Assembly (NCBI GenBank): GCA_964607805.1
Contig: CAZSLF010000005.1
Coordinates: 1-49,271 of the forward strand
DNA from: an uncultured Candidatus Saccharibacteria bacterium
GTDB taxonomy: Bacteria > Patescibacteriota > Minisyncoccia > Phycocordibacterales > CAIZLB01
Length of the DNA stretch: 49,271 nucleotides
Direction of reading: 5' to 3'
Shown: positions 1 through 49,271 of the stretch, piece by piece
Layout: every line of letters begins with the position of its first letter
How positions within the stretch are numbered: position 1 is the stretch's first letter
Program-made: the position numbers and the translations under genes
Notes under the pieces: generated by a model
Told to the model about the DNA's origin: nothing
The model's database searches: none
Seen by the model: the letters and a program-made list of their open reading frames with translations, nothing else

Positions 1-830
1 ACAAACCAAAAACAGCCACAAGCATAGCGATCGTTTTGACCTTCATGCAGATCAGAATTTCTTTTGAGTGGACCTTCTGAATCCGTTTCAGGAATATATG
101 CATATTCTTTTAAAGTAAATTCATTTTTAGATAATGAATTTGCATCAGGATTGTTTGCATCACTCTTGTCGCTGTCACCAGAAACATAAGATACAAATTT
201 TTCAGGATTATAAATTCGATGAGCATTGAACTCGATCTTTTGTTTACCAACAGGGACTACAATAAGTAAATTACCACCGACTTTCACAACTCTTTTTAAT
301 TCAGAGATTGCCTTTAAGTCTCCTTGAGGGTCAAGAGGATCACCATATCTTCCGAGTCCGACATGTTCAATAGTATGTAAACAAGAAATACTTTCGATAC
401 TTTTATCAGCAAATGGTAATTTCATGAGATCACCTTCTTTTGTATTCAGTCCTGAAAGCTCAAGTTTAGCGGGGCGATAATCATAAAAATCTACAGGTGT
501 AAAAGCTGAGACGATACTACTAAAATAAAGACTTGATGAAATATCTGTATGCACAGCTGGTTTTATTTCTGAAACAACACGTGCTGCCCAAGCCGTATGA
601 TAGACATAGTGCCTATCAAAACTTGTATATTTTGTATCCTCTCCGGTGATAGGGAAGGAATCGAGTATATATGTAGTAAAACGATTATCCTTTAGATATT
701 GTTTCAGATGATTAAACTTCTGTAGTGATGCCAAAACTTGAGGCTTAGCAAATAGCTTTAAAAGGCGCTCGACTTTCAACAAGTTAGAAATATTTTCTTT
801 AGAAAGTTTATGTTTTAGAAATTGGCGCAT
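1..830 (-). CDS. DUF268-family methyltransferase-like protein (3' end runs off the window)
   Basis: Hand translation from ATG at 830: MRQFLKHKLSKENIS...FDRHYVYHTAWAAR...SISCLHTIEHVGLGRYGDPLDPQGD...YACGCFWF. No stop before base 1. Absent from the ORF track. Confidence 0.85.
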   Translation of the reverse strand, partial: MRQFLKHKLSKENISNLLKVERLLKLFAKPQVLASLQKFNHLKQYLKDNRFTTYILDSFPITGEDTKYTSFDRHYVYHTAWAARVVSEIKPAVHTDISSSLYFSSIVSAFTPVDFYDYRPAKLELSGLNTKEGDLMKLPFADKSIESISCLHTIEHVGLGRYGDPLDPQGDLKAISELKRVVKVGGNLLIVVPVGKQKIEFNAHRIYNPEKFVSYVSGDSDKSDANNPDANSLSKNEFTLKEYAYIPETDSEGPLKRNSDLHEGQNDRYACGCFWF

Positions 831-879
831 AGATTTAATATTGGTTATTGATTAATTACTAATTATGAATTATGAAATA

Positions 880-1935
880 TTAATTATGAAATTTCTTTCT
901 AAAATATTTTTGCTTTAAATTTTCTAAGAAATTAAACTTTTTAAAAGGGTAATAAAGCTTAGCTAATGATTTTCTAATGAATAATTTTCTTTTTAGATAT
1001 CTATCGACAGCTAATTCTGAGTTTTTTATTTCAGATTCTCTTACAGGATTAATTCTAATTCTTTTCGCACCGGAAATAGGCTGGTCAATAATATGTTTTA
1101 AGAAATTATCAAATTCTAGCATTGTCTTCTCAAAGTCATATTCTGATTTTACAGGTTCATTGATAATCTTTAGATATAGTTCATCGTTTTGATCAATTTC
1201 TTTCACTCTTTCAAAAACCTCATCTAGATTTTTGAAATTATGACAATTAACAAATCTGGCTTCATTGAATTCTTTACCAATAAGAGGATTACCCCAATAT
1301 ATTGGAATTGTTTTAGCAACAATTGCGTTCGGTAATTTTTCGGTCGTATATCCAAAGTTAGATGAATTTTCGAATGCAATTGAAAATTTGTGTTTCATTT
1401 CAAACTCTGGTTTGTTCGAAACTCTACCGCCAATATTATTTAAATATTTTCCGCCAGAATTAACTTTTTTGTACTGACTTAATTTGTGGAAAATTTCATC
1501 CCTTTCATTTCCACCTAAATAATTTGAATATACAAAACTACAAAAATCAGTTTTCTTCTTCAGGTCTTCAAGCGTAAAATTTAAATCTTTTGTAAAATCA
1601 GCGCTTCCAGCAGTTGAAAGTTCTTTATCACTATAAAATTGCGCTGCAAGATAAATTGGCAACCTAAAGTATCTATCACCAAAATTCAAATAGTCGCAGC
1701 CAATAGCATAATCTGCAATATTGAAATTAGGGTGAATATTTTCACCTGTGTAAAATATTTTTATACAATCATAATTTACCAAATCGTGAACTGATTCATT
1801 GAAGAATATGTATTCCGGATCAGATTCCACAACAGATACATCGTAGTGTTTTTTTAGGATTTTAAGCAAAAAGTTCCCATATGAAAATGGATCACTCTGA
1901 TCAAAATTACAAACTTTTATTTTGATTTTTCTCAT
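880..1935 (-). CDS. GT10 alpha-1,3/4-fucosyltransferase-like glycosyltransferase
   Basis: Motifs FYTGEN, YAIG, FCSFVYSN, KFSIAFENS..GYTTEK and PIYWG, typical of Helicobacter FucT-type GT10. Confidence 0.88.
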   Translation of the reverse strand: MRKIKIKVCNFDQSDPFSYGNFLLKILKKHYDVSVVESDPEYIFFNESVHDLVNYDCIKIFYTGENIHPNFNIADYAIGCDYLNFGDRYFRLPIYLAAQFYSDKELSTAGSADFTKDLNFTLEDLKKKTDFCSFVYSNYLGGNERDEIFHKLSQYKKVNSGGKYLNNIGGRVSNKPEFEMKHKFSIAFENSSNFGYTTEKLPNAIVAKTIPIYWGNPLIGKEFNEARFVNCHNFKNLDEVFERVKEIDQNDELYLKIINEPVKSEYDFEKTMLEFDNFLKHIIDQPISGAKRIRINPVRESEIKNSELAVDRYLKRKLFIRKSLAKLYYPFKKFNFLENLKQKYFRKKFHN

Positions 1936-1937
1936 AG

Positions 1938-2876
1938 TTATTTTATCTGGGCAATTATCTGACTTTGATATTTAGGATCATCGCATTCATCGGGATTTCG
2001 TTCATTTATCTCATTGAAATATTTGTACGACACCTTCTCAAGTTTAGAAGCTTTTCGTAGGAACATCTCATACTCCATATCAATATGCCCAATATCGATT
2101 ACTCTGTATCCTAACAGAAATAAGTCATAAGCCAATACCTTGGCAGTCGGGCCTAGAGATAAAAGAACAAGTTTATTTTTATCAATTTTAAGTGCCTCTT
2201 TTTTTATTTCATCATATCTGTCATATGCATTTTCAGCGGGACAGAGAATACGGCCGATAGATTGCACTTGATCAAACATATTGTTACCAACACCAAGACG
2301 ACTTTTATCGCCTTCAATTAATACCACTTCCTTGTCTTTCCAAATTGAAAATAATTTATCAAATATGATGCCACTTTTAGCTCTATATGCTTCTGAATAA
2401 GTTAAGTATGGACGAGTGATGAAAGCATCACCGTAAGTATATTCTTTTGAAAGCAATTTTTCCCATGTCTCTCCATGCTTGAAAAGGTGATGCAGACTAA
2501 ACCAATAACTATGTTTAGCAAAGTGATTTAATTTTCCGAATATTCCAGGGACACAGATAAGCAAACCTGAATGATTTGAGGTGATTATTTCCTTTAGTTT
2601 TGTAGCGAGCTCAGCGTTCTTTTTTTGAAATGCTAAATCTATATTTTCAATAAAAGATAATTCACCATCACCAAAACGGATAACTGATAGGGAATTGTCT
2701 TTAATTAGATCAATTGTTTTCTCTGAAGATAAAACTTTGAAATTAAGTGAGTTATTGCTGAAATAAACTCTATAAACATAGGTAATATATGCAAATAGTG
2801 GACCTATCTTTATTCTCAAATACAGTGGTGTGTGGGCTCGTATATGACTTATTGTTTTTCTAATTATCGAAGCCAT
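1938..2876 (-). CDS. GT-D fold (DUF1792) glycosyltransferase
   Basis: SVIRFGDGE, FITRPY, LGVGNNMF, LGPTAKVLAYDL and IDIGHIDMEYE are DUF1792 hallmark motifs. Confidence 0.88.
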   Translation of the reverse strand: MASIIRKTISHIRAHTPLYLRIKIGPLFAYITYVYRVYFSNNSLNFKVLSSEKTIDLIKDNSLSVIRFGDGELSFIENIDLAFQKKNAELATKLKEIITSNHSGLLICVPGIFGKLNHFAKHSYWFSLHHLFKHGETWEKLLSKEYTYGDAFITRPYLTYSEAYRAKSGIIFDKLFSIWKDKEVVLIEGDKSRLGVGNNMFDQVQSIGRILCPAENAYDRYDEIKKEALKIDKNKLVLLSLGPTAKVLAYDLFLLGYRVIDIGHIDMEYEMFLRKASKLEKVSYKYFNEINERNPDECDDPKYQSQIIAQIK

Positions 2877-2881
2877 ATTAA

Positions 2882-3718
2882 TTATCTAAACTTTGAGAGT
2901 ATCTCTTCTTTTTTCTTGCTGTAATTATCTTCTATAGAATCTAAAGTGATATTATTTTCGAACTCATAAAGTCTTGTGTATGTCATCACGCGATAGAACA
3001 TATAATTTAAAATAATAAGGATACCAAGTTTTCCATTTCTATAATTATACTTACCAAATATATATGCATATAGGAGCATAGCTGCAAATAGGCGAGTCAG
3101 ACTAAATTTCTTATTTTTTTCGAATTTTTCTTTTGCCTCAAGTTCGCTGTACTTAATATGACCACCAACAAATTTAGTTACGTTGTAGGTGCTAAAGTGT
3201 TTAAGGGCAAACTCTTCTTTGTTTGGTAATGTAATTCTCTCTTCATTTTTGCCCAAAAATTGTCCAATTCCATGGATATAGTTATTAGTAAAATCCATAT
3301 AGTCTTTATGAAAAACAAAAGGCGCATGAGATCTAAGTGCATAATTTTTAGTATTACCCCATAGATATGTATAGAGCGGGATCATGATACTTTTATATTT
3401 GTTCTCCTTTGTAATTTCAATAATTCTGTCCATGAGGGTTTGAGGAGCAATATTGTCTACGTATCCCCAATAAATCCAATCAGTATCTATGAGGCTCTTT
3501 ATAAACTCAAAATTAGTTTGAGTTTCAACGTTTATAACCTTACTCGGAGGTCGAGTATGAAAAGTAGCACCAAGAGATTCTGCAATTTTTTGTGTATTAT
3601 CTGTACTCCCACCATCTAATATATAGACTTTTCCATACCTAATAAAATTTTTGATAGCATATTCAATTCTTTTCTCTTCATTATAAGCAAACAGAATAAA
3701 TGATATATTATTATTCAT
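2882..3718 (-). CDS. GT2 family glycosyltransferase
   Basis: N-terminal AYNEE..I, LDGGSTDNT; (heptosyl)LPS beta-1,4-glucosyltransferase-like layout. Confidence 0.8.
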   Translation of the reverse strand: MNNNISFILFAYNEEKRIEYAIKNFIRYGKVYILDGGSTDNTQKIAESLGATFHTRPPSKVINVETQTNFEFIKSLIDTDWIYWGYVDNIAPQTLMDRIIEITKENKYKSIMIPLYTYLWGNTKNYALRSHAPFVFHKDYMDFTNNYIHGIGQFLGKNEERITLPNKEEFALKHFSTYNVTKFVGGHIKYSELEAKEKFEKNKKFSLTRLFAAMLLYAYIFGKYNYRNGKLGILIILNYMFYRVMTYTRLYEFENNITLDSIEDNYSKKKEEILSKFR

Positions 3719-3727
3719 TTTGATAGG

Positions 3728-4714
3728 TTAATTACTGAAAATTTTAATAGTATTCTTTTTTAAATTTTTGATCAATTTAATAAAAATATTTGGTATAAAA
3801 TATATTAGTGTAACTAACACTCTGTTAAGAGGGGACATTCTGCTTAAGTTTTTGTGAATATATTTTAGGTTTTTGATATTGCACTTTAGGTTATTGCTTT
3901 TAGCTCGCAATAGCATTATTAATATTTTTTTACTGTTTTTATTGAGTTCTGTCTCTACTCTTTTTTTGTCGAAGCCATATTTCATCATCTGCTCCAATAG
4001 TAGGTTTGAGTTAGTAAATGTAAATAGCTCAGTACCGTTTTCTGCCCAGCGACAGTCCTGACCTGTCAAAACGATTGCATCGCTAATAAAGGCCATGGGT
4101 TTTTTAGTGGCAACTAGGATTCTCAATACAGTTTCGTAATATAGCCAGTGCTGAAGAAAATCATCTTTGTTCACTTCCTTAAGCCACATAGATCTATTGA
4201 AAGCGAGAGCACTAACTCCACCTTGGCAATACCCTTTGAAATAAAAATCATTAAATTCTGAAATTTTTATTGTAGAATCGTCACTGAAATTCTTTTTTGT
4301 TTTATATGAATCACTTTCTTCGTCAAGCGGTTGAGCTTCTACACCGATAAAATCATATTTATCATCTTTAATAAGATCACACATGTGAGCGATACCTCCA
4401 TTTATAATAATATCGTCATCCCCAAGATACCAACAATACTTTCCTGATGCTTTGGTAACGATATTATAAATATTCATATCAAAACCAACATTTTTTTCAT
4501 TTCGAGCGTATGTTAGGTTTTTTATTTTTGGTACAAATGAAAGTGCAACCTCTTTAGTATTGTCTGTACTGCAATTGTCAGAGACTACAACTTCAACAAT
4601 ATTGGCCAAATTTGGATCAGCATTTAATTGAATCTCCAAGCTTTCTAAAGCTCTTTTCAGGTAGTGCGACCTATTATATGTAGGTATACAAACGCTAAGC
4701 AGGATGGGGTTCAT
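3728..4714 (-). CDS. GT2 family glycosyltransferase (RfbV/abequosyltransferase-like)
   Basis: LSVCIPTYNR, VVSDNCSTDNT, NVGFDMN, YCWYLGDDD. RfbV-like assignment is by recalled resemblance and CDP-dideoxysugar context. Confidence 0.8.
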   Translation of the reverse strand: MNPILLSVCIPTYNRSHYLKRALESLEIQLNADPNLANIVEVVVSDNCSTDNTKEVALSFVPKIKNLTYARNEKNVGFDMNIYNIVTKASGKYCWYLGDDDIIINGGIAHMCDLIKDDKYDFIGVEAQPLDEESDSYKTKKNFSDDSTIKISEFNDFYFKGYCQGGVSALAFNRSMWLKEVNKDDFLQHWLYYETVLRILVATKKPMAFISDAIVLTGQDCRWAENGTELFTFTNSNLLLEQMMKYGFDKKRVETELNKNSKKILIMLLRAKSNNLKCNIKNLKYIHKNLSRMSPLNRVLVTLIYFIPNIFIKLIKNLKKNTIKIFSN

Positions 4715-4771
4715 GTGATTTAAGGGTTGAAATTAGTGAATATGGCGATTATATCACAGGATTTACTCTTT

Positions 4772-5686
4772 TTAACCCTTAATTTTCAAGCGTTTCAAGG
4801 CATAACGACCAACAATTTTGCATAGGGGAATTAGGCCATTATATGTAAATACAATTATATACAAAGCATGAATTGCGTTTTTATAGTTTCCTTCAATAAG
4901 ATTTGCTTTAAATACCGGCCAATAGTTTGCGGGTCCTGCCTGGTGCATTCGATCAAGATAAGCTTTGCTTGATTCAGGAGTAGGGTAGCTTTCTGAAATT
5001 CTTTGATTTAGATTATCCCAATCAGCTTTAATTTGTTTAACACTTCTTTTAATTAGTGATTGAGGGCCAAGTGATGCCGCACTAATATGATAAATTACTG
5101 TTGGATGATTTATATAACCAACATCATACTTTCCAGCGATTCTAGCCCACATCTCAGCATCTGAAGAAAGTGACCAATTAATAAATCCACCTAATTTATC
5201 GTATGCACTTTTTTTGACCATCACAGCAGAGCAAACACCGTATGGACAACTAAGAGCGTCTAAGCCTGCTTTCCAAAGTTCTTTTTTATGAATTTGGTTC
5301 AAGTTTTTTGTAGACTCATCTCCATCAACAATAGAATAAGAATCAGCATGAATTAAGCCTAGATCAGGATACTTTTTTATATATTCTAAATATTTGGAAA
5401 TGGCCCCAGGCAAGAGCTCATCATCAGCATGCAAAATCATTAACCATTCTGTTTCGCAAAGTTCTATACATTTATTGAAATTTCCAGACATCCCTAGATT
5501 TGTCTCATTTACAATACATGTTATTTCAGGCTCAAATTTTCTGGCTATTTCAATAGTTTTATCGCTAGAGCAATTATCTACGACAATAATTTTATCTACT
5601 AAATTTTTTTCAATTAGGACACTCTTAATACATCTTTCAATATATTTTTCTTTATTATAAGAGGGAATTGCAATAGTTAATGACAT
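4772..5686 (-). CDS. GT2 family glycosyltransferase
   Basis: IAIPSYN, VDNCSSD, N.G...NFN.C, LHADD, SSDAEMW. Confidence 0.85.
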   Translation of the reverse strand: MSLTIAIPSYNKEKYIERCIKSVLIEKNLVDKIIVVDNCSSDKTIEIARKFEPEITCIVNETNLGMSGNFNKCIELCETEWLMILHADDELLPGAISKYLEYIKKYPDLGLIHADSYSIVDGDESTKNLNQIHKKELWKAGLDALSCPYGVCSAVMVKKSAYDKLGGFINWSLSSDAEMWARIAGKYDVGYINHPTVIYHISAASLGPQSLIKRSVKQIKADWDNLNQRISESYPTPESSKAYLDRMHQAGPANYWPVFKANLIEGNYKNAIHALYIIVFTYNGLIPLCKIVGRYALKRLKIKG

Positions 5687-5692
5687 GTTTTT

Positions 5693-7036
5693 TTATTTAT
5701 TTTTTATAAATAGGTCTTTCAACATATTTCTTGAAGATTTAAATAATAGAAGTGAAAATGTTGGTATGAAGTAAGATATTAGACTAGCGACCGCAGCGCC
5801 GGTCATGCCATATATGGGTATAAGTAGGAAATTTAATACGACATTGAATATCATACCTGAGAATATAGAAATCGTTACTATTTTTGTTAAATTCTCAACT
5901 ACAAGCAATTGATGCATCAATAAGTTAATTGCCGCACCAATATTACTCCAAACATATATTTTAAGGACTGTTACCGCACCAATAAATCCAGCACCGAATA
6001 TTATGAGTACAAAATATTTAGATAAAATCATAGTAGTTAAAGCAATCAATAAAGATACTCCAATTAGTAGAAGAAATAATTTTTTAGTACGATCTGAATA
6101 AACACTAGTTGAAATCTTTTTAGAATTAATTAAAGCAGGGAAAAGTGCTCCAACTATTATATTTGGCACAAAGTATCCTAACTCAGATATTCTTACGGCA
6201 GAATCATATAGACCAACCGATTCGGTATTTAGCATGTGTTTTATCATAACTTGATCAATACGTGCATAAAGTGCAAAAAAAGCAGAAGCGAAAATCAGTG
6301 GGAACGAATCTTTAAGCATGGATTTTGCAATTTTATAATCAAATCTCCAGTATTTAATTGTTCCATATTCTCTAATTCGTAAGTACAAAAGCCCAATACT
6401 ATAAAGTAAGGGTTCGGCAAGGATAACAAGCGCTAGATAGATAACTCCTTGACCAAACATGATGACAACAATTTTCAGAACATTTAGTATGAAAACAATT
6501 ATTAAAGATGAGATAGAAGGGAATTTGGCCTTTGCTTCAGCTTGAAATTCATAACTTAGCAATTGAAATGTTCCGAGCACATATGTCAGACTAACTATGA
6601 AAATAAGGAATAGTGATACGTCTTTTGATGACCAAATGTATGCTGATAAAACACAAATAACTATGGCCAAAATTGATGCAACAAAACGTATTGTAATAAC
6701 CGTTCCCATATAAACATCCCTTTTCTCTGGAAATTTAATTAAATCTCTATAAAGAATTTGCTCAACACCTAGTGATGCTACAAAAGCAAATAATCCTACA
6801 TAACTAATTGCATAACTTAACTGACCATAGTTAGCTGGTCCTAGATTTCTTGCCATGTAAGCTGTGGCAAGGAGAGTAATAATCATGCCTCCGATACGTC
6901 CAAAAAACATCCACCCCATATTTGCAGAATGTTTCTGTACGCTCGGATGAGTGGCTTTAAATTTAATATACGCCCAAAGCTTTTTGGGACTTGTAATTAT
7001 ATCTATAATTTGTGTATTTTGACTTTTATTGTCCAT
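5693..7036 (-). CDS. wzx: Wzx-type oligosaccharide flippase
   Basis: About 12 hydrophobic helices; ARNLGPANYG, YARIDQVMIKHML..ESVGLY.SAVRI. Confidence 0.85.
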   Translation of the reverse strand: MDNKSQNTQIIDIITSPKKLWAYIKFKATHPSVQKHSANMGWMFFGRIGGMIITLLATAYMARNLGPANYGQLSYAISYVGLFAFVASLGVEQILYRDLIKFPEKRDVYMGTVITIRFVASILAIVICVLSAYIWSSKDVSLFLIFIVSLTYVLGTFQLLSYEFQAEAKAKFPSISSLIIVFILNVLKIVVIMFGQGVIYLALVILAEPLLYSIGLLYLRIREYGTIKYWRFDYKIAKSMLKDSFPLIFASAFFALYARIDQVMIKHMLNTESVGLYDSAVRISELGYFVPNIIVGALFPALINSKKISTSVYSDRTKKLFLLLIGVSLLIALTTMILSKYFVLIIFGAGFIGAVTVLKIYVWSNIGAAINLLMHQLLVVENLTKIVTISIFSGMIFNVVLNFLLIPIYGMTGAAVASLISYFIPTFSLLLFKSSRNMLKDLFIKNK

Positions 7037-7038
7037 GC

Positions 7039-7923
7039 CTAATTTGAAAGAGTTTTCTTTATACCGTCTTCAAGTGATATTTTCTGTTTCCAGCCAGGAA
7101 CTTTTCTGCCTTTTGTCCATGGTAACATGACTTCACGAAATCTATATTCTCTTGCACCCCATTCTATATTTAGTTTTTGCCCTGATACTTTTTCAAATAA
7201 TAAGGCTAATTTCTTGAGACTAAGTCTTTTATTTGATTGCACTGCAAATGATTTGTTTGCGAACTTACGATTTTTATCTTTAGAAATTACAGATATAAGC
7301 TGTATATAGGCGTCAATTACATTTTCAATATAACTTATATCTATAATTTGCTCTCCTGGAGACATGCCTAATAATTCTTTTGATTTACTAATCTTTGACC
7401 ATAAAGCAAAGACCTTCGATCTAGTATCGTTTGGTCCGAAAGTGTCGTTTAACTTTATTGTTACAAAATTAATATTTGTCGTTTCTGTATAAAATTGTGC
7501 CAAAACCTCAAATGCCTGTTTACTTGCGGCATACAAATTTACAGGTGAATATTCCTTGTCCTTATAGTGTTGCCAAAAAGTTCCAGTATTAACAAACCAT
7601 TTAACATTTGCAGAAGATGCTGCTTCTAAAATCTCTGCACTGAATTGAATATTTGTTTGAATTAACTTTGAAATATCCTCTGGTTTATGTGCGGCAAGGA
7701 AAAGGGAAGCCAGGTGAACTACACCTTCTATTTTTTCTTTTAAGATGAAAGTCTTTAGGTTTTCGATATTTCCATCAAAAGTATAAATTGATACTTTTTT
7801 ATTGATCTTCGAAGTATCGGTGCTTGGCCGAACAACTGTATAAACCTTATGCTTATCTTTGAGAAGCTTATCAATTAGGTGAGAACCGATAAAACCAGTG
7901 GCTCCTGTTATGAGTATTTTCAT
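7039..7923 (-). CDS. NAD(P)-dependent 4-ketoreductase, CDP-abequose/CDP-paratose synthase-like (RfbJ/RfbS)
   Basis: TGATGFIG, FVNTGTFWQ, YAASK, TIKLNDTFGPND, GEQIIDISYI. Confidence 0.75.
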   Translation of the reverse strand: MKILITGATGFIGSHLIDKLLKDKHKVYTVVRPSTDTSKINKKVSIYTFDGNIENLKTFILKEKIEGVVHLASLFLAAHKPEDISKLIQTNIQFSAEILEAASSANVKWFVNTGTFWQHYKDKEYSPVNLYAASKQAFEVLAQFYTETTNINFVTIKLNDTFGPNDTRSKVFALWSKISKSKELLGMSPGEQIIDISYIENVIDAYIQLISVISKDKNRKFANKSFAVQSNKRLSLKKLALLFEKVSGQKLNIEWGAREYRFREVMLPWTKGRKVPGWKQKISLEDGIKKTLSN

Positions 7924-8468
7924 CCTCTAAATATAAATGGAGATTGGAAATTCTCCAAGGTCTCAAAATTTAGGTCACGTGTTGAGATAATTGGGTTTTC
8001 AATACTCCAATCCATACCAAATGAGTCGAATTTAATCCCTGTATCGCAAGTTTTATCATATGTAGCAGTCTGCAAATATACAGTACAAGTATTGTCTTCA
8101 AGCGAAACAAATCCGTGAACACATCCCGGTGGCATATAGATACTTCTTCTATTGTCGGCAGATAATTCTGTAGAAATAAACTGTCCGTAAGTGGGCGAGC
8201 CAACTCTAATATCAAGTACAACATCTATGACCTTACCGGAAGTTACATAGACTAGCTTAGAATGATCCTTTGGTGGCACCTGAATATGCATCCCTCTTAT
8301 TACATTTTTATTCGAGATTGAATAAAAACTCTCAGTGAAATCAACACTTAGATTGTGCTCAGCAAAAGCTTCTTTATTAAATGTCTTAACAAAAATACCT
8401 CTATCATCTTGAAAGACATTTGTTTCAAGAATAAAGACTCCTTCTATTTTTGTTGGAATAATGTTCAT
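7920..8468 (-). CDS. rfbC: RfbC/RmlC-family NDP-4-keto-sugar 3,5- (or 5-) epimerase
   Basis: FQDDRGIF, S.KNVIRGMH.Q, KLVYVTSG...DVVLDIR.GSPTYGQ, PPGCVHGF, IISTRD. Confidence 0.85.
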   Translation of the reverse strand: MNIIPTKIEGVFILETNVFQDDRGIFVKTFNKEAFAEHNLSVDFTESFYSISNKNVIRGMHIQVPPKDHSKLVYVTSGKVIDVVLDIRVGSPTYGQFISTELSADNRRSIYMPPGCVHGFVSLEDNTCTVYLQTATYDKTCDTGIKFDSFGMDWSIENPIISTRDLNFETLENFQSPFIFRG

Positions 8469-8520
8469 GTGAGATTTTACAGACTATTTTAGCTGTAATG
8501 AAGATTCTTACTCAGCTTAA

Positions 8521-9750
8521 TTATTTTACCTTAACTTTTGACAAAAATTCTACGAACTTGTTTTTAAGGTATTCAATTTGATCTTTGTTTAGACCGTGAT
8601 GGCAGGCAACAACAAAACCACCTTTCATAATCTGCTCAGTATTTTTATAATCTTGAATAATTTGTCTATTCTCAATTCCTTTGTAACCAGGTTGCTTTAA
8701 GATATTTCCAGTGAAGATTGGTCTAGTCTGAATATTATTGTTTTCTAGGAATTCGATAAGGTCCATTCGAGCGAAAGGAGCATCTGGTCTGATAATAAGA
8801 GGGAAGGCTAACCAGGCAGTAGTAGTCTTTGGTGTTTGATTAGGAAGAATGAAATATTTTTCGTATGGACCAAAGAATTTAAGTAGGTTAGCAAAATTCT
8901 TTTTTCTTTCACTTAAGAATTTTGGTAATTTTTTGCATTGAGCAAGAGCGAAAGCTGATGAAATCTCAAGTGGTAAGAAGTTATATCCAATTTCACTAAA
9001 GATAAATTTATTATCATATGGGATTCCAGCTAGTTTTGTACTGAATCGATTTTTCAAAAGTTCAGAATTTGCCTTTTCACCGAAAAGAGAAGAGCTTCGG
9101 CCCCAGCCTCTAAGAACTACTAGTTTATCAACCCATTTTGGATCGTTTACCATGATCATGCCTCCACCACCTGCACCGTTGATAATATGAGAACCATAGA
9201 AACTTGTTACTGAAATATCAGAATAAACACCAGTAGGTTTACCATCATATGTTCCACCAAGAGTGTCACATGAGTCTTCAATAAAATAAATCTTATGTTT
9301 TTTTGCTAGAGCGGATAGAGCCTTCATGTTTGGAATATTTCCCATTAGAGAAGGGATCATTAGAGCTTTTGTTTTTGGGGTAATAGCCTTTTCAACTTGT
9401 TCTAGATTTATAAGGTATGTATCTGGATCAACATCGACAAAAACTGGCACAAGACCTTTTTGAATAATTGGAGCAACTACAGTTGCAAAAGTTAGAATTG
9501 GTGTAATTACTTCAGATCCCTTAGGAAGATTTAATATTTCAAAAGCAAGTAGGTTTGCTGATGAGCCTGAATTAACCATAACTCCATATTTCTTTCCAAA
9601 CATCTTGGCAATTTTAGCTTCAAACTCTTTTGTTTTATCGCCAAGAGCTGTATTTCCTTTAAGAATTTTTACTACAGCATCGATTTCTTCTTGACCATGA
9701 ACTGAGAAACCATAGGGAACTCGCATCTTTGAACTAGTTGATTTAGACAT
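8521..9750 (-). CDS. PLP-dependent NDP-4-keto-6-deoxyhexose 3-dehydratase (RfbH/DdhC- and ColD-like)
   Basis: VNSGSSANL, IEDSCDTLG, SFYGSH (His at the aminotransferase Lys position), GYN..PLE. Start placed at 9750 (MSKSTSSKMRVPYG) because the longer ORF runs through the divergent promoter. Confidence 0.82.
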   Translation of the reverse strand: MSKSTSSKMRVPYGFSVHGQEEIDAVVKILKGNTALGDKTKEFEAKIAKMFGKKYGVMVNSGSSANLLAFEILNLPKGSEVITPILTFATVVAPIIQKGLVPVFVDVDPDTYLINLEQVEKAITPKTKALMIPSLMGNIPNMKALSALAKKHKIYFIEDSCDTLGGTYDGKPTGVYSDISVTSFYGSHIINGAGGGGMIMVNDPKWVDKLVVLRGWGRSSSLFGEKANSELLKNRFSTKLAGIPYDNKFIFSEIGYNFLPLEISSAFALAQCKKLPKFLSERKKNFANLLKFFGPYEKYFILPNQTPKTTTAWLAFPLIIRPDAPFARMDLIEFLENNNIQTRPIFTGNILKQPGYKGIENRQIIQDYKNTEQIMKGGFVVACHHGLNKDQIEYLKNKFVEFLSKVKVK

Positions 9751-9776
9751 AATATTTATATTGTTTTTATGGGGAG

Positions 9777-9785
9777 ATAGTAGCA
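9777..9785 (-). promoter_or_regulatory. Extended -10 promoter for the leftward glycan operon
   Basis: Minus strand TG-C-TACTAT, 26 nt upstream of the ATG at 9750. Confidence 0.5.
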
Positions 9786-9794
9786 CGATATTTG

Positions 9795-9823
9795 TTGACA
9801 TGGAAGCCCTAAAGCAGTAGTGT
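9795..9823 (+). promoter_or_regulatory. sigma70-type promoter for the rightward glycan operon
   Basis: TTGACA (9795-9800), 17 nt, TAGTGT (9818-9823). Confidence 0.6.
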
Positions 9824-9853
9824 ATTTGGTACATACACCCTGTGTATCTATCT

Positions 9854-10936
9854 ATGGAAATTAAAAACTTTTATAAAAATAAAAAAGTTCTTGTTACAGG
9901 CCATACTGGGTTCAAAGGCAGTTGGCTTTCGCAGGTATTGCTAAATTTCGGTGCAGATGTTGTAGGTGTGTCACTTGCCCCTGACACAAAACCTAATTTA
10001 TACGAGGTTTTACAACAAGAGGGTAAGGTTAAAAGTTATTATTTAGATATAGAAGACTTTGAAGCTCTTAAAAAAGTTTTTATCGAAGAAAAACCTGAAA
10101 TTGTATTTCATATGGCCGCTCAGGCTATTGTTAGAACAGGATATCTTAATCCTCTTAGGACTTTTTCATCAAACGCTATGGGTACAGCCCATGTTCTTGA
10201 AGCAATTAGAGAGGTTGATAGTGTAAAGTCTGCAGTAATTATCACTACAGATAAAGTTTATGAAAACAAAGAGTGGCATCATGCATATAGAGAAAACGAT
10301 TCTCTTGGAGGATATGATCCCTATAGTGCAAGTAAGGCAGCTGCAGATATAATAACTAATTCTTATATTCAGTCATATTTTAATATTAAGCACTATAAAG
10401 AAAAGCATAACTCTCTTGTCGCTATCGCTAGAGCTGGAAACGTAATAGGAGGTGGTGACTGGGCTGAATATAGACTTATTCCAGATATTATCCGGGCTGT
10501 ATATGAAAAGAAAGAAAAGATAGAGAGTAGAAATCCTCAAGCTATAAGACCTTGGCAGCATGTTCTCGAGCCTCTTTCAGGTTATATGACCCTTGCACAG
10601 GCTCTTTACGAAGGAAGACCAGAAGTATCTGGTGCATGGAATTTTGGTCCTAACAACGAAAGTTTTGTTACAGTTGAGACTTTGATCAATCATGCGATTG
10701 AAATTCTAGGAGCAGGAACACATGATTCAAATCCTGATACTTCTCATATGCATGAGGCAAATCTATTAAAGTTAGATATTAATAAGGCGCATGCAATTTT
10801 GTCTTGGAAGCCGAGACTTCATTTACAAGAAAATTTGAAAATGACTTTTGATTGGTATCGTAACTACTATGAAAAAAGCGCAGATATTGTAGAATTCACT
10901 AATAGTCAGATTGAAGAATATTTTAATATAAAATAA
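9854..10936 (+). CDS. rfbG: CDP-glucose 4,6-dehydratase
   Basis: VLVTGHTGFKGSWL, HMAAQA, TTDKVYEN, GGYDPYSASK, RAGNVIGGGDW, RPWQHVLEPL. Start placed at MEIK. Confidence 0.95.
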   Translation: MEIKNFYKNKKVLVTGHTGFKGSWLSQVLLNFGADVVGVSLAPDTKPNLYEVLQQEGKVKSYYLDIEDFEALKKVFIEEKPEIVFHMAAQAIVRTGYLNPLRTFSSNAMGTAHVLEAIREVDSVKSAVIITTDKVYENKEWHHAYRENDSLGGYDPYSASKAAADIITNSYIQSYFNIKHYKEKHNSLVAIARAGNVIGGGDWAEYRLIPDIIRAVYEKKEKIESRNPQAIRPWQHVLEPLSGYMTLAQALYEGRPEVSGAWNFGPNNESFVTVETLINHAIEILGAGTHDSNPDTSHMHEANLLKLDINKAHAILSWKPRLHLQENLKMTFDWYRNYYEKSADIVEFTNSQIEEYFNIK

Positions 10937-10945
10937 TAAATACTT

Positions 10946-11716
10946 ATGAAAGTTGTAATTTTAGCCGGAGGATTAGGAACAAGAATAAGTGAGGAGACAA
11001 ATGTTAGGCCTAAACCTATGGTTGAAATTGGTGGAAAACCTATCTTGTGGCATATCATGAAGACATATTCCCATTATGGTTTTAACGAATTTATTATTTG
11101 TATTGGTTATAAAGGAAACTATATTAAAGAATGGTTCAACAATTACTATTTAAATCATAGTGATGTAACTTTTGATTTTGAAAAAAATAATATCGAATAC
11201 CATAAACCTGCAGGTGAAAAATGGAAAGTAACTCTAGTTGATACGGGAGATTCAACTATGACAGGTGGACGACTTAAGAGAATTCAAGAATATATTGGCA
11301 ATGAGCCTTTCATGATGACCTATGGAGACGGTGTAGGTAATATACAAATTGATAAGTTAGTTGAATTTCATAAGGAGCACGATGCATTAGTTACTGTAAC
11401 TGCGGTAACTCCTGAAGGTAGATTCGGTGTTGTAAATATCCACGAGAGTAAAACAGTTACATCGTTTAGCGAAAAAACTGATACAAATAAAGTAAGCGGA
11501 GGATATTTTGTATTAGAACCAGAAATATTTGATTATTTACAAGATGGAGACGCTACAGTTTTTGAAAAGGCACCACTTGAGAAGATAACAGACGAAGGAA
11601 AATTAAAAGCATTCGTACACGATGGTTTCTGGAAGCCTATGGATACTTTGCCAGATAAAATTCGTCTTGAGGCTATGTGGTCAAAAGGCGATGCTCCTTG
11701 GAAGATTTGGAATTAG
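10946..11716 (+). CDS. rfbF: Glucose-1-phosphate cytidylyltransferase
   Basis: ILAGGLGTRISEET..RPKPMVEIGGKPILWHIMK, VDTG.STMTGGRL, TYGDGV, GFW.PMDT. Confidence 0.95.
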   Translation: MKVVILAGGLGTRISEETNVRPKPMVEIGGKPILWHIMKTYSHYGFNEFIICIGYKGNYIKEWFNNYYLNHSDVTFDFEKNNIEYHKPAGEKWKVTLVDTGDSTMTGGRLKRIQEYIGNEPFMMTYGDGVGNIQIDKLVEFHKEHDALVTVTAVTPEGRFGVVNIHESKTVTSFSEKTDTNKVSGGYFVLEPEIFDYLQDGDATVFEKAPLEKITDEGKLKAFVHDGFWKPMDTLPDKIRLEAMWSKGDAPWKIWN

Positions 11717-11833
11717 ATGTAACAAATGGTAATTTACCCTATACGATGCTACAATCCGAAGAATTCTTAAGATTTGGGGCCCAAGCATAGATAGATTAAA
11801 GAGAGGATTCTGGTCAATGATCAATATAAATAA

Positions 11834-12601
11834 ATGATAAAGAAAATATTAATAGAAGAAAAGGATTTGAATACATTGTCTTCAAGAATACCCTCAATTC
11901 AGAAGCCTTCTTTTAAATATGATTATAAAAATGTCGTGGTGAATAAACCATGGGGTTATGAATATTTAATGTTTGAAAATGAACAAGTGGCTGTATGGGT
12001 TCTTTTCATGAAAAAAGGATCTAAGACATCTATGCATTGTCATCCTCAAAAGAATACTTCACTTCTAGTATTAGATGGACGAGCTAAGACTTCTTCATTA
12101 AATGACGAATTTGAACTTAGTTTTCTAGACAGCATGATTATTTCTAAAGGTGTATTTCATTCTACTTCAACAGAGTGTGAAGACGGTGCGGTAATCATGG
12201 AAATTGAAACTCCTCCCGATAAAACCGACCTAGTACGCCTTAAAGATGAGTATGGAAGAGAGAATAAGGGGTACGAAGGTGAGAATAATATCTCTAGAGA
12301 TCTAGAACAATATGAGCATCATAGTTTTCACGACGATATTGAGAATTATAGAAAAATCACTGAAAAGGCTTTAAAAAACAGCAAGGTCTTATTACATTCA
12401 AATGAAAATTGGGATAAACTATATAGTGAAATCAAGGACAAGAAGAACTTCATTGTAAGCTTTTTGGATACATTTATTTTGGACCAAAATGACAATATGG
12501 TATTGGAAATAGGTGAAGTTTGTGACGGTGAATGGCTAGTAAAAGAATTTGAAAAGCTCAAAGCAAGTAAAGAAATCTTTAATCTTTTGATCATCAATTA
12601 A
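11834..12601 (+). CDS. Cupin-domain protein (mannose-6-phosphate isomerase type II-like cupin plus an unknown C-terminal part)
   Basis: KPWGYEY, TSMHCHPQK, KGVFHST and EIETP form a metal-binding cupin signature. Confidence 0.7.
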   Translation: MIKKILIEEKDLNTLSSRIPSIQKPSFKYDYKNVVVNKPWGYEYLMFENEQVAVWVLFMKKGSKTSMHCHPQKNTSLLVLDGRAKTSSLNDEFELSFLDSMIISKGVFHSTSTECEDGAVIMEIETPPDKTDLVRLKDEYGRENKGYEGENNISRDLEQYEHHSFHDDIENYRKITEKALKNSKVLLHSNENWDKLYSEIKDKKNFIVSFLDTFILDQNDNMVLEIGEVCDGEWLVKEFEKLKASKEIFNLLIIN

Positions 12602-12604
12602 TAA

Positions 12605-14398
12605 ATGGCAAAAATAAAAGTCTCAGATCTAATAGTTAATTACATTGTTTCACTTGGTGTTAAGCATGTTTTTATTGTCTCAGGAGGAAGCAATGTGAAT
12701 ATTCTCGATTCAATAGATAAAAATCCAAATTTAAAATATATTTGTAATCACAATGAACAGGCATCAGCCATGGCTGCTGAGGCATATGGAAGAGTTGGAG
12801 GAAATATTGGTGTCTGTGTTACAACCATGGGTCCTGCAGCTACGAATACTTTGACTGGAGTTATGGGCGCTTGGACAGATTCAATCGCAACCCTGTATCT
12901 ATGTGGGCAGGTAAAAAGAGAGGTTATGATTACTGGTACGCACTTGAGACAGCTTGGAGTGCAGGAAATAAATATTACAGATATAGCGAGACCAATTACA
13001 AAGTATTGTGAAGTTGTTCAGGATCCGCTTCAAATTTTATACCATCTAAAGAAAGCTGTTTATATTGCTAAATCAGGCAGGCCAGGACCAGTTCTTCTTG
13101 ATATTCCTGCAGATATTCAATCTATGGAAATTGAAGAAAGTGAATTTTTAGATTTTGATCCAGTAAAAGATGGTTTAGAGCCAGCGCCAAATACTTTATT
13201 AAAAGACCAGGTTGCAGAATTATCAAAATGGCTTAAGGAATCAAAGAGACCCGTTATTTTTGCCGGACATGGAATTCGGCTTTCAAAGTCAGAAAAAGAA
13301 TTTATAGAATTAGCGGAAAAATTGCAGATTCCAGTTCTTACAACTATGTCTGCAAATGATTTGATAGAGAGCGACCATCCTTTATTTGTCGGACGGCCTG
13401 GAGTATTTGGAGATAGAGCAGGAAATTTTGCAATCCAAAATTCTGATTTAATGATAAGTATCGGTGCTAGACACCATCTTTGGAATATTGGTTATAACTA
13501 TGCTTCATTTGCCAAATCTGCCAAAAAGGTTGTAGTTGATATCGATATAAATGAATTAAATAAAAAAACAGTTGTTCCTGATTTAGCGATTAATGCTAAT
13601 GCTAAAGATTTTATTGAAGAGTTGAAAAGTCATGCAACTGAATTAGTTGAAATTAAACCATGGTTAGAAAAGTGCAGAGGATGGAAAGAAAAGTATCCTG
13701 TTGTATCACCTGAATATAAAGAGGAAAAAAACTTTGTAAATTCATACTATTTTACAGACCGTTTATCAAAAAAGCTGGAAGAAAATGAAATTATAATGAC
13801 GGGTGTAGGAACCGCATTTACAGGAACGCTTCAATCAATAAAAATAAAAAAAGGCCAAAGATTACACTGTAGTATAGGCTGCGCATCTATGGGATATGAT
13901 TTACCTTCTGCAATTGGAGGATGGTTTTCTACTGGTAAAAATAGAATTATCCTAATAACTGGCGACGGGGGAATTATGTTCAACCTACAGGAATTGCAAA
14001 CAATTGTTCATCATAAAATTCCAGTCAAAATATTTTTGTTGAATAACAATGGCTACTTGGCGATTAAAAACACCCAAAATTCATTTTTCCAAGGAAATTT
14101 GGCTGGTGTAGATGGAAAATCTGGAGTTAGTCTGCCGTCATTTGAAAAGATTGCAAATGCTTTTGGTTTAGGATATGTCAGTATGAAGACTAATGATGAT
14201 ATTGATCAGAAAATAGAAGAAGCTTTAAATTATGATGGTCCGGTGATTTGTGATATCAATATGTCACCTACTCAGCCTTTATTGCCAAAAGTATACTCAG
14301 AGAAACTTCCCGATGGTACTATGATTAGTAAACCGCTTGAGGACATGTTCCCGTTCATAGATAGAGATGAATTTACTAAGAATATGACAAATGATTAA
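12605..14398 (+). CDS. ThDP-dependent enzyme of the acetolactate synthase superfamily (YerE-like carboligase candidate)
   Basis: NHNEQASAMAAEAY, TMGPAATN, GRPGPV.LDIP.D, ITGDGGIMFNLQEL...NNNGY (GDG-N ThDP motif). Confidence 0.9.
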   Translation: MAKIKVSDLIVNYIVSLGVKHVFIVSGGSNVNILDSIDKNPNLKYICNHNEQASAMAAEAYGRVGGNIGVCVTTMGPAATNTLTGVMGAWTDSIATLYLCGQVKREVMITGTHLRQLGVQEINITDIARPITKYCEVVQDPLQILYHLKKAVYIAKSGRPGPVLLDIPADIQSMEIEESEFLDFDPVKDGLEPAPNTLLKDQVAELSKWLKESKRPVIFAGHGIRLSKSEKEFIELAEKLQIPVLTTMSANDLIESDHPLFVGRPGVFGDRAGNFAIQNSDLMISIGARHHLWNIGYNYASFAKSAKKVVVDIDINELNKKTVVPDLAINANAKDFIEELKSHATELVEIKPWLEKCRGWKEKYPVVSPEYKEEKNFVNSYYFTDRLSKKLEENEIIMTGVGTAFTGTLQSIKIKKGQRLHCSIGCASMGYDLPSAIGGWFSTGKNRIILITGDGGIMFNLQELQTIVHHKIPVKIFLLNNNGYLAIKNTQNSFFQGNLAGVDGKSGVSLPSFEKIANAFGLGYVSMKTNDDIDQKIEEALNYDGPVICDINMSPTQPLLPKVYSEKLPDGTMISKPLEDMFPFIDRDEFTKNMTND

Positions 14399-14431
14399 TC
14401 AAATATAATTTAGTTTTTAAATACAAATAAA

Positions 14432-14965
14432 ATGGAAAAAACAAAAAAAGTAGTGATTATTACAGCCGAAGCCTTTGAAGATGAAGAAGTTATGTATCCA
14501 GTTATGCGACTTCATGAAGAAGGTTTTACTGTTGATATTGCCACAAAAGATGCAAAGCTCGTTGTCGGAAGATTGAATTTTCCTCTTGAATTATTGGTTA
14601 GATATTACGGTACTTTGGTAGATGCTAAAAAACTTAATCCCGATGACTATGACATGGTCTTATTACCAGGTGGCTTTGAGGCACCTGATCGTGTAAGACA
14701 AATACCAGAAGTATTGGATTTTGTTAGGAAGATGCATAGTTCAAATAAGCTTGTTGCCGCTTTCTGTCACGGACCTTGGATCCTTATTTCAGCTGGATTG
14801 CTTAAAGGAAAAAAAGCTACAGGTTATATCGGTATTAAAGATGATATTCAAAACGCAGGCGCTGAATTTATCGATCAACCTGTAGTTGAAGATGGAAATA
14901 TAATTACATCAAGACACCCTAGAGATGTAGGACACTTTATGAAGGCTTTGCTTGCGAGATTTTAA
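14432..14965 (+). CDS. PfpI/DJ-1 family protein (protease I/glyoxalase III/deglycase)
   Basis: FEDEE, LLPGG, AAFCHGPW nucleophile elbow, VVEDGNIITSRHP.D. Confidence 0.9.
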   Translation: MEKTKKVVIITAEAFEDEEVMYPVMRLHEEGFTVDIATKDAKLVVGRLNFPLELLVRYYGTLVDAKKLNPDDYDMVLLPGGFEAPDRVRQIPEVLDFVRKMHSSNKLVAAFCHGPWILISAGLLKGKKATGYIGIKDDIQNAGAEFIDQPVVEDGNIITSRHPRDVGHFMKALLARF

Positions 14966-15005
14966 TCTAGCCTTTGATTAATTAAGTTTTTAACTTATTC
15001 AATTT

Positions 15006-15641
15006 ATGAAAAATATAATAATATTTGATTTTGATGGTGTATTGTCTAACTCTGTAAATATTGTTTATGAGATGAATAAGGAAGCAATTGAAGCAATTGG
15101 AAAAGGTATAACTATGGAGGAATACCTTGCTTGCTTTGAAGGTCATATAAATCAAAGATTGCAAAAGCTATTGAGTTTAACTGACGAAGAAAAAGAAAAA
15201 CTAGTTGCTCATAAAGCACAACTTTTTCCAAAATATTATATACCGGAAAAAGTTAAGCTTTTTGATTTTGCTGAAGAATTGGTAGTAGAAGCCAGTAAGC
15301 TTGGAGAACTATGGATAGTTAGTTCTTGTCCTGGAGATCTGATTAAAAATCTATTGGATACACATAACTTAACTAAATATTTCTCAAATATAAATGGTCA
15401 AAACGCTAGACCTAAAAATGAAGTATTTAAAGTAGCTTTTGAAAGCCATAGTGGTGGTAAAGTTTTCTTTATAACTGATACAACGGGTGATTTGAAGGAG
15501 ACTAGAAATCTAGATTTCAAAATGATTAATATTGCTGTCGATTGGGGTTTTCATTCGGCTGAATTATTGAAAAGTGAGAATCCTGATTTATTAACAAGCA
15601 ATCCGGAAGAAATAGTAGAGTTCATTAGCAAAAATAGTTAA
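15006..15641 (+). CDS. HAD-family hydrolase (phosphoglycolate phosphatase-like)
   Basis: IFDFDGVL, VSS, ITDTTGD, VDWGFH. Confidence 0.85.
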   Translation: MKNIIIFDFDGVLSNSVNIVYEMNKEAIEAIGKGITMEEYLACFEGHINQRLQKLLSLTDEEKEKLVAHKAQLFPKYYIPEKVKLFDFAEELVVEASKLGELWIVSSCPGDLIKNLLDTHNLTKYFSNINGQNARPKNEVFKVAFESHSGGKVFFITDTTGDLKETRNLDFKMINIAVDWGFHSAELLKSENPDLLTSNPEEIVEFISKNS

Positions 15642-15646
15642 CATCG

Positions 15647-16012
15647 ATGAGAACTCTAAGGTCTAATAAAACTCAATCTTTGTATGATGCACATAGAGCA
15701 GGCTTGGAAGCGGACGGTGATTGTGAGCTATGCTCAAAAGATATTCTTAAAGAATTTAAGCATTGGAATATTGTGCAGAATTTATTTCCATATGACATAT
15801 TGGCAACTGTTCATCATATGATTATTCCAAAAGGACATGTTAGAGAATTAGATCTTGATTTTGATGAATTAAAAGAATTGATTGAAATAAAATCTACTTA
15901 TATAAATGAAGGTTATGATTTAATTCTACATCAGGTTACAAAAGATCAGTCGATTCCAGATCACTTCCATCTACACCTAATAGTCGGAAAAGAAGACTTT
16001 AACACTAATTAG
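15647..16012 (+). CDS. HIT-like family protein
   Basis: CxxC, N.FPY, HHMIIPKGH and the HFHLHL histidine triad. Confidence 0.75.
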   Translation: MRTLRSNKTQSLYDAHRAGLEADGDCELCSKDILKEFKHWNIVQNLFPYDILATVHHMIIPKGHVRELDLDFDELKELIEIKSTYINEGYDLILHQVTKDQSIPDHFHLHLIVGKEDFNTN

Positions 16013-16063
16013 TCTTATACTTTTAAACGATAATCCATAGTATAGTCTTATACAATCAATATT

Positions 16064-17062
16064 ATGAAAAAAATCGCAATTTTAGGAGCAACAGGATATA
16101 TAGGAAAGTCTCTTGTAAATGAATTTTTGCAAGCGAATTCCGGAGAAGGTTATCAGCTGAACCAAATTTATCTATATGTTAGATCGAAAGAAAAGCTTGA
16201 GAAGTTTATAGAAAGTTTAAAGTTGAAATCTTCAGGAGGTTATAATATTTCGGACATAGAAAACTTCGGTGAAGAGAATTACGATGTTGTTATCAATTGT
16301 GTAGGTATAAGTAGTCCTGCAACATTGAAAGAGAAACCATTTGAAATAATTAAACTCACAGAGGAGTTTGATAATAAGATTCTGAATTTCTTAGACAATC
16401 ATAAAGAAACTATATATATAAATTTGAGTAGCGGTGCGGCTTATGGTCAAAACGCTACGCGACCTGTAAGTGAAGAGACTCCGTCACTTATCGATATTAA
16501 TAATATTAAGAATACGAATTTATATTCTATTGCTAAGATTTATACAGAGGCTAAGCATCGAGCTTTAAATCACTTGCGAATTATCGATTTAAGAGTTTTT
16601 GCTTTCTTTAGTCAATTTGCAGATTTGGATGGAGGATTTCTAATGTCTGAAATTGCTAAGTGTCTTGTTGAAGATAAAGTATTTAAAACAACGTCTACTG
16701 ATATTGTCAGGGATTTTATTGGCCCAGAAGACTTATATAATATTATTCAATGTTTAATTGATGGTGAAAATTCTGAAGGGGTTGAAAAAGTGCATGAAAA
16801 TATAAAAAATGATGTATTCGATGTTGTATCAAAAGCTCTAGTTACAAAATTGGAATTGATAGATTTTTTAAAGACTAAATATAATTTGAAAGTTGAGATT
16901 GCGGAGGCTGCCAAGTCATCTTTGCCGCAAAACCAGAGCGCAACAGGGGACAAAAACTCATATTATTCACAAAGTGAAAAACTAAAAAGAATTGGATTTG
17001 TGCCGAAATATAGTTCGATGGAATGTATTGATAGGGAGCTGAAGAGGCTTCTCACAAGATAG
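16064..17062 (+). CDS. NAD-dependent epimerase/dehydratase/reductase (extended SDR)
   Basis: GATGYIG, LSSGAAYG, YSIAK, RDFIGPED. Confidence 0.85.
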   Translation: MKKIAILGATGYIGKSLVNEFLQANSGEGYQLNQIYLYVRSKEKLEKFIESLKLKSSGGYNISDIENFGEENYDVVINCVGISSPATLKEKPFEIIKLTEEFDNKILNFLDNHKETIYINLSSGAAYGQNATRPVSEETPSLIDINNIKNTNLYSIAKIYTEAKHRALNHLRIIDLRVFAFFSQFADLDGGFLMSEIAKCLVEDKVFKTTSTDIVRDFIGPEDLYNIIQCLIDGENSEGVEKVHENIKNDVFDVVSKALVTKLELIDFLKTKYNLKVEIAEAAKSSLPQNQSATGDKNSYYSQSEKLKRIGFVPKYSSMECIDRELKRLLTR

Positions 17063-17176
17063 TCGATAAAAAAGTACTTACGTACGTATTGACTAAATGT
17101 AAAATTGTGTTACTGTGATAAAAGTAACTTAGCTAGGTTTAGCTAGGTTTTAGTTCACTCCAAACAACATTTAGTT

Positions 17177-17872
17177 ATGTCGACGATTATTACTCCAGAA
17201 GATCTGTATTCCGCCAGTATTGCCGTATTGACCGATTGTATCCCTAAGCGGGTTGACACACTTTTCATTCACGGTTCCTGTATAAATGATGCAAGTCTCG
17301 ATGATCATTGTCTTACTCAAGCGGTAGAATATTTGAGGAGAGGTGAAGTTGGATCAATTACTCTAAACGGGTCTGGTCCAGTAGGTGCATATCCGGGTGT
17401 CCAAGATTGGTTACCAAAGCTCAGGGATTTGGGGGTTCCAAGGGATTTAATTCACCTCATAAAACCTGCTGACAAGACGGCTCTTGAGTCAAAATATTTG
17501 TTGGATTTTGCATATGGAATGGGGTGGAAGATTATATCAATCCGCTCCCAACCCCATCATCAACTCAGGTGTTTTTTACAAATGGTAGCCCTGACACAGA
17601 CCTCAAAAGCTCTGCCCTTGGTTTTTAACCGTCCGGTAACTGGTGTTGACTGGAATAAGGTCTTGAAAAAAATTTCGATTAACCCACAAGTTCCGGTGGT
17701 TGAAGGTACATTTGATAGGCACTGTAGGCTCGAGGTTGAAAACATCAACAGATATGCAGTTCCGGTTGAAGATCGTTGCGATATCAGGGGTTTTACACCG
17801 CACGCCACAATAGAGGAAATGTTCAAGTATTTTCGCTGGCGGAGCGCAGCGGTTGAACAAGTTATAGATTAA
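17177..17872 (+). CDS. YdcF/DUF218-like protein
   Basis: Pattern DTLFIHG...AVEYLRRG...ITLNGS...LRDLGVP...KT.LES...SQPHHQLR follows the DUF218 fold. Visibly higher GC than its neighbours. Confidence 0.55.
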   Translation: MSTIITPEDLYSASIAVLTDCIPKRVDTLFIHGSCINDASLDDHCLTQAVEYLRRGEVGSITLNGSGPVGAYPGVQDWLPKLRDLGVPRDLIHLIKPADKTALESKYLLDFAYGMGWKIISIRSQPHHQLRCFLQMVALTQTSKALPLVFNRPVTGVDWNKVLKKISINPQVPVVEGTFDRHCRLEVENINRYAVPVEDRCDIRGFTPHATIEEMFKYFRWRSAAVEQVID

Positions 17873-17898
17873 GACAGTGGCAACAAGAAAAATTTCGG

Positions 17899-17929
17899 GC
17901 CCACGATGCGCAGCATCGTGGGCTTTTTT
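17899..17929 (+). terminator. Intrinsic terminator
   Basis: GCCCACGATGC-GCA-GCATCGTGGGC (11 bp perfect) followed by TTTTTT. Confidence 0.85.
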
Positions 17930-17985
17930 ACTGTTTGCAAACCATTTATCTAGGTGTTAATGTTCATGGATAAATATATATAAAT

Positions 17986-19050
17986 ATGAAAGTTGCACTT
18001 ATCACAGGGATTACAGGACAGGATGGAAGTTATTTAGCAGAATTATTGCTTGAAAAAGGATATGAGGTTCATGGAATAAAACGCCGAACTTCTATTATTG
18101 CTACAGATCGTGTAGATCATTTATATGATCATGAGGAGTATAAAAAAAGATTCCATCTTCACTATGGAGATTTGGCTGATCCGCTTAATCTTGTTCATAT
18201 AATTTCTAAAGTTAAGCCAGATGAGATTTATAATCTTGGTGCTATGTCTCATGTAAAAGTGAGTTTTGAAAAATCTGATTATACTTCTGATATAGATGCG
18301 CTTGGACCTTTGCGAATTCTTGAGGCGCTACGGATTTTGAATATGACAAATGTGAAGTTTTATCAAGCGTCTTCTTCTGAATTATATGGAAAAGTGCAGG
18401 AAATTCCTCAAACAGAGAAAACACCATTTTATCCTAGATCTCCATATGGCTGCGCGAAACTTTTCGGTTATTGGATAACAGTCAATTTTAGAGAGTCATA
18501 TAACATGTTTGCTTGTAATGGAATTTTATTTAATCATGAATCGCCACGAAGAGGGGAAACTTTCGTTACAAGAAAAATTACAAGAGGTGTAGCAAAAATT
18601 GCTCATAAAATTGATTCAGTATTGCTCCTTGGAAACTTAGATGCAAAAAGAGATTGGGGTCATGCAAAGGATTATGTGGAAGCTATGTGGCTTATTTTGC
18701 AACAAGAAGTTCCTGAAGATTTTGTTATAGCAACAGGTGAGACTACGACAGTTAGAGATTTTGCATTAAAGGCTTTTGCGCGAGCAGGCATACAGATTGA
18801 ATTTTCAGGCGAAGGTGTAGATGAAGTAGGGAAAGTTATTTCTTCTAAGCATGATCATCTGGCAGCTGGAACAATTGTTGTTAAGGTTGATGAAAAATAT
18901 TTTCGTCCAGCTGAGGTGGATCTTTTGTTGGGAGATCCGACGAAGGCAAGAACTGTTCTTGGTTGGAAGCCAAAATATACTTTGGATATGATGATTGACG
19001 AGATGGTAGATGCTGATATGAAGGAAATTGAGAATAATTCTAAGAAATAG
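17986..19050 (+). CDS. gmd: GDP-mannose 4,6-dehydratase
   Basis: [67 protein letters not shown]. Confidence 0.97.
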
Positions 19051-19135
19051 CTATTTTTTGAGTCAGAAAGGCGGTTTTTAGGATACCTTGGACACATATG
19101 CAAAATAGCCCTAAAAGCGCTATACTTCTTGGCAT

Positions 19136-21427
19136 ATGAAAGAATTATCAAAAATTATATCAAAGATTTTAGGCGTGGCTTTGCCACTTATTAGTATATT
19201 AGCTGTTATAACGCCATTTATCATGGTTGAATCGCTTTTCTTCCCGTTTATCACTGGAAAGGCGTTTTACTTCAGAATATTAGTAGAGGTAATGGCTTTA
19301 CTATATATAATCTATTTATTTGTAGATAAAACAGTTAGACCAAGGTTAAGTCCAGTGGCTATTGCAGTATCAATATTTACAGTTGTGCTAGGGATCGCAA
19401 CAATTTTCGCAGAAGATCCTCTAAAGAGCTTCTGGAGTAATTATGAGCGAATGGAAGGATTCGTTTTATTCATTCACCTTTTTGCTTATTTCTTTATTAC
19501 TGGTGCTGTTATGAAATTGAGAGAAGGTTGGTGGAAATGGTTTTTCATCTCTTCACTTGTTATGAGTGTAATTGTAGGTTCGCAAGCTTTGATCGAATTT
19601 CACTCTGATCCAAACAATACAGGGTATAGAATTTTCGGGCACTTAGGTAACTCGAGTTATCTGGGTATATATTCTTTGATGCATTTCTTTATTGCGCTTT
19701 TCCTAATCATCCAAAAAGTTGCCAAGAAATCTGCAGATGCCTTAAGTCACGAAGGTGCATGGGTATCAATTTCTTTCTACACTCTTATTGCAATATTCAA
19801 TATTGTAATCATGTTCAATACAGGAACACGAGGATCTTTCGTTGGTCTTGTTGGTGGTGTGTTCGTGGCGGCATTGCTCATCGCTTTCTTCGAAGGTAAG
19901 AATAAAGTTCTACGAACGACTGGTATTGCATTGATTGTTGTTTCAGTTTTGTTTGTATTAAGTCTTGGTTTGGGTCGCAACACTAGTTTTGTTAAGAACT
20001 CAGATATGTTGACTCGATTTTCTGAATTGGTAACTCTAGATGTTAAAGGTGTATTAGGTAATCAGGGTAAAGCTAGAAGTTTGTTGTGGGGTATTGCATG
20101 GAATGGATTCCAAGACAGACCAATTGTCGGATGGGGACTTGATAACTTCCATTATGTATTTGCGGAACACTATACACCTGAGATGGCAAATCAGGAGCAA
20201 TGGTTTGATCGAAGTCACAACGTATTCACAGACTGGCTAACACAAGCTGGAGCTTTGGGTCTAATTTCATATCTATCACTCTTCGGGGCTGCACTATATA
20301 TAGTATGGCGTCGAAAGGAGGACGGCATGAGTTATTCTGAAAAAGCGGTAATCACTGGAGGTTTTGCAGCATACCTTGGACATAACCTATTCGTATTCGA
20401 TAACCTATCTAGTTACGTTATATTCTTCTCAGTTCTTGCTTTCTTGCACCAATATACAATTCATAAAAAAGTTGAAGGTGCATACGATGAAAAAAGTAGA
20501 TATCAAACTAGCGGTGGAGCAGTGTTCACAGCTGTTGCAATCATCTCAGTGGCAGGTTTTGTCTATATTATGTATATGACAAATCTAAAACCACTTTTTG
20601 CTAATACCACTTTGATATCATCTATGCGAGTTCAGATTCCTGATGCAAAAACAAAACAGGTTTTAACTGTGCCTATAAAAGAAAGGTTTGAGAATTTGCA
20701 GAAGTCCATTGCCTACAATTCAATGACCAATTCTGAGCAACATGAACAATTAAATGATAGAGGTGTAGAATTACTGGCATCAAATCTAACGCCCGAAGAA
20801 AAAGAAAAGTATCATGCATATATTGTGGAGAAGTATGAAAGTGCAATCAAAAGAACTCCAAATGATCCTCGAATACTTTTCTTCTACGCTTTGTACTTAT
20901 CGCGACTAGATATGACTAAAGAGGCTCAGGTTATTGCAAATAAGATGCTTGAGCTTTCTCCTGAAAAGCCTACGTTCATAACTTTTGTAGCAATCAATGA
21001 ATTAAAATTAGGTAATAAAGAAAAGTTCAATGAACTAGCTAAGAAAGCATACACACTTAATCCTCTTGATGAACAAGCATATGCACTAAATATTATGGGA
21101 TTAATCCAGTCAGGTAATCCTGCCGAGGCAGAGGCACTAGCTTCTACAACTGCAGCAAGATCTAAATATCTTATAAACTGGTCAATCGTAAATACTTACC
21201 TAGATAGCAATATGAGTGGACGTGTTATATCACTGCTTCGAAATCAAATTACTGCAGATCCATATACACTTGATCTTCGATCTTCACTTGCAAGTGTCTA
21301 TGTGAAAATGGGAAATCCACAAGCTGGTATTAAGGAATTGCAGGAAATTGCAAAGATTGCACCTCAATACAAGACTAATATTGATCAGGCCATCGCTCAA
21401 ATCAAAGCAGAAGCAGGAATTAAGTAA
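19136..21427 (+). CDS. O-antigen ligase/O-oligosaccharyltransferase-family membrane protein with C-terminal TPR repeats
   Basis: Multiple TM helices, TGTRGS, R..LW..AW.GF.DRPIVGWG..NF, FDRSHN...D.L...G..G (Wzy_C/WaaL motif), then a TPR-like helical tail. Confidence 0.85.
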   Translation: MKELSKIISKILGVALPLISILAVITPFIMVESLFFPFITGKAFYFRILVEVMALLYIIYLFVDKTVRPRLSPVAIAVSIFTVVLGIATIFAEDPLKSFWSNYERMEGFVLFIHLFAYFFITGAVMKLREGWWKWFFISSLVMSVIVGSQALIEFHSDPNNTGYRIFGHLGNSSYLGIYSLMHFFIALFLIIQKVAKKSADALSHEGAWVSISFYTLIAIFNIVIMFNTGTRGSFVGLVGGVFVAALLIAFFEGKNKVLRTTGIALIVVSVLFVLSLGLGRNTSFVKNSDMLTRFSELVTLDVKGVLGNQGKARSLLWGIAWNGFQDRPIVGWGLDNFHYVFAEHYTPEMANQEQWFDRSHNVFTDWLTQAGALGLISYLSLFGAALYIVWRRKEDGMSYSEKAVITGGFAAYLGHNLFVFDNLSSYVIFFSVLAFLHQYTIHKKVEGAYDEKSRYQTSGGAVFTAVAIISVAGFVYIMYMTNLKPLFANTTLISSMRVQIPDAKTKQVLTVPIKERFENLQKSIAYNSMTNSEQHEQLNDRGVELLASNLTPEEKEKYHAYIVEKYESAIKRTPNDPRILFFYALYLSRLDMTKEAQVIANKMLELSPEKPTFITFVAINELKLGNKEKFNELAKKAYTLNPLDEQAYALNIMGLIQSGNPAEAEALASTTAARSKYLINWSIVNTYLDSNMSGRVISLLRNQITADPYTLDLRSSLASVYVKMGNPQAGIKELQEIAKIAPQYKTNIDQAIAQIKAEAGIK

Positions 21428-21539
21428 AGAAGGGAATTACTTAACAAGTTAAGTAAAATAGATAAATTGCGCTATAGACAAAAAATAATTTAGAAAAAAT
21501 AAAAATAAAAAAGTTTTTTCGAAAAATATTTTTTAAAAG

Positions 21540-21548
21540 TTATCCACA
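21540..21548 (+). promoter_or_regulatory. Perfect DnaA-box consensus
   Basis: TTATCCACA in an AT-rich intergenic tract. Single copy only. Confidence 0.4.
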
Positions 21549-21667
21549 ATATTTTGAAAAAAAATATTGTAATGAAGTGAAGAGTGAACGATAATTAACT
21601 TACATTTACATATGCATCGTCGGCACTTGTAAATTATAATAAATAAGAGCTCTTTAATTTAACTCAC

Positions 21668-21754
21668 ATGGCTAAAGCAAAAAAAGCAAAGAAGGCAAAG
21701 AAAGTTGCAAAGAAAAAGGCAACTAAGAAGAAGGCAAAGAAGTCTCGAGCGTAA
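21668..21754 (+). CDS. 28-aa Lys/Ala-rich basic micropeptide (histone H1/Hc1-tail-like)
   Basis: ATG...TAA encodes MAKAKKAKKAKKVAKKKATKKKAKKSRA. TATAAT at 21635-21640 upstream, terminator downstream. Below the ORF-track size cutoff. Confidence 0.75.
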   Translation: MAKAKKAKKAKKVAKKKATKKKAKKSRA

Positions 21755-21794
21755 TCTCGAAATTTCCAAGCAGTCTAATTTAAAACTTCGACTC

Positions 21795-21826
21795 GCAAAA
21801 ATCCCCACACCACTGGGGATTTTTGC
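21795..21826. terminator. Bidirectional-type intrinsic terminator
   Basis: GCAAAAATCCCCA-CACCAC-TGGGGATTTTTGC (13 bp perfect). Confidence 0.85.
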
Positions 21827-21945
21827 ATGGTTTAATTTTGTACAACTTTATAAATTATTTTGGTGTTTTTAGCTTTTGATATGCTATGTGTTGCGACATA
21901 TCAGCAGGCTTCCACTTTTCCGGAAAAATGGTAAAGTGTATGCCT

Positions 21946-24693
21946 ATGAACATGCTTTCATCTATTTTCCCATCTCGGTCAGAAAGGGTCGTAAAATCCT
22001 ATCGAAAAACAGTCGATGCTGTTAATAATTTAGAGCCTGAAATTAAGGCTCTAAGTGATATTGAGTTAAGGGCTAGAAGTTTGGCTCTAAAGGATAAAAT
22101 TCAGAGCGCTCAAGCTGATAGTTCTGAAGGAGCGAAACCAGGGCAAGCCGATAAAGCCGTAGAGGCAAAATCTTTAGATACATATATACCAGAAGCTTTT
22201 GCTCTAGTTCGGGAAGCATCAAGACGAACACTTGGACAAAGACATTACGATGTTCAGTTAATAGGAGGAATGGTAATTCACAGTGGATCAATTGCCGAGA
22301 TGAAAACTGGAGAAGGTAAAACTCTTATGGCCACTTTGGCTGCGTATTTAAATGCATTGTCAGGAAAAGGTGTACATATAATTACTGTAAACGATTATCT
22401 ATCTCGTCGAGATGCTGTTTGGATGGGACAGATTTACCATATGCTTGGTTTGTCTATTGCAGTTGTGAACGCTGATTCATCTTTTATATATGATCCTGCG
22501 CATATAACTCCTGATCCAGGACAAACTCAAGAACAAGCAGAAAAAGAAGTTGATAAAGCAGAAGATGAAACAGGCGCTTTCAAAGTTCAATATGAATACC
22601 TAAGACCAGTTACAAGACGTGAAGCATATGCAGCAGATATTACTTATGGAACTAATAGTGAATTTGGTTTTGATTATTTGAGAGATAATCTTGAGCGAAC
22701 ACCAGGAGGACTTCGTCAGAGAGGTTTTAATTTCGTAATTGTGGATGAAGTAGACTCAATTTTGATTGATGAAGCCCGTACACCACTTATTATTTCAGCT
22801 GCATCGGGAGATTCAGGAAGTCTATATGTAACTTTTGCTCAGATTGTTAAGGGTATGGAAGAGGAGGTTCATTTTACAAAAAATGAAAAATATAAAAGCA
22901 TAGCAGTAACAGATGCTGGAATTGATTATGCTGAGCAAGCACTTGGAATTTCTAATATTTATTCAGAGGGAGGAATTAAGTATGTTCATCATCTTGAGAA
23001 CGCAATTCGTGCCCAAGCCATATATAAGAACGAAATCGACTATATCGTAAAGGAAGGCGAAATTTTAATTGTTGATCCTGCGACGGGTCGTGTTAAGGGT
23101 GGACACCGATGGAGTGAAGGTCTGCACCAAGCAATCGAAGCTAAAGAAGGTGTTAAAATTCAGCAAGAATCTAGAACGCAGGCTTCTATTACATTTCAAA
23201 ATTATTTTAAACTATATCCAAAACTTTCGGGTATGACAGGAACAGGACAAACAAGTTCTGAGGAGTTTATTAAAGTGTACGATGTTGAAGTTATTTCAGT
23301 TCCGACTCATAGACCTGTGGCACGAGCGGACAAAGCTGATTTGATCTTCAAAACAGAAGCCGGAAAATTTCAGGCTGTAACAAATAGAATTAAAGAATTG
23401 CATGAAAAAGGTCAGCCTGTTCTAGTTGGTACAGTTTCAATTGAGAAAAGTCAGGAATTAGGAATCTTGCTTAAGAAAGCAGGTGTTCCGCACTTGCTAC
23501 TAAACGCTAAACCAGAATTTGCTGAAAGAGAAGGAGAGACGATTGCGCAGGCAGGTAAGCGTGGTGCTGTAACTATTGCCACAAACATGGCGGGCCGAGG
23601 TGTTGATATTAAGCTCGGAGGCGCACCAAGTACTCCTGAAAGTTATGAAGAGATTAAAAATCTTGGAGGTTTATATGTAATTGGTACAGAAAGACATGAA
23701 GCGCGACGAATTGATAATCAGCTTCGAGGACGATCTGGACGACAAGGTGATCCAGGCGAAACACAATTTTATGTATCACTTGAAGATTACCTTATGCGCA
23801 ATTTCGCCGGCAATGATTTCGTAAAGAAAATGATGGATAAAATGAAAATTCCAGACGATATGCCAATTGAGACAAGTATGGTTTCAAGAAGTCTTGAAAA
23901 TGCTCAAACAAAAATTGAAGGCTGGTATTTTGATTCACGAAAGCAAGTTTTCGAATTCGACAATGTTCTAAACCAACAAAGACTAAAAGTTTATAGTGAT
24001 CGTAGAAAAGTTTTAATTGGTGAAGAAGCCGATCTTGAAACTTTCTACAATTCTCTTGTCGATTTCGGAGACGACGAAGATAAAGAAGCTTTAAAAACAA
24101 AGCGAGAAGAGATTGAAAAGGGTAGTGGTGGTGTCAGTGGAGGTGCAAGTGGAAGTGCCAGTCCTAGCACTAGTGTAAGCATGAGCGCGTTTTTATCTAT
24201 TTTTAGAAATGTAATGCTACAAGCAATCGACACTTTCTGGATTGAACATCTAGAAACTATGGATCATCTACGAGGCAGTGTAAATTTGCGAGCATATGGC
24301 CAGCACGATCCTCTTGTGGAATATAAGAGAGAGGGGCATACACTCTTTAAGCAAATGGACGCAGCTATCAAAGCTCAAACTTTGCAAGTATTAAAATCTC
24401 TTACACTTGAAGTTGGAAAAGATATAAGTTTTGAACAACAAGTTGGCGATGAATCTAAGCTTGTTTTAAGCGGGCCTCAAAGTGGAGTTGCTGGATTAAG
24501 TGGGTTGGCTTCACCTTTGGGTTCAGGTGGTCAGGTAGGTTCTCTCGACGTTCGATCTATTGATCCAACTTTAGGCTCAGATTTAGTGAAGACCTCTACT
24601 GTTGTAAGTGGTCAGGATAAAGTAGGCAGAAATGACCCTTGTCCTTGTGGATCTGGAAAGAAATATAAGAAGTGTCACGGCCAAAACGCTTAA
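21946..24693 (+). CDS. secA: Preprotein translocase ATPase SecA
   Basis: EMKTGEGKT, DEVDSILIDEARTP, TNMAGRG.DI, RRIDNQLRGRSGRQGDPG and the C-terminal GRNDPCPCGSGKKYKKCH zinc site. Start placed 8 nt after TG-G-TAAAGT (21952 is an alternative). Confidence 0.97.
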   Translation: MNMLSSIFPSRSERVVKSYRKTVDAVNNLEPEIKALSDIELRARSLALKDKIQSAQADSSEGAKPGQADKAVEAKSLDTYIPEAFALVREASRRTLGQRHYDVQLIGGMVIHSGSIAEMKTGEGKTLMATLAAYLNALSGKGVHIITVNDYLSRRDAVWMGQIYHMLGLSIAVVNADSSFIYDPAHITPDPGQTQEQAEKEVDKAEDETGAFKVQYEYLRPVTRREAYAADITYGTNSEFGFDYLRDNLERTPGGLRQRGFNFVIVDEVDSILIDEARTPLIISAASGDSGSLYVTFAQIVKGMEEEVHFTKNEKYKSIAVTDAGIDYAEQALGISNIYSEGGIKYVHHLENAIRAQAIYKNEIDYIVKEGEILIVDPATGRVKGGHRWSEGLHQAIEAKEGVKIQQESRTQASITFQNYFKLYPKLSGMTGTGQTSSEEFIKVYDVEVISVPTHRPVARADKADLIFKTEAGKFQAVTNRIKELHEKGQPVLVGTVSIEKSQELGILLKKAGVPHLLLNAKPEFAEREGETIAQAGKRGAVTIATNMAGRGVDIKLGGAPSTPESYEEIKNLGGLYVIGTERHEARRIDNQLRGRSGRQGDPGETQFYVSLEDYLMRNFAGNDFVKKMMDKMKIPDDMPIETSMVSRSLENAQTKIEGWYFDSRKQVFEFDNVLNQQRLKVYSDRRKVLIGEEADLETFYNSLVDFGDDEDKEALKTKREEIEKGSGGVSGGASGSASPSTSVSMSAFLSIFRNVMLQAIDTFWIEHLETMDHLRGSVNLRAYGQHDPLVEYKREGHTLFKQMDAAIKAQTLQVLKSLTLEVGKDISFEQQVGDESKLVLSGPQSGVAGLSGLASPLGSGGQVGSLDVRSIDPTLGSDLVKTSTVVSGQDKVGRNDPCPCGSGKKYKKCHGQNA

Positions 24694-24750
24694 TTTGCAC
24701 GTAAGTTCGAGCAATATACACAATTTGTATTAGTGGGCTATAATATCGAT

Positions 24751-25836
24751 ATGACATCTAAATCAGGAACTGAGAAGCAACAAGCAATATTTTCAGCTGT
24801 AATTTTTACAGTAATTGCAATTTTAGCACTAATGGTTTTTTGGCCATTTTTAAATGTACTCGCTCTATCAATAATAATGGCGGTACTTTTAACTCCACTT
24901 TACAATCGTATTCGACGTAGAGTGAAATTTGAAAGTTTATCTGCAGCATTAACAATTTTGTTTCTATTAATAGTGATTATTGTTCCTATTGCATTTATCA
25001 TCAATAATATAATTACAGAAGCACAATCTCTGTATTCAAATGTTAGCAATACTTCAAATATTTCATCAGATCAATTAACTGCTTGGATTGAAGGAAAAGT
25101 TCAGGTTTATATCCCTGAGTTTACTGTAGATGCAAGAGGATATTTAGCAGCCTTTTCATCTTGGGTAGTTTCTAAATTAGGTGGAATATTCTCAGGTACT
25201 TTGGACTTCGCATTTAAGTTAGCTCTTTCTTTTATCGCACTCTTTTATTTCTTGAAAGATGGAGATAAGCTACGAAAACATTTGATTGCACTTTCACCTT
25301 GGAGTGATGAAAGAGATGAAATAGTTTTAGGTTCAATCAGAACTGCAATTCGATCAGTTGTTGCCGGATCACTAACCGTTGCCTTAGTTCAAGGGTTTTT
25401 GGTAGGAGTTAGTTTTCTAATTTCAGGTGTTCCAAATCCAACTTTATGGGGAACTTTAGCTGCAGTCAGTGCCCTTGTTCCCGGTGTTGGTACGGCAATA
25501 GTTATGATTCCTGCAATTATCTTTTTATTTGTTGTAGATCCTTCAGGATGGGAATGGATTTTCCAGCTCGCATGGGCAATTGGAATCGTAGGTCTTGTTG
25601 ATAATTTCTTGGGCCCTGTAATTATGCAAAAGGGAATTCATATTCATCCACTATTAATTCTATTCTCAGTTTTGGGAGGAATACAATTCTTTGGCCCAGA
25701 AGGTTTCTTGCTAGGTCCACTTGTCCTTAGTTTATTATTTGTACTAGTTAGAACTTTAAAGGGTGATGTTCACTTGGTTGCTGCAGCAGGAGCAGGCGAT
25801 GGCGATTCAGTCAATAATTCAGGCAGCGACAAATAG
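24751..25836 (+). CDS. AI-2E family transporter
   Basis: About 8 TM helices; P.VGTA, VDNFLGP, IHPLLILFSVLGGIQFFG..GFLLGP. ATG 6 nt after TATAAT. Confidence 0.9.
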   Translation: MTSKSGTEKQQAIFSAVIFTVIAILALMVFWPFLNVLALSIIMAVLLTPLYNRIRRRVKFESLSAALTILFLLIVIIVPIAFIINNIITEAQSLYSNVSNTSNISSDQLTAWIEGKVQVYIPEFTVDARGYLAAFSSWVVSKLGGIFSGTLDFAFKLALSFIALFYFLKDGDKLRKHLIALSPWSDERDEIVLGSIRTAIRSVVAGSLTVALVQGFLVGVSFLISGVPNPTLWGTLAAVSALVPGVGTAIVMIPAIIFLFVVDPSGWEWIFQLAWAIGIVGLVDNFLGPVIMQKGIHIHPLLILFSVLGGIQFFGPEGFLLGPLVLSLLFVLVRTLKGDVHLVAAAGAGDGDSVNNSGSDK

Positions 25837-25837
25837 T

Positions 25838-26818
25838 ATGAAGACTATTGTTACCCATGGAGCGAATTTTCATGCAGATGATATTTTTGCTGTTGCTACG
25901 CTTTTAACTCTTTTGGAAAATGGAAAAGGCAGCGGCGAAAAAATTAAGGTAGTTAGAACACTCGAACCTGAAAAATTTCCTCAGGCGGATTTTATCGTGG
26001 ATACTGGACGTATTTATGATACGAAGAAAAATCGTTTTGATCATCATCAGGAGGGCGGAGCTGGTGTGCGTCCTAGTGGTGTGTCATATGCTGCGTTTGG
26101 TTTGGTATGGAAAAAATTTGGTAAGGAATTAGCAGGATCACAATTTGCGGCAGATTGGATAGATCGGCACATTGTACAAGGGTTAGATGCTATGGATACT
26201 GGTTTGTATTTATACGAGCCGGTAATCGAAGATGTGCACCCATTTTTATTTATTGAATATTTTAAGTCTGCTTGTGATGTGGTGAAAGGAGATTTGCCAG
26301 AGGAGGATGCTAACGGCGCTAAAGAAGGAAAGGAAGCGAAAAAAACCTCACAACTCGCGAAAAAATTCGATAAAGAATTCATGAGACTTGTGAATGTGGC
26401 CAAGGATGTATTGAGGGTATACATTATCAAATCAAAACAAGGAGAAAAAATTGCAAAGGATGCTAAGAAAGCATATGCAAAGTCAAAGGATAAAAGAGTA
26501 ATTGTTTCGGATAAATTTATTCCAACACGCTTCGATGAATTTAAAGCGCCGGAATATATTGAGCCTCTTGTTTTTGTATATCCAGATTTGCGTGGTGGTT
26601 GGTCTGCGAAAGTAGTTCCAAAAAATAGTCAAAGCTATGATTCGCGTATGAGTTTTCCAAAAAACTGGCGAGGTAAAAGTGGTGCCGAATTGGCAAAGTT
26701 AACAGGTGTTGTAGATGCAAAGTTCTGCCATAACGGTGGCTTTTTGGCTGTTGCAGATAGTAAAGAAGGTGCAATAGCCCTTGTATACAAAGCTATAGAA
26801 GTACTAAAGATTAAATAA
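25838..26818 (+). CDS. MYG1 family exonuclease (DHH-like)
   Basis: THGANFHADD, D.G..YD....FDHHQ, FCHNGGF. Start is 1 nt after the upstream stop. Confidence 0.9.
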   Translation: MKTIVTHGANFHADDIFAVATLLTLLENGKGSGEKIKVVRTLEPEKFPQADFIVDTGRIYDTKKNRFDHHQEGGAGVRPSGVSYAAFGLVWKKFGKELAGSQFAADWIDRHIVQGLDAMDTGLYLYEPVIEDVHPFLFIEYFKSACDVVKGDLPEEDANGAKEGKEAKKTSQLAKKFDKEFMRLVNVAKDVLRVYIIKSKQGEKIAKDAKKAYAKSKDKRVIVSDKFIPTRFDEFKAPEYIEPLVFVYPDLRGGWSAKVVPKNSQSYDSRMSFPKNWRGKSGAELAKLTGVVDAKFCHNGGFLAVADSKEGAIALVYKAIEVLKIK

Positions 26819-26840
26819 AATCTGTGGTACACTCGGGAAT

Positions 26841-27842
26841 ATGGCATTTATAGACGAACTAGATTTGGAATTAAAAGCAGGTAAAGGAGGCGACGGTGTT
26901 GTTCGCTGGATTCATGAGAAATTCAAGGAATTCGGTGGTCCTGGAGGAGGCGACGGAGGCCGTGGAGGCTCTATTTACGCTAAAGCTGTGAAAGATTCAT
27001 GGCTTCTTGCGCATTATCGGCATACAAAGGAATTTAAAGCTGAGGACGGTCAGCCTGGAGGAAATATGGTTAAGAAGGGTGCGACCGGCGATGATTTATT
27101 TATCAATTTTCCAGTTGGCTCAATAATTACAAATATTGATACTGGTGAGGTTTACCGACTAGACGAGCCTGATCAAACTATTCTTTTAGTTAAAGGTGGA
27201 AACGGTGGTCTGGGAAATGACCACTTCAAAGGTTCGACAAATCAGCAACCAAAACAATCAACTGACGGAAAACCAGGTGAGACTGGAAATTTTCATATTG
27301 AAGTAGAGTTGATTGCTGACGCCGGTTTAATTGGTTTACCAAACGCTGGTAAGTCTTCACTTTTGAACGCTCTAACGAATGCAAATGTAAAAGTTGGTAG
27401 TTATCAATTCACAACCCTTGAACCGAACCTCGGAGATTTATATGGAATTATTCTTGCGGATATTCCAGGTCTTATCGAAGGGGCATCGGAAGGAAAAGGA
27501 TTGGGTCATAAATTTTTGAAGCATATTCGTCGAACAAAAGTTTTATTGCATTGTATTTCTTGTGAACAATCGGTTGAGGAAATGGTTCAAGTTTACAACA
27601 CCGTTCGCAATGAATTAATTTCATATGATCCCGAACTTCCCACAAAGCGCGAAGTTATTTTGGTCACAAAGGTGGATATGCTAGACCCTTCGGAAAGTGC
27701 AGAGGATCGGGCGGAGGCACTTAAGAAGGCTTTAGGACGAACAAACGACAAAGACCTTGAAATGCTTACAGTCACAATACTCGATGATGCTTCTGTTAAG
27801 GCATTATCTGAAAAATTGACAACTATGCTTGGTGGCAAGTAA
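26841..27842 (+). CDS. obgE: GTPase ObgE (lacks the C-terminal extension)
   Basis: AG.GGDG, GGDGG.GG, GLPNAGKS, FTTLEPNLG, DIPGLIEGA.EG.GLG..FL.HI, TKVD. Confidence 0.96.
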   Translation: MAFIDELDLELKAGKGGDGVVRWIHEKFKEFGGPGGGDGGRGGSIYAKAVKDSWLLAHYRHTKEFKAEDGQPGGNMVKKGATGDDLFINFPVGSIITNIDTGEVYRLDEPDQTILLVKGGNGGLGNDHFKGSTNQQPKQSTDGKPGETGNFHIEVELIADAGLIGLPNAGKSSLLNALTNANVKVGSYQFTTLEPNLGDLYGIILADIPGLIEGASEGKGLGHKFLKHIRRTKVLLHCISCEQSVEEMVQVYNTVRNELISYDPELPTKREVILVTKVDMLDPSESAEDRAEALKKALGRTNDKDLEMLTVTILDDASVKALSEKLTTMLGGK

Positions 27843-27863
27843 TCTATAAAGACCATTATCCAA

Positions 27864-29564
27864 ATGACTGAGACAAAAACTGGCTATACAATCGAATCAA
27901 ATGGCAAAACATATTATCCAGTGATCGGGCTGGAAATTCATGCAGAGCTTAAGACGCTGTCGAAGATGTTTTGTGCATGTCGAAATAATCCTGATGAGGA
28001 AAAACCGAATTCAAATGTTTGTGCAATTTGTATGGGTCATCCTGGGACATTGCCCGTGCTAAACAAACAAGCGATAAAACATATGATTCGAATTGGAACT
28101 GCAATTGGAGGAAATATTGCAGATTTTACAGAGTGGGACAGAAAAAATTATTTCTACCCTGATATTCCAAAAGCATATCAAATTAGTCAGTTTGCGCATC
28201 CGATTATTACAGGAGGTAAATTGAAAGGTATTGAACTAACAAGAATTCATCTTGAAGAGGATACCGCTTCTTCGTCACATGATAAAGGTGATTTTAGTTT
28301 GGTAAATTTTAATCGTTCAGGTGTTCCACTTATGGAGCTTGTAACTGAGCCTGTAATTCGCGATGCTAAAACAGCTGGAGAATTTGCAAAAGAGTTGCAG
28401 TTGCTGCTTAGATATTTAGGGGCAGGCGAAGCAAATATGGAAAAAGGGGAGATGCGAGTTGAGGCGAATATTTCTGTTTCAACTGAGCCACAGTCTCATA
28501 TATATATTGAGGAAGCTTTGAAAAATGGTGCGCCAGTGCCAAAAGAAGCATTCAAAACATTTGGAACAAAAACTGAGGTTAAGAATTTGAATTCATTTAA
28601 ATCTGTTGAACGCGCAATTGCATATGAATTAAATCGTCATATTGCAGCACTTGAGCTTGCAGAATCAACTGGTGCCAAATCCGAGCTTGTGCAAGAAACA
28701 AGAGGGTTCGATGAGACTACTGGAAAAACATTTAGTCAGAGAGCAAAAGAAAGTTCTCATGATTATATGTATTTCCCAGATCCTGATATTCCAAAACTTT
28801 TCATCAGTGAAATTCCTGAATTTGAAAAAGGTCAGATTTTAGCCGGACTCCCAAGTCTGCCTTGGCAAGAGCGAGATAGATTTACAAATGTTTTTGAAAT
28901 GAAAGCAGAAGATGCTGAAATGTTTGTACAAAACACAGGTTTCAGAAAGTTTTTTGAATTGGTCGCAAATGAGTTGGGTGGTGCGAACGCTCCCGGGGCT
29001 GGCGACAATATTGACAGCAAAGAGCTCGTCAAGCTTGCGACAAATTATGTTACATCGGATCTAGCCGGACTGATGAAAAAATATGGATCACTTCCTAATT
29101 CGACAGGCGCCACTTTAAACGCTATGGCAGAAGTTAAAATTCCAGTTGAAAATTTTGCGGATATTATCAAGCTTACAAAAGCGGGGGAATTGTCTTCAAG
29201 AGGCGCCAAAGATTTACTCACTATGCTTTTCTTTGCGTATTACGATATCAGTGTGCCTGACAATGAAGAAAATAAAAAAGACTCCGCCGCGCCATTGTCT
29301 CATATTGGACGTGAAAAAATCATCAATAAAAGTTCAAAAGAAATTGCAGAATTAGAAGGTCTTATTCAGAAAAATGACCCAGAAGCTCTTAACAAGATAA
29401 TTGCTGAATTAGTCTCTGCGAATCCGAGTGTGGTTGCAGATTACAAAGCGGGTAAAGAAGCTGCGCTCATGTTCTTCGTAGGACAAATTATGAAGGTAAG
29501 TAAGGGTTCTGTTAATCCTGCTGCTGCAAAAGATGCTGTTGTGGCTTTTGTGCAGAAATCTTAG
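27864..29564 (+). CDS. gatB: Asp/Glu-tRNA(Asn/Gln) amidotransferase subunit B, with several insertions
   Basis: IGLEIHAEL, C.GHPGTLP, RKNYFYPD.PK.YQISQ, HLEED, NRSGVPL.E.VTEP, EVKNLNSF, DY.YFPDPD. Confidence 0.96.
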   Translation: MTETKTGYTIESNGKTYYPVIGLEIHAELKTLSKMFCACRNNPDEEKPNSNVCAICMGHPGTLPVLNKQAIKHMIRIGTAIGGNIADFTEWDRKNYFYPDIPKAYQISQFAHPIITGGKLKGIELTRIHLEEDTASSSHDKGDFSLVNFNRSGVPLMELVTEPVIRDAKTAGEFAKELQLLLRYLGAGEANMEKGEMRVEANISVSTEPQSHIYIEEALKNGAPVPKEAFKTFGTKTEVKNLNSFKSVERAIAYELNRHIAALELAESTGAKSELVQETRGFDETTGKTFSQRAKESSHDYMYFPDPDIPKLFISEIPEFEKGQILAGLPSLPWQERDRFTNVFEMKAEDAEMFVQNTGFRKFFELVANELGGANAPGAGDNIDSKELVKLATNYVTSDLAGLMKKYGSLPNSTGATLNAMAEVKIPVENFADIIKLTKAGELSSRGAKDLLTMLFFAYYDISVPDNEENKKDSAAPLSHIGREKIINKSSKEIAELEGLIQKNDPEALNKIIAELVSANPSVVADYKAGKEAALMFFVGQIMKVSKGSVNPAAAKDAVVAFVQKS

Positions 29565-29589
29565 ATATCATTAAATAAAATTAAAAATT

Positions 29590-30012
29590 ATGAACGTATT
29601 ATTCGTATGTCGGGGCAATGCCGGAAGAAGTCAGATAGCTGAAGAAATTTTTAATAAAAAGTTTGCAGGAATTCATACGTCCAAGTCTGTCGGAACAAAA
29701 GTTGTAGATAAAGATGGTAATAGCGTGCATGGTATGAAGCTAAAGGAATTTAGTGGAATTGATAAGGTGGTTCAAGTTTTAAGTGAATTAGGTATAGAGG
29801 CCGGTGAAAATACCAGAGATCAATTGTCAGAAGATATGCTTAAAGATTTTGATAAAGTTGTGATAATGGCCGAAGAAAATACAATCCCGGACTATCTTAA
29901 AAAAGTACCAGGTGCAATATATTGGGATATCAGAGATCCTAAAGAAGAGGATTTAGATACAACTCGTATTATTCGTGATGAAATCTCTGCGAAGATAGAC
30001 GAAACTTTTTAA
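29590..30012 (+). CDS. Low-molecular-weight phosphatase/arsenate reductase family protein
   Basis: LFVCRGNAGRSQIAE (CX5R P-loop), W.I.DP. Confidence 0.85.
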   Translation: MNVLFVCRGNAGRSQIAEEIFNKKFAGIHTSKSVGTKVVDKDGNSVHGMKLKEFSGIDKVVQVLSELGIEAGENTRDQLSEDMLKDFDKVVIMAEENTIPDYLKKVPGAIYWDIRDPKEEDLDTTRIIRDEISAKIDETF

Positions 30013-30110
30013 ATTTGATACCTAGAAGTGGAAAACACATATATCTAGATATTTGATATAATGCTCATATAACAAAAAAGCGCTCCGGCGCATAAACAAT
30101 AAATACAGAC

Positions 30111-31142
30111 ATGAACAAAAAACGAGTAGCGATTAACGGGGCAGGGCGAATCGGCCGAGCATTCCTAAAATTAGCAGTTGAAGAGCCGACACTTGAAGTT
30201 GTGGCGATAAATGACTTGGCTGATATTGAAAACATTGCCTATCTTATGAAATACGATAGTGCGTACGGAAGAAGTGATCTAGATGTAAAGGCCGATAAAG
30301 AAAGAAGTGTTTTAATTATAAATGGCAAAGAAGTTGAGTATCTAAGTGTCAAAGATCCTGCAACTCTTCCATGGGCAAAACATGAAATTGATATTGTTCT
30401 TGAATCAACAGGACTATTTACTCAAGTTGATAAAGCGAACGCGCATATAACAGCAGGAGCAAAGCGTGTGGTTGTTTCAGCGCCAGTTAAAGATGATCCA
30501 ACTGGCGCAATTGCAGGTGCAACAGTTCTTATGGGAATAAACGAACCTGCACTTTCAACTTGCTCAATTACATCGAACGCTTCTTGTACTACAAACGCTG
30601 CAAGTCCTCTCATCTCAATTATTCACGATGCAATTGGAATTGAAAAAGCAATTCTTAACACGACGCATGCATACACTGCAAGTCAGGCTTTAGTTGATGC
30701 TCCAAACAAAAAAGATTGGCGAGAGGGGCGAGCTGCTGCTATGAATATGGCACCGTCCTCAACGGGTGCTGCAGTTGCTGTCACAAAAGCACTTCCGGAT
30801 CTTGCAGGAAAATTCGACGGGATTGCAATTCGAGTTCCTGTTATCGCAGGATCAATTGTAGACATTACATTTATCACAAAGCGAGCGACAACTGTAGAAG
30901 AAATAAATATTCTTTTGAAAAATGCAGCAGGTGAGGCACGATGGAAAGGAATCTTCGATGCAACAGAAGAAGAATTAGTTTCTCGAGATATTATCGGAAA
31001 CCCTCACGCTTCAATTGCAGACCTTAAGATGACTCGTGTTGTTGATGGAAATCTAGTAAAAGTTTTAGCTTGGTATGACAATGAAGGTGGATACACTCAC
31101 TCACTTGTGAGACATGTGGTGGAGGTTGCTAAACTGGTTTAA
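30111..31142 (+). CDS. gap: Type I glyceraldehyde-3-phosphate dehydrogenase
   Basis: INGAGRIGR, SNASCTTN, THAYT.SQ, RVPV..GS, WYDNE.GY. Confidence 0.96.
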   Translation: MNKKRVAINGAGRIGRAFLKLAVEEPTLEVVAINDLADIENIAYLMKYDSAYGRSDLDVKADKERSVLIINGKEVEYLSVKDPATLPWAKHEIDIVLESTGLFTQVDKANAHITAGAKRVVVSAPVKDDPTGAIAGATVLMGINEPALSTCSITSNASCTTNAASPLISIIHDAIGIEKAILNTTHAYTASQALVDAPNKKDWREGRAAAMNMAPSSTGAAVAVTKALPDLAGKFDGIAIRVPVIAGSIVDITFITKRATTVEEINILLKNAAGEARWKGIFDATEEELVSRDIIGNPHASIADLKMTRVVDGNLVKVLAWYDNEGGYTHSLVRHVVEVAKLV

Positions 31143-31146
31143 ACTT

Positions 31147-31341
31147 ATGAAAAAATTCATCTATACATTAGCGATAATAATTGTTTTGTTTCTTGCATCA
31201 TGGTTTATAGAGAATTATTATTGTCACAGCCTTAATAGATTCAATACTGTCGGTCCGACGGAACATAATAACTCAGTATTTTGTCTAGTAAATTCATATC
31301 CGGCATTAATTGGGGTATTGATTTATGACTATGTAAAGTAA
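31147..31341 (+). CDS. Small hypothetical membrane/secreted protein (64 aa)
   Basis: MKK plus hydrophobic N-terminus, two Cys, hydrophobic C-terminus; ATG 4 nt after the gap stop. Confidence 0.5.
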   Translation: MKKFIYTLAIIIVLFLASWFIENYYCHSLNRFNTVGPTEHNNSVFCLVNSYPALIGVLIYDYVK

Positions 31342-31385
31342 AAATATGAACTGCCCAAAATGCAATAAAAAGAAGTAAAGTAACT

Positions 31386-31634
31386 TTAATCTTCTCCTAA
31401 ATATTCTTCAGCTTTCTGTAGGGCATATTTGTTCATTTCTTCAATTGAAATGCCAATCATTTCTGCAACCTCTGCGATATAATCAGGATTAGAATTCTCA
31501 CTGCCTTCAATAGGTGCAAATGTAATAATATCGGAGATTATGTCGTCCTTATTCATCCCTTCTGCTTCAGCCAATTGCTCAATTAAAGCATCAATTTCAT
31601 CCTCTCTGCTTTCATAATTAGGTAGTCCTTCCAT
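31386..31634 (-). CDS. Small acidic hypothetical protein (82 aa)
   Basis: Very Glu/Asp-rich helical ORF; TG-A-TATACT 15 nt upstream on the minus strand. Confidence 0.65.
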   Translation of the reverse strand: MEGLPNYESREDEIDALIEQLAEAEGMNKDDIISDIITFAPIEGSENSNPDYIAEVAEMIGISIEEMNKYALQKAEEYLGED

Positions 31635-31684
31635 AGATATTGTGTATATAGTATATCAATATTCGACATGGTACGATATAACAT

Positions 31685-32230
31685 ATGAAAATCTCCATAG
31701 CATCAGACCATGCCGGATTTGAACTCAAGAAGTTCCTAATAGAGGAGCTTTTGAATTCTGGTTACGATGTGTATGATCATGGGGCTCATGAGCTGATTCC
31801 AGAGGACGATTATCCGACATATATATCATATGTAGCCAAAGATATTTCAACATATGAGGAAGCACGAATTCAGGGTCATGAATCGAGCCATACAGTTCAT
31901 GGCGAGAAAAAGGGCCATAGACACCATGTTGGTATCGTAATTGGTGGATCTGGTCAAGGGGAGGCTATTGTAGCCAATAAGTTTCCACATGTTAGGGCTG
32001 CAACAGTGTATGGTGGACGAGATGTTGGTGGATCAAGAGAATTGCTCGAAAAAATTGTAAAACTTTCTCGCGAGCACAATGATTCAAATATTTTATCACT
32101 CGGCGCCCGATTCATGTCTCAAGAAGAAGCACTTGATATGGTAAGTATTTGGCTTGAAACAGAATTTGAGGGAGGCGACAGACATAAAAGAAGAATTGAG
32201 GAAATAGAAGAAATAGAAAAGGAAAATTAA
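31685..32230 (+). CDS. rpiB: Ribose-5-phosphate isomerase B (GGSGxGE type) with His-rich insertion
   Basis: IASDHAGFELK, DDYP, GGSGQGE, REHNDSN.LSLGARF, GDRH.RRI. Confidence 0.93.
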   Translation: MKISIASDHAGFELKKFLIEELLNSGYDVYDHGAHELIPEDDYPTYISYVAKDISTYEEARIQGHESSHTVHGEKKGHRHHVGIVIGGSGQGEAIVANKFPHVRAATVYGGRDVGGSRELLEKIVKLSREHNDSNILSLGARFMSQEEALDMVSIWLETEFEGGDRHKRRIEEIEEIEKEN

Positions 32231-32289
32231 TTTATAAATTCGGTTCACAATAATTCATTACTCATAAAAACCGCAATTAAAAACCACAT

Positions 32290-33147
32290 ATGGAAGCACA
32301 ATCAAAAATCATTTCAACAACAATTATTCCAGCAATCATGCCAAAAGATTTTGCTGATTTAGAGTTTAAAGCGAGCAATATAAAAGATGTGGTGCCGCGA
32401 GCACAAATCGATATTATGGATGGAGTTTTTGTGCAGTCGCTTTCATGGCCATTTCATAAACCTTCAAAAGGAGTGATGTTAAAAGATGAAGACCGAGCAC
32501 ATGAACCAGATCATGTTGATATAAATTTTAGAAAGATGCAGTCAGAGGAAATGGGTCTGCCTTTTTGGGAAAAACTCGATTATGATGTTGACCTTATGGT
32601 TGAAAATCCAGCAAAAGCAGTTATGGAATGGGCCAAGGTTGGTGTTCACAGAGTAATTCTTCATCTTCGAGAAGATAATACAAACGATATAACAGTTGCA
32701 ATCGAAGTTGCTAAGGAGTATTCACTTGAAATATCACTTGCACTTTTACCTGGAGAAATTTCGCCAAAACTAAAAGAATTTATTTTTGAAAAACATATTG
32801 GTGATATAACAGGAATCCAGTGCATGGGGATTGAAAAAGTTGGTTATCAAAATCAAGAATTCTCACCAAAAGTTTTCGAAACTATTAAAGAGATTTTAGC
32901 TGAGTTGCATAAGTATAATGAAAAGATGCATGCAGCTGCGCAGGCTCAAGCTGGTTCAGAAACACAAAACGCTGGTACTGCTGTCGCCGAAAAGAACTTA
33001 GAAATTTCAGTCGATGGGGGAGTTGATCATGAAAACGCTCGTCCGCTCTACGATGCAGGTGTTGATAAGCTAATTTCAGGTCACGCTATTTTCGAATCGC
33101 ATTCACCAGCTCAAGAAATTGAATTTTTTGAAGATGTTCTCGGTTAG
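32290..33147 (+). CDS. rpe: Ribulose-phosphate 3-epimerase (divergent metal site)
   Basis: DIMDG.FV, DLMV.NP, M.I..VG.Q.Q.F, ISVDGGV, SG.AIF; lies between rpiB and tkt. Confidence 0.85.
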   Translation: MEAQSKIISTTIIPAIMPKDFADLEFKASNIKDVVPRAQIDIMDGVFVQSLSWPFHKPSKGVMLKDEDRAHEPDHVDINFRKMQSEEMGLPFWEKLDYDVDLMVENPAKAVMEWAKVGVHRVILHLREDNTNDITVAIEVAKEYSLEISLALLPGEISPKLKEFIFEKHIGDITGIQCMGIEKVGYQNQEFSPKVFETIKEILAELHKYNEKMHAAAQAQAGSETQNAGTAVAEKNLEISVDGGVDHENARPLYDAGVDKLISGHAIFESHSPAQEIEFFEDVLG

Positions 33148-33231
33148 TAATCGCCAGTTTTTTTAAGTATTGTCGACACAGCTGCGTTTTCCCTTTGATG
33201 CACTGATTTAATACGTTATAATTCAAGTATT

Positions 33232-34113
33232 ATGTCACTTACCGATGACCAAGTTCTTCATCTTCAAACAAAAGCGAACGATATTCGTATTTCGATTATC
33301 GAGATGCTAGCTGAAGCAAAGTCAGGGCACTCAGGCGGGCCTTTAGGTATGGCAGATATTTTCGCTGCACTATATTTTAATATAATGAATCATGATCCCA
33401 AGAATCCAACTTGGGAAAAGCGTGACAGACTGGTTCTTTCAAATGGCCATATCTGCCCAGTACTATATGCCTCTATGGCACATGCAGGATATTTTCCAGT
33501 TGAAGAATTAAAAACACTTAGAAAATTTGGTTCAAGAATTCAAGGTCATCCTCATAGAGAATTTTTACCAATGCTTGAAACAAGTTCAGGTCCGCTCGGT
33601 TCGGGCCTCTCTCAAGCAGTGGGTATGGCCCTCGCGGACCGCATCGACTTTGGCAAACTACCTCACCGATTTATCTACGCACTTCTTTCAGATGGCGAAC
33701 ACAATGAAGGTCAGATTTGGGAAGCAGGCCTTCTTGCCGGAAAAGAAAAACTTGGAAATCTAATTGCAATTATTGATAGAAATAATATTCAGATTGACGG
33801 ATATACAGAAGATATTATGCCTCTCTCACCTCTATATGATAAATGGAAATCTTTTGGCTGGTATGTAATTGAAGTGGACGGACACGACACGCGAGCAATC
33901 ACTGAAGCAATACATGAGGCGCAGGCCATTTTCAATAAACCTACTATGATTATTGCACATACGATTCCTGGAAAAGGTGTTGGATATATGGAAGAAAGAT
34001 TCGAGTGGCATGGAACTCCGCCAGGTTTGAGCGATATAAATGGCGCCCCAGAAAAAGCTAAACAAGTCGAGTTGGCTCTGGCTGAACTTAAGAATAACGC
34101 TGCGAAAAAATAG
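33232..34113 (+). CDS. tkt: Transketolase, N-terminal (ThDP-binding) subunit
   Basis: SGHSGG, RDRLVLSNGH, QGHP, SSGPLG.G, SDGE..EG..WEA, DRNNIQIDG. Confidence 0.95.
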   Translation: MSLTDDQVLHLQTKANDIRISIIEMLAEAKSGHSGGPLGMADIFAALYFNIMNHDPKNPTWEKRDRLVLSNGHICPVLYASMAHAGYFPVEELKTLRKFGSRIQGHPHREFLPMLETSSGPLGSGLSQAVGMALADRIDFGKLPHRFIYALLSDGEHNEGQIWEAGLLAGKEKLGNLIAIIDRNNIQIDGYTEDIMPLSPLYDKWKSFGWYVIEVDGHDTRAITEAIHEAQAIFNKPTMIIAHTIPGKGVGYMEERFEWHGTPPGLSDINGAPEKAKQVELALAELKNNAAKK

Positions 34114-34149
34114 CCGCGACTTAAACGTAAAATAAATTTAATTAATAAA

Positions 34150-35196
34150 ATGCTAAATCCAGCCCTAAAACTAAATCCAAATCTACTCGATGCCGATGAG
34201 ACAAAGATCGAGCAAGTTCCAATCCGAAAAGGTTTTGGTCAGGGACTTTTGGCTGCAGCAGAAAAAGATAAAAGAGTTGTTGGACTTTGTGCTGATCTCA
34301 CAGAATCAACGCAGATGAATTTATTTAAAGAAAAATTTCCAAATCGATTTATTGAAATTGGTGTGGCAGAACAAAATATGGCATCTGTTGCGTCGGGCAT
34401 GGCTGCTATGGGAAAGATTCCTGCGATCAGTTCATACGCTATGTTTAGTCCTGGAAGAAATTGGGAACAAATCCGCACAACAATTTGTTATAACGATCAA
34501 AAAGTTTTAATTGCAGGATCACATGCTGGAGTTTCTGTGGGTCCTGACGGCGGGTCACATCAAGCGCTGGAGGATATTGCAATCACTCGAGTGATTCCAA
34601 ATATGACAGTTTTTTCACCTTGCGATGTTATTGAGGCTCGCAAAATAACAGAGTTAGCACTTAGTGATGCAGTTACAACTCCGACATATCTTCGACTAGC
34701 TCGAGAAAAAACTCCAGTTATTACTACTGAAGAGACTCCTTTTGACGCGACCAATTTACATAAAGGACAATTATATTTTATTCCATCACCTGAAATAACT
34801 GCCAAAAAACCTCAAGCTGAAGTTGGAATTATTGCAACAGGTTCTTTGGTTTTCAACGCTCTAAAAGCAGCGGATGAATTAGAAAAAGAGGGAATTGCTG
34901 TAAAAGTTTTGCATATTCATTCGATTAAACCTTTGGATAATGAATCCGTCTTAGCACTAGCAAATGAAACAGGTGCAATCGTAACTGTCGAAGAACATCA
35001 AATTGCCGGAGGATTCGGAAGTGCAATCGCAGAATGTCTCGTACAAAATATGTCGAAGCCTACGCCAATTGAATTTATTGGTATGAAAGATAAGTTTGGA
35101 CAATCAGGTACACCAAAAGAATTAATAGAATTTTATGGAATGGGCCTCCGCCACATAAAAGAAGCTGCGAAGAAGGTTATCGCGCGAAAGGGTTAG
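34150..35196 (+). CDS. tkt: Transketolase, C-terminal subunit
   Basis: ADLTEST, GVAEQNM, G.DGGSHQALED, YLRL.R, SIKPLD, EEHQ..GG.GS. Confidence 0.93.
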   Translation: MLNPALKLNPNLLDADETKIEQVPIRKGFGQGLLAAAEKDKRVVGLCADLTESTQMNLFKEKFPNRFIEIGVAEQNMASVASGMAAMGKIPAISSYAMFSPGRNWEQIRTTICYNDQKVLIAGSHAGVSVGPDGGSHQALEDIAITRVIPNMTVFSPCDVIEARKITELALSDAVTTPTYLRLAREKTPVITTEETPFDATNLHKGQLYFIPSPEITAKKPQAEVGIIATGSLVFNALKAADELEKEGIAVKVLHIHSIKPLDNESVLALANETGAIVTVEEHQIAGGFGSAIAECLVQNMSKPTPIEFIGMKDKFGQSGTPKELIEFYGMGLRHIKEAAKKVIARKG

Positions 35197-35234
35197 ATTT
35201 TGGACCAATTTGCTAACTAACAGCAACAGCTTTT

Positions 35235-36299
35235 CTAACCAACCACAACTTTTACATCCCAACCAGCTGGAGAATTTTTCAAATATTCCTCAATTTTCTC
35301 ATGAGTTAAAAGTCCTGCTTGCGCACCTACATGTTGGCAAACATTCATAGAATTAATTGAACCCCATTTTAGGCAAGTAGAAACATCGTGTCCAAGCGTG
35401 TATGCAACCGAGAAAGTCGAGGCAAATGCATCGCCCGCACCAGTTCTTTCATATGGCGGCGCGATATCAGGGTAAATATCAAGATGAATTACTTGATCAT
35501 AATTTAATTTTCCAATTTCTCCCGGAGTAGTAGATGCTGCAGAGCTGTATGTATACGCACCACCTGGGCCATCTGTAATAACAGGCAACTTTGGTCCAAG
35601 TGCTCGCAAACCATCGAGCAACTCCTTCAATCGCTCTGGAGTTTTAGGTTTTGCTTCTAGCTTTAAAATTCGCTCTGCTTCTTCAGTATTGCAAAAGAAG
35701 ACGTCAGTTCTTTGATAAATTCTTTTAAGTGAGTCGGTACCCCATTTCATCTGAAAAGTTCCTGGCTGAAAAATAAATTTAATTTCAGGGTGTGCCTCTA
35801 AATAATTGGCGATATTTGTATGAAATGGCAAAGCGTTCTCAGACAGAGAACTTAAATATATACACTTAGGCTTTCCAATATTTGGTAATTCATATTCATA
35901 TTCCTCATGCTTAATCAAAATAGTTCGCTCATCTTGATACCAGAGAACATAGTGATAATTAGTTTTCTTGTCTTGATGAACTTTTACGAATTCCGCAGAG
36001 ACGCCATCTTTCTCCATTTGAACTAAACATTTTTTACCGTCATTGTCCCCACCAATATTTACAACTAATCCTGATGAAAGACCGAGTCTTGCTGCAGAAA
36101 CTGCAGCGTTTGCACTATTGCCTACAGCTGCAATTTCTTCCGCAAAATCAAATTCGATTTTATCACCGAAAGGGAGAGCAATTTCCTTTGTTCCATTTTC
36201 ATTTTTAATAACACGAGCTTTAGATTTTTCTCCAAGTCTAATAAATGCGTCTATTACCATATCACCAATTGCGATAAATTCGGGCTGATTTGTTGTCAT
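35235..36299 (-). CDS. PfkB/ribokinase-family carbohydrate kinase
   Basis: GNSANAA..AARLG, IGGD.DG, F.N.EEA, ITDG..G, ERTGAGDAFAS. Confidence 0.9.
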   Translation of the reverse strand: MTTNQPEFIAIGDMVIDAFIRLGEKSKARVIKNENGTKEIALPFGDKIEFDFAEEIAAVGNSANAAVSAARLGLSSGLVVNIGGDNDGKKCLVQMEKDGVSAEFVKVHQDKKTNYHYVLWYQDERTILIKHEEYEYELPNIGKPKCIYLSSLSENALPFHTNIANYLEAHPEIKFIFQPGTFQMKWGTDSLKRIYQRTDVFFCNTEEAERILKLEAKPKTPERLKELLDGLRALGPKLPVITDGPGGAYTYSSAASTTPGEIGKLNYDQVIHLDIYPDIAPPYERTGAGDAFASTFSVAYTLGHDVSTCLKWGSINSMNVCQHVGAQAGLLTHEKIEEYLKNSPAGWDVKVVVG

Positions 36300-36391
36300 A
36301 GGAATAATAATATCATATTAGAATTGCAACTTATTAATAAGTCATAAAAATGGGATTTTGGAGGAATTTCCACTATGTTACAATACTCAGT

Positions 36392-37291
36392 ATGACAAAA
36401 GACATATCAGGAATTACAAATCTCCGTTCATGCGTGGCGTGGGCAAGAGAAAACAAGGTTGCGGTGGGACATTTTAATATTTCTAATCTTGAAACACTAC
36501 GAGCAATTGCTTTAACAGCAAAAAAACTCGGTGTACCAGTAATTATCGGTGTATCAGAAGGGGAGCGCGATGCTATTGGCGTACCTATGGCTCGAGCCAT
36601 GGTTTCAGCAATTGTAGATGAATTAAATCACCCAATATTTTTAAATGCAGACCATACATATTCATTTGAAAGAGTGAAAGAAGTAATTGATGCAGGATTT
36701 GACGCTGTAATTATCGATGCTGCTAAACTTTCAACTGAAGAAAATATTGCACTTGCTAAAAAGTGTGTGGAATATGCAAAAGAAGTTAGTGCCAAAACAG
36801 GTCGCGATATATTAGTTGAAGGTGAATTAGGATATATCGGACAAAGTTCAAAAATTATGGATAGTATTCCAGAGGGTGTAGGTCTTGATCCAGCTTCTCT
36901 TACTCAGCCAGACGATCTAGCTGCATATGTCGCTGCGACAGGAATTGATCTAATTGCACCTGCAGTTGGTAACGTGCACGGTTTAGTTCGAAGCGGTAAC
37001 CCGCGTTTAAATATTGAGCGAATCGGAGAGCTAACAAAAGCTTCTCCTGCAGGAGTTGTACTTCACGGTGCCTCTGGAATTGCTACTGAGGACTTAGCAG
37101 CAGCTGTTGAAAATGGCGTATGTATAGTGCACTACAATACCGACCTGCGAGTCGCTTTTACCTCTGCACTACGAGATTTCGTGGCCACAAATAAGGATGA
37201 AACAACACCATATAAGATGATGCAACCCTCTGTTGAAGCAGTTTCTAAGGTGGTTGAGGAGAAGTTGAAGGTTATGAATCGGATGGTTTAG
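36392..37291 (+). CDS. fba: Class II fructose-bisphosphate aldolase
   Basis: GHFN, NADH, VEGELG.IG, A.GNVHG, VLHGASG, NTDLR. Start placed 7 nt after TG-T-TACAAT. Confidence 0.93.
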   Translation: MTKDISGITNLRSCVAWARENKVAVGHFNISNLETLRAIALTAKKLGVPVIIGVSEGERDAIGVPMARAMVSAIVDELNHPIFLNADHTYSFERVKEVIDAGFDAVIIDAAKLSTEENIALAKKCVEYAKEVSAKTGRDILVEGELGYIGQSSKIMDSIPEGVGLDPASLTQPDDLAAYVAATGIDLIAPAVGNVHGLVRSGNPRLNIERIGELTKASPAGVVLHGASGIATEDLAAAVENGVCIVHYNTDLRVAFTSALRDFVATNKDETTPYKMMQPSVEAVSKVVEEKLKVMNRMV

Positions 37292-37382
37292 GGCTCCTGT
37301 TTTAGCCGTTTTAGGCCAATTTATAGACCGTTTTTAGCCACGCTATTGCTTTTTTAGCTTTTACGGATATAATCATCCCATT

Positions 37383-38018
37383 ATGTTGAAACTTAAAACA
37401 GAAGCACGAGTTGCTGGTGGTAAGCGAATTGTAGGGTCAATCCCTGCGGTTGTTTATGGTCCTAAAATTGATACAAAGTCTATTACTATCCCTTCAGCTG
37501 ATTTCCAGAAGCTTTGGAAGTCTGCAGGTGAATCTACTGTAATTACTCTTGAGAACTCAGAGGGTAATCAGGACGTCTTAATCCACGAAATCAAGAGAAA
37601 TCCTGTAAATGAAGCTATTATCCATGTTGACTTCTATGCAGTTGATCAGAATAAGACAGTAAGTATCAATATTCCAATTGAATTCGTAGGAACTGCTCCT
37701 GCTGTTAAGGAATTTGGTGGTGTATTCATGAAAATCGCTCACGAAATCGGTATCGAAGCTCTTCCAAAGGATCTTCCTCACGGAATTGAAGTTGATATTT
37801 CAGGACTTGTTGCTCTTGAAGATCAAATCAAAGCATCTGATATCAAACTTCCATCTGGAGTATCTCTAACCGTTGATCCTGAAGAAGTTATTGCCCTTGT
37901 TACTGCTGCTAAGGAAGAAGTTGAAGAGGCTCCAACAGAAATCGACATGTCTGCTATCGAACTTTCAGAAAAGAAAGGTAAGAAAGAAGAAGAGGGTGGC
38001 GAAGCTGCTGCTGAATAA
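37383..38018 (+). CDS. rplY: 50S ribosomal protein bL25 (Ctc-type, long)
   Basis: IPAVVYG, HVDFY, IPIEFVG..PAVK.FGG, LP..IEVDIS.L and an acidic tail. Confidence 0.95.
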   Translation: MLKLKTEARVAGGKRIVGSIPAVVYGPKIDTKSITIPSADFQKLWKSAGESTVITLENSEGNQDVLIHEIKRNPVNEAIIHVDFYAVDQNKTVSINIPIEFVGTAPAVKEFGGVFMKIAHEIGIEALPKDLPHGIEVDISGLVALEDQIKASDIKLPSGVSLTVDPEEVIALVTAAKEEVEEAPTEIDMSAIELSEKKGKKEEEGGEAAAE

Positions 38019-38072
38019 GCCAGACACAGAGCCATATCTTTGGCTGTTGAATTTAAATAAATTATCTCAAAT

Positions 38073-38113
38073 AAAAACCTCTCAGTATCCTCTGGATTAA
38101 CTGGGAGGTTTTT
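38073..38113 (+). terminator. Intrinsic terminator after rplY
   Basis: AAAAACCTCTCAGT...ACTGGGAGGTTTTT stem (one G-U) with inner ATCC/GGAT. Confidence 0.7.
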
Positions 38114-38137
38114 ATGTTTTTTGATACAATAAGTGAC

Positions 38138-39538
38138 ATGTTGTCTCATTTTCGAGCTAAATTTAGTATTAAAAAAATATTTGTTTTGTCTATGCTCACA
38201 CTTTGCTTAGTGAGTGTTTTAGTGGGTTCTTTTTCTATCGGAACAAAATCCGCTTTAGCTCAAACTACAAATGCTAATGGTTTAACTCCAGAGCAAGAAG
38301 CTGCACTTCGCGCGGAATTGGCAGATGTTGAGAATCAGATCAAGGAGCAGTCAAAAATTCTAGATGCCAAAAAGGGAGAAGGAACGTCGATTGCGCGAGA
38401 TATCGCCATTCTCAATGCTCAAATTAAAACTGCTCAACTAAAAATCCGATCTCATGAGCTTTCAATTAATAAATTAGGAAAGGATATTACAGTTAAATCA
38501 AATACAATTAAGTCGCTTAACGAAAGAATTGACGATGGAAAAGTTTCTCTTGCTGATGTTGTTCAAAGAACTAGGGAAATGGACGACTTCACCCTAATCG
38601 AAGCTATGTTAAGCAATCAAGATGTTTCTGAATTCTTCGTCGATGTTGATTCATATACATCTATCAAAAAATCTCTTCAAGTAAAATTGGCAGATGTTCG
38701 CGATGCTAAATCTCAGAACGAAACTGCTAAAAAAGAGCTTGATCAAAAGCGAAATCAAGAAATTGATTTGAAAGTAAATGTTGAGGCTGAGCAAGCAAAA
38801 ATTAAAGTGGCAGAAGCAGAAAAGAAGAGGCTTCAGACTTTAAATAAAAATGAGCAGTTGAATTATCAGACTGTAATTCAAAACAAGCAGGCGAGAGCAA
38901 CACAAATTAGAAATCAACTTTTCAAATTGCGTGATGCTGAAGCTATCAAATTCGGAGACGCTGTAACTTTGGCTAAGAAAGCATCAGCTGCAACTGGTGT
39001 TCGCGCAGCATATATTCTCGCTATTATTCAACAAGAAAGTAATCTTGGTGCGAACGTTGGCCAGTGTTATCTAACTGACGCTACAACAGGTGCAGGAGTC
39101 GGAAAAAATTCAGGAAAAGTTTTCTCAAATCTTATGAAAGCTAGTCGAGATGTGCAACCTTTTATGCGAATTACGCAGGCACTAGGCCGTGATCCATATA
39201 AGACAGTCGTATCTTGTCCTCTTAGTGTTGGTTATGGAGGGGCAATGGGTCCCGCGCAGTTTATTCCATCTACATGGGCACTCTTCGAAACTAAAATCGC
39301 AGCCCAGGTTGGACGACCAGCCTCTGACCCTTGGAACCCTGAGGACGCCTTCATGGCCTCTGGTATGTATCTTGCTGACTTAGGTGCCGCTAGTCAGTCT
39401 TTCACTTCTGAGCGAAACGCTGCTTGTAGATACTATTCAGGACGATCATGTTCAGGAAATAGTACTTTCTATGGGGATCAGGTTATGGCGAGGGTAAAGT
39501 CTATTCAAGACAACATAGACATTCTACAAAACTTGTAG
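38138..39538 (+). CDS. Secreted coiled-coil protein with C-terminal lytic murein transglycosylase (MltB/SLT_2-like)
   Basis: Signal/TM segment, long PcsB-like coiled coil, then AI..QESN.G, GGAMGPAQFIPSTW, DPWNPEDA, Y.S...YG..V. Start placed 7 nt after TG-A-TACAAT. Confidence 0.88.
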   Translation: MLSHFRAKFSIKKIFVLSMLTLCLVSVLVGSFSIGTKSALAQTTNANGLTPEQEAALRAELADVENQIKEQSKILDAKKGEGTSIARDIAILNAQIKTAQLKIRSHELSINKLGKDITVKSNTIKSLNERIDDGKVSLADVVQRTREMDDFTLIEAMLSNQDVSEFFVDVDSYTSIKKSLQVKLADVRDAKSQNETAKKELDQKRNQEIDLKVNVEAEQAKIKVAEAEKKRLQTLNKNEQLNYQTVIQNKQARATQIRNQLFKLRDAEAIKFGDAVTLAKKASAATGVRAAYILAIIQQESNLGANVGQCYLTDATTGAGVGKNSGKVFSNLMKASRDVQPFMRITQALGRDPYKTVVSCPLSVGYGGAMGPAQFIPSTWALFETKIAAQVGRPASDPWNPEDAFMASGMYLADLGAASQSFTSERNAACRYYSGRSCSGNSTFYGDQVMARVKSIQDNIDILQNL

Positions 39539-39542
39539 CAAT

Positions 39543-39606
39543 AAAACTTATACCTTATAAAATCTAACGCATTTCACCGAATTAGATTTTATAAGGTATA
39601 AGTTTT
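39543..39606. repeat. Perfect palindrome P1 (25-bp arms, 14-nt loop)
   Basis: AAAACTTATACCTTATAAAATCTAA-CGCATTTCACCGAA-TTAGATTTTATAAGGTATAAGTTTT. Confidence 0.95.
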
Positions 39607-39779
39607 TTGCACAGTTTTGTACATACATGTTGTCTTGGATAGATTTATGCTCGACTTGTTAGTTTAGATAGTTCCGCGTAGGTGAGCAGTCGTGCGCTCG
39701 GGGAAGCCGCGAGCTTGCGGAGATGTGGTAAATATGCGAATGTAATTGTCATAACTAAGCGCCGCGCCAAAACCTGTTT

Positions 39780-39849
39780 TGCATTAATTATACTATCAAA
39801 AATATAATTCGGTGGAACACGTTATATTTTTGATAGTATAATTAATGCA
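39780..39849. repeat. Perfect palindrome P2 (28-bp arms, 14-nt loop), inverted homologue of P1
   Basis: TGCATTAATTATACTATCAAAAATATAA-TTCGGTGGAACACG-TTATATTTTTGATAGTATAATTAATGCA. Confidence 0.95.
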
Positions 39850-39852
39850 CCA

Positions 39853-40638
39853 ATGACTAAAGAATTCTGGAACAAAGAATATAAAGACCCACAGCATTTG
39901 ACTATGAGTAAGGAGCCAGCTTCTGATCTTTTAGATTTTGTAAAATGGGCGAAGAGGAACGCAGAGTGGCCAGCTTTTCCAAAGCATGGAACTATTGTTG
40001 ATATTGGTTGTGGAAACGGTCGCAATCTAGTGCCTCTTTGTCTTGAATTTAATATGAACGGACTAGGCACAGATATTTCAGACGTTGCACTTTCGCAGGC
40101 TAAAAATATGATTGCTGAAACTCGCGCAGAACTTGAAGCAGAAGGTATTAAATCAAATCCTGGACTAAAAATTGAATTTAAAAGACAGGGCGCTGAAGAA
40201 CCTATCGATATGCCGGACCAAAGTGTCGATGTTGTTTTTGATATGATGGTTTCTCATCAATTGCCTAAGGCTGATCGCGAAGCGCTTGCTCGCGAGATTG
40301 CACGACTCGTAAAACCTTATGGTTGGTTATTTTTCAAAACATTTATTTTAGATGGTGATATAAACGCTCGTCGCATGATTGAAGAACATACAATTACGAA
40401 CGAAGCGATTTTAAAAAATCCAAAACTTGCAGATGAAGACGGTAAGCCAGAAAAAAATTCATATATTCATCCGCATACTCGTGGTATGGAGCATGTGTAT
40501 AGTGAAGATGAAATAATTGAGCTATTTAGTCCATTTTTCAAAATTTTTAAAATGAAGAAATCTTACAAACATGTTCTCGACGGCAAACCTCATAAAAGAA
40601 GGACGGTTTCGGTGTATATGGAGAGGTTGAGGGATTAA
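39853..40638 (+). CDS. Class I SAM-dependent methyltransferase
   Basis: VDIGCGNGRN, G.DIS, D.VFD.MVSH, L.KP.GWLFFK. Confidence 0.88.
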   Translation: MTKEFWNKEYKDPQHLTMSKEPASDLLDFVKWAKRNAEWPAFPKHGTIVDIGCGNGRNLVPLCLEFNMNGLGTDISDVALSQAKNMIAETRAELEAEGIKSNPGLKIEFKRQGAEEPIDMPDQSVDVVFDMMVSHQLPKADREALAREIARLVKPYGWLFFKTFILDGDINARRMIEEHTITNEAILKNPKLADEDGKPEKNSYIHPHTRGMEHVYSEDEIIELFSPFFKIFKMKKSYKHVLDGKPHKRRTVSVYMERLRD

Positions 40639-40792
40639 ATTGTTGTTAGTGCGCTCAGTTTTTGTTTAGGGTACAATTAAGTTGTAAGATCTTTTCATCA
40701 TCTACCACCCTAATTCATTCAACGATTGACTCACAAACCAACATCCACTAACTAGATTTTTATCTAGTAAACAATCAACAACCCAACCCTGT

Positions 40793-41491
40793 TTGTATAT
40801 GAAATGTTTTGTAGAAAGAAAGACTGGATTTTTGATTCACGAGAAAGTGAGATCGGTAAAGTATGACCCCAACGACCCGACACCACAAAATGTTGAATTC
40901 GTATTGCCTAAACCAGGACTGGTGAACAGTGCGGGTATATGGAAAACCCATAGATTTTTGTGCAGTGGTCTTGCGCTGCGTGCCATGCAAAGTCTCCCGA
41001 AAAGGGATGTGCCAGAGCCCTATACATTGGTCGGTATTGATCCTGGTGTGAAGGCACGTAAACATTGCAGTTTTGCGGCGAAGGATCTAAGAGAGCTTAT
41101 CGCCGTTCCGACTCTGGAGAGTTGGGAAAGAAGATTTGGTGTGAGGACCAAAAGACATCAATTCGATTTTTGCTCCCCTCATGACATAGTCGATATGGTG
41201 CTTCTGGGTAAATTACCAATTCTGATGGATGAACTTTCGGGAAGCACGGTATTCTTCGCACCGCCTGTGTGTTTGGACAGTATCAACTATTTGTTCGAAT
41301 TGAAAAGCGAGCCAGTTGCTGACGACCCCTCAGCCAAGCCCTTAACGAAATTGAGTCTGCTTGCCATAACTGGTGATCATATTCTGTCTTCTGACATTAG
41401 TTTCGTGGTGCGTCATGTGCCACGAGTGAGGTCGATGACTAGTGTAACTAGGTTTGCGAAGCTCCCTGTCGCTACCAGTCATGCCGCTTGA
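40793..41491 (+). CDS. Hypothetical protein (orphan, higher GC)
   Basis: 232-aa ORF with its own upstream TACAAT and A/C-rich leader, and a downstream terminator; no recognisable family. Confidence 0.7.
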   Translation: MYMKCFVERKTGFLIHEKVRSVKYDPNDPTPQNVEFVLPKPGLVNSAGIWKTHRFLCSGLALRAMQSLPKRDVPEPYTLVGIDPGVKARKHCSFAAKDLRELIAVPTLESWERRFGVRTKRHQFDFCSPHDIVDMVLLGKLPILMDELSGSTVFFAPPVCLDSINYLFELKSEPVADDPSAKPLTKLSLLAITGDHILSSDISFVVRHVPRVRSMTSVTRFAKLPVATSHAA

Positions 41492-41511
41492 TTTTTTGGT
41501 GGTTTTTTTCG

Positions 41512-41547
41512 AACCCTCTTGCCAGTAGGCGGGAGGGTTTTGTCTTT
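41512..41547 (+). terminator. Intrinsic terminator
   Basis: AACCCTCTTGCC-AGTA-GGCGGGAGGGTT followed by TTGTCTTT. Confidence 0.75.
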
Positions 41548-41557
41548 GTCGGTACTG

Positions 41558-41585
41558 TTGACATTTTAAGTGTGTGGTGTAATTT
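41558..41585 (+). promoter_or_regulatory. sigma70-type promoter
   Basis: TTGACA, 16 nt, TAATTT. Confidence 0.5.
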
Positions 41586-41637
41586 AATATCGACTGTACA
41601 ATTCAAAAATAGAAACAATCAACCCGAGGAAAATAAT

Positions 41638-42063
41638 ATGTTTACATTAAGTCCTGGTGACACTATCGAAATGATTGGGATTTTTTCAGGTAATTGGACC
41701 ACTGGCCTAAAAGGGATGGTTAATGCCCCCAATGGTATCAATGCTGTAATCAAATTGCGTGCCTGTCTGGAAGCTTTGCTCAAGAAGATTGATGCAGCTA
41801 TGACCGACCTAATTCTGAAGGAGGGGGACGATGCCAATGCTGATCTCACTAATTGGGCAGCAAGAGTTGACTCTTGCCGAAGGATGTTCGATATCCTCGA
41901 CAAAAATATTCCTTTCGCTGGTAAGCGCCAGTGGAATGATGATGAGGTTTCGCAAGCTCTTGGATTCGTTAAGGCGGTCTGCGAGGGAGCAACATTGACC
42001 CTGTGGCATAACGGCATTGATCTCGACCAAGGTACTGAAAAAAAGCAGCCCGCCACTGTATAA
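41638..42063 (+). CDS. Hypothetical protein (141 aa, orphan, higher GC)
   Basis: Start placed at MFTLSPG, preceded by GAGG 8 nt upstream; the longer ORF-track start would cross a terminator and a promoter. Confidence 0.7.
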   Translation: MFTLSPGDTIEMIGIFSGNWTTGLKGMVNAPNGINAVIKLRACLEALLKKIDAAMTDLILKEGDDANADLTNWAARVDSCRRMFDILDKNIPFAGKRQWNDDEVSQALGFVKAVCEGATLTLWHNGIDLDQGTEKKQPATV

Positions 42064-42074
42064 ATTGGCTATCG

Positions 42075-42114
42075 AAGTCTGTGTACACGTTCAAATCGTG
42101 GCACAGGCTTTTTT
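42075..42114 (+). terminator. Intrinsic terminator with a T-loop-like apex
   Basis: AAGTCTGTGT-A-CACG-TTCAAAT-CGTG-GCACAGGCTT followed by TTTT. Confidence 0.75.
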
Positions 42115-42234
42115 GTTACCTAAACTTAGCCCGTTTGCCTAAAAACCCACCCTATGATATAAACTATGGACCAAAAGGCTATGTTTTTCGCCTCAAAAAA
42201 GGTAGTAAAGCAGTAAAAAAGCCCTAGAAATAAC

Positions 42235-42483
42235 ATGAAAGCAGAAATCCATCCAAAATATAATAACGAAACAAAGTTCACATGTGCATGTGGATCAGTA
42301 TTCACTATGGGTTCAACAAAGGAGACAGTAGCAGTTGAAATCTGCTCAAAGTGTCATCCATTTTATACTGGAAATGAAAAGGTACTAGACACAGCTGGAC
42401 GAGTAGAAAAGTTCAATAAGGCACGAGCGGCTAGTAAGGAAAAGAAGGACGCTAAAAGCGCAAAGGACGGAGCAAAGAAATAA
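42235..42483 (+). CDS. rpmE: 50S ribosomal protein bL31 (zinc-binding type)
   Basis: [34 protein letters not shown]. Confidence 0.97.
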
Positions 42484-42633
42484 CTAGGTTGAAGAAAGCA
42501 GGAAAAATCGCTTGAAAGGAAAAAGAGCGATACACCTGCTTTTTTCTTTTGCCGCGGAAGGCAGCACTAGTTTGGATAAATGCTAGAATATAAGAAAACA
42601 CAGAAACTAAAATATTCCTCAAATATAAATAAA

Positions 42634-43626
42634 ATGATTGATTCGGAAACATTAAAACAATATAAAGAAAATTATAAGACAAGCTACTTCGCAACGGAGT
42701 ACGAGCGTGTTTTGGCTGAGAAAAATGATCTTGAGGCGCTCTTAGGTGATCCGGCTATGGCAGACCTTGCAAAGGAAGAATCAAAAACAATCGAAGAACA
42801 GCTCAAATCTATTGAAGATAAACTTCAAGATATTATGAAGGAAGAGGAAAAAGCGGATGAGTATCCAAATGAAATTGTACTCGAAGTTCGTGCGGGTGCA
42901 GGAGGAGAAGAAGCTTCACTTTTCGCCGAACAATTGGCTAGTCTCTACAAAGGCTTCGCAGCTCTTGAAGGTTGGGGATATAGAGAGGTTGATGTATCTG
43001 AAAGTGATCTCGGAGGATACAAAGAAGCCTCTTTCGAATTTAGAGGTCAGGAAATTTATAAATATTTTAAATATGAAATGGGTGTTCACAGAGTACAGCG
43101 TGTTCCTGCTACAGAAAAGTCAGGGCGAGTTCATACTTCGACGGTGACTGTGGCCATTCTCCCAATTAGAAAAAAGGTTACTGTTGACGTAAATCCTGCT
43201 GATATTGAAATGGAACTCTCACGTTCAGGCGGCGCCGGGGGGCAAAACGTAAACAAAGTAGAAACTGCTGTGCGTTTGATTCACAAACCAACTGGTATTG
43301 ATGTGCGATGTACTTCTGAGCGAAGCCAGCTTAAAAATCGTGAAAAAGCTATGTCAATTTTGATGGCTAAATTGCAATTGAGAAAAGAAGAGGAGGAAGC
43401 GAGTAAGTTTTCATCTGATAGAAAATCTCAGGTAGGAACTGGAAGCAGATCTGAAAAGATTCGAACATATAATATTCTTCAGGATCGAATTACTGATCAC
43501 CGAATAAAGCAATCTTGGCATAACCTACCAAATATTATGCTTGGAAACATTCGACCAATTATCGATGCTTTGATTGAAGCTGATGCGGCTGGAACTATTG
43601 GAGGAGGGGATGATGGGGATGAGTAA
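42634..43626 (+). CDS. prfA: Peptide chain release factor 1
   Basis: [23 protein letters not shown] (PxT = RF1), [20 protein letters not shown]. Start placed at MIDSE. Confidence 0.95.
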
Positions 43627-43700
43627 TTTTTGGCAAATGGGGGGGGCGACAAGTCTAAGTAAGTAAAGTGTGAGCCAACAAAATTATAAAGAATTTATGA

Positions 43701-43778
43701 AATTTAGGCTCTCAAGTTTCCATTTTCTAAATGAGACTGAGTCGCATTTAGAAAATGGAGTTTAAAGAGTTTGAAATT
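43701..43778 (+). other. Long imperfect RNA hairpin downstream of prfA
   Basis: Perfect 15-bp core (43719-43733/43745-43759) extended by stems with G-U pairs that work only on the plus strand. Confidence 0.6.
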
Positions 43779-43796
43779 GATTATTTCTTCATCTAC

Positions 43797-43835
43797 AAAA
43801 AAGCAAAACCGCCCGGCGCTTGAAGCGCGGGGCGG
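43797..43835 (-). terminator. Intrinsic terminator of the 42-aa sORF transcript
   Basis: GC-rich stem CCGCCC.GCGCT-TGA-AGCGC.GGGCGG; on the minus strand it is followed by TTTTGCTTTTTT. Confidence 0.85.
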
Positions 43836-43851
43836 GGTTGGATCGGACCGA

Positions 43852-43980
43852 TCAGCATCCGCCGGTGTCGGCGCCATGCTTGTCCTGTTCCTGAGTAGGC
43901 TCCCAAGGGGCGCCTAAACTGACTGTGTCGATATTGTCGGCAGAGTCGATGCCGGCAAGTTGAATGTCGTCAATTTCCAT
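43852..43980 (-). CDS. 42-aa acidic peptide ending in Gly-Gly-Cys
   Basis: MEIDDIQLAGIDSADNIDTVSLGAPWEPTQEQDKHGADTGGC*. 26 of 42 codons end in G/C and all 7 Asp are GAC. Bracketed by a promoter and a terminator. Confidence 0.7.
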   Translation of the reverse strand: MEIDDIQLAGIDSADNIDTVSLGAPWEPTQEQDKHGADTGGC

Positions 43981-44055
43981 GTGCGTGGTCAGTCTGCGGG
44001 TTAACAGGCATCAGAATTGTCAGAAGCACCGCCTGTATTAAGTGCATCTGGGTAA

Positions 44056-44083
44056 ATTATATCACTGTTCTAGGGGCTGTCAA
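44056..44083 (-). promoter_or_regulatory. Consensus sigma70 promoter for the sORF
   Basis: Minus strand TTGACA, 16 nt (ending TGA), TATAAT. Confidence 0.85.
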
Positions 44084-44166
44084 TAGCACCAAACCAACCT
44101 TGTGTATAGCCATTTCCCAGCAAAAAACCGTCTAGTTAACTATAGCGCCAAGCCTGCCGGAACCCC

Positions 44167-44195
44167 TTGCCCTAAGGCTTCTCCTATGCTAACCT
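44167..44195 (+). promoter_or_regulatory. Promoter of rpsB
   Basis: TTGCCC, 17 nt (ending TG-C), TAACCT; 11 nt before the ATG at 44207. Confidence 0.55.
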
Positions 44196-44206
44196 TGTCC
44201 TTATCT

Positions 44207-44962
44207 ATGTCAGCGAAAACAGAATCAAATTCAATCAAAAACAAGGCTGTTGAAGCCATGTTTAAAGTTGGTGCCCACTATGGCTTCATCAAGTCTAGAC
44301 GTCATCCAACTATAAAACCATTTATTTTCGGTACTAAAAACAAAGTTGAAATTTTCGACCTTGAAAAAACAGACGCTCAGCTAGAAGCGGCTCTTGCCTT
44401 TGTTTCAAAAGTTGCATCAACTGGACGACAAGTACTTTTCCTTGGTGGTAAAAGTGAAGCGCGATCTATTGTAAAGAAAGCTGCAGAATCAGTTGATCAG
44501 CCATATGTTGCTAGTCGATGGATTGGAGGAACTTTCACAAACTTCGAAATTATTCGAAAGCGAGTTGAAAAACTTCTTGATCTACGATCTCAGCGAGAAA
44601 AGGGTGAACTTAATAAGTACACAAAACGAGAAAGACTTTTGATTGATAAGGATATTGAAAGACTTGAATATCTTTTCGATGGTATTTCATCTATGAACCA
44701 TCTTCCTGGAGCAATCTTTATTGTTGATTCAAAGAAAGAATATATTGCTGTAAACGAAGCTCGAGACAAAAATATCCCAGTAATTGCACTTTGTGGATCT
44801 GACTGTGATATCAATCAAGTACAGTACCCAGTAGTTGCAAACGATACAGCAATCGACAGTATCAATTACTTCACAGCTAAGGTTGCAGAAGCATATGCTG
44901 AAGGCAAGAAGCTTGTAAACGCTCCTAAGGAGGCTCCACGAGCTCCAGAAGTAGCTAGATAA
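44207..44962 (+). CDS. rpsB: 30S ribosomal protein uS2
   Basis: MFKVGAHYG, IFDLEKT, RWIGGTFTNF, LPGAIFIVD, EA....IPVIAL..SDCD, ANDTA..S. Confidence 0.97.
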   Translation: MSAKTESNSIKNKAVEAMFKVGAHYGFIKSRRHPTIKPFIFGTKNKVEIFDLEKTDAQLEAALAFVSKVASTGRQVLFLGGKSEARSIVKKAAESVDQPYVASRWIGGTFTNFEIIRKRVEKLLDLRSQREKGELNKYTKRERLLIDKDIERLEYLFDGISSMNHLPGAIFIVDSKKEYIAVNEARDKNIPVIALCGSDCDINQVQYPVVANDTAIDSINYFTAKVAEAYAEGKKLVNAPKEAPRAPEVAR

Positions 44963-45025
44963 TTTAATTTGTTAATATCCTAACTATCCTCGTCCTATGG
45001 ACTAGGGTATAATAATAAAACTCCC

Positions 45026-45619
45026 ATGGCATCAGAAATTTCAATGGATCAGGTAAAAAAACTTCGAGATAAGACTGGAATCTCAATCATGCAGTGCAAG
45101 AAAGCACTAGAAGAAACAGGTGGCGACGAAGAAAAGGCACTTTTGGTACTTCGAAAGAAAGGTGCTGATGTTGCAGCTAAAAAAGCCGATAGAGAGCTTA
45201 CAGCAGGAACTGTAGCTTCATATATCCATGTAAATGGCGCAATTGGCGCTCTTGTACTTCTTGCTTCTGAAACTGACTTCGTGTCGAACAACGCAGACTT
45301 TAAAGCACTAGCTTACGACATTGCTATGCATGTTTCAGCTGCTAAACCTGAGTTTATTGAAGCATCTGAAATCGGAGATACTGAGAAAGCAAAAGCAACT
45401 GAATTTTTCCAAAACGAAATTCAGGGCAAGCCAGCTGAAATGCAAGAGAAAATTCTTGAAGGAAAACTTGCTTCATATTTCAGTGAGAGAGTTCTTATGG
45501 ATCAGCCATTTATCAAAAATCCTGACCTTACAATTCGCCAGTTGATCGAAAATGCTACACAGAAATTCGGAGAGAAGATTGCTGTTTCTGAGATGTCTCG
45601 CATCTCTGTTTCTCGCTAA
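45026..45619 (+). CDS. tsf: Elongation factor Ts (short form)
   Basis: VKKLRDKTG.SIMQCKKAL, ETDFV, LAYDIAMHV, L.DQPFIKNPD.TI. Confidence 0.96.
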   Translation: MASEISMDQVKKLRDKTGISIMQCKKALEETGGDEEKALLVLRKKGADVAAKKADRELTAGTVASYIHVNGAIGALVLLASETDFVSNNADFKALAYDIAMHVSAAKPEFIEASEIGDTEKAKATEFFQNEIQGKPAEMQEKILEGKLASYFSERVLMDQPFIKNPDLTIRQLIENATQKFGEKIAVSEMSRISVSR

Positions 45620-45640
45620 TTCTACCAATTTTAATCATTT

Positions 45641-46162
45641 ATGATTACCTCTTTAATTATTTGTTCAGTCTCGGCTATATTTTTCGCCCTCCTAGTCTAT
45701 GGTAAGCGGTCCGAACTAAACGGTGGCAGACAATTAATCCGTATTGGTTCTGAATCTTTAGATAATCGATTGCATTCATATTATGAAAGACAAAGAGAGT
45801 TCATCCATTCTGTAGATAGTAAATATGTATATGAAAAATTGCACTTAGTAGCAGAAAAAGTTGAACAATGGGGTCTCATAATGTTAGATGGACTAGTAAA
45901 TAAATTTGGAAGAGCGAAGGATATGGTGTCCGGAAAAGATCTTCCAAAAAATAGGGGAGCAGTATCTTTTTTCCTTAAGCATATTGAATCTCATAAAAAG
46001 AGTATGCAGAAAAATATGAAAAATTCTGCGCATCAAAGCGCTCCACAAGAGGAATCTCCAGATGAATTAAATATGAAGGATATCGATAAGGCAGCTCTTC
46101 AAATAAAAATGGATCAAGTAACTGAAATTTTTGATAATCAAGATAGAGTAGGGAGGGTTTAG
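45641..46162 (+). CDS. Hypothetical protein with N-terminal TM helix
   Basis: Hydrophobic N-terminus followed by a charged helical body; 21 nt after the tsf stop. Confidence 0.65.
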   Translation: MITSLIICSVSAIFFALLVYGKRSELNGGRQLIRIGSESLDNRLHSYYERQREFIHSVDSKYVYEKLHLVAEKVEQWGLIMLDGLVNKFGRAKDMVSGKDLPKNRGAVSFFLKHIESHKKSMQKNMKNSAHQSAPQEESPDELNMKDIDKAALQIKMDQVTEIFDNQDRVGRV

Positions 46163-46169
46163 TAAGACA

Positions 46170-46198
46170 TTGAAAAGGTAAAAAGTGCATGCTATACT
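46170..46198 (+). promoter_or_regulatory. Promoter of tRNA-Thr
   Basis: TTGAAA, 17 nt (ending TG-C), TATACT. Confidence 0.75.
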
Positions 46199-46264
46199 CT
46201 TCAGGTGCGATTTGGCCCCTATAGGTTGATAGAAGGGTAGATAGAAGATGGGTCAACAAAATAT

Positions 46265-46340
46265 GCCGCTTTAGCTCAGTTGGTAGAGCAACTGTTTTGT
46301 AAACAGTCGGTCCCCAGTTCGAATCTGGGAAGCGGCTCCA
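46265..46340 (+). tRNA. tRNA-Thr (anticodon UGU), CCA encoded
   Basis: GCCGCTT acceptor pairs with AAGCGGC; D arm GCTC/GAGC; anticodon arm ACTGT-TTTGTAA-ACAGT; T arm CCCAG-TTCGAAT-CTGGG; 76 nt. Confidence 0.97.
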
Positions 46341-46400
46341 AGAAATTGTTTGGAGTTATAAATTCAGCCAGAATATATTAAATCTCAATAGATCCCGTTA

Positions 46401-47774
46401 TTAGATTCCTTTTGAAGTTCCAATTTGAGTAATTGTCCCAATTGGTGCCCCATAAGTTGAACATCCTACTACTGCATACATTAAGCATTGGCCACCACCG
46501 ACATATGTCCCAAGTGAATTTACGCCAGCACGTAAATTGTAGTATTGATATAGACGAGAGACACCGGGTTGGAATATTAGTTGTTTATTCATTCCTCTTA
46601 CATCTTGGATTGATACAAGTTGGTTTCCACTACAAGTACAAGTATATACTCCAACAATTGGTCCACCGAAGTTAAGAGTTGCTGAAGGGCTTACAGCAGT
46701 CGTGCCCGCTGCGGCTGCTTCTGTTCCTCCACTAATTAAAGCTCCAGCAACAACCACACCTGCTACAACTGCAACTGCAGCGCCCGTATTGTTTGAATTT
46801 CCTGAATTTGAGTTTCCATTGTTACTATTGGCACCGTTTTGTGCGGCGCCGGCAGGTATTTCAAAAGGAATACTGTATTGTTCCAGATTAGGTAAGGTTG
46901 AAGCACTTTTAGTTCCTGGAAATGTATATCTTATAGATGCAGTGTCATCAGAAGTTTTTCCATTTACATAATTTTGAACACGAATACCAATTACCTGACT
47001 TGTGCCAGCATATAGGCTTTGGATTGAATCGTAATTACTAAATTGTTTGATATTAAATGTAATAACTCTCAAATCTGATGTTTGATTAGTTGTGCTACTT
47101 GTACCTGCAGTGCCTGTAAAATATGGTGAAGACGAGGCTTTTAAATATCCAATAGTACTAATTAAATAGTTTTCATTTGGATCAAAATTTCTACCTATAA
47201 TAGTTACTGTATTTAGACAATTAGTTAATACTTGAGGATATACAGAAGAGATTGTCGGCTTCAGAGCTGAAGTATTTGTTGCGGTTTGCTGTGAATTTTG
47301 AGTATTAGTTGTTGTTGATTGAGAAGTTGTGGCGGTAATTATTGTAGTTGAAGCAATAATTTGAGAATATTGTGGAGTTAGTAATAATTGATTTATTTTG
47401 GCTCGGGTATAAATTCCTAGATTTCCAGTTCCTGCAGTAAGTCCTGCAGGAGTTAATACTTCAGATTTGTATAAATTTTGAAATTTAATTACTGCGTTTC
47501 TAGTTCTGGTATCAAAAGTATTTGTAGATGGAATATATATACAAGGATCTGTTTCGGTCAGTTTTGTTCTAGGGTCATTGTTCAAGAAACGTTGTAAATA
47601 TGATACATCAGGGGATTTTACTGAACCAAGTGTTAGATTCGTATTGAAGGTGAAATTTGAGGGAATGAGAATGGCTGATGTGTCAGCGAAAACCATTTGT
47701 AAGCCAGATCCGAAAAGGACGGCTATAAGGGTAATACCGGCTAGAGTGTTTTTGGCAATTGATGAACTTTTCAT
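46401..47774 (-). CDS. Secreted protein with peptidoglycan-binding domain, Thr/Gln linker, IPT/TIG-like domain and Cys-containing C-terminal domain
   Basis: Signal peptide; LTLGS...DV.YLQ.FLN...TR.AVIKFQ...G.LG..TR.KIN (PG_binding_1); PTISSVYP...VTI.G.NF; C-terminal FGG.I...CTC...C...C. Confidence 0.8.
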   Translation of the reverse strand: MKSSSIAKNTLAGITLIAVLFGSGLQMVFADTSAILIPSNFTFNTNLTLGSVKSPDVSYLQRFLNNDPRTKLTETDPCIYIPSTNTFDTRTRNAVIKFQNLYKSEVLTPAGLTAGTGNLGIYTRAKINQLLLTPQYSQIIASTTIITATTSQSTTTNTQNSQQTATNTSALKPTISSVYPQVLTNCLNTVTIIGRNFDPNENYLISTIGYLKASSSPYFTGTAGTSSTTNQTSDLRVITFNIKQFSNYDSIQSLYAGTSQVIGIRVQNYVNGKTSDDTASIRYTFPGTKSASTLPNLEQYSIPFEIPAGAAQNGANSNNGNSNSGNSNNTGAAVAVVAGVVVAGALISGGTEAAAAGTTAVSPSATLNFGGPIVGVYTCTCSGNQLVSIQDVRGMNKQLIFQPGVSRLYQYYNLRAGVNSLGTYVGGGQCLMYAVVGCSTYGAPIGTITQIGTSKGI

Positions 47775-47853
47775 ATAATCTTCATGCAGTTATGTCCATT
47801 TATTATACACTTATTTAGAGCCATTTGAGGCTTGAGAAAACACAAATTGGGGA

Positions 47854-47882
47854 TTGAAAAAAGGGCGTAAGTGTGGTATTGT
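47854..47882 (+). promoter_or_regulatory. Promoter of the terminal glycosyltransferase gene
   Basis: TTGAAA, 17 nt (ending TG-G), TATTGT. Confidence 0.6.
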
Positions 47883-47895
47883 CTGCTGATATTAC

Positions 47896-49271
47896 ATGTC
47901 ATCTGGCAAACTAATTACCCCGTATCTCCATATAGGTAAAGCTAGCGATTTACAAGGAAAAGATCGTATTCTTTATAGATTCTTGGAAATGGTCCCAGGC
48001 CTTTTTTCTTGGGGAACAATTTTGGGAACAATTATACTTTCAGCTTTTGTGCCATTTTGGGCAGCCATTTTTATTATCGCTTTTGATCTTTATTGGTTAA
48101 TGAAAACTTTTTACTTATCCACGCACCATTTACATAATTGGAAAAGATTAAAACATAATCTTGCAACAGATTGGCAGGCGAAACTTGAAGAGGATAAAGA
48201 TAGTTTTAAAAATGGACGAGGAGATATGGGTGGCGAGCACTCGGAATTTAAATTTGAATACACAGATTTATATCATATGATCGTGCTTCCTTTTTACGAA
48301 GAAAGTAATCTTGTTCTTGAAACAAGCATAGATTCTTTTATTGAGGCTAAATATGATAAAAGTAAATTGTTAATGGTCCTAGCCGGCGAAGAAAGAGCTG
48401 GTCCAGAAACTCGGGATCGTGCACTCGCACTTCGAGAAAAATATATTGGAAATTTTGCAGAGTTTATTGTGACAACTCATCCTGAAGGTGTTGCTGGTGA
48501 GATGGCCGGTAAAGGCTCGAATATTTCATATGCTGCAGAGCAGGCGCGAATTGAAATTCTAGATAAAAATGGAATTGATTACCGTAAAGTTATTGTTTCG
48601 GCTTTTGATAGTGATACTACAATTTATCCGCAGTACTTTTCATGTTTAACTTGGCACTTTATGACAGCGAAAGATCCGTATAAAGCGTCTTTTCAGCCGA
48701 TACCATTTTATAATAATAATATTTGGCATGCTCCTGCTTTCTCAAGAGTTGCCGCAGGATCGAGTACTTTTTGGCAAATGATTCAACAGGAAAGACCAGA
48801 ACAATTAGTTACATTTTCATCTCATGCAGTTAGTTTTCAAAATTTATTTGAAATTGGTTATTGGCAGAAAAATATGGTGTCAGAGGATTCTAGAATTTTT
48901 TGGAATTTATATATGGCACATGATGGCGATTATGAAGTTGTGCCAATTTCATATCCTGTTTCTATGGATGCAAACTTGGCACCAACAACTTGGAAGACAA
49001 TGGTTAATATTTATAAACAACATAGACGATGGATGTGGGGTGCTGAAAATCTTCCATATGTTTTATTCAACTTCATCAAGAATCCGCGTATCAAGCTTCG
49101 CAAAAAGATTTCAGTTTCGCTTGTGCAAATTGAGGGCTTTTGGTCTCTTGCAACAAACCCTCTCATGATTTTACTTTTGGGTTGGTTGCCTGTTGTGATC
49201 GGGGGTCGCGCCTTCGGCGCGACCGTATTGTCACATAACCTACCCGATGTAACACGGAATCTTATGACAAT
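47896..49271 (+). CDS. Membrane GT2 glycosyltransferase, cellulose-synthase-like (3' end runs off the window)
   Basis: Hand translation MSSGKLITPYLHIG...; TM helices, LP.Y.E, GKG.N, FDSD, VSEDS and KQHRRW (QxxRW). Open to base 49271; absent from the ORF track. Confidence 0.88.
   Translation, partial: MSSGKLITPYLHIGKASDLQGKDRILYRFLEMVPGLFSWGTILGTIILSAFVPFWAAIFIIAFDLYWLMKTFYLSTHHLHNWKRLKHNLATDWQAKLEEDKDSFKNGRGDMGGEHSEFKFEYTDLYHMIVLPFYEESNLVLETSIDSFIEAKYDKSKLLMVLAGEERAGPETRDRALALREKYIGNFAEFIVTTHPEGVAGEMAGKGSNISYAAEQARIEILDKNGIDYRKVIVSAFDSDTTIYPQYFSCLTWHFMTAKDPYKASFQPIPFYNNNIWHAPAFSRVAAGSSTFWQMIQQERPEQLVTFSSHAVSFQNLFEIGYWQKNMVSEDSRIFWNLYMAHDGDYEVVPISYPVSMDANLAPTTWKTMVNIYKQHRRWMWGAENLPYVLFNFIKNPRIKLRKKISVSLVQIEGFWSLATNPLMILLLGWLPVVIGGRAFGATVLSHNLPDVTRNLMT

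What the first reader, a model, noticed from the sequence alone, without database searches (positions are those of the whole stretch)
8521..9750. RfbH-like 3-dehydratase without the Fe-S cysteine loop and with no E3 reductase: possible reductase-independent route to CDP-3,6-dideoxyhexoses
Seen: SFYGSH keeps the dehydratase His, but the next segment reads GWGRSSSLFGEKANSELLKNRF with no Cys. Only three Cys remain in the protein, and no ferredoxin-NAD reductase (DdhD/AscD/RfbI) gene is in the locus. Known (recalled): E1/RfbH carries WGRDCYCAPGCDNTC, which binds a [2Fe-2S] cluster, and needs E3; ColD does 3-deoxygenation on a GDP-sugar with PLP and glutamate, with no Fe-S and no partner. The downstream GYNFLPLEISSA...KKLPKF segment looks ColD-like. 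Inference: a ColD-mechanism enzyme working on the CDP-sugar made by the adjacent RfbG/RfbF, which would suit an organism with little Fe-S machinery.
Basis: partly seen in the sequence, partly recalled or inferred. Interest (0 to 1): 0.75.

Follow-up and report, generated by a model that had tools for sequence, protein, structure and literature searches.

The report
Iron-sulfur-free CDP-sugar 3-dehydratase
A tiny uncultured bacterium makes rare 3,6-dideoxy surface sugars with a relative of the textbook E1 enzyme that has lost its iron-sulfur site and has no reductase partner. It probably uses an amino acid as reductant instead, and this untested variant is widespread, reaching culturable Sinorhizobium and Roseibium.

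Summary
Gene 8521..9750 (-) encodes a 409-aa DegT-fold protein whose closest solved relative is Yersinia E1. It keeps the dehydratase His (SFYGSH, H188) but lacks three of E1's four [2Fe-2S] cysteines. No E3 exists in the window, in the genome, or in 49 genomes with orthologs.

It sits in a well-supported clade of 39 cluster representatives, all Cys-less, inside the E1 lineage and separate from ColD. No cysteine column is invariant in that clade. The residue before the catalytic His is Ser, as in ColD; Fe-S E1-type proteins have Ala.

CDP-glucose 4,6-dehydratase lies within 4 kb in 34 of 49 ortholog loci. Clade members are fused to RmlC-like epimerases and 4-reductases, so the product keeps its 4-keto group.

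Best reading (about 0.6): a ColD-type, amino-acid-driven, reductase-free 3-deoxygenation of CDP-4-keto-6-deoxyglucose. This is not shown biochemically. The host genome lacks SufBD, IscU, radical-SAM and ferredoxin signatures. However, culturable Sinorhizobium, Ensifer and Roseibium carry the same variant.

I class it as a new variant of a known kind. I found no paper describing it.

The parts
8521..9750 (-). Cys-less E1-lineage NDP-4-keto-6-deoxyhexose 3-dehydratase (409 aa). Catalytic H188 with S187; conserved loop 216-247 replaces the [2Fe-2S] loop.
   Evidence: PDB E1 3bcx 254 bits and ColD 191 bits. NCBIfam RfbH 353.6 bits, below the 423 cut-off. Cys census, tree, AF2 model and Foldseek.
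9751..9841 (.). 91-bp divergent intergenic region between the 3-dehydratase and rfbG. Presumed divergent promoters; not tested.
   Evidence: Sequence read. Start at 9750 inferred from homologue N-termini.
9842..10936 (+). CDP-glucose 4,6-dehydratase (RfbG/DdhB); makes the proposed substrate.
   Evidence: TIGR02622 474.3 bits, cut-off 278. Within 4 kb of the orthologue in 34 of 49 loci.
10946..11716 (+). Glucose-1-phosphate cytidylyltransferase (RfbF/DdhA).
   Evidence: TIGR02623 385.7 bits, cut-off 300. Within 4 kb in 33 of 49 loci.
7920..8468 (-). RmlC-fold epimerase directly downstream of the dehydratase; AscE-like 5-epimerase candidate.
   Evidence: PF00908 188.8 bits. [quoted passage not shown] Fused to clade members P0128, P0142 and P0160.
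7039..7923 (-). Extended SDR whose start overlaps the epimerase stop by 4 nt; candidate 4-ketoreductase (AscF-like).
   Evidence: PF01370 115 bits. Co-occurs with the RmlC-like gene after the dehydratase in about 14-16 of 49 loci. SDR/RmlD-like domains are fused to clade members.
11834..14398 (+). Cupin (11834..12601) plus ThDP enzyme of acetolactate-synthase fold (12605..14398). Candidate second branch (C-4 acyl branching, YerE-like) using the 4-keto-3,6-dideoxy product.
   Evidence: PF02776/PF00205/PF02775. A ThDP gene lies within 10 kb of the orthologue in 27 of 49 loci. Similarity to YerE was not tested here.
16064..17062 (+). SDR conserved next to the ThDP gene in related loci; candidate branch-ketone reductase.
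   Evidence: PF01370 61.5 bits. Within 10 kb in 18 of 49 loci, typically in the order SDR-ThDP-RfbF-RfbG.
17986..19050 (+). GDP-mannose 4,6-dehydratase (Gmd). Source of the rival GDP substrate; probably belongs to a separate GDP-sugar branch.
   Evidence: TIGR01472 553.6 bits, cut-off 415. In related loci it is never within 1.5 kb of the dehydratase and is within 10 kb in only 9 of 49.

Best explanation
The gene encodes a PMP/PLP-dependent nucleotide-sugar 3-dehydratase of the E1 (RfbH/DdhC/AscC) lineage that carries no iron-sulfur cluster and has no E3 partner. RfbF and RfbG, divergently transcribed next to it, make CDP-4-keto-6-deoxy-D-glucose. The enzyme forms the PMP-sugar ketimine. H188 abstracts the C4' proton and the 3-OH leaves, giving the delta-3,4-glucoseen intermediate. 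These steps are inferred from the conserved His and the family chemistry. E1 then reduces that intermediate with two electrons delivered through Fe-S clusters. Here the adduct is proposed to be hydrolysed as in ColD, releasing PLP, ammonia and CDP-4-keto-3,6-dideoxyglucose, and an amino acid (probably L-glutamate) regenerates PMP. This step is inferred, not shown. The product keeps its 4-keto group. It feeds the co-transcribed RmlC-like epimerase and SDR reductase (an ascarylose-like CDP-3,6-dideoxy-L-hexose) and probably the cupin/ThDP/SDR branch.
For: - Closest solved relatives by sequence are E1 (254 bits) and ColD (191 bits). By predicted fold they score TM 0.82 and 0.79.
- The catalytic His is invariant. 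Three of the four E1 cluster ligands are absent.
- No Cys column is invariant across the 39-member clade (C161 in 29 of 39, C383 in 26 of 39). Orthologues have 1-4 Cys.
- The clade is well supported (SH-aLRT 100), nested in the E1 superclade and separate from ColD.
- The residue before the His is Ser in 34 of 39 clade members and 16 of 16 ColD-type proteins, but Ala in 49 of 58 Fe-S-type proteins. ColD S187 is one of the two residues that define its dehydratase chemistry (3gr9 title; bioRxiv 10.1101/2021.09.04.459008).
- An E3 gene lies within 10 kb in 0 of 49 Cys-less loci versus 23 of 80 Fe-S-type loci.
- No full-length E3-like protein occurs in any of the 49 whole genomes (best 54 bits, FNR part only). 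Of 49 Fe-S-type genomes without an adjacent E3, 32 have one elsewhere.
- CDP-specific RfbG lies within 1.5 kb in 26 and within 4 kb in 34 of 49 loci. Co-directional operons of dehydratase-RfbF-RfbG-RmlC-like-SDR exist, and their RfbF/RfbG pass the CDP-specific cut-offs.
- Clade members are naturally fused to RmlC-like and RmlD-like/SDR domains, which need a 4-keto substrate.
- No redox protein is among the conserved neighbours.
- The host genome shows no SufBD, NifU_N, radical SAM, Fer2 or 4Fe-4S ferredoxin motif.
Against: - No member of the clade has been assayed, and I found no paper on one.
- Many Fe-S-type E1 loci also lack an adjacent E3 (57 of 80), so local absence alone is weak evidence.
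- The whole-genome contrast is confounded by phylogeny and genome size (CPR versus Proteobacteria).
- The Ser/Ala correlation could not be shown to be phylogenetically independent (5 usable pairs, p about 0.4).
- The clade shares 9 consensus positions with the Fe-S group against ColD, and only 2 with ColD against the Fe-S group. A ColD-like mechanism would therefore be convergent or ancestral.
- SpnQ shows that a His-type enzyme can transaminate when it lacks a reductase (review PMC8987622).
- One close clade member (P0124) is fused to a dTDP-glucose 4,6-dehydratase, so nucleotide specificity is not uniform across the clade.
- The genome is only 79% complete.
Confidence: 0.6

Rival explanations
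1. It is an ordinary ColD-function enzyme acting on GDP-4-keto-6-deoxymannose made by the Gmd encoded 8 kb away (17986..19050), in a colitose-like pathway.
For: A bona fide gmd is in the same locus. Gmd lies within 10 kb in 9 of 49 related loci. The enzyme lacks Fe-S like ColD and shares ColD's Ser-His dyad.
Against: Gmd is never within 1.5 kb, whereas RfbG is in 26 of 49 loci and sits in co-directional operons. The protein is outside the ColD clade. It has E1-type Asp162 where ColD-type has Glu, and WGR where ColD-type has HGW. The downstream epimerase is closest to the CDP-sugar epimerase WbcA. No ColC-type bifunctional synthase was identified next to it.
Confidence: 0.06
2. It is a 4-aminotransferase in practice (like SpnQ without its reductase) and makes CDP-4-amino-4,6-dideoxyglucose.
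For: SpnQ transaminates with PLP and glutamate when no reductase is present (PMC8987622). The fold is that of sugar aminotransferases.
Against: The catalytic Lys is replaced by His in all 139 relatives in the tree set apart from the H188N ColD reference, a hallmark of dehydratases. The conserved partners are an RmlC-like epimerase, 4-ketoreductase-type SDRs and a ThDP carboligase. All of these need a 4-keto sugar, and some are fused to clade members. No N-acyl or N-methyl transferase is conserved beside it.
Confidence: 0.1
3. It still works reductively like E1 but takes electrons from an unrecognised partner or a non-Cys metal site. One candidate is the membrane protein with an FNR-like domain. 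Another is hydride from the adjacent or fused SDR.
For: The protein is phylogenetically an E1. An FNR-like domain exists in the genome. 19 of 49 related genomes have weak FNR-module hits. SDRs are fused to clade members. C383-H384-H385 are fairly conserved.
Against: There is no conserved Cys set and no Fer2 domain. FNR-module hits are absent from 30 of 49 genomes. No redox protein is a conserved neighbour. Fe-S-type E1s are fused to SDRs just as often, so the fusions do not indicate a replacement reductase. The host appears to lack Fe-S assembly altogether.
Confidence: 0.12
4. It is a decayed or non-catalytic E1 relic.
For: It has lost a cofactor site and scores below the RfbH family cut-off.
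Against: Orthologues are 70-87% identical across many CPR lineages. The catalytic His is invariant and the replacement loop is nearly invariant. Operon structure is conserved.
Confidence: 0.02

Closest known systems
E1 / RfbH / DdhC / AscC, CDP-6-deoxy-L-threo-D-glycero-4-hexulose 3-dehydrase of Yersinia and Salmonella (PDB 3BCX)
   Same: Best sequence and fold match (254 bits, TM 0.82). Same lineage in the tree. Catalytic His in the same column, Asp162 (E1 D194) and Tyr185 (E1 Y217) kept, WGR motif kept. Same genomic partners RfbF and RfbG, hence probably the same CDP substrate and the same product.
   Different: Three of the four [2Fe-2S] cysteines are missing and no Cys is conserved clade-wide. 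There is no E3 anywhere. Ser replaces Ala before the His, Leu replaces E1 F345, and Ile/Val replaces the second His. The score is below NCBIfam's RfbH cut-off.
ColD (WbdK), GDP-4-keto-6-deoxy-D-mannose 3-dehydratase of E. coli O55, and the C. jejuni HS:5/HS:11 heptose C3-dehydratases
   Same: Cluster-free His-type dehydratase with a Ser-His dyad and no reductase partner. The proposed mechanism (hydrolysis of the enamine adduct, PMP regenerated from L-glutamate) is ColD's.
   Different: Separate clade. ColD-type has Glu at the D194 position and HGW in place of WGR. The genomic context is CDP-glucose, not GDP-mannose or GDP-heptose. An RmlC-like epimerase plus a separate reductase follows, instead of ColC.
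SpnQ, dTDP-4-keto-2,6-dideoxyglucose 3-dehydrase of Saccharopolyspora spinosa
   Same: His-type DegT-fold 3-dehydratase with no dedicated E3 gene (PMC8987622).
   Different: SpnQ binds a [2Fe-2S] cluster and uses general ferredoxin/flavodoxin reductases. It acts on a dTDP-2,6-dideoxy sugar. None of those features is seen here.
Ascarylose pathway (AscA-F) and yersiniose A pathway (DdhA-D, YerE, YerF) of Yersinia pseudotuberculosis
   Same: The gene set matches: cytidylyltransferase, 4,6-dehydratase, 3-dehydratase, epimerase plus 4-reductase, and separately a ThDP enzyme plus reductase.
   Different: The E3 (AscD/DdhD) step is missing. The identities of the final sugars are not established, and YerE similarity was not tested here.

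Membership tests
E1 / RfbH / DdhC / AscC (Fe-S, PMP-dependent CDP-hexose 3-dehydrase) | DegT/aspartate-aminotransferase fold with His in place of the PLP lysine | tested here: met
   PF01041 264.9 bits. H188 aligns with E1 H220. Foldseek TM 0.82 to 3bcx.
E1 / RfbH / DdhC / AscC (Fe-S, PMP-dependent CDP-hexose 3-dehydrase) | [2Fe-2S] ligands C193, C251, C253 and C261 (C-X57-C-X1-C-X7-C; numbering recalled from Agnihotri et al. 2004 and consistent with the 3bcx alignment) | tested here: not met
   Only the C193 equivalent is present. The other three align to non-Cys residues: S/G/L by HMMER, S/L/L by MAFFT. No invariant Cys in the clade.
E1 / RfbH / DdhC / AscC (Fe-S, PMP-dependent CDP-hexose 3-dehydrase) | Dedicated E3 reductase (DdhD/AscD/RfbI: Fer2 + FNR) | tested here: not met
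   None in the window or genome. None in 49 orthologue-bearing genomes.
E1 / RfbH / DdhC / AscC (Fe-S, PMP-dependent CDP-hexose 3-dehydrase) | Score above NCBIfam NF011936 (RfbH) curated cut-off | tested here: not met
   353.6 bits versus a cut-off of 423. PGAP names the Roseibium orthologue only 'DegT/DnrJ/EryC1/StrS family aminotransferase'.
E1 / RfbH / DdhC / AscC (Fe-S, PMP-dependent CDP-hexose 3-dehydrase) | CDP-4-keto-6-deoxyglucose as substrate | tested here: inconclusive
   Context only: RfbF/RfbG adjacency in 33-34 of 49 loci. No assay.
ColD (cluster-free GDP-4-keto-6-deoxymannose 3-dehydratase) | No Fe-S site; Ser-His dyad (S187-H188) | tested here: met
   S187-H188 present. Ser in 34 of 39 clade members and 16 of 16 ColD-type.
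ColD (cluster-free GDP-4-keto-6-deoxymannose 3-dehydratase) | Membership of the ColD clade (HGW loop, Glu at the E1-D194 position) | tested here: not met
   The ColD-type clade of 17 rows (SH-aLRT 99) excludes it. It has WGR and Asp162.
ColD (cluster-free GDP-4-keto-6-deoxymannose 3-dehydratase) | GDP-mannose pathway context (gmd adjacent, ColC) | tested here: not met
   gmd is 8 kb away here. In related loci it is within 1.5 kb in 0 of 49.
ColD (cluster-free GDP-4-keto-6-deoxymannose 3-dehydratase) | PMP regenerated from L-glutamate; product release by hydrolysis with ammonia | not testable with these tools
   Needs an enzyme assay.
SpnQ-type dTDP-2,6-dideoxyhexose 3-dehydrase | [2Fe-2S] motif | tested here: not met
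SpnQ-type dTDP-2,6-dideoxyhexose 3-dehydrase | dTDP pathway context with a 2,3-dehydratase | tested here: inconclusive
   A phmmer search seeded with the window's RfbG/RfbF found no RmlB- or RmlA-like ORF in the genome. That search is not a specific test for them. A 2,3-dehydratase was not searched for.
DegT/DnrJ/EryC1/StrS sugar aminotransferases | Schiff-base Lys in the SxxxxK motif | tested here: not met
   His at that column. The Lys-type outgroup separates at SH-aLRT 99.

The most novel reading that the evidence does not exclude
The Cys-less E1-lineage proteins are a third, uncharacterised mechanistic class of nucleotide-sugar 3-dehydratase. They would be E1 by descent and CDP (in some members dTDP) by substrate, but ColD-like in chemistry, with an amino acid rather than NADH/E3/Fe-S as the reductant. 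They would then be a major, perhaps the commonest, natural route to CDP-3,6-dideoxy and branched sugars, and the only one open to bacteria such as this one that seem to have no Fe-S assembly system. The highly conserved loop WGRxSSL[FY]GEKANSELLKNRF would have taken over the position of the cluster loop as an active-site lid.
Probability: 0.5. Interest if true: 0.72.

Novelty: new variant of a known kind. Interest (0 to 1): 0.6.

Why it matters
The CDP-3,6-dideoxyhexose pathway (paratose, abequose, tyvelose, ascarylose, yersiniose) is taught as strictly dependent on the E1/E3 pair of iron-sulfur proteins. If this clade works without them, three things follow.

- The E1/E3 system is one solution among at least two. 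Automated labels such as 'CDP-6-deoxy-D-xylo-4-hexulose-3-dehydrase' or 'reductase, E1' hide a mechanistic split.
- An oxygen-tolerant, single-protein catalyst for CDP-4-keto-3,6-dideoxyglucose would become available. A recent attempt to reconstitute E1/E3 for sugar-nucleotide synthesis failed, probably because of dysfunctional clusters (PMC7851689).
- It shows how ultra-small bacteria that appear to lack Fe-S assembly can still build elaborate dideoxy and branched surface glycans.

Orthologues in Sinorhizobium meliloti pSymB, Ensifer adhaerens and Roseibium plasmids make the question directly testable in culturable, genetically tractable strains.

Tried and rejected
- I expected Fe-S-type E1s to be fused to E3 and Cys-less ones not to be. 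Both types are fused only to SDR/RmlD-like or RmlC-like domains or carry inteins, so fusions say nothing about the reductase.
- A phylogenetically independent test of Ser(-1) against cluster loss was underpowered: 5 usable pairs, median p about 0.4.
- The 'ColD-like' GYNF..PLE..KKLP segment is shared with the Fe-S-type consensus, so I rejected it as a discriminator.
- A 2Cys-2His site (C161, C383, H384, H385) was considered and rejected because C161 and C383 are missing in 10 and 13 of the 39 clade members.
- The search for related loci with a diverse Cys-less alignment failed for lack of a conserved stretch. With the single protein P0145 it gave only 4 loci.
- PDB entry 9wvy ('putative NDP-4-keto-6-deoxyglucose-3-dehydratase', 122 bits) could not be inspected residue by residue, so its cluster status is unknown.
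- Five full-text literature searches found no description of a cluster-free CDP- or dTDP-hexose 3-dehydratase. The library lacks most subscription journals, so this absence is not proof.
- The AF2 monomer model gives no information on the key loop (pLDDT below 50 for residues 217-255).
Full report
**What is there.** The finding's coordinates (8521..9750, minus strand) hold a real gene. The open frame runs to 9834. Homologues are 406-409 aa and start at the Met encoded at 9750, which leaves a 91-bp divergent intergenic region before rfbG.

The 409-aa protein is a DegT/DnrJ/EryC1/StrS-fold enzyme (PF01041, 264.9 bits). Its best solved relatives are Yersinia E1 (3bcx, 254 bits) and then ColD (191 bits). 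NCBIfam's RfbH model scores 353.6 bits, below its 423-bit cut-off. An AlphaFold2 model (pLDDT 83.7, pTM 0.84) matches E1 at TM 0.82 and ColD at 0.79. The model is unreliable exactly over residues 217-255, the segment that replaces the cluster loop.

- SFYGSH is residues 183-188, and H188 sits in the column of E1 H220 and ColD H188.
- E1's cluster ligands C251, C253 and C261 align to non-Cys residues in the segment WGRSSSLFGEKANSELLKNRF. Only the C193 equivalent (C161) survives.
- The protein has three Cys: 161, 272 and 383.
- In 119 orthologues at 73% identity or more, total Cys is 1-4. The loop is nearly invariant (W216, G217, R218, S220, S221, G224, E225, S229, E230, N234, R235, F236), so it is under selection and not decaying.

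**Family picture.** A search of 1.84 billion cluster representatives gave 1163 relatives at E ≤ 1e-30. The best 150 are all His-type except one with Arg (P0238) and one fragment. They fall into three loop types:
- Fe-S type: WGRDCWC...C with SFYPAHH.
- ColD type: HGW.R with SFYFSHH.
- Cys-less type: WGR...E..I..RF with SFY[GA]SH.

In a 144-row maximum-likelihood tree rooted on Lys-type aminotransferases, the ColD type is a separate clade (SH-aLRT 99). The window's protein lies in a clade of 39 representatives, all Cys-less (SH-aLRT 100), nested in the E1 superclade (117 rows, SH-aLRT 99). Well-supported branches (SH-aLRT ≥95) force at least 5 changes of the Cys label, so the cluster has been gained or lost repeatedly.

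No Cys column is invariant in the 39-member clade (C161 in 29 of 39, C383 in 26 of 39). This rules out a clade-wide alternative cluster site.

The active-site signature is a mosaic:
- E1's Asp194 and Tyr217 are kept.
- The residue before the catalytic His is Ser, as in ColD (34 of 39 here, 16 of 16 ColD type), against Ala in 49 of 58 Fe-S type.
- E1 F345 becomes Leu (31 of 39).
- The second His becomes Ile or Val.

ColD S187 together with H188 is the pair whose mutation turns ColD into an aminotransferase (3gr9 title). The Ser/cluster correlation is strong in raw counts. Cluster-free proteins have Ser 61 and Ala 12; cluster types have Ala 49 and Ser 5. It could not be shown to be phylogenetically independent.

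**No reductase.**
- I took an E3 (DdhD, 329 aa, Fer2 + FNR) from the Yersinia aleksiciae locus L062 as seed. A jackhmmer search found E3 within 10 kb in 0 of 49 loci holding orthologues of the window's gene, against 23 of 80 Fe-S-type E1 loci.
- None of the 49 orthologue-bearing whole genomes has a full-length match. The best hit is 54 bits and covers only the FNR module.
- Of 49 Fe-S-type genomes without an adjacent E3, 32 have a full-length Fer2-FNR protein elsewhere.
- The window's own genome has no Fer2 domain. Its single NAD_binding_1 hit is the C-terminus of a 606-aa membrane protein.
- Clustering all ORFs within 5 kb of the gene in 45 loci found only sugar-pathway enzymes, glycosyltransferases, a flippase, a C-methyltransferase and a Nudix protein. 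There was no redox partner.
- The contrast with Proteobacteria is confounded by lineage and genome size. Many Fe-S E1 loci also lack a local E3. So this evidence supports the reading but does not decide it.

The substrate could therefore be GDP-4-keto-6-deoxymannose, which would make this an ordinary ColD function. Comparative context argues against that.
- RfbG lies within 1.5 kb of the orthologue in 26 of 49 loci and within 4 kb in 34. Gmd lies within 1.5 kb in 0 and within 10 kb in 9.
- Six loci have the co-directional order dehydratase-RfbF-RfbG-RmlC-like-SDR. The RfbF and RfbG tested from two of them (L019, L030) pass the CDP-specific NCBIfam cut-offs.
- One close clade member (P0124, 52% identical) is fused to a dTDP-glucose 4,6-dehydratase. 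The clade as a whole is therefore not restricted to CDP.

**What the product must be.** Clade members occur as natural fusions with RmlC-like epimerases, RmlD-like/SDR reductases, or both; P0160 is epimerase-reductase-dehydratase. In the window the gene is followed by an RmlC-like epimerase and an SDR whose start overlaps the epimerase stop. Across the divergent promoter lie rfbG, rfbF, a cupin, a ThDP enzyme and further on another SDR. All of these partners need a 4-keto sugar. This argues against a pure aminotransferase role, the side activity SpnQ shows without a reductase.

**Mechanism proposed.** The steps to the delta-3,4-glucoseen-PMP adduct follow from the conserved His and family chemistry (review PMC8987622). 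The enzyme has no cluster and no reductase. The only known way to finish the reaction is then ColD's: hydrolysis of the adduct, loss of ammonia, and regeneration of PMP from an amino acid. That step is inferred. I put about 0.6 on this reading for a CDP substrate. The rivals are an unknown reductive partner (0.12), an aminotransferase (0.10), a GDP substrate (0.06) and a relic (0.02).

**Host and distribution.** The 840-kb genome (79% complete) belongs to the candidate phyla radiation, judging by its relatives. Searches of it found none of the following:
- SufBD or NifU_N/IscU;
- a radical-SAM domain or a Fer2 domain;
- an ORF with the 4Fe-4S motif CxxCxxCxxxC[PGA];
- an ORF over 200 aa with CxxxCxxC.

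SufBD and radical SAM are present in all 14 control genomes. SufBD is present in only 6 of the 49 orthologue-bearing genomes.

The variant is not a CPR speciality, however. Culturable alphaproteobacteria carry relatives at 50-54% identity: Roseibium algicola and R. aggregatum plasmids, Sinorhizobium meliloti pSymB, and Ensifer adhaerens. In the two loci inspected (Roseibium algicola and S. meliloti) the relatives have the same loop (WGRSSSLFVESEAIENRFN) and the same SFYGSH. They sit in rfbF-rfbG-DegT operons with no E3 within 9 kb.

**Novelty.** The 2022 review lists only three characterised 3-dehydratases: E1 (CDP, Fe-S plus E3), ColD (GDP, cluster-free) and SpnQ (dTDP, Fe-S). The 2023 C. jejuni enzymes are ColD-type and act on GDP-heptose. 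I found no paper describing a cluster-free E1-lineage enzyme, but the searchable library is incomplete. Earlier AI notes from this scan reached the same reading in other CPR genomes. They are not independent evidence.

- the gmd rival and its rejection by context;
- the whole-genome E3 contrast;
- the ColD-like Ser signature;
- the WbcA-like epimerase;
- the apparent absence of Fe-S machinery in the host;
- the culturable carriers.

I class this as a new variant of a known kind, interest 0.6.

Noticed in passing
whole genome G000 (30 contigs, 840,773 bp): The genome (79% complete) shows no SufBD, no NifU_N/IscU, no radical-SAM domain, no Fer2 domain, no ORF with CxxCxxCxxxC[PGA], and no ORF over 200 aa with CxxxCxxC. 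Two class-V aminotransferase (cysteine-desulfurase-like) genes remain. SufBD is found in only 6 of 49 related genomes. The organism may be essentially free of Fe-S proteins.
   Followed up: partly
window 17986-21427 (+): A bona fide GDP-mannose 4,6-dehydratase (553.6 bits) is followed by a 763-aa protein with an O-antigen-ligase (Wzy_C) domain and C-terminal TPR repeats. This looks like a second, GDP-based sugar branch in the same glycan locus.
   Followed up: partly
proteins P0182, P0186, P0215, P0218, P0251 (Fe-S type); P0130, P0147 (Cys-less); P0201: Several relatives carry inteins. In five Fe-S-type proteins the intein sits inside the cluster-binding loop, right after WGR.C. The Cys that follows the insert lies in the cluster loop (C.C...C) and may be a cluster ligand, so splicing would be needed to form the [2Fe-2S] site.
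   Followed up: no
genome contig C1:94908-96713 (+): A 606-aa protein has a long polytopic N-terminal part and a C-terminal FNR-like FAD/NAD-binding module but no ferredoxin domain. It is the only NAD_binding_1 hit in the genome. Similar 430-530-aa frames occur in related CPR genomes.
   Followed up: partly
protein P0124 (795 aa, 52% identical): This is a natural fusion of a Cys-less 3-dehydratase with a dTDP-glucose 4,6-dehydratase (TIGR01181, 388 bits against a cut-off of 365). It implies a dTDP-linked, cluster-free 3-deoxygenation in some members.
   Followed up: partly
L139 (Roseibium algicola plasmid NZ_CP019631.1) 7017-13600; L138 (Sinorhizobium meliloti pSymB NZ_CP019586.1) 7038-11083: Culturable alphaproteobacteria carry rfbF-rfbG-Cys-less dehydratase operons. 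In Roseibium a class I SAM methyltransferase, an NAD(P) oxidoreductase and two glycosyltransferases follow. PGAP names the dehydratase only as a generic DegT-family aminotransferase.
   Followed up: partly
window 14432-16012 (+): A DJ-1/PfpI-family protein (158 bits), a HAD-IA phosphatase-like protein and a 121-aa ORF with no family sit between the ThDP enzyme and its presumed partner SDR, in the middle of the sugar operon. In most related loci the SDR follows the ThDP gene more closely.
   Followed up: no
window 8521-9750, residues 217-255 of the protein: The most conserved segment of the orthologue alignment (the loop that replaces the Fe-S loop) is the only internal part of the AlphaFold2 monomer model with pLDDT below 50. 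That would fit a lid that orders only in the dimer or on substrate binding.
   Followed up: no
window 1-7036 (-): Upstream on the minus strand lies the rest of the glycan locus: a Wzx-like 447-aa flippase and several glycosyltransferase-like ORFs, which recur near the dehydratase in related loci, plus a methyltransferase-like ORF at the window's edge. These assignments are read from sequence only and were not family-tested.
   Followed up: no

What the first reader, a model, noticed from the sequence alone, without database searches (positions are those of the whole stretch)
11834..17062. Probable branched-chain sugar (yersiniose/caryophyllose-type) synthesis: YerE-like ThDP carboligase with cupin and SDR
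Seen: an acetolactate-synthase-fold enzyme co-transcribed with rfbG-rfbF, 3 nt after a cupin, with no ilvN/C/D nearby, and a second unassigned SDR at 16064. Known: Yersinia YerE adds a pyruvate-derived C2 unit to CDP-4-keto-3,6-dideoxyglucose and the SDR YerF reduces it to yersiniose; CPR generally lack branched-chain amino acid synthesis. Inference: this CPR makes a C4-branched 3,6-dideoxysugar alongside abequose/paratose/ascarylose-type sugars (RfbJ-like and RfbC-like genes). The role of the cupin is unexplained.
Basis: partly seen in the sequence, partly recalled or inferred. Interest (0 to 1): 0.65.

Follow-up and report, generated by a model that had tools for sequence, protein, structure and literature searches.

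The report
Sugar-branching thiamine enzyme with conserved helpers
A tiny-genome bacterium carries a thiamine-dependent enzyme of the kind that welds carbon side chains onto rare surface sugars, not an amino-acid enzyme. It sits in a four-gene cassette (cupin, thiamine enzyme, DJ-1/PfpI, HAD phosphatase) that recurs across distant microbes and whose chemistry has not been described in the papers I could search.

Summary
On the + strand, rfbG (9842-10936), rfbF (10946-11716), a 255-aa cupin (11834-12601), a 597-aa ThDP enzyme (12605-14398, 3 nt after the cupin), DJ-1/PfpI, a HAD, a HIT-like ORF, a 332-aa SDR and an unknown ORF run without a strong terminator until 17897-17925.

The ThDP enzyme is not an AHAS. 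It falls below every AHAS cut-off, the genome has no ilvC or ilvD, and its best solved relative is JanthE (439 bits against 234-245 for AHAS and PpYerE). JanthE's own locus is erwiniose-like: rfbF-rfbG-E1-JanthE-SDR-aldolase. About 75% of 49 related loci carry rfbF, rfbG and an E1-like gene. SDR332 is 33% identical over its full length to the SDR after JanthE, so it is the likely YerF/ErwF-type reductase.

The cupin is now placed. Cupin, DJ-1 and HAD co-occur strictly with this ThDP enzyme, and the cupin is fused to it in five genomes. The trio excludes the aldolase donor modules. In a sister arrangement, unrelated 2-hydroxyacid dehydrogenases follow the ThDP gene. I infer a donor-supply route, which makes simple yersiniose unlikely.

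Verdict: a new variant of a known kind.

The parts
8521..9834 (-). E1/RfbH-like PMP-dependent 3-dehydratase, Fe-S-free variant. Presumed to make the 4-keto-3,6-dideoxy acceptor.
   Evidence: NF011936 RfbH scores 353.6 bits, below the cut-off of 423. The best PDB match is Yersinia E1, 3bcx, at 254 bits. His is kept at the H220 position, but C251, C253 and C261 of the Fe-S loop are absent. No E3-type reductase is found in the genome.
9842..10936 (+). CDP-glucose 4,6-dehydratase (RfbG), first gene of the + strand operon.
   Evidence: TIGR02622 scores 474 bits against a cut-off of 278.
10946..11716 (+). Glucose-1-phosphate cytidylyltransferase (RfbF).
   Evidence: TIGR02623 scores 386 bits against a cut-off of 300. 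It is 68% identical to RfbF of L002 and only 36% identical to the extra RfbF paralogue ('263') that other cassettes carry.
11834..12601 (+). 255-aa cupin related to type II phosphomannose isomerase, with a 3-His site (H68, H70, H109) and a C-terminal alpha/beta domain. Obligate partner of the ThDP enzyme.
   Evidence: PF01050 scores 23.9 bits and TIGR01479 matches over profile positions 357-467. A family search found 743 homologues at E <= 1e-5; in an alignment of 49 of them (A2) the motifs KPWGYEYL, HCHP, FH and DLVRLxDxYGR hold invariant or near-invariant residues. The AlphaFold model has pLDDT 91.8. The cupin is fused N-terminally to the ThDP enzyme in L005, L009, L012, L022 and L024.
12605..14398 (+). 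JanthE/ErwE/YerE-like ThDP- (and probably FAD-) dependent carboligase; the sugar C-branching enzyme.
   Evidence: PDB 8rph (JanthE) scores 439 bits over residues 3-592, including the C-terminal PLEDMFPF tail. PpYerE scores 245 bits and AHAS 234 bits or less. It is below all AHAS NCBIfam cut-offs. The family clade has support 0.999. The GDG...NN motif and the HNEQ glutamate are present.
14432..14965 (+). DJ-1/PfpI/YhbO-type Cys-His enzyme (glyoxalase III / deglycase class).
   Evidence: TIGR01382 scores 158 bits against a cut-off of 139. PH1704 (PfpI) scores 136 bits. The CHGP nucleophile elbow is invariant in 12 cassette copies. A DJ-1 gene is present in 11 of the 12 cupin-bearing loci and in no other related locus.
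15006..15641 (+). HAD-IA phosphatase.
   Evidence: PF13419 scores 48.6 bits. The DFDG motif I is invariant. There is weak similarity to phosphoglycolate phosphatases. A homologue scoring over 100 bits is present in the same 11 loci.
15647..16012 (+). 121-aa ORF with a histidine-triad-like C-terminus (HFHLHLI). Specific to this window.
   Evidence: The PF01230 HIT match is only 13 bits, E = 0.16. The sequence was read. No homologue is found in the 83 related loci searched.
16064..17062 (+). Extended SDR; the likely YerF/ErwF-type reductase of the branch carbonyl.
   Evidence: It is 33% identical (E = 1e-63) over its full length to the SDR immediately downstream of JanthE. Homologues follow the ThDP gene at 10 and 35 nt in L068 and L031, and follow the cassette in L002, L086 and L090.
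17177..17872 (+). 231-aa ORF of unknown family, last gene before the terminator.
   Evidence: No Pfam or NCBIfam hit. No homologue in the related loci.
17897..17925 (+). Intrinsic-terminator-like hairpin that closes the rfbG-to-unk231 unit.
   Evidence: 13-bp stem with 8 G-C pairs followed by TTTTACTGTT.
7039..8468 (-). RmlC-like epimerase (7920-8468) and a 294-aa SDR (7039-7923). A parallel unbranched (ascarylose/paratose-type) outlet for the same CDP-keto sugar.
   Evidence: TIGR01221 scores 169 bits against a cut-off of 156; PF01370 scores 115 bits. The arrangement is syntenic in L002 and L068.

Best explanation
The gene at 12605-14398 encodes a sugar C-branching ThDP carboligase of the JanthE/ErwE/YerE-like family.

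Proposed pathway:
1. RfbF and RfbG make CDP-4-keto-6-deoxy-D-glucose.
2. The divergently transcribed E1-like dehydratase probably removes O-3. This step is inferred, because the enzyme lacks the Fe-S site and has no E3 partner.
3. The ThDP enzyme decarboxylates a 2-oxo acid and adds the resulting acyl-anion equivalent to the C-4 ketone of the CDP-sugar, creating a tertiary alcohol with an acyl branch.
4. SDR332 reduces the branch carbonyl, the YerF/ErwF-type step.
5. The glycosyltransferases, Wzx and the Wzy-like protein of the same island put the sugar into a surface glycan.

The cupin, DJ-1/PfpI and HAD proteins are not bystanders. They form an obligate module with this ThDP subclade. My most likely reading, which is inference, is that they supply the donor 2-oxo acid. 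In that reading the PMI-like cupin and the HAD turn a phosphorylated sugar or carbonyl precursor into a 2-oxoaldehyde. DJ-1, acting as a glyoxalase III, converts that to a 2-hydroxy acid. A 2-hydroxyacid dehydrogenase then oxidises it to the 2-oxo acid. That dehydrogenase is encoded inside the cassette in the sister arrangement and only elsewhere in this genome. The product would therefore be a longer or functionalised branch rather than plain yersiniose.

Shown: family membership, gene context, co-occurrence and fusions. Inferred: the acceptor, the donor, and every catalytic role of the three helper proteins.
For: **Family assignment**
- JanthE (8rph) scores 439 bits over residues 3-592; PpYerE scores 245 and AHAS 234.
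- The protein is below every AHAS equivalog cut-off, with a best score of 374.9 against 538.
- A tree of 95 sequences gives support 0.999 for the family that includes JanthE and excludes IlvI and PpYerE.
- JanthE is published as a ketone-accepting YerE-like enzyme (PMC12188165, PMC12247030).

**Context**
- JanthE's own locus is rfbF-rfbG-DegT-JanthE-SDR-BphJ-BphI. This is the erwiniose layout described in PMC9306805.
- Of 49 related loci with at least 7 kb on both sides, 37 have rfbG, 36 rfbF and 35 an E1-like gene.

**Reductase**
- SDR332 is 33% identical (E = 1e-63) to the SDR after JanthE.
- Homologues follow the ThDP gene at 10 and 35 nt in L068 and L031.

**Not an AHAS**
- The genome has no ilvC or ilvD, and this is its only AHAS-like gene.

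**The module**
- The cupin is found in 12 of 86 loci. DJ-1 is found in 11 of those 12 and nowhere else (chance about 5e-13). HAD is found in the same 11.
- Cupin-ThDP fusions of 850-872 aa occur in five genomes labelled Nitrospinaceae, Scalindua, Pacearchaeota and two Chloroflexota.
- All four cupin-anchored look-ups land beside a ThDP and a DJ-1 gene. In L090 and L091 the order is cupin-ThDP-DJ-1-HAD; in L092 and L093 it is DJ-1-cupin-ThDP.
- The window's ThDP clade of six sequences, all cassette-bearing, has support 0.999. It includes a phage-like contig that carries cupin-ThDP-DJ-1-HAD-E1-like.

**Donor-supply reading**
- 24 of 40 non-cassette loci carry HpaI, BphI, NeuB or DHQS-type genes next to the ThDP gene. 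None of the 9 cassette loci do (Fisher p = 0.0016).
- The one locus that has both modules has two ThDP genes, one beside each module.
- The simple CPR locus L068 has a class I/II aminotransferase in the slot where the window has the cupin.
- All four 'type B' cassettes (L006, L021, L092, L093) have a 2-hydroxyacid dehydrogenase directly after the ThDP gene. These come from two unrelated families, Ldh_2 three times and 2-Hacid_dh once.
Against: - There is no biochemical evidence for any protein in this window.
- The window-type cassette (type A) has no 2-hydroxyacid dehydrogenase of its own. The only candidate is a 33%-identical 2-Hacid_dh homologue on contig C9.
- The five fusion-type loci have no rfbF, rfbG or E1-like gene within 10 kb. 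They sit beside HldE-like kinase/nucleotidyltransferase genes and radical SAM genes. The acceptor there may not be a CDP-3,6-dideoxy sugar, and the module might act on sugar phosphates.
- One genome (G173) has a DJ-1-cupin pair with no ThDP gene nearby.
- The fold search of the cupin gave only generic cupin and bicupin matches, with TM 0.3-0.4.
- The E1-like protein lacks the Fe-S cysteines and the genome lacks E3, so the acceptor may keep O-3.
- The co-occurrence statistics ignore phylogenetic non-independence.
- JanthE's physiological substrates are themselves unknown (PMC12188165).
Confidence: 0.7

Rival explanations
1. Plain yersiniose pathway. The ThDP enzyme uses pyruvate and adds a C2 acetyl unit to CDP-4-keto-3,6-dideoxyglucose, and SDR332 reduces it to a 1-hydroxyethyl branch. 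The cupin, DJ-1 and HAD play no part in the sugar chemistry; they might be damage control or passengers.
For: There is no aldolase or aminotransferase in the operon. JanthE accepts pyruvate in vitro (PMC12188165). Pyruvate is the donor most readily available in a reduced genome. DJ-1 and HAD families are well known in metabolite repair; this last point is general knowledge and was not tested here.
Against: Cupin, DJ-1 and HAD co-occur strictly with the ThDP enzyme, the cupin is physically fused to it, and the module is kept on a phage-like contig. The module excludes the aldolase modules. Dedicated 2-hydroxyacid dehydrogenases occur in the type B cassettes.
Confidence: 0.15
2. The ThDP enzyme still branches the CDP-keto sugar, but the helpers act on the sugar rather than on the donor. 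The cupin would isomerise or epimerise the NDP-keto sugar before ligation, as FdtA, RmlC, WbuC and CapF-type cupins do, or would rearrange the alpha-ketol product afterwards. HAD and DJ-1 would then trim or detoxify a phosphorylated or dicarbonyl branch.
For: A cupin-ThDP fusion fits consecutive steps on one substrate. Many cupins act on NDP-4-keto sugars (general knowledge); the CapF cupin appears among the fold matches, and there is a weak WbuC-family hit of 19.5 bits. Carboligation followed by ketol rearrangement is the logic of AHAS-KARI and DXS-DXR (general knowledge).
Against: The cupin's conserved motifs (KPWGYEY, DLVRLxDxYGR) are those of the phosphosugar-binding type II PMI domain. 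This reading gives no role to the 2-hydroxyacid dehydrogenases of type B cassettes. It also does not explain why the module excludes the aldolase modules.
Confidence: 0.2
3. The cassette is a separate sugar-phosphate pathway. The ThDP enzyme would act like DXS or transketolase and build a ketose phosphate from a 2-oxo acid and an aldose phosphate. The PMI-like cupin would isomerise it, HAD (with a kinase or as a mutase) would reposition the phosphate, and an RfbF paralogue or HldE-like enzyme would activate it as an NDP-sugar. In that case the rfbF, rfbG and E1-like genes would serve only the unbranched dideoxyhexose.
For: The combination of PMI-like cupin, HAD and a second RfbF-like nucleotidyltransferase mimics the GmhA-HldE-GmhB and PMI-PMM-GMP pathways. 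HldE-like genes adjoin the fusion-type cassettes. Six cassettes carry the extra RfbF paralogue. The window has a complete unbranched outlet in its RmlC-like gene and SDR294.
Against: The SDR332-type reductase that follows JanthE and the simple ThDP loci is retained in cassette loci. The window, L090 and the phage-like contig lack the extra nucleotidyltransferase and any kinase. The phage-like contig keeps the E1-like gene directly behind the cassette. The cassette clade is nested in a family whose characterised member couples to ketones (PMC12188165). DJ-1 has no role in this scheme.
Confidence: 0.1
4. It is a biosynthetic or catabolic acetolactate synthase, serving branched-chain amino acid or acetoin metabolism.
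For: It has the three-domain AHAS fold and scores 375 bits to TIGR00118.
Against: It is below all AHAS cut-offs. No ilvC or ilvD is found in the genome and no small subunit gene lies nearby. It clusters with JanthE at support 0.999, away from IlvI. It has a JanthE-type C-terminal tail. It lies in a glycan operon.
Confidence: 0.02

Closest known systems
JanthE of Janthinobacterium sp. HH01 (PDB 8RPH/8RPI/8RPJ) and its gene cluster
   Same: Best solved relative: 439 bits, 37% BLAST identity, aligned end to end including the C-terminal PLEDxxP tail. Same family clade with support 0.999. Same upstream rfbF, rfbG and E1-like genes, and a homologous SDR directly downstream.
   Different: JanthE has the unusual CDG ThDP motif, whereas the window protein has the canonical GDG. 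JanthE's locus carries a BphI/BphJ-type aldolase-dehydrogenase pair and no cupin, DJ-1 or HAD. JanthE's E1-like neighbour was not examined for the Fe-S cysteines.
ErwE/ErwF/ErwI/ErwJ erwiniose pathway of Pectobacterium atrosepticum (PMC9306805)
   Same: The logic is the same: CDP-4-keto-3,6-dideoxyglucose plus a dedicated 2-oxo-acid donor made by cluster-encoded enzymes, then ThDP ligation, then NAD(P)H reduction.
   Different: In erwiniose the donor module is an aldolase plus an acetaldehyde dehydrogenase. Here that slot is occupied by cupin + DJ-1 + HAD. The ErwE sequence itself was not available for comparison.
YerE/YerF yersiniose A pathway of Yersinia pseudotuberculosis; PpYerE (PDB 5AHK)
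   Same: An AHAS-fold ThDP enzyme in a CDP-dideoxyhexose cluster, followed by a reductase. The reaction type is the same (PMC12247030).
   Different: The window protein is only 29% identical (245 bits) to PpYerE, no better than to AHAS, and PpYerE falls outside the window's clade. YerE uses pyruvate. Yersinia uses an Fe-S E1 with an E3 partner.
Acetohydroxyacid synthase large subunit (IlvB/IlvG/IlvI)
   Same: Same fold, the same ThDP-binding GDG...NN motif and the same catalytic Glu.
   Different: The window protein is below all equivalog cut-offs. No small subunit gene lies nearby, and ilvC and ilvD are absent from the genome. It has an extra C-terminal tail and a different clade and context.
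Glyoxalase III members of the DJ-1/PfpI superfamily (PH1704, YhbO, Hsp31, Arabidopsis DJ-1d)
   Same: TIGR01382 scores above its cut-off, the Cys-His elbow is conserved, and PH1704 scores 136 bits.
   Different: The known members are stress or detoxification proteins. Here the gene is an obligate part of a biosynthetic cassette.

Membership tests
JanthE/ErwE/YerE-like ThDP sugar-branching carboligases | AHAS-type three-domain ThDP enzyme with an intact ThDP motif and catalytic Glu | tested here: met
   PF02776, PF00205 and PF02775 are all present. GDGG...NNN and the invariant E51 are present.
JanthE/ErwE/YerE-like ThDP sugar-branching carboligases | Closer in sequence to a characterised ketone-accepting member than to AHAS | tested here: met
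   JanthE scores 439 bits against 234 for AHAS. The clade has support 0.999. This holds for JanthE only: PpYerE, at 245 bits, is no closer than AHAS.
JanthE/ErwE/YerE-like ThDP sugar-branching carboligases | Encoded with the genes for the NDP-4-keto-(3,)6-deoxyhexose acceptor | tested here: met
   rfbG, rfbF and an E1-like gene lie within 3 kb. The same genes occur in 35-37 of 49 related loci and in JanthE's locus.
JanthE/ErwE/YerE-like ThDP sugar-branching carboligases | Partner NAD(P)H reductase of the branch carbonyl (YerF/ErwF) | tested here: met
   SDR332 is 33% identical (E = 1e-63) to the SDR after JanthE, and its homologues adjoin the ThDP gene in L031 and L068. Homology to YerF or ErwF themselves was not tested.
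JanthE/ErwE/YerE-like ThDP sugar-branching carboligases | Catalyses 2-oxo-acid to ketone carboligation on a CDP-keto sugar | not testable with these tools
   Needs an enzyme assay.
Acetohydroxyacid synthase (IlvB/G/I) | Reaches the curated equivalog score | tested here: not met
   TIGR00118 scores 374.9 against a cut-off of 538.35, and all the PRK AHAS models are far below their cut-offs.
Acetohydroxyacid synthase (IlvB/G/I) | Pathway partners ilvC and ilvD (and ilvN/H) are present | tested here: not met
   ilvC and ilvD are absent from the genome although found in 14 of 14 controls. No small-subunit gene is adjacent. ilvN was not searched genome-wide, and the genome is 79% complete.
E1 (RfbH/DdhC/AscC) CDP-6-deoxy-L-threo-D-glycero-4-hexulose 3-dehydrase | His in place of the PLP-binding Lys | tested here: met
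   His aligns with H220 of Yersinia E1.
E1 (RfbH/DdhC/AscC) CDP-6-deoxy-L-threo-D-glycero-4-hexulose 3-dehydrase | [2Fe-2S] cysteine loop and an E3 reductase partner | tested here: not met
   The loop has no Cys, whereas 50 of 57 family-linked E1-like proteins have 3-4. The only FNR-type domain in the genome is fused to an RnfD-like membrane protein.
DJ-1/PfpI/YhbO | Curated score and Cys-His nucleophile elbow | tested here: met
   TIGR01382 scores 158.1 against a cut-off of 139.05. CHGP is invariant.
Type II phosphomannose isomerase cupin domain (PF01050) | Gathering score and PMI motifs | tested here: inconclusive
   The score of 23.9 is barely above the cut-off of 23.6, and TIGR01479 scores 27.5 against 373. 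RPWG-like and DxxRxxDxYGR-like motifs are conserved, but the metal site is 3-His rather than Gln/His/Glu/His.
HAD-IA phosphatases | DxDG nucleophile motif and HAD_2 score | tested here: met
   PF13419 scores 48.6 against a cut-off of 23.8. DFDG is invariant.

The most novel reading that the evidence does not exclude
The cupin, DJ-1/PfpI and HAD proteins, together with a 2-hydroxyacid dehydrogenase, would form an undescribed anabolic route. The route turns a sugar phosphate into a 2-oxoaldehyde (a deoxyosone), then into a 2-hydroxy acid, and then into a 2-keto-3-deoxy acid. That acid feeds directly into the ThDP carboligase, which in many lineages is fused to the cupin. Reduced-genome bacteria, DPANN archaea and even a phage-like element could then attach long polyhydroxylated side chains to CDP-dideoxyhexoses, making caryophyllose-like higher sugars. 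This would be the first biosynthetic role for a glyoxalase-III-type DJ-1 protein.
Probability: 0.2. Interest if true: 0.8.

Novelty: new variant of a known kind. Interest (0 to 1): 0.6.

Why it matters
**ThDP enzymes.** YerE-like enzymes are sought as biocatalysts for chiral tertiary alcohols. The physiological substrates of the best-studied broad-range member, JanthE, are unknown (PMC12188165). This locus belongs to a distinct, widespread subclade of more than 590 hits in species-representative genomes. That subclade carries its own conserved helper set, which points to a donor or tailoring chemistry not yet described, and it gives concrete enzymes to test.

**CPR biology.** The locus shows that an 'acetolactate synthase' annotation in CPR genomes is a surface-glycan enzyme rather than evidence of amino-acid synthesis. 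These cells appear to invest about nine genes in an exotic branched sugar.

**DJ-1/PfpI proteins.** The physiological roles of this superfamily are disputed. An obligate biosynthetic context offers a clean test case.

Tried and rejected
- **AHAS reading.** Rejected on scores, the absence of ilvC and ilvD, and the tree.
- **Canonical E3 reductase.** I looked for one. The only NAD_binding_1 hit is an RnfD fusion.
- **Fold search of the cupin model.** It returned only generic cupins and bicupins (CDO, BacB, AerE, OxdC, PMI, KdgF) with low TM scores, so no functional assignment was possible.
- **Sequence search of the PDB.** It was uninformative for the cupin, the HAD and SDR332.
- **Key papers.** The JanthE discovery paper and the Krug et al. 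cluster survey are not held in the library. I therefore could not check whether they mention the cupin/DJ-1/HAD helpers.
- **Literature search.** A search for 'branched sugar' + thiamine + DJ-1 found nothing.
- **Split E1alpha/beta ThDP enzymes.** The one ThDP-less DJ-1-cupin pair I found (G173) sits beside a nucleotidyltransferase-like ORF and a helicase, not an E1 pair. The claim remains untested here.
- **Cupin + RfbF paralogue as a split ManC for GDP-mannose.** I considered this and set it aside. The window lacks the paralogue but keeps the cupin, and a second, more PMI-like cupin exists on contig C7.
- **O2-dependent acireductone-dioxygenase-like role (HAD + cupin, as in methionine salvage).** I think this unlikely given the presumably anaerobic hosts (Scalindua, CPR, Pacearchaeota), but I could not exclude it.

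Full report
**1. What is there**

The first 21.4 kb of the window is a surface-glycan island. Its G+C content is lower than that of the rest of the window: 0.31-0.36 against 0.38-0.42.

On the - strand, in order, lie:
- an E1/RfbH-like DegT protein (8521-9834);
- an RmlC-like epimerase (7920-8468);
- a 294-aa SDR (7039-7923);
- Wzx, and then five glycosyltransferases and a DUF268 methyltransferase.

Diverging from these on the + strand lie:
- rfbG (9842-10936; TIGR02622, 474 bits);
- rfbF (10946-11716; TIGR02623, 386 bits);
- a 255-aa cupin (11834-12601);
- a 597-aa ThDP enzyme (12605-14398);
- DJ-1/PfpI (14432-14965; TIGR01382, 158 bits, above its cut-off);
- a HAD-IA phosphatase (15006-15641);
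- a 121-aa ORF with a histidine-triad-like end (15647-16012);
- a 332-aa extended SDR (16064-17062);
- a 231-aa ORF with no family (17177-17872).

The cupin stop codon and the ThDP start codon are 3 nt apart. The only strong terminator-like hairpin on this strand follows the 231-aa ORF, at 17897-17925. GMD (17986-19050) and a Wzy-like/TPR protein follow it.

**2. The ThDP enzyme is not an AHAS**

- It scores below the curated cut-off of every AHAS model. The best is TIGR00118, at 374.9 against 538.35.
- The 840-kb, 79%-complete genome has no ilvC and no ilvD. Both searches found their targets in all 14 control genomes.
- This is the only AHAS-like gene found in the genome.
- Its best solved relative by a wide margin is 8rph, at 439 bits, aligned over residues 3-592 including a C-terminal tail that AHAS lacks. 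PpYerE (5ahk) scores 245 bits and E. coli IlvB 234 bits.
- 8rph is JanthE of Janthinobacterium sp. HH01. It is published as a YerE-like ThDP enzyme that couples 2-oxo acids (C3 to C6) to ketones, and its physiological substrates are unknown (PMC12188165; PMC12247030).
- JanthE has an unusual CDG motif; the window protein has the canonical GDG.
- In a tree of 95 sequences, the family containing the window protein, JanthE and all 91 fetched homologues except one second copy in L037 is separated from IlvI and PpYerE with support 0.999.
- BLAST identities to the window protein are 37% for JanthE, 29% for PpYerE and 26% for IlvI.

**3. The family is a sugar-branching family by context**

Of these, 591 encode a relative, and they span Bacteria and Archaea.
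- Of the 49 fetched loci with at least 7 kb on each side, 37 carry rfbG, 36 rfbF and 35 an E1-like dehydratase.
- I retrieved JanthE's own locus: rfbF-rfbG-DegT-JanthE-SDR(313 aa)-BphJ-like-BphI-like-SDR-GT2. This is the erwiniose layout of PMC9306805, in which an aldolase/dehydrogenase pair makes the 4-hydroxy-2-oxo-acid donor.
- SDR332 of the window is 33% identical (E = 1e-63, full length) to the SDR directly after JanthE.
- Its homologues follow the ThDP gene at 10 nt in L068 and 35 nt in L031.

I therefore assign the ThDP enzyme as the C-branching carboligase and SDR332 as the YerF/ErwF-type reductase. Both assignments rest on homology and context, not on an assay.

**4. The acceptor**

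RfbF and RfbG give CDP-4-keto-6-deoxyglucose. The E1-like protein keeps the His that replaces the PLP lysine. It has none of the loop cysteines C251, C253 and C261 that bind the [2Fe-2S] cluster of Yersinia E1.

The genome has no E3-type reductase. Its only FNR-type domain is fused to an RnfD-like membrane protein.

Among 57 E1-like proteins linked to this ThDP family, 50 keep 3-4 cysteines in the loop. Seven CPR-type ones, including the window's, have none.

A ColD-like, reductase-independent 3-deoxygenation is plausible but unproven, so the '3,6-dideoxy' nature of the acceptor is an inference. The RmlC-like gene and SDR294 provide a parallel unbranched outlet.

**5. The cupin, DJ-1 and HAD are an obligate module**

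Profile searches over 86 related loci gave these counts:
- the cupin is in 12 loci;
- DJ-1 is in 11 of those 12 and in no other locus;
- a HAD scoring over 100 bits is in the same 11.

The chance of that DJ-1/cupin overlap is about 5e-13 if phylogeny is ignored.

In five genomes the cupin and the ThDP enzyme are one ORF of 850-872 aa. Their records are labelled Nitrospinaceae, Scalindua, Pacearchaeota and two Chloroflexota.

The six ThDP sequences closest to the window's all carry the cassette, and the clade has support 0.999. They come from Paceibacterota, Gracilibacteria, Magasanikbacteria and Cephaloticoccus (Verrucomicrobiota). One is on a 195-kb phage-like contig, with YopX, AAA and RNR genes, that carries cupin-ThDP-DJ-1-HAD-E1-like.

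Starting from the cupin side gave the same picture. A family search found 743 homologues. All four that I looked up lie beside a ThDP gene and a DJ-1 gene.

The cupin itself:
- it has invariant H68, H70 and H109;
- it has KPWGYEYL and DLVRLxDxYGR motifs reminiscent of the type II PMI domain;
- its model is confident (pLDDT 91.8) and shows a cupin barrel plus a C-terminal alpha/beta domain;
- the fold search was not diagnostic.

DJ-1 keeps its Cys-His elbow and HAD keeps its DxDG nucleophile.

**6. What the module probably does**

Three observations point to donor supply.

(a) In the family at large, the genes beside the ThDP gene are often enzymes that make 2-oxo acids. HpaI-type aldolases occur in 12 of the 49 loci, NeuB-like genes in 9 and BphI in 2, along with a DHQS-like/adh_short set. 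These occur in 24 of 40 non-cassette loci and in 0 of 9 cassette loci (Fisher p = 0.0016). The only locus with both modules (L085) has two ThDP genes, one next to the aldolases and one inside the cassette.

(b) L068 is the simple CPR locus most syntenic with the window's glycosyltransferase side. It has a class I/II aminotransferase, another route to 2-oxo acids, exactly where the window has the cupin.

(c) In the sister arrangement ('type B': nucleotidyltransferase - dehydratase - RfbF paralogue - DJ-1 - cupin - ThDP), the gene right after the ThDP gene is a 2-hydroxyacid dehydrogenase in 4 of 4 cases. These come from two unrelated families: Ldh_2 in L006, L021 and L093, and 2-Hacid_dh in L092. 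Non-orthologous replacement suggests that the conserved function is the interconversion of 2-hydroxy acid and 2-oxo acid.

Glyoxalase III chemistry, the best-established activity of this DJ-1 class (general knowledge), makes 2-hydroxy acids from 2-oxoaldehydes. A coherent chain is then:
1. a phosphorylated precursor is converted by the PMI-like cupin (enediol chemistry) and HAD (phosphate removal) into a 2-oxoaldehyde;
2. DJ-1 converts that into a 2-hydroxy acid;
3. a dehydrogenase oxidises it to a 2-oxo acid;
4. the ThDP enzyme uses the 2-oxo acid as donor.

Every step of this chain is inference.

Weak points:
- The window's type A cassette has no dehydrogenase of its own. The only candidate is a 33%-identical 2-Hacid_dh homologue on contig C9.
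- The fusion-type loci lack rfb genes and adjoin HldE-like, radical SAM and CMP-sugar genes.
- One genome has a DJ-1-cupin pair with no ThDP gene nearby.

**7. Rivals**

- A plain yersiniose route with pyruvate remains possible, but it leaves the obligate module unexplained.
- The helpers might act on the sugar. The cupin could be an NDP-keto-sugar isomerase or an alpha-ketol isomerase.
- The cassette might be a separate sugar-phosphate-to-NDP-sugar pathway. That is disfavoured because the JanthE-type SDR is retained, because several cassettes have no kinase or extra nucleotidyltransferase, and because the phage-like contig keeps the E1-like gene next to the cassette.
- The AHAS reading is rejected.

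**8. Distribution and novelty**

In an even sample of 300 genomes of the window's phylum, about 11 carry a full-length family member (over 400 bits). None of the 15 sampled genomes from the window's own order or class does. In a sample of 400 genomes, two others carry the strong cupin directly upstream of the ThDP gene. This is a patchy, island-like distribution.

YerE-like branching of CDP-dideoxyhexoses is known, and more than 200 candidate clusters have been predicted in silico (PMC12247030). The basic reading is therefore a new member of a known kind.

I found no mention of the cupin + DJ-1 + HAD module, or of the cupin-ThDP fusions, in the literature I could reach.

Earlier notes from this scan describe the same cassette in other genomes. 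I read them after reaching the same observations, and I treat them as leads, not as support.

My overall verdict is a new variant of a known kind.

Noticed in passing
window 8521-9834 (-): The E1/RfbH-like dehydratase keeps the catalytic His but has no cysteine in the Fe-S loop, and the genome has no E3 reductase. Of 57 E1-like proteins linked to this ThDP family, 50 keep the cysteines; 7 CPR-type ones do not.
   Followed up: partly
window 15647-16012 (+): A 121-aa ORF between HAD and the SDR ends in a histidine-triad-like HFHLHLI. The HIT Pfam match is only 13 bits. No homologue is found in the 83 related loci searched, so it is an addition private to this operon.
   Followed up: partly
window 17177-17872 (+): A 231-aa ORF with no family hit and no homologue in related loci. 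It is the last gene before the strong terminator at 17897-17925.
   Followed up: no
L087 (Logan SRR12983642 contig, 195 kb), 8469-13266: A phage-like contig (YopX x3, AAA, RNR with a LAGLIDADG insert, many small unknown ORFs) carries cupin-ThDP-DJ-1-HAD-E1-like plus methyltransferases, an SDR and a GT34. No rfbF or rfbG homologue was detected in the fetched stretch.
   Followed up: partly
L085 3046-12874 (Magasanikbacteria-type contig): Two ThDP paralogues lie in one operon. The first follows BphJ-like, BphI-like and HpaI aldolase genes. The second sits inside the RfbF-paralogue-cupin-ThDP-DJ-1-HAD-SDR cassette. This suggests two different branches or two successive ligations.
   Followed up: partly
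L022 7364-13191 and L024 97-5640 (Chloroflexota): A cupin-ThDP fusion is followed directly by a second, unfused ThDP paralogue, then DJ-1 and HAD.
   Followed up: no
L103 (G173:C1) 8984-10332 (-): A DJ-1-cupin pair occurs with no ThDP gene nearby, next to a pol-beta-type nucleotidyltransferase-like ORF and a UvrD-like helicase. It is the only exception to the ThDP coupling that I saw.
   Followed up: partly
L068 8821-9996: In the simple CPR locus, a class I/II aminotransferase sits immediately upstream of the ThDP gene, in the position the cupin holds in the window.
   Followed up: no
L010, L011, L062, L078, L082, L084 (near the ThDP gene): A recurrent set of a DHQ-synthase-like gene, an adh_short dehydrogenase and an HpaI aldolase accompanies the ThDP gene in several non-cassette loci. 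It may be another donor-synthesis module.
   Followed up: no
window 880-1935 (-) and 17986-19050 (+): A GT10 fucosyltransferase and a GDP-mannose 4,6-dehydratase are present, but I saw no clear GDP-fucose synthase in the window. SDR294 hits an Fcl model at only 28 bits.
   Followed up: no
window 1-22000: The glycan island has lower G+C (0.31-0.36) than the housekeeping part of the window (0.38-0.42). The ThDP family is patchy within the phylum. Both points are consistent with horizontal acquisition.
   Followed up: partly

What the first reader, a model, noticed from the sequence alone, without database searches (positions are those of the whole stretch)
21635..21826. Unannotated 28-aa Lys/Ala micropeptide gene with its own promoter and terminator: candidate minimal nucleoid-compacting protein
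Seen: MAKAKKAKKAKKVAKKKATKKKAKKSRA, with 15 Lys, 1 Arg and no acidic residues. Lys codons alternate AAA and AAG, so this is not a simple nucleotide repeat. TATAAT lies 27 nt upstream and a perfect 13-bp terminator follows. Known: AKK-type repeats are the DNA-condensing parts of histone H1 tails, chlamydial Hc1/Hc2, Bordetella BpH1 and AlgP. Inference: an ultra-small cell may use a free H1-tail-like peptide to pack its genome or neutralise polyanions. Standard gene callers would miss it.
Basis: partly seen in the sequence, partly recalled or inferred. Interest (0 to 1): 0.65.

Follow-up and report, generated by a model that had tools for sequence, protein, structure and literature searches.

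The report
Conserved lysine-rich micro-gene before secA
A 28-codon gene that no gene caller has recorded encodes an extremely positively charged lysine/alanine peptide. The gene, with its own promoter, folded RNA leader and terminator, is kept across a whole class of ultra-small (CPR) bacteria, so it is very probably a real nucleic-acid-coating micro-protein, though its function is untested.

Summary
The ORF (21668-21754, MAKAKKAKKAKKVAKKKATKKKAKKSRA) and its 13-bp terminator hairpin are real.

- **Conservation.** A 16-64 aa acid-free Lys/Ala ORF lies just upstream of secA in all 6 genera of the family. It is also there in 13 of 18 sampled families of the order and 6 of 28 other families of the class. 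It is absent from 28 genomes of other CPR classes and about 60 non-CPR loci.
- **Coding signals.**
  - Substitutions concentrate at codon position 3 (60/64/158).
  - AAG makes up 65% of Lys codons, against 33% genome-wide.
  - AAA-AAA pairs are avoided.
  - Arg clusters at the C-terminus.
- **Promoter.** The conserved promoter is TTGTAA-17-GATAAT (21567-21595), with a perfect DnaA box (TTATCCACA, 21540) exactly 50 nt before the -10.
- **Leader.** A roughly 66-nt leader follows, with a 5' hairpin that displays a conserved GUCGR motif.
- **Not a secA switch.** secA has its own leaderless-type promoter, so the ORF is not an attenuator.
- **Function.** Most likely an abundant free polycation for DNA (H1-tail-like) whose synthesis is tied to replication. 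A ribosome-bound micro-protein is the main rival.
- **Untested.** Transcription, translation and binding.

The parts
21540..21548 (+). TTATCCACA, a perfect DnaA-box consensus, centred about 58 nt before the predicted transcript start
   Evidence: The box is invariant in the first 8 loci. It starts 49-50 nt before the -10 hexamer in 28 of 42 loci, and 43-53 nt before it in 34 of 42. In this genome 12 of the 17 boxes are intergenic, and one precedes an RNR-like gene.
21567..21572 (+). -35 hexamer TTGTAA
   Evidence: Found by the promoter scan. The TTG is invariant in the alignment.
21590..21597 (+). -10 element GATAAT(TA). The predicted transcript start is about 21602-21604.
   Evidence: Found by the promoter scan. 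GATAATTA is invariant across genera. The start site itself is inferred, not measured.
21604..21634 (+). 5' leader hairpin. The apical loop AUCGUCG (21616-21622) carries the conserved GUCGR motif (GUCGG, 21619-21623).
   Evidence: RNAalifold gives 10 pairs, 4 of them with compensatory changes. Cells are 89.6% paired, against 13-58% when the partners are slid, and the covariation score is reached by 7 of 500 shuffles. A GUCRR or GGUCG motif is present in nearly all 42 leaders and in class-level loci about 40-50 nt before the ATG.
21635..21640 (+). It is probably not the promoter.
   Evidence: Present in the window but not conserved in same-genus or same-family loci. The promoter scan finds no matching -35.
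21645..21654 (+). Palindrome AAGAGCTCTT in the unstructured A/U-rich part of the leader
   Evidence: Conserved in genus g1 and, as a variant, in g4, g5 and G003. Its role is unknown.
21668..21754 (+). 28-codon ORF encoding MAKAKKAKKAKKVAKKKATKKKAKKSRA (net charge +16)
   Evidence: ORF listed. Orthologous ORFs appear. Differences by codon position are 60/64/158, with 108 synonymous against 79 non-synonymous codon changes. AAG makes up 65% of Lys codons against 33% genome-wide, and AAA-AAA pairs 8% against 38%. There are 0 acidic residues in 1362, and Arg is 30% of the last four residues against 2.7% elsewhere.
21795..21826 (+). Intrinsic terminator: 13-bp perfect stem, 6-nt loop, U-run
   Evidence: Fold. 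An equivalent hairpin with a T-run follows the ORF in 40 of 42 loci.
21929..21948 (+). secA's own extended -10 (TGgTAAAGT, 21929-21937), 8 nt before the true secA start codon (21946). It is not part of the micro-gene, but it shows that secA is independent.
   Evidence: Homologues align from residue 21 of the long ORF. A TGnTAnnnT-type element 7-9 nt before the ATG is conserved in most loci.

Best explanation
This is a real, independently transcribed and translated micro-gene.

**The transcription unit**
- A sigma-70-type promoter (TTGTAA-17-GATAAT) has a consensus DnaA box fixed 50 nt upstream of the -10.
- It drives an mRNA of about 225 nt.
- The mRNA has a leader of about 66 nt whose 5' hairpin presents a conserved single-stranded GUCGR motif.
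- Next comes an unstructured A/U-rich stretch that serves for initiation without a Shine-Dalgarno sequence, which is the norm in this genome.
- Then follow the 28-codon ORF and an intrinsic terminator.

**The product and its proposed role**
- The product is an acid-free Lys/Ala peptide with a net charge of +16.
- I propose that it acts as an abundant polycation without sequence specificity, binding and neutralising nucleic acid.
- The most likely target is chromosomal DNA, in the manner of a free histone-H1 tail.
- Synthesis would be tied to the replication cycle through DnaA and probably tuned after transcription through the leader motif.

**Shown here:** the sequence features, their deep conservation, the coding-type substitution and codon patterns, and independence from secA.

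**Inferred:** DnaA binding, actual transcription and translation, abundance, and the binding target.
For: **Conservation**
- Present in all 6 genera of the family, 13 of 18 sampled families of the order and 6 of 28 other families of the class.
- Present in 5 of the 7 closest SecA loci in GTDB contigs, which are labelled Patescibacteria, Paceibacteria or Saccharibacteria.
- Absent from 28 other-class CPR loci and from about 60 non-CPR loci.

**Coding signatures**
- Third-position differences are 2.5 times higher than at positions 1 or 2, and synonymous codon changes outnumber non-synonymous ones.
- Lys codon preference is reversed relative to the genome, and AAA-AAA pairs are avoided. This fits selection against ribosome sliding on A-runs (PMC4363877).
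- MAAKKK starts, Arg-rich ends and zero acidic residues recur across the family.

**Independent unit**
- The promoter, box, leader and terminator are conserved.
- secA has its own extended -10 next to its ATG.
- In G011 the unit survives 7.6 kb away from secA.
- The missing Shine-Dalgarno sequence is normal here: 1 of 41 genes has one.

**DNA-directed reading**
- Composition and length plasticity (28 against 37 aa within the genus, 16-64 aa overall) resemble Hc2 and H1 tails (PMC2848022) rather than fixed ribosomal peptides.
- The same box type precedes the RNR-like gene, a classic member of the DnaA regulon.
- HU in relatives is short and carries no lysine tail.
Against: - There is no expression or proteomic evidence.
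- Pfam and NCBIfam scans give no hit, so there is no detectable homology to Hc1, Hc2 or AlgP.
- A conserved structured leader with a specific loop motif is more typical of autoregulated RNA-binding or ribosomal proteins than of known nucleoid proteins.
- The tight, class-wide linkage to secA is not explained by a nucleoid role.
- The DnaA-box identification rests on the universal consensus only. dnaA is missing from this 79%-complete assembly, though present in relatives. The boxes near dnaA in relatives are few.
- The codon-position counts come from overlapping, related pairs aligned through the protein.
Confidence: 0.45

Rival explanations
1. The peptide is a ribosome- or rRNA-bound micro-protein, analogous to bS22, bL37, Thx or eL41. 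The conserved GUCGR leader hairpin would be a mimic of its rRNA site, used for translational autoregulation.
For: - Its size, charge and invisibility to gene callers match bS22 and bL37 (PMC10081302).
- It has a strong stand-alone promoter, a 5' hairpin and a terminator, as expected for a very abundant product.
- The leader loop motif is conserved across the class, which is typical of ribosomal-protein leaders.
- Its neighbours secA and a release-factor-sized ORF (24733-25836, not annotated here) sit in a translation and secretion context.
Against: - Length varies from 16 to 64 aa, and from 28 to 37 aa within one genus, through repeat-like indels. Known ribosomal micro-proteins have fixed length and conserved sequence.
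- No NCBIfam hit.
- The DnaA-box promoter, shared with the RNR-like gene, points to replication rather than ribosome synthesis.
- HPF is encoded elsewhere.
Confidence: 0.22
2. The peptide is a general intracellular counter-ion that substitutes for polyamines. It would be an encoded oligolysine buffering RNA, polyphosphate and DNA charge in cells that cannot make spermidine.
For: - Spermidine synthase (PF01564) is absent from 7 of 8 genomes of the order, several of them 99-100% complete.
- The sequence is extreme in charge and low in information.
- AlgP-type Lys-rich proteins organise polyphosphate (PMC9239181).
Against: - Only one polyamine enzyme family was checked. Uptake and other synthesis routes were not examined.
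- This reading does not explain the DnaA box or the specific leader motif.
- It overlaps with the best explanation rather than excluding it.
Confidence: 0.13
3. The ORF is a cis-regulatory leader peptide for secA, acting either as a Lys-codon-sensing transcription attenuator or as a SecM-like arrest peptide.
For: - A small ORF plus a terminator hairpin lies 190 nt before secA in the same orientation.
- The pairing is conserved across the order and part of the class.
- Poly-Lys stretches slow ribosomes (PMC9207662).
Against: - secA carries its own conserved extended -10, 7-9 nt before its ATG.
- No alternative antiterminator fold was found.
- The peptide has no signal peptide or arrest motif.
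- Codon choice (AAG, no long A-runs) minimises stalling rather than promoting it.
- The unit persists 7.6 kb from secA in G011.
- The peptide sequence itself is under position-specific constraint.
Confidence: 0.06
4. The transcript is a non-coding small RNA and the purine-rich ORF is incidental.
For: - The transcript is short, with a 5' hairpin and a terminator.
- T-poor sequence is automatically free of stop codons.
- There is no Shine-Dalgarno sequence.
Against: - No Rfam match.
- Substitutions follow three-base periodicity with an excess at position 3.
- ATG-GCN starts and Arg-rich ends are conserved, with a stop directly after the Lys tract.
- Other frames contain stops or lack an ATG.
- Lys codon bias is opposite to the genome's.
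- Shine-Dalgarno sequences are absent genome-wide.
Confidence: 0.06
5. The peptide is an exported cationic peptide, either antimicrobial or acting on a host cell, in the manner of a leaderless bacteriocin.
For: - It is cationic, 20-60 aa long and has no leader.
- CPR bacteria are episymbionts.
- It is adjacent to a secretion gene.
Against: - It is only about 7% Val, with no Leu, Ile, Phe or Trp, and about 56% Lys plus Arg. That is too polar for membrane-active peptides.
- There is no dedicated ABC exporter or immunity gene nearby.
- SecA substrates need signal peptides.
Confidence: 0.04

Closest known systems
Bacterial histone H1-like Lys/Ala repeat proteins: Chlamydia Hc1/Hc2 (HctA/HctB), Bordetella BpH1, Pseudomonas AlgP; also the eukaryotic histone H1 C-terminal tail
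   Same: - Acid-free K/A/V/T/P composition built from KK-xx units.
- Length varies through gain and loss of repeats, as shown for Hc2 (PMC2848022).
- Expected electrostatic binding of DNA or polyphosphate (AlgP: PMC9239181).
   Different: - Those proteins are about 125-350 aa, whereas this family is 16-64 aa (28 aa here).
- No HMM-detectable relationship.
- This unit has its own DnaA-box promoter, GUCGR leader hairpin and linkage to secA.
- Binding has not been tested.
Tiny polybasic ribosomal proteins bS22, bL37, Thx and eL41
   Same: - 24-33 aa, very basic, long overlooked by annotation.
- Encoded as small stand-alone genes.
- bS22 sits at 16S helix 44 (PMC10081302).
   Different: - Those have fixed length and conserved Arg/Lys patterns that fit an rRNA pocket. 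This family is a variable-length Lys/Ala repeat.
- No NCBIfam match.
- Presence in the ribosome has not been tested.
SecM-secA and classical leader-peptide attenuators (trpL, hisL, pheL)
   Same: A short ORF followed by a hairpin directly upstream of secA, or of a regulated gene, on the same strand.
   Different: - No signal sequence or arrest motif.
- secA has its own promoter at its start codon.
- The micro-gene keeps all its signals when it is separated from secA (G011).
- Codon usage avoids stalling.
The same cassette noted earlier in this scan in Paceibacteria-like and Levybacteria genomes (AI notes, unpublished)
   Same: A poly-Lys micro-ORF before secA, a DnaA-box promoter, a folded leader with a helix-enclosed GGUCGA, a terminator, and secA with its own promoter. 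I saw the box, hairpin and promoter here before reading those notes.
   Different: - This is a different genome and family.
- The peptide here is of the Lys/Ala (AKK) type and there is no Shine-Dalgarno sequence.
- My phylum sample (0 of 28) did not recover the cassette outside this class.

Membership tests
Histone H1-like bacterial proteins Hc1/Hc2 (Pfam PF07432 and PF07382, accessions recalled from memory) and AlgP/BpH1-type proteins | Match to the family profile | tested here: not met
   hmmscan of 5 family peptides against Pfam-A at E<=10 gave no H1-like family.
Histone H1-like bacterial proteins Hc1/Hc2 (Pfam PF07432 and PF07382, accessions recalled from memory) and AlgP/BpH1-type proteins | Acid-free Lys/Ala-rich repeat composition with variable repeat number | tested here: met
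   The 42 peptides are K 50%, A 22%, V 7%, T 6% and R 6%, with 0 Asp or Glu in 1362 residues. Lengths are 16-55 aa in this set, and up to 64 aa at class level.
Histone H1-like bacterial proteins Hc1/Hc2 (Pfam PF07432 and PF07382, accessions recalled from memory) and AlgP/BpH1-type proteins | DNA binding and condensation | not testable with these tools
   Needs EMSA, condensation assays or expression in E. coli.
Tiny polybasic ribosomal proteins (bS22, bL37, Thx) | Match to the NCBIfam naming models | tested here: not met
   No NCBIfam hit at E<=10 for 5 peptides.
Tiny polybasic ribosomal proteins (bS22, bL37, Thx) | Fixed length and conserved sequence across the lineage | tested here: not met
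   28, 28, 29, 37 and 37 aa within the genus, and 21-47 aa within the family.
Tiny polybasic ribosomal proteins (bS22, bL37, Thx) | Physical presence in the ribosome | not testable with these tools
   Needs ribosome purification, MS or cryo-EM.
Leader-peptide attenuator or SecM-type regulator of secA | The downstream gene lacks its own promoter and depends on the leader transcript | tested here: not met
   A conserved TGnTAAAGT-type extended -10 lies 7-9 nt before the secA ATG in most loci.
Leader-peptide attenuator or SecM-type regulator of secA | An alternative antiterminator structure competes with the terminator | tested here: inconclusive
   The minimum-free-energy and centroid folds of 21755-21835 show only the terminator and a small spacer hairpin. 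No systematic search for alternative pairings was done.
Leader-peptide attenuator or SecM-type regulator of secA | N-terminal signal or transmembrane segment and a C-terminal arrest motif (SecM, MifM, RAPP class) | tested here: not met
   The peptide has no hydrophobic segment and no Pro-rich arrest motif.
Leader-peptide attenuator or SecM-type regulator of secA | Obligate adjacency to the regulated gene | tested here: not met
   In G011 the complete unit is 7.6 kb from secA.
Intrinsic (Rho-independent) terminator | G+C-containing hairpin followed by or ending in a U-run | tested here: met
   A 13-bp stem with z-score -3.9. Equivalent hairpins follow the ORF in 40 of 42 loci.
DnaA-box-controlled promoter | 9-mer TTATCCACA consensus at a fixed, conserved position relative to the promoter | tested here: met
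   A perfect box at 21540. Spacing to the -10 is 49-50 nt in 28 of 42 loci.
DnaA-box-controlled promoter | DnaA is present and binds the box | not testable with these tools
   dnaA was found in 7 of 7 relatives but not in this incomplete assembly. Binding needs a footprint or EMSA.
Any Rfam RNA family | Covariance-model match | tested here: not met
   No match at gathering score in the window. Only chance-level hits at E 0.3-0.8 in 21430-21950.

The most novel reading that the evidence does not exclude
One class of Patescibacteria carries a core, never-annotated gene for a genetically encoded oligolysine.

- It would be a free histone-H1-tail or protamine-like polycation of 16-64 residues.
- DnaA would couple its transcription to chromosome replication.
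- Its mRNA leader (a helix-presented GUCGR motif) would be a new feedback sensor that sets the free polycation level.
- In cells with a single short HU and no spermidine synthase, this peptide would be the main agent of nucleic-acid charge neutralisation and compaction.
Probability: 0.2. Interest if true: 0.8.

Novelty: new variant of a known kind. Interest (0 to 1): 0.6.

Why it matters
- If the peptide is made, it is among the shortest conserved stand-alone bacterial genes. It would be a minimal form of the H1-tail or protamine principle, showing how ultra-small cells with very few nucleoid proteins and apparently no spermidine synthesis handle DNA and RNA charge.
- It adds a hidden core gene to CPR genomes, which are otherwise described as lacking many functions.
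- It gives a concrete DnaA regulon member and a new conserved leader RNA motif to test.
- It shows that annotation pipelines systematically miss this class: 0 of 10 family peptides are in a 15-billion-protein collection.
- The unexplained class-wide linkage to secA is a second open question.

Tried and rejected
1. **Sequence homology searches.** The search for homologous proteins refuses queries under 40 aa. A 47-aa relative gave no hit at E<=1, because of low-complexity bias correction. Pfam, NCBIfam and Rfam gave nothing.
3. **Replication origin.** The idea came from the AT-rich tract plus the DnaA box, and I rejected it.
   - There is a single box.
   - GC skew and gene orientation switch near 9.8 kb, not 21.5 kb.
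   - dnaA lies on other contigs in relatives, with boxes in the dnaA-dnaN spacer.
4. **Replacement for HPF.** In Firmicutes, as I recall, hpf sits before secA. I rejected the idea because a short HPF is present elsewhere in all 8 genomes checked.
5. **Attenuator or SecM-like switch for secA.** Rejected; see the rival explanations.
6. **Antisense ORF 21659-21808 (49 aa, Leu/Cys/Phe-rich).**
   - It is automatically open opposite a Lys/Ala frame.
   - Variation at sense codon position 3 would be non-synonymous for it.
   - All conserved signals face the + strand.
7. **An error of my own.** My first SecA comparison used a wrong reading frame. It was corrected.
8. **Mimicry of 16S helix 44.** The similarity between leader GUCGR and 16S GUCGUAAC is only 4-5 nt, which is too short to test, so I did not pursue it.

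Full report
**Observation**

The window holds the ORF as described: ATG 21668 to TAA 21754, encoding MAKAKKAKKAKKVAKKKATKKKAKKSRA with 15 Lys, 1 Arg and no acidic residue. It uses 10 AAG and 5 AAA codons. Tandem Repeats Finder reports only weak, imperfect arrays of period 9 and 12.

The hairpin at 21795-21826 is a perfect 13-bp stem with a 6-nt loop. It folds at about -21 kcal/mol, with z = -3.9 and no shuffle folding as well. TATAAT is present at 21635-21640. In the whole 0.84-Mb assembly this is the only Lys/Ala-type small ORF.

**Organism**

The assembly has 30 contigs, 38.5% G+C and 79% completeness. The closest SecA records in GTDB contigs carry the labels Candidatus Saccharibacteria, Adlerbacteria, Paceibacteria or Patescibacteria group. 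Relatives have genomes of 0.5-1.1 Mb. It is therefore a CPR/Patescibacteria bacterium, probably of the Paceibacteria-type class. That class assignment rests on record titles only.

**Conservation**

A DNA search of 40 relatives matched the region in same-genus genomes at 78-81% identity. The match extends from well upstream of the ORF into the ORF. Every locus inspected carries a 21-47 aa ORF that starts MAAKKK or MAKKKK and is followed by a terminator hairpin.

I then anchored on secA to sample more widely:

| Sample | Loci with the micro-ORF directly upstream of secA, same strand |
|---|---|
| Genera of the family | all 6 |
| Families of the order | 13 of 18 sampled |
| Other families of the class | 6 convincing of 28 |
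| Closest SecA loci in GTDB contigs | 5 of 7 (one is a 135-aa K/R/P/A repeat ORF) |
| Other CPR classes | 0 of 28 |
| Non-CPR SecA loci | 0 of about 60 |

The feature is thus specific to this lineage. It is not a by-product of AT-rich sequence.

**Is it coding?**

Openness of the frame is weak evidence on its own, because T-poor sequence has no stop codons. Four other lines are stronger.

1. In 16 pairwise comparisons covering 500 codons, differences fall 60, 64 and 158 at codon positions 1, 2 and 3. Synonymous codon changes number 108 against 79 non-synonymous. The pairs are related and were aligned through the protein, so these are descriptive counts rather than a formal test. Ungapped pairs of equal length show the same pattern.
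2. Lys codon choice is inverted. AAG makes up 65% in 42 micro-ORFs and 10 of 15 codons here, against 33% in 485 long ORFs of this genome. AAA-AAA pairs fall from 38% to 8%, and the longest A-run is 8. Iterated AAA causes ribosome sliding and low output (PMC4363877), so this bias is what selection for faithful, efficient translation would produce.
3. Constraints are position-specific. Ala is the second residue in 35 of 42 peptides. Arg is 30% of the last four residues against 2.7% elsewhere. There are no acidic residues among 1362.
4. The other frames contain stops or lack a start.

The antisense Leu/Cys/Phe ORF is open automatically, and variation at sense position 3 would be non-synonymous for it. 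The missing Shine-Dalgarno sequence is not an argument against translation. Only 1 of 41 window genes has one, and many genes have a -10 element 7-12 nt before the ATG, suggesting leaderless mRNAs.

None of ten family peptides exists in a collection of about 15 billion predicted proteins. There is no Pfam, NCBIfam or Rfam match.

**Transcription unit**

The features that are conserved, in order along the strand, are listed below.

- **A-rich tract.**
- **TTATCCACA (21540-21548).** This is the perfect DnaA-box consensus.
- **TTG of a -35 (TTGTAA, 21567).**
- **GATAATTA (21590).**

The box starts 49-50 nt before the -10 in 28 of 42 loci and 43-53 nt before it in 34 of 42, across many families. 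That centres it near -58, a typical activator position.

In this genome 12 of 17 such boxes are intergenic. Several sit just upstream of promoter-like sequences. One lies 121 nt before a 1021-aa ribonucleotide-reductase-like ORF. I identified that ORF from its N-terminal sequence by eye; nrd genes are classic DnaA-regulated genes, which I state from established knowledge.

dnaA is missing from this incomplete assembly but present in all seven relatives tested. In those relatives one to three boxes lie next to dnaA.

**Leader**

From the predicted start at about 21602, the leader of about 66 nt begins with a hairpin (21604-21634).

- RNAalifold finds 10 pairs, 4 with compensatory changes.
- Cells are 89.6% paired against 13-58% in slid controls, and the covariation score is reached by 7 of 500 shuffles. 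This is moderate support.
- The loop carries GUCGG. A GUCGR or GGUCGR motif recurs in nearly all leaders, in a hairpin apex or at the extreme 5' end. It lies about 40-50 nt before the ATG, including in class-level loci whose leaders are otherwise unalignable.
- By my own rough estimate from base frequencies, not a tool result, about 0.2 occurrences per leader would be expected by chance.

An AAGAGCTCTT palindrome (21645-21654) is also conserved in several genera. A hairpin with a T-run follows the ORF in 40 of 42 loci.

**Relation to secA**

SecA homologues align from residue 21 of the long ORF, so secA starts at 21946. Eight nucleotides upstream lies TGgTAAAGT. A TGnTAnnnT-type element is conserved at that distance in most loci. 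secA therefore appears to be read from its own promoter as a leaderless mRNA.

In G011 the micro-gene keeps its box, promoter, leader and terminator although secA is 7.6 kb away. The peptide has no signal sequence or arrest motif, its codon usage minimises stalling, and no antiterminator fold appears.

An attenuator or SecM-like role is therefore unlikely. I could not explain why the linkage to secA is so persistent.

**Other ideas tested**

- *Replication origin:* rejected. There is a single box, and GC skew and gene orientation flip near 9.8 kb.
- *HPF replacement:* rejected. A short HPF is found elsewhere in 8 of 8 genomes.
- *Nucleoid and polyamine context:* HU is a single short protein without a Lys tail in relatives. 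Spermidine synthase is absent from 7 of 8 genomes. Both fit, weakly, a need for another polycation.

**Mechanism**

I commit to this reading: a strongly expressed, stable short mRNA yields an abundant, intrinsically disordered polycation (+16 in 28 residues) that binds nucleic acid electrostatically.

DNA is favoured as the target for two reasons. The family evolves like Hc2 and H1 tails, with repeat-number plasticity (28 against 37 aa within a genus; PMC2848022). The promoter carries a phased DnaA box of the kind that also precedes the RNR-like gene.

The main rival is a ribosome-bound micro-protein like bS22 or bL37 (PMC10081302), with the leader motif serving autoregulation. The conserved leader favours that rival, but the variable length argues against it.

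None of this was tested experimentally.

**Novelty**

Full-text searches found no paper that describes such a gene in CPR bacteria. Earlier AI notes of this scan describe the same cassette in Paceibacteria-like and Levybacteria genomes. They agree with what I had already seen here, and they prompted the wider search for the GUCGR motif. My own phylum sample did not recover the cassette outside this class.

I rate it a new variant of a known kind (H1-like polycations or tiny basic proteins). It is a well-supported micro-gene with unusual regulation and unknown function.

Noticed in passing
whole window; e.g. 33232, 37383, 39853, 45026: The genome has almost no Shine-Dalgarno motifs (1 of 41 genes). 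Many genes carry a TATAAT-like -10 only 7-12 nt before the ATG, which suggests widespread leaderless mRNAs.
   Followed up: partly
21886-21948: The longest secA ORF starts at 21886, but homologues align from residue 21. The true start is probably ATG 21946, preceded by an extended -10 (TGgTAAAGT, 21929-21937) that is conserved in relatives.
   Followed up: yes
G000 contigs C1, C3, C4, C8, C10, C16, C17, C23 (outside the window): There are 17 TTATCCACA boxes in the assembly, 12 of them intergenic. One lies 121 nt before a roughly 1021-aa ribonucleotide-reductase-like ORF (C4:38539). Paired or inverted boxes occur at C8:28297, C10:25599 and C23:4743. Together they look like a small DnaA regulon.
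   Followed up: partly
21450-21465: The palindrome ACTTAACAAGTTAAGT lies just after the stop of the 763-aa TPR membrane protein gene. It is conserved in the genus as TTAACANGTTAA. It could be a protein site or a weak terminator.
   Followed up: no
21877-21903: The inverted repeat TGATATG-N13-CATATCA lies between the micro-gene terminator and the secA promoter.
   Followed up: no
L048 / G011:C5:42035-42136 against secA at G011:C5:49748: In one genome of the family about 7.6 kb, including at least three ORFs, separates the micro-gene from secA. The micro-gene keeps its box, promoter, leader and terminator.
   Followed up: partly
L061 178-582 (Patescibacteria SAG AM-311-L09): A 135-aa K/R/P/A repeat ORF (KRKPAKRKTAA units) occupies the same position before secA. 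It may be an expanded form of the micro-protein.
   Followed up: no
8 genomes of the order (G000, G001, G004, G005, G025, G033, G038, G039): Spermidine synthase (PF01564) is absent from 7 of 8 genomes. HU is a single short gene in the 7 relatives. dnaA and hupB are missing from the incomplete G000 assembly.
   Followed up: partly
about 9000-10000: GC skew changes sign and gene orientation flips at 9834/9842, where two divergent genes lie only 7 nt apart.
   Followed up: no
G000 C1:89047-89109 (- strand): A second tiny basic ORF, MPKGMQKGKEKKKPKKVKAK (20 aa), is unrelated in type to the Lys/Ala peptide.
   Followed up: no

What the first reader, a model, noticed from the sequence alone, without database searches (positions are those of the whole stretch)
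39543..39850. 308-bp element bounded by two homologous, mutually inverted perfect palindromes with covarying stems and a shared 14-nt loop
Seen: P1 (25-bp arms) and P2 (28-bp arms) are each perfectly Watson-Crick. Their arms match at 17 of 25 aligned positions, and all 8 differences are compensated on the opposite arm. The loops read TTCGGTGAAATGCG (P1, minus strand) and TTCGGTGGAACACG (P2, plus strand), 11 of 14 identical. Consensus: TTATAC-N5-AAAATNTAA-TTCGGTGRAAYRCG-TTANATTTT-N5-GTATAA. The core between them is GC-rich with small hairpins. CAAT flanks both ends; removing the element and one CAAT gives TAG-CA-ATG, a tight operon junction. Known: conserved loops on variable stems are the recognition mode of HUH enzymes (rolling-circle origins, IS200/IS605, REP/RAYT) and of ssDNA-hairpin recombination (integron attC). 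I do not recognise this motif from any of them. Inference: the ends of an undescribed non-autonomous element, or an invertible or cruciform switch. It supplies a terminator to the upstream gene and a -10 to the downstream methyltransferase.
Basis: partly seen in the sequence, partly recalled or inferred. Interest (0 to 1): 0.8.

Follow-up and report, generated by a model that had tools for sequence, protein, structure and literature searches.

The report
Private twin-hairpin insert between two genes
Two long perfect DNA hairpins bracket a 314-base insert found only in this tiny-genome bacterium. It sits between two genes that abut in every relative and was built partly from the upstream gene's own tail. 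It most likely ends one transcript and starts the next, rather than being a jumping or flipping element.

Summary
P1 (39543-39606) has 25-bp perfect arms and P2 (39780-39849) has 28-bp perfect arms. The arms match at 17 of 25 positions with all 8 differences mirrored, and the 14-nt loops are inverted copies that agree at 11 of 14.

- **Real insertion.** Eight relatives keep the SLT-to-methyltransferase junction at 0-68 bp with no hairpins.
- **No sign of mobility.**
  - Only these two hairpin copies exist in the genome.
  - I found no homologue in about 60 relatives, 400 genomes of the class, 185,000 species genomes, phages or plasmids.
  - The assembly has no HUH (Y1) gene and the contig has no recombinase.
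- **Blurred boundary.** P1 continues as a roughly 68-pair hairpin whose right side (39607-39656) is an inverted copy of the native SLT gene tail. A third, degenerate copy lies left of P2.
- **P2 is a promoter.** Its right arm carries the TATAAT box of the leaderless methyltransferase mRNA, in a genome whose promoters are -10-only. Its left arm is a mirror-image twin.
- **Related hairpins.** A second twin-hairpin cassette (C1:118860-119111) shares a rare 12-mer with P2.

Best reading: a low-copy palindromic repeat built in place by inverted copying (template switching), now serving as a terminator-plus-promoter insulator.

The parts
39487..39542 (+). Native 3' end of the SLT-domain gene (stop TAG at 39536-39538) plus CAAT. 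It forms the outer 5' arm of the extended P1 hairpin.
   Evidence: ORF 38114-39538 matches SLT_2. The C-terminal peptide ...IQDNIDILQNL is conserved in relatives. It pairs with 39607-39656 in 43 pairs, 40 of them Watson-Crick.
39543..39606 (.). P1: a perfect palindrome with 25-bp arms and the 14-nt loop CGCATTTCACCGAA (plus strand), followed by TTTTTTG. It is terminator-like for the SLT transcript.
   Evidence: The simple terminator scan did not call it because the stem is AT-rich and the loop exceeds 8 nt.
39607..39656 (-). Inverted (antisense) copy of the SLT gene tail, about 85% identical with small indels. It forms the outer 3' arm of the extended P1 hairpin.
   Evidence: The self-match of 39489-39606 (minus) to element positions 1-111 is 81%. 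See also alignment A1. The RNA fold of 39480-39665 gives -78.3 kcal/mol, z -13.2.
39626..39763 (.). Orphan core, up to 51% GC in a 37-38% GC genome. It is not palindromic, folds no better than shuffles, and has no homologue.
39764..39779 (+). Degenerate third copy of the SLT-tail motif (CAAAACCTGTTT against the native CAAAACTTGTAG). It forms the inner extension of the roughly 80-nt inverted repeat between the two ends.
   Evidence: Repeat D9, alignment A1, and the P1 versus reverse-complemented P2 alignment (z 13.8).
39780..39849 (.). P2: a perfect palindrome with 28-bp arms and the 14-nt loop TTCGGTGGAACACG. It carries two mirror-image -10 boxes: TATAAT at 39837-39842 (plus strand, outward) and at 39792-39787 (minus strand, inward).
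   Evidence: Promoter matrix scores are 9.7 (plus) and 10.0 (minus), against a training median of 8.3 and a background 99.9th percentile of 7.2.
39837..39855 (+). Leaderless-type promoter and start of the methyltransferase gene: TATAAT, 10 nt, then ATG at 39853.
   Evidence: TATAAT-N6-10-ATG is enriched genome-wide (94 of 906 TATAAT sites). Arm-like sequences in relatives are promoters set directly before ATG. The methyltransferase start is conserved in orthologues.

Best explanation
The 314-bp gap between the SLT gene and the methyltransferase gene holds a private, low-copy palindromic repeat that was largely built where it sits.

**Origin (inferred).** Inverted copying of local DNA produced it. 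This means replication template switching or fold-back synthesis, the mechanism known to create perfect stems, multi-base 'compensated' changes and loop inversions in single events. That process made a long hairpin out of the SLT gene tail and its 3' flank (extended P1). A diverged, loop-inverted copy of that hairpin became P2.

**Maintenance (inferred).** The arms of each hairpin are kept identical at the DNA level, so the stems are perfect and contain no G-U pairs.

**Present function (inferred).** The pair probably works as an insulating cassette.
- Extended P1 is about 68 paired positions followed by a U-run. It would end or 3'-protect the SLT transcript, and it would be a substrate for a double-strand RNase.
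- The outer arm of P2 is the -10-only promoter that starts a nearly leaderless methyltransferase mRNA.
- The inner arm of P2 is a mirror-image promoter. It may fire an antisense transcript through the core toward P1.

No dedicated enzyme is needed.

**Shown here:** the anatomy, the insertion relative to relatives, the inverted copy of the native gene tail, and the promoter fit.
For: 1. **Lineage-specific insertion.** Eight relatives have junctions of 0-68 bp and no hairpins.
2. **Built from local sequence.**
   - 39607-39656 is an inverted copy of the native SLT tail, whose peptide is conserved in relatives.
   - A third copy of the tail motif lies next to P2.
3. **DNA-level symmetry.**
   - All 53 inner pairs are Watson-Crick with no G-U pairs.
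   - Five of the eight differences cluster in positions 12-16, as block events would.
4. **Genome context.** About 17 perfect palindromes with stems of 17-28 bp occur in 0.84 Mb. Many are A/T-tract-flanked terminators behind tRNA genes, with diverged but perfect stems.
5. **Promoter.**
   - TATAAT sits 6-10 nt before the ATG at 94 sites, and 316 candidate promoters carry no -35 information.
   - Both P2 arms score above the median of those promoters.
6. **No mobility signals.**
   - Two hairpin copies only, and no homologue.
   - No Y1 gene, and no recombinase on the contig.
7. **Published mechanism.** Template switching creates and maintains perfect hairpins, produces multi-base compensatory changes and inverts loops (PMC8794818). 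It also homogenises and expands inverted-repeat arms near promoters (PMC13100816).
Against: - The roughly 140-nt GC-rich core has no local source, so pure local copying does not explain the whole insert.
- The inner 25 bp of P1 are perfect while the outer 50 bp are about 85% identical. The chance of 0 mismatches in 25 at that rate is about 0.007. This requires either ongoing homogenisation or selection on the inner stem, or two separate events.
- A second cassette with the same layout exists at C1:118860-119111: stop codon, hairpin, 118-bp core, hairpin carrying a -10 box, and loops inverted within the pair. It has a different loop sequence, and P2 shares the rare 12-mer GATA(G/C)TATAATT with it. 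All 4 genomic occurrences of that 12-mer are these arms, and none was found in 400 other genomes. A repeated architecture hints at a dedicated process or element family.
- No transcript or read data could be examined. The terminator and promoter roles are therefore inferred.
- P1 is AT-rich with a 14-nt loop, unlike this genome's usual terminators with GC-rich tops and 3-4-nt loops. The simple scan did not call it.
Confidence: 0.5

Rival explanations
1. It is a non-autonomous hairpin element of a Patescibacteria-specific kind. A small conserved hairpin tip (inner stem plus loop, about 32 nt) inserts or propagates, then clamps itself with an inverted copy of whatever native DNA lies beside it. 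An unknown trans-acting enzyme, or the tip's own ability to nucleate fold-back synthesis, would move it.
For: - The layout is host 3' end, loop, antisense copy of host 3' end, core, then a second sense copy. The hairpin behind tRNA-Glu(CTC) has the same layout: tRNA 3' end, a 25-nt loop, then the antisense copy.
- A second twin cassette on C1 and a solo hairpin on C3 share one 23-nt tip on diverged stems.
- P2 and the C1 hairpin share a rare outer-stem 12-mer but have different tips, which is a mosaic pattern.
- The element is absent from all orthologous sites.
- Earlier AI notes describe tip-plus-mirrored-flank hairpins in other CPR (candidate phyla radiation, i.e. Patescibacteria) genomes. 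These are leads only.
Against: - The C5 tip has only two adjacent copies. It is absent from 60 relatives, 400 genomes of the class and 185,000 species genomes.
- The covariance model of the tRNA-linked inserts does not hit this element.
- The C1 cassette has no target duplication (sequence).
- The assembly has no HUH gene, and no recombinase is nearby.
- Homology among the C1-type copies extends beyond the tip into the outer flank. They therefore look like diverged copies of one long hairpin rather than one tip on unrelated stems.
Confidence: 0.22
2. The element is a small-RNA gene. The inner -10 box of P2 (minus strand, 39792-39787) would start a roughly 240-nt RNA, antisense in direction to the flanking genes, that ends at P1 (hairpin followed by UUUUAUUG on the minus strand).
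For: - The inner arm scores as well as the real methyltransferase promoter (10.0 against 9.7).
- P1 is symmetric and is followed by a U-run on both strands.
- The C1 cassette has the same arrangement, with a C-rich core on the strand antisense to the flanking genes.
Against: - The core folds no better than shuffles on either strand.
- It has no homologue in any relative and no Rfam match beyond generic hairpin noise.
- No expression data were available.
Confidence: 0.12
3. It is an invertible DNA switch. A site-specific recombinase would cross over in the shared TTCGGTG/CACCGAA loop cores and flip the 226-bp segment between them.
For: Inverted repeats bracket a segment of fimS-like size just upstream of a gene. 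The genome encodes two large serine recombinases and one tyrosine recombinase.
Against: - The recombinase genes are on other contigs (C17, C21, C10), not on C5.
- Crossover in the loops would join arm A to arm B', which differ at 8 of 25 positions. That would destroy both perfect palindromes, and frequent flipping is incompatible with their perfection.
- The methyltransferase promoter lies in the outer arm, outside the segment, so flipping would not switch the gene.
- The only other assembly holds the same orientation.
Confidence: 0.04
4. The hairpins are single-strand DNA recognition sites of an HUH enzyme or integron integrase: a rolling-circle origin, IS200/IS605 or REP ends, or attC.
For: Long hairpins with asymmetric loops sit in an intergenic position directly after a stop codon.
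Against: - The assembly has no Y1/HUH family match, while the control genomes do.
- The loops are in opposite orientation. Strand-specific systems need the same orientation on one strand.
- The stems are perfect, with no extrahelical bases and no RYYYAAC/GTTRRRY cores.
- Only two copies exist.
Confidence: 0.04
5. It is an assembly or amplification artefact, a fold-back chimera.
For: Perfect inverted duplications are a known chimera type. The source is a metagenome-assembled genome.
Against: - The element lies mid-contig with unique flanks on both sides and intact genes.
- A separately built Logan contig is identical over 4.6 kb.
- The outer palindrome has diverged (about 85% with indels), which an artefact would not show.
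Confidence: 0.02

Closest known systems
Hairpins created and kept perfect by replication template switching (quasipalindrome correction; PMC8794818, PMC13100816)
   Same: - It contains a reverse-complement copy of adjacent native sequence.
- The stems are perfect Watson-Crick.
- Several 'compensated' differences arise together.
- The loop is inverted between the two copies.
- The palindrome has expanded next to a promoter.
   Different: - The scale is much larger: 25-28-bp perfect arms, about 68 paired positions, and an 80-nt inverted repeat between the ends.
- It includes a 140-nt orphan core.
- A second cassette with the same layout exists in the genome.
Correia/NEMIS elements of Neisseria and similar bacterial MITEs (recalled from the literature, not tested here)
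   Same: - It is a short inverted-repeat element in an intergenic or operon junction.
- It forms a long mRNA hairpin.
- It can terminate transcription and can supply outward -10 boxes.
- It is absent from orthologous sites in relatives.
   Different: Correia elements occur in hundreds of copies with defined 26-bp terminal repeats and a TA duplication. Here there is one element, no family, only a weak 4-bp repeat, and ends that include copies of the host gene tail.
REP/BIME/REPIN palindromic repeats with RAYT transposases
   Same: Paired, oppositely oriented hairpins sit directly after stop codons inside operons. A plausible role is 3'-end protection or termination.
   Different: REPs are shorter and imperfect, occur in tens to hundreds of copies, and go with a Y1 (RAYT) gene. 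None of these holds here.
The twin-hairpin cassette at C1:118860-119111 and the solo hairpin at C3:50699-50754 of the same genome
   Same: - The layout is the same: stop codon, long perfect hairpin, 118-173-bp core, then a long perfect hairpin carrying TATAAT in both arms.
- The loops are inverted within the pair.
- P2 and the C1 hairpin share GATA(G/C)TATAATT.
   Different: The loop is unrelated (23 nt, CTGCTACGCTTCGCTATKCGCAT). The C1 cassette has no copy of the upstream gene tail. In that family the loops are much better conserved than the stems (22 of 23).
Invertible promoters (fimS, hin, Bacteroides invertons)
   Same: The size is about 300 bp, inverted repeats sit at both ends, and the position is just upstream of a gene.
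   Different: There is no adjacent recombinase. The repeats are 70-nt palindromes rather than short identical crossover sites. The promoter lies outside the segment that would flip.

Membership tests
REP/BIME/REPIN (RAYT-mobilised) | Tens to hundreds of copies per genome | tested here: not met
   Two hairpin copies in 840 kb. None in 60 relatives or 400 genomes of the class.
REP/BIME/REPIN (RAYT-mobilised) | A Y1 HUH (RAYT) gene in the genome | tested here: not met
   PF01797 finds nothing in the own genome but hits 6 of the control genomes. Caveat: the assembly is 79% complete.
IS200/IS605 ends (PATE) | Both end hairpins on the same strand in the same orientation, plus a TnpA Y1 gene | tested here: not met
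   The loops are mutually inverted. No Y1 gene was found.
Integron attC | Imperfect stem with extrahelical bases and RYYYAAC/GTTRRRY cores at the foot | tested here: not met
   The stems are perfect. The feet read AAAAC/GTTTT and TGCA/TGCA.
MITE (Correia-like) | Terminal inverted repeats | tested here: met
   39543-39625 against 39764-39849, about 75% identical, z 13.8.
MITE (Correia-like) | Target-site duplication at clean boundaries | tested here: inconclusive
   CAAT lies on both sides. It is only 4 bp, and the palindrome homology crosses the left boundary into the SLT coding tail.
MITE (Correia-like) | Multiple dispersed copies or relatives elsewhere | tested here: not met
Inverton (site-specific invertible promoter) | Both orientations present in the population | not testable with these tools
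The single other contig has the same orientation.
Inverton (site-specific invertible promoter) | Invertase gene nearby | tested here: not met
   The serine recombinases are on C17 and C21 and the tyrosine recombinase is on C10. None is on C5.
Leaderless -10-only promoter of this genome (P2 outer arm) | TATAAT 6-10 nt upstream of the start ATG | tested here: met
   TATAAT at 39837-42 and ATG at 39853, a spacing of 10 nt. The genome-wide peak is at 6-10 nt. The matrix score is 9.7 against a training median of 8.3.
Intrinsic terminator (P1) | Stable hairpin immediately followed by a U-run | tested here: inconclusive
   A 25-bp stem (68 paired positions when extended; -78 kcal/mol for 39480-39665) is followed by TTTTTTG. 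The stem is AT-rich and the loop is 14 nt, so the simple scan does not call it.
tRNA-linked structured inserts of this genome (GAYGAGAAAG...GGGGTCG...GTGACCGA core) | Conserved folded core | tested here: not met
   Covariance model R1, built from 7 copies, gives no hit in 39480-39860, nor in the C1 or C3 elements.
tRNA-linked structured inserts of this genome (GAYGAGAAAG...GGGGTCG...GTGACCGA core) | Antisense and second sense copies of the host gene's 3' end | tested here: met
   Antisense copy at 39607-39656 and a degenerate sense copy at 39764-39779.
Template-switch-born hairpin | One arm is native sequence and the other is its reverse complement. No G-U pairs; changes come in blocks. | tested here: met
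   The native SLT tail is mirrored. The inner stems have 53 of 53 Watson-Crick pairs. The ancestral short junction is seen in relatives.

The most novel reading that the evidence does not exclude
P1, P2 and the C1/C3 hairpins of this genome may belong to an undescribed kind of protein-less, self-extending DNA element of Patescibacteria. In this reading, a small conserved hairpin tip lodges at gene ends. It nucleates fold-back copying of the neighbouring native DNA, including gene tails and promoters. It keeps re-copying that DNA, which creates perfect locus-specific stems, duplicates promoters as mirror images, and pairs up as twin cassettes that rewire operon junctions.
Probability: 0.15. Interest if true: 0.8.

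Novelty: new member of a known kind. Interest (0 to 1): 0.4.

Why it matters
If the best reading holds, this is a clear natural example of palindrome-generating replication errors remodelling gene regulation in a minimal genome. A tight two-gene junction was split by a hairpin built from the upstream gene's own tail, and the downstream gene gained a private leaderless promoter that is half of a perfect palindrome.

It also shows that 'perfectly covarying stems' in such genomes need not mean RNA-level or enzyme-level selection.

The recurring twin-hairpin layout at a second locus, with shared sequence blocks, keeps open a more interesting possibility: that ultra-small bacteria harbour hairpin elements which copy their flanks. 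Transcript-end mapping and population metagenomics could test this directly.

Tried and rejected
**Known RNA families.** Rfam gave nothing at gathering thresholds. At permissive thresholds only plant and animal miRNA hairpin models matched, which is generic hairpin noise.

**Searches for other copies**
- **Whole-element DNA search in 60 relatives:** only short AT-rich noise.
- **Loop-plus-stem pattern scan of 185,000 species genomes:** one chance hit, in a Gallionellaceae MAG, with no hairpin.
- **C1-type loop scan of the same collection:** none.
- **Covariance model of the P1/P2 hairpin over 400 genomes of the class:** three hits, all unrelated AT-rich hairpins with other loops.
- **Phage and plasmid collections, searched with the core:** nothing meaningful.
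- **blastn and tblastx of the core against the own genome and orthologous loci:** nothing.

**Tests of specific ideas**
- **Whole element as one large palindrome:** the core is not symmetric (72 of 500 shuffles score as well).
- **Membership in the tRNA-linked insert family:** the covariance model gives no hit.
- **Linked enzyme:** no Y1 gene, and the recombinases are on other contigs. A hairpin near the C17 recombinase lies inside its coding sequence.
- **Neighbouring genes:** Pfam finds nothing for the two ORFs after the methyltransferase or for the ORF inserted at this junction in genome G004.
- **parS or SOS-box half-sites in the loops:** only half-site resemblance by eye. I did not pursue this.

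**Strain variants.** The exact methyltransferase protein is not on record. The L25 and SLT proteins lead only to one identical Logan contig.

**Reads.** I did not try to reach reads by another route.

Full report
**1. The observation**

The sequence is as described.
- P1 spans 39543-39606 with 25-nt perfect arms. P2 spans 39780-39849 with 28-nt perfect arms. Each has a 14-nt spacer.
- The arms agree at 17 of 25 aligned positions, and all eight differences are mirrored on the opposite arm.
- The loops are inverted copies that agree at 11 of 14 positions.
- CAAT lies on both sides.
- A scan of the whole 840-kb genome shows P2 and P1 are the longest and third-longest perfect hairpins.
- A separately built Logan contig from run SRR12762304 is identical over 4.6 kb including the element. 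An assembler artefact is therefore unlikely.

Three points of the description need correcting.
- Loop identity (79%) is not really higher than arm identity (68%).
- The core does not fold better than shuffled sequence on either strand.
- The palindromes are not cleanly bounded (see section 3).

**2. Context**

The window is a whole contig of a 0.84-Mb, 38% GC, roughly 79%-complete genome. Its size, and the earlier notes on this same genome, point to Patescibacteria.
- Upstream lies a 474-aa SLT-domain transglycosylase gene ending at 39538. Downstream lies a 261-aa class I SAM methyltransferase gene starting at 39853.
- The gene pair is conserved. Three same-genus genomes have gaps of 62, 17 and about 40 bp. 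Five metagenomic relatives range from overlapping genes to 68 bp. None contains hairpins.
- A fourth genus member has a different insert of about 940 bp, carrying an orphan ORF, at the same junction.

**3.

- The self-match and alignment A1 show that 39607-39656 is an inverted copy of 39487-39542. That stretch is the last ~17 codons of the SLT gene plus CAAT. The copy is about 85% identical with small indels.
- The peptide encoded there (…IQDNIDILQNL) is conserved in relatives. The coding copy is therefore native and the downstream copy is derived from it.
- As RNA, 39480-39665 folds into one helix of about 68 paired positions (-78 kcal/mol, z -13).
- A third, degenerate copy of the tail motif (CAAAACCTGTTT) lies immediately left of P2.
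- The inverted repeat between the two ends is therefore about 80 nt long: 39543-39625 against 39764-39849 (z 13.8).
- The remaining 140-nt core is GC-rich and not symmetric. It has no match in the genome, relatives, phages or plasmids.
- Because copies of native coding sequence lie inside the 'element', its ends were at least partly made in place. The 4-bp CAAT repeat is weak evidence for transposition.

**4. Promoter and terminator**

- In this genome TATAAT sits 6-10 nt upstream of the ATG of long ORFs at 94 of 906 sites, against a background of about 3 per position.
- A matrix built from 316 such sites has information only at the -10 box and none at -35. The organism uses -10-only promoters and leaderless mRNAs.
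- The methyltransferase fits: TATAAT at 39837-42, 10 nt, then ATG.
- The short BLAST hits of the P2 arm in relatives are likewise promoters set directly before start codons.
- Both arms of P2 score above the median of real promoters (9.7 and 10.0). P2 is therefore a mirror-image pair of -10 boxes. One drives the methyltransferase and the other points into the core.
- P1 is followed by a U-run on both strands, which makes it terminator-like. It is atypical, though: the stem is AT-rich and the loop is 14 nt, so the simple scan misses it.
- These roles are inferred.

**5. Tests for mobility or a dedicated enzyme**

- The loop-plus-stem motif occurs only twice in the genome.
- There is no homologue in 60 relatives or 185,000 species genomes (one chance hit, checked).
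- A covariance model of the hairpin found nothing related in 400 genomes of the class.
- PF01797 (Y1/HUH) is absent from the assembly.
- The two large serine recombinases and the single tyrosine recombinase lie on other contigs.
- For an inverton, crossover in the loops would join arm A to arm B', which differ at 8 of 25 positions. That would break both perfect palindromes. The methyltransferase promoter would also lie outside the flipped segment.

**6. A wider pattern in the genome**

A genome-wide screen found a second twin-hairpin cassette at C1:118860-119111.
- It has 18-bp and 26-bp perfect arms, and its 23-nt loops are inverted copies identical at 22 of 23.
- The layout is the same: stop codon, hairpin, 118-bp core, then a hairpin with TATAAT in both arms.
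- A solo hairpin with the same loop lies at C3:50699-50754.
- P2 and the C1 promoter-side hairpin share GATA(G/C)TATAATT. All four genomic occurrences of this 12-mer are these arms. The palindromised form is absent from 400 other genomes of the order.
- The C1-type copies share sequence beyond the tip (CTGKGGATAAC).

The genome also holds about 17 perfect palindromes with stems of at least 17 bp. Most are A/T-flanked terminators behind tRNA genes, with diverged yet perfect stems. Perfectly 'compensated' stems are thus a property of this genome, not of this locus alone.

The tRNA-linked structured inserts form a distinct family. A covariance model built from seven copies does not hit the C5, C1 or C3 elements. 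One of them, behind tRNA-Glu(CTC), shows the same motif as P1: host 3' end, loop, antisense copy.

**7. Explanation**

The evidence best fits a low-copy palindromic repeat created and kept symmetric by DNA-level inverted copying.
- Template switching is documented to create perfect stems in one step, to produce multi-base compensatory changes and to invert loops (PMC8794818). It also homogenises and expands inverted-repeat arms near promoters (PMC13100816).
- This accounts for the mirrored native gene tail, for 53 of 53 Watson-Crick pairs with no G-U, for the block-like differences, and for the inverted loops. No enzyme needs to be invoked.
- Functionally, the insert now separates the two genes. 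P1 provides a long 3' hairpin and probable terminator. P2 provides a private leaderless promoter.

I put this at about 0.5. Three things remain unexplained:
- the origin of the GC-rich core;
- the contrast between the perfect inner stem and the decayed outer stem of P1;
- the recurrence of the twin layout on C1.

These keep alive the rival that a hairpin-tip element copies its flanks (about 0.2). Earlier AI notes on other CPR genomes suggest the same idea. I treat those notes as leads, not evidence.

**8. Verdict**

The finding is a new, private member of the known kind 'intergenic palindromic repeats or template-switch-born hairpins with terminator and promoter effects'. It is moderately interesting, mainly as part of a genome-wide habit of building perfect hairpins from native flanks.

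Noticed in passing
G000 contig C1:118860-119111 (L003 4861-5112): A second twin-hairpin cassette lies between a 916-aa gene's stop codon and a promoter with a GAAC-N4-GTTC box. It has 18-bp and 26-bp perfect arms, and its 23-nt loops are inverted copies (22 of 23). The 118-bp core is C-rich on the plus strand. Its promoter-side hairpin shares GATA(G/C)TATAATT with P2.
   Followed up: partly
G000 contig C3:50699-50754 (L025 5700-5755): A solo hairpin (16-bp perfect arms, extended by GGGATAAC/GTTATCCC) carries the same 23-24-nt loop as the C1 pair. It sits 18 nt upstream of a response-regulator gene start and just after a bidirectional terminator.
   Followed up: partly
G000: behind tRNA-Trp, Tyr and Leu(CAA) on C1; Ser(ACT) and Ser(GCT) on C3; Ser(TGA) and Val(TAC) on C14: This is a family of roughly 110-nt structured inserts. 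Each follows a perfect palindromic terminator and ends in a copy of the tRNA 3' end. The conserved blocks are GAYGAGAAAGNCGGA, GAGNCGGGGTCG and GTGACCGA. tRNA-Glu(CTC) on C4 has a different variant with a hairpin made of the tRNA 3' end and its antisense copy.
   Followed up: partly
whole genome G000: There is a strong leaderless-mRNA signature. TATAAT lies exactly 6-10 nt upstream of the ATG at 94 sites. 316 candidate promoters carry no -35 information.
   Followed up: yes
window 43719-43759; also C20:3749-3785 and C20:8897-8933: A repeated hairpin (TCCATTTTCTAAATG-AGACTGAGTCG-CATTTAGAAAATGGA) has the same 11-nt loop at three places in the genome.
   Followed up: no
L014 (G004:C4), between the SLT and methyltransferase orthologues: A same-genus genome has about 940 bp at this junction. 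It holds an orphan ORF of roughly 193-222 aa with its own promoter-like sequence and terminator and no Pfam match. The junction is a recurrent insertion point.
   Followed up: partly
window 39931-39943: TTAGATTTTGTAA inside the methyltransferase coding sequence matches arm A' of P1 (TTAGATTTTATAA) at 12 of 13 positions. This may be chance in AT-rich DNA.
   Followed up: no
G000 C11:1532-1602 and C11:23095-23139: There are clustered copies of AAACTATATAT and its complement forming overlapping hairpins. They may be iteron-like repeats.
   Followed up: no
G000 C30:590-642 and C30:1955-2007: Two identical hairpins with 10-bp stems and the same 33-nt loop lie 1365 bp apart in direct orientation on a 2.6-kb contig.
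   Followed up: no
L037 (G508:C1:58394-58600): In a distant genome of the same class, the ribosomal protein L36 gene is bracketed by AT-rich AGAAAATAGAAAAT-type hairpin repeats. They are unrelated in sequence to P1 and P2.
   Followed up: no
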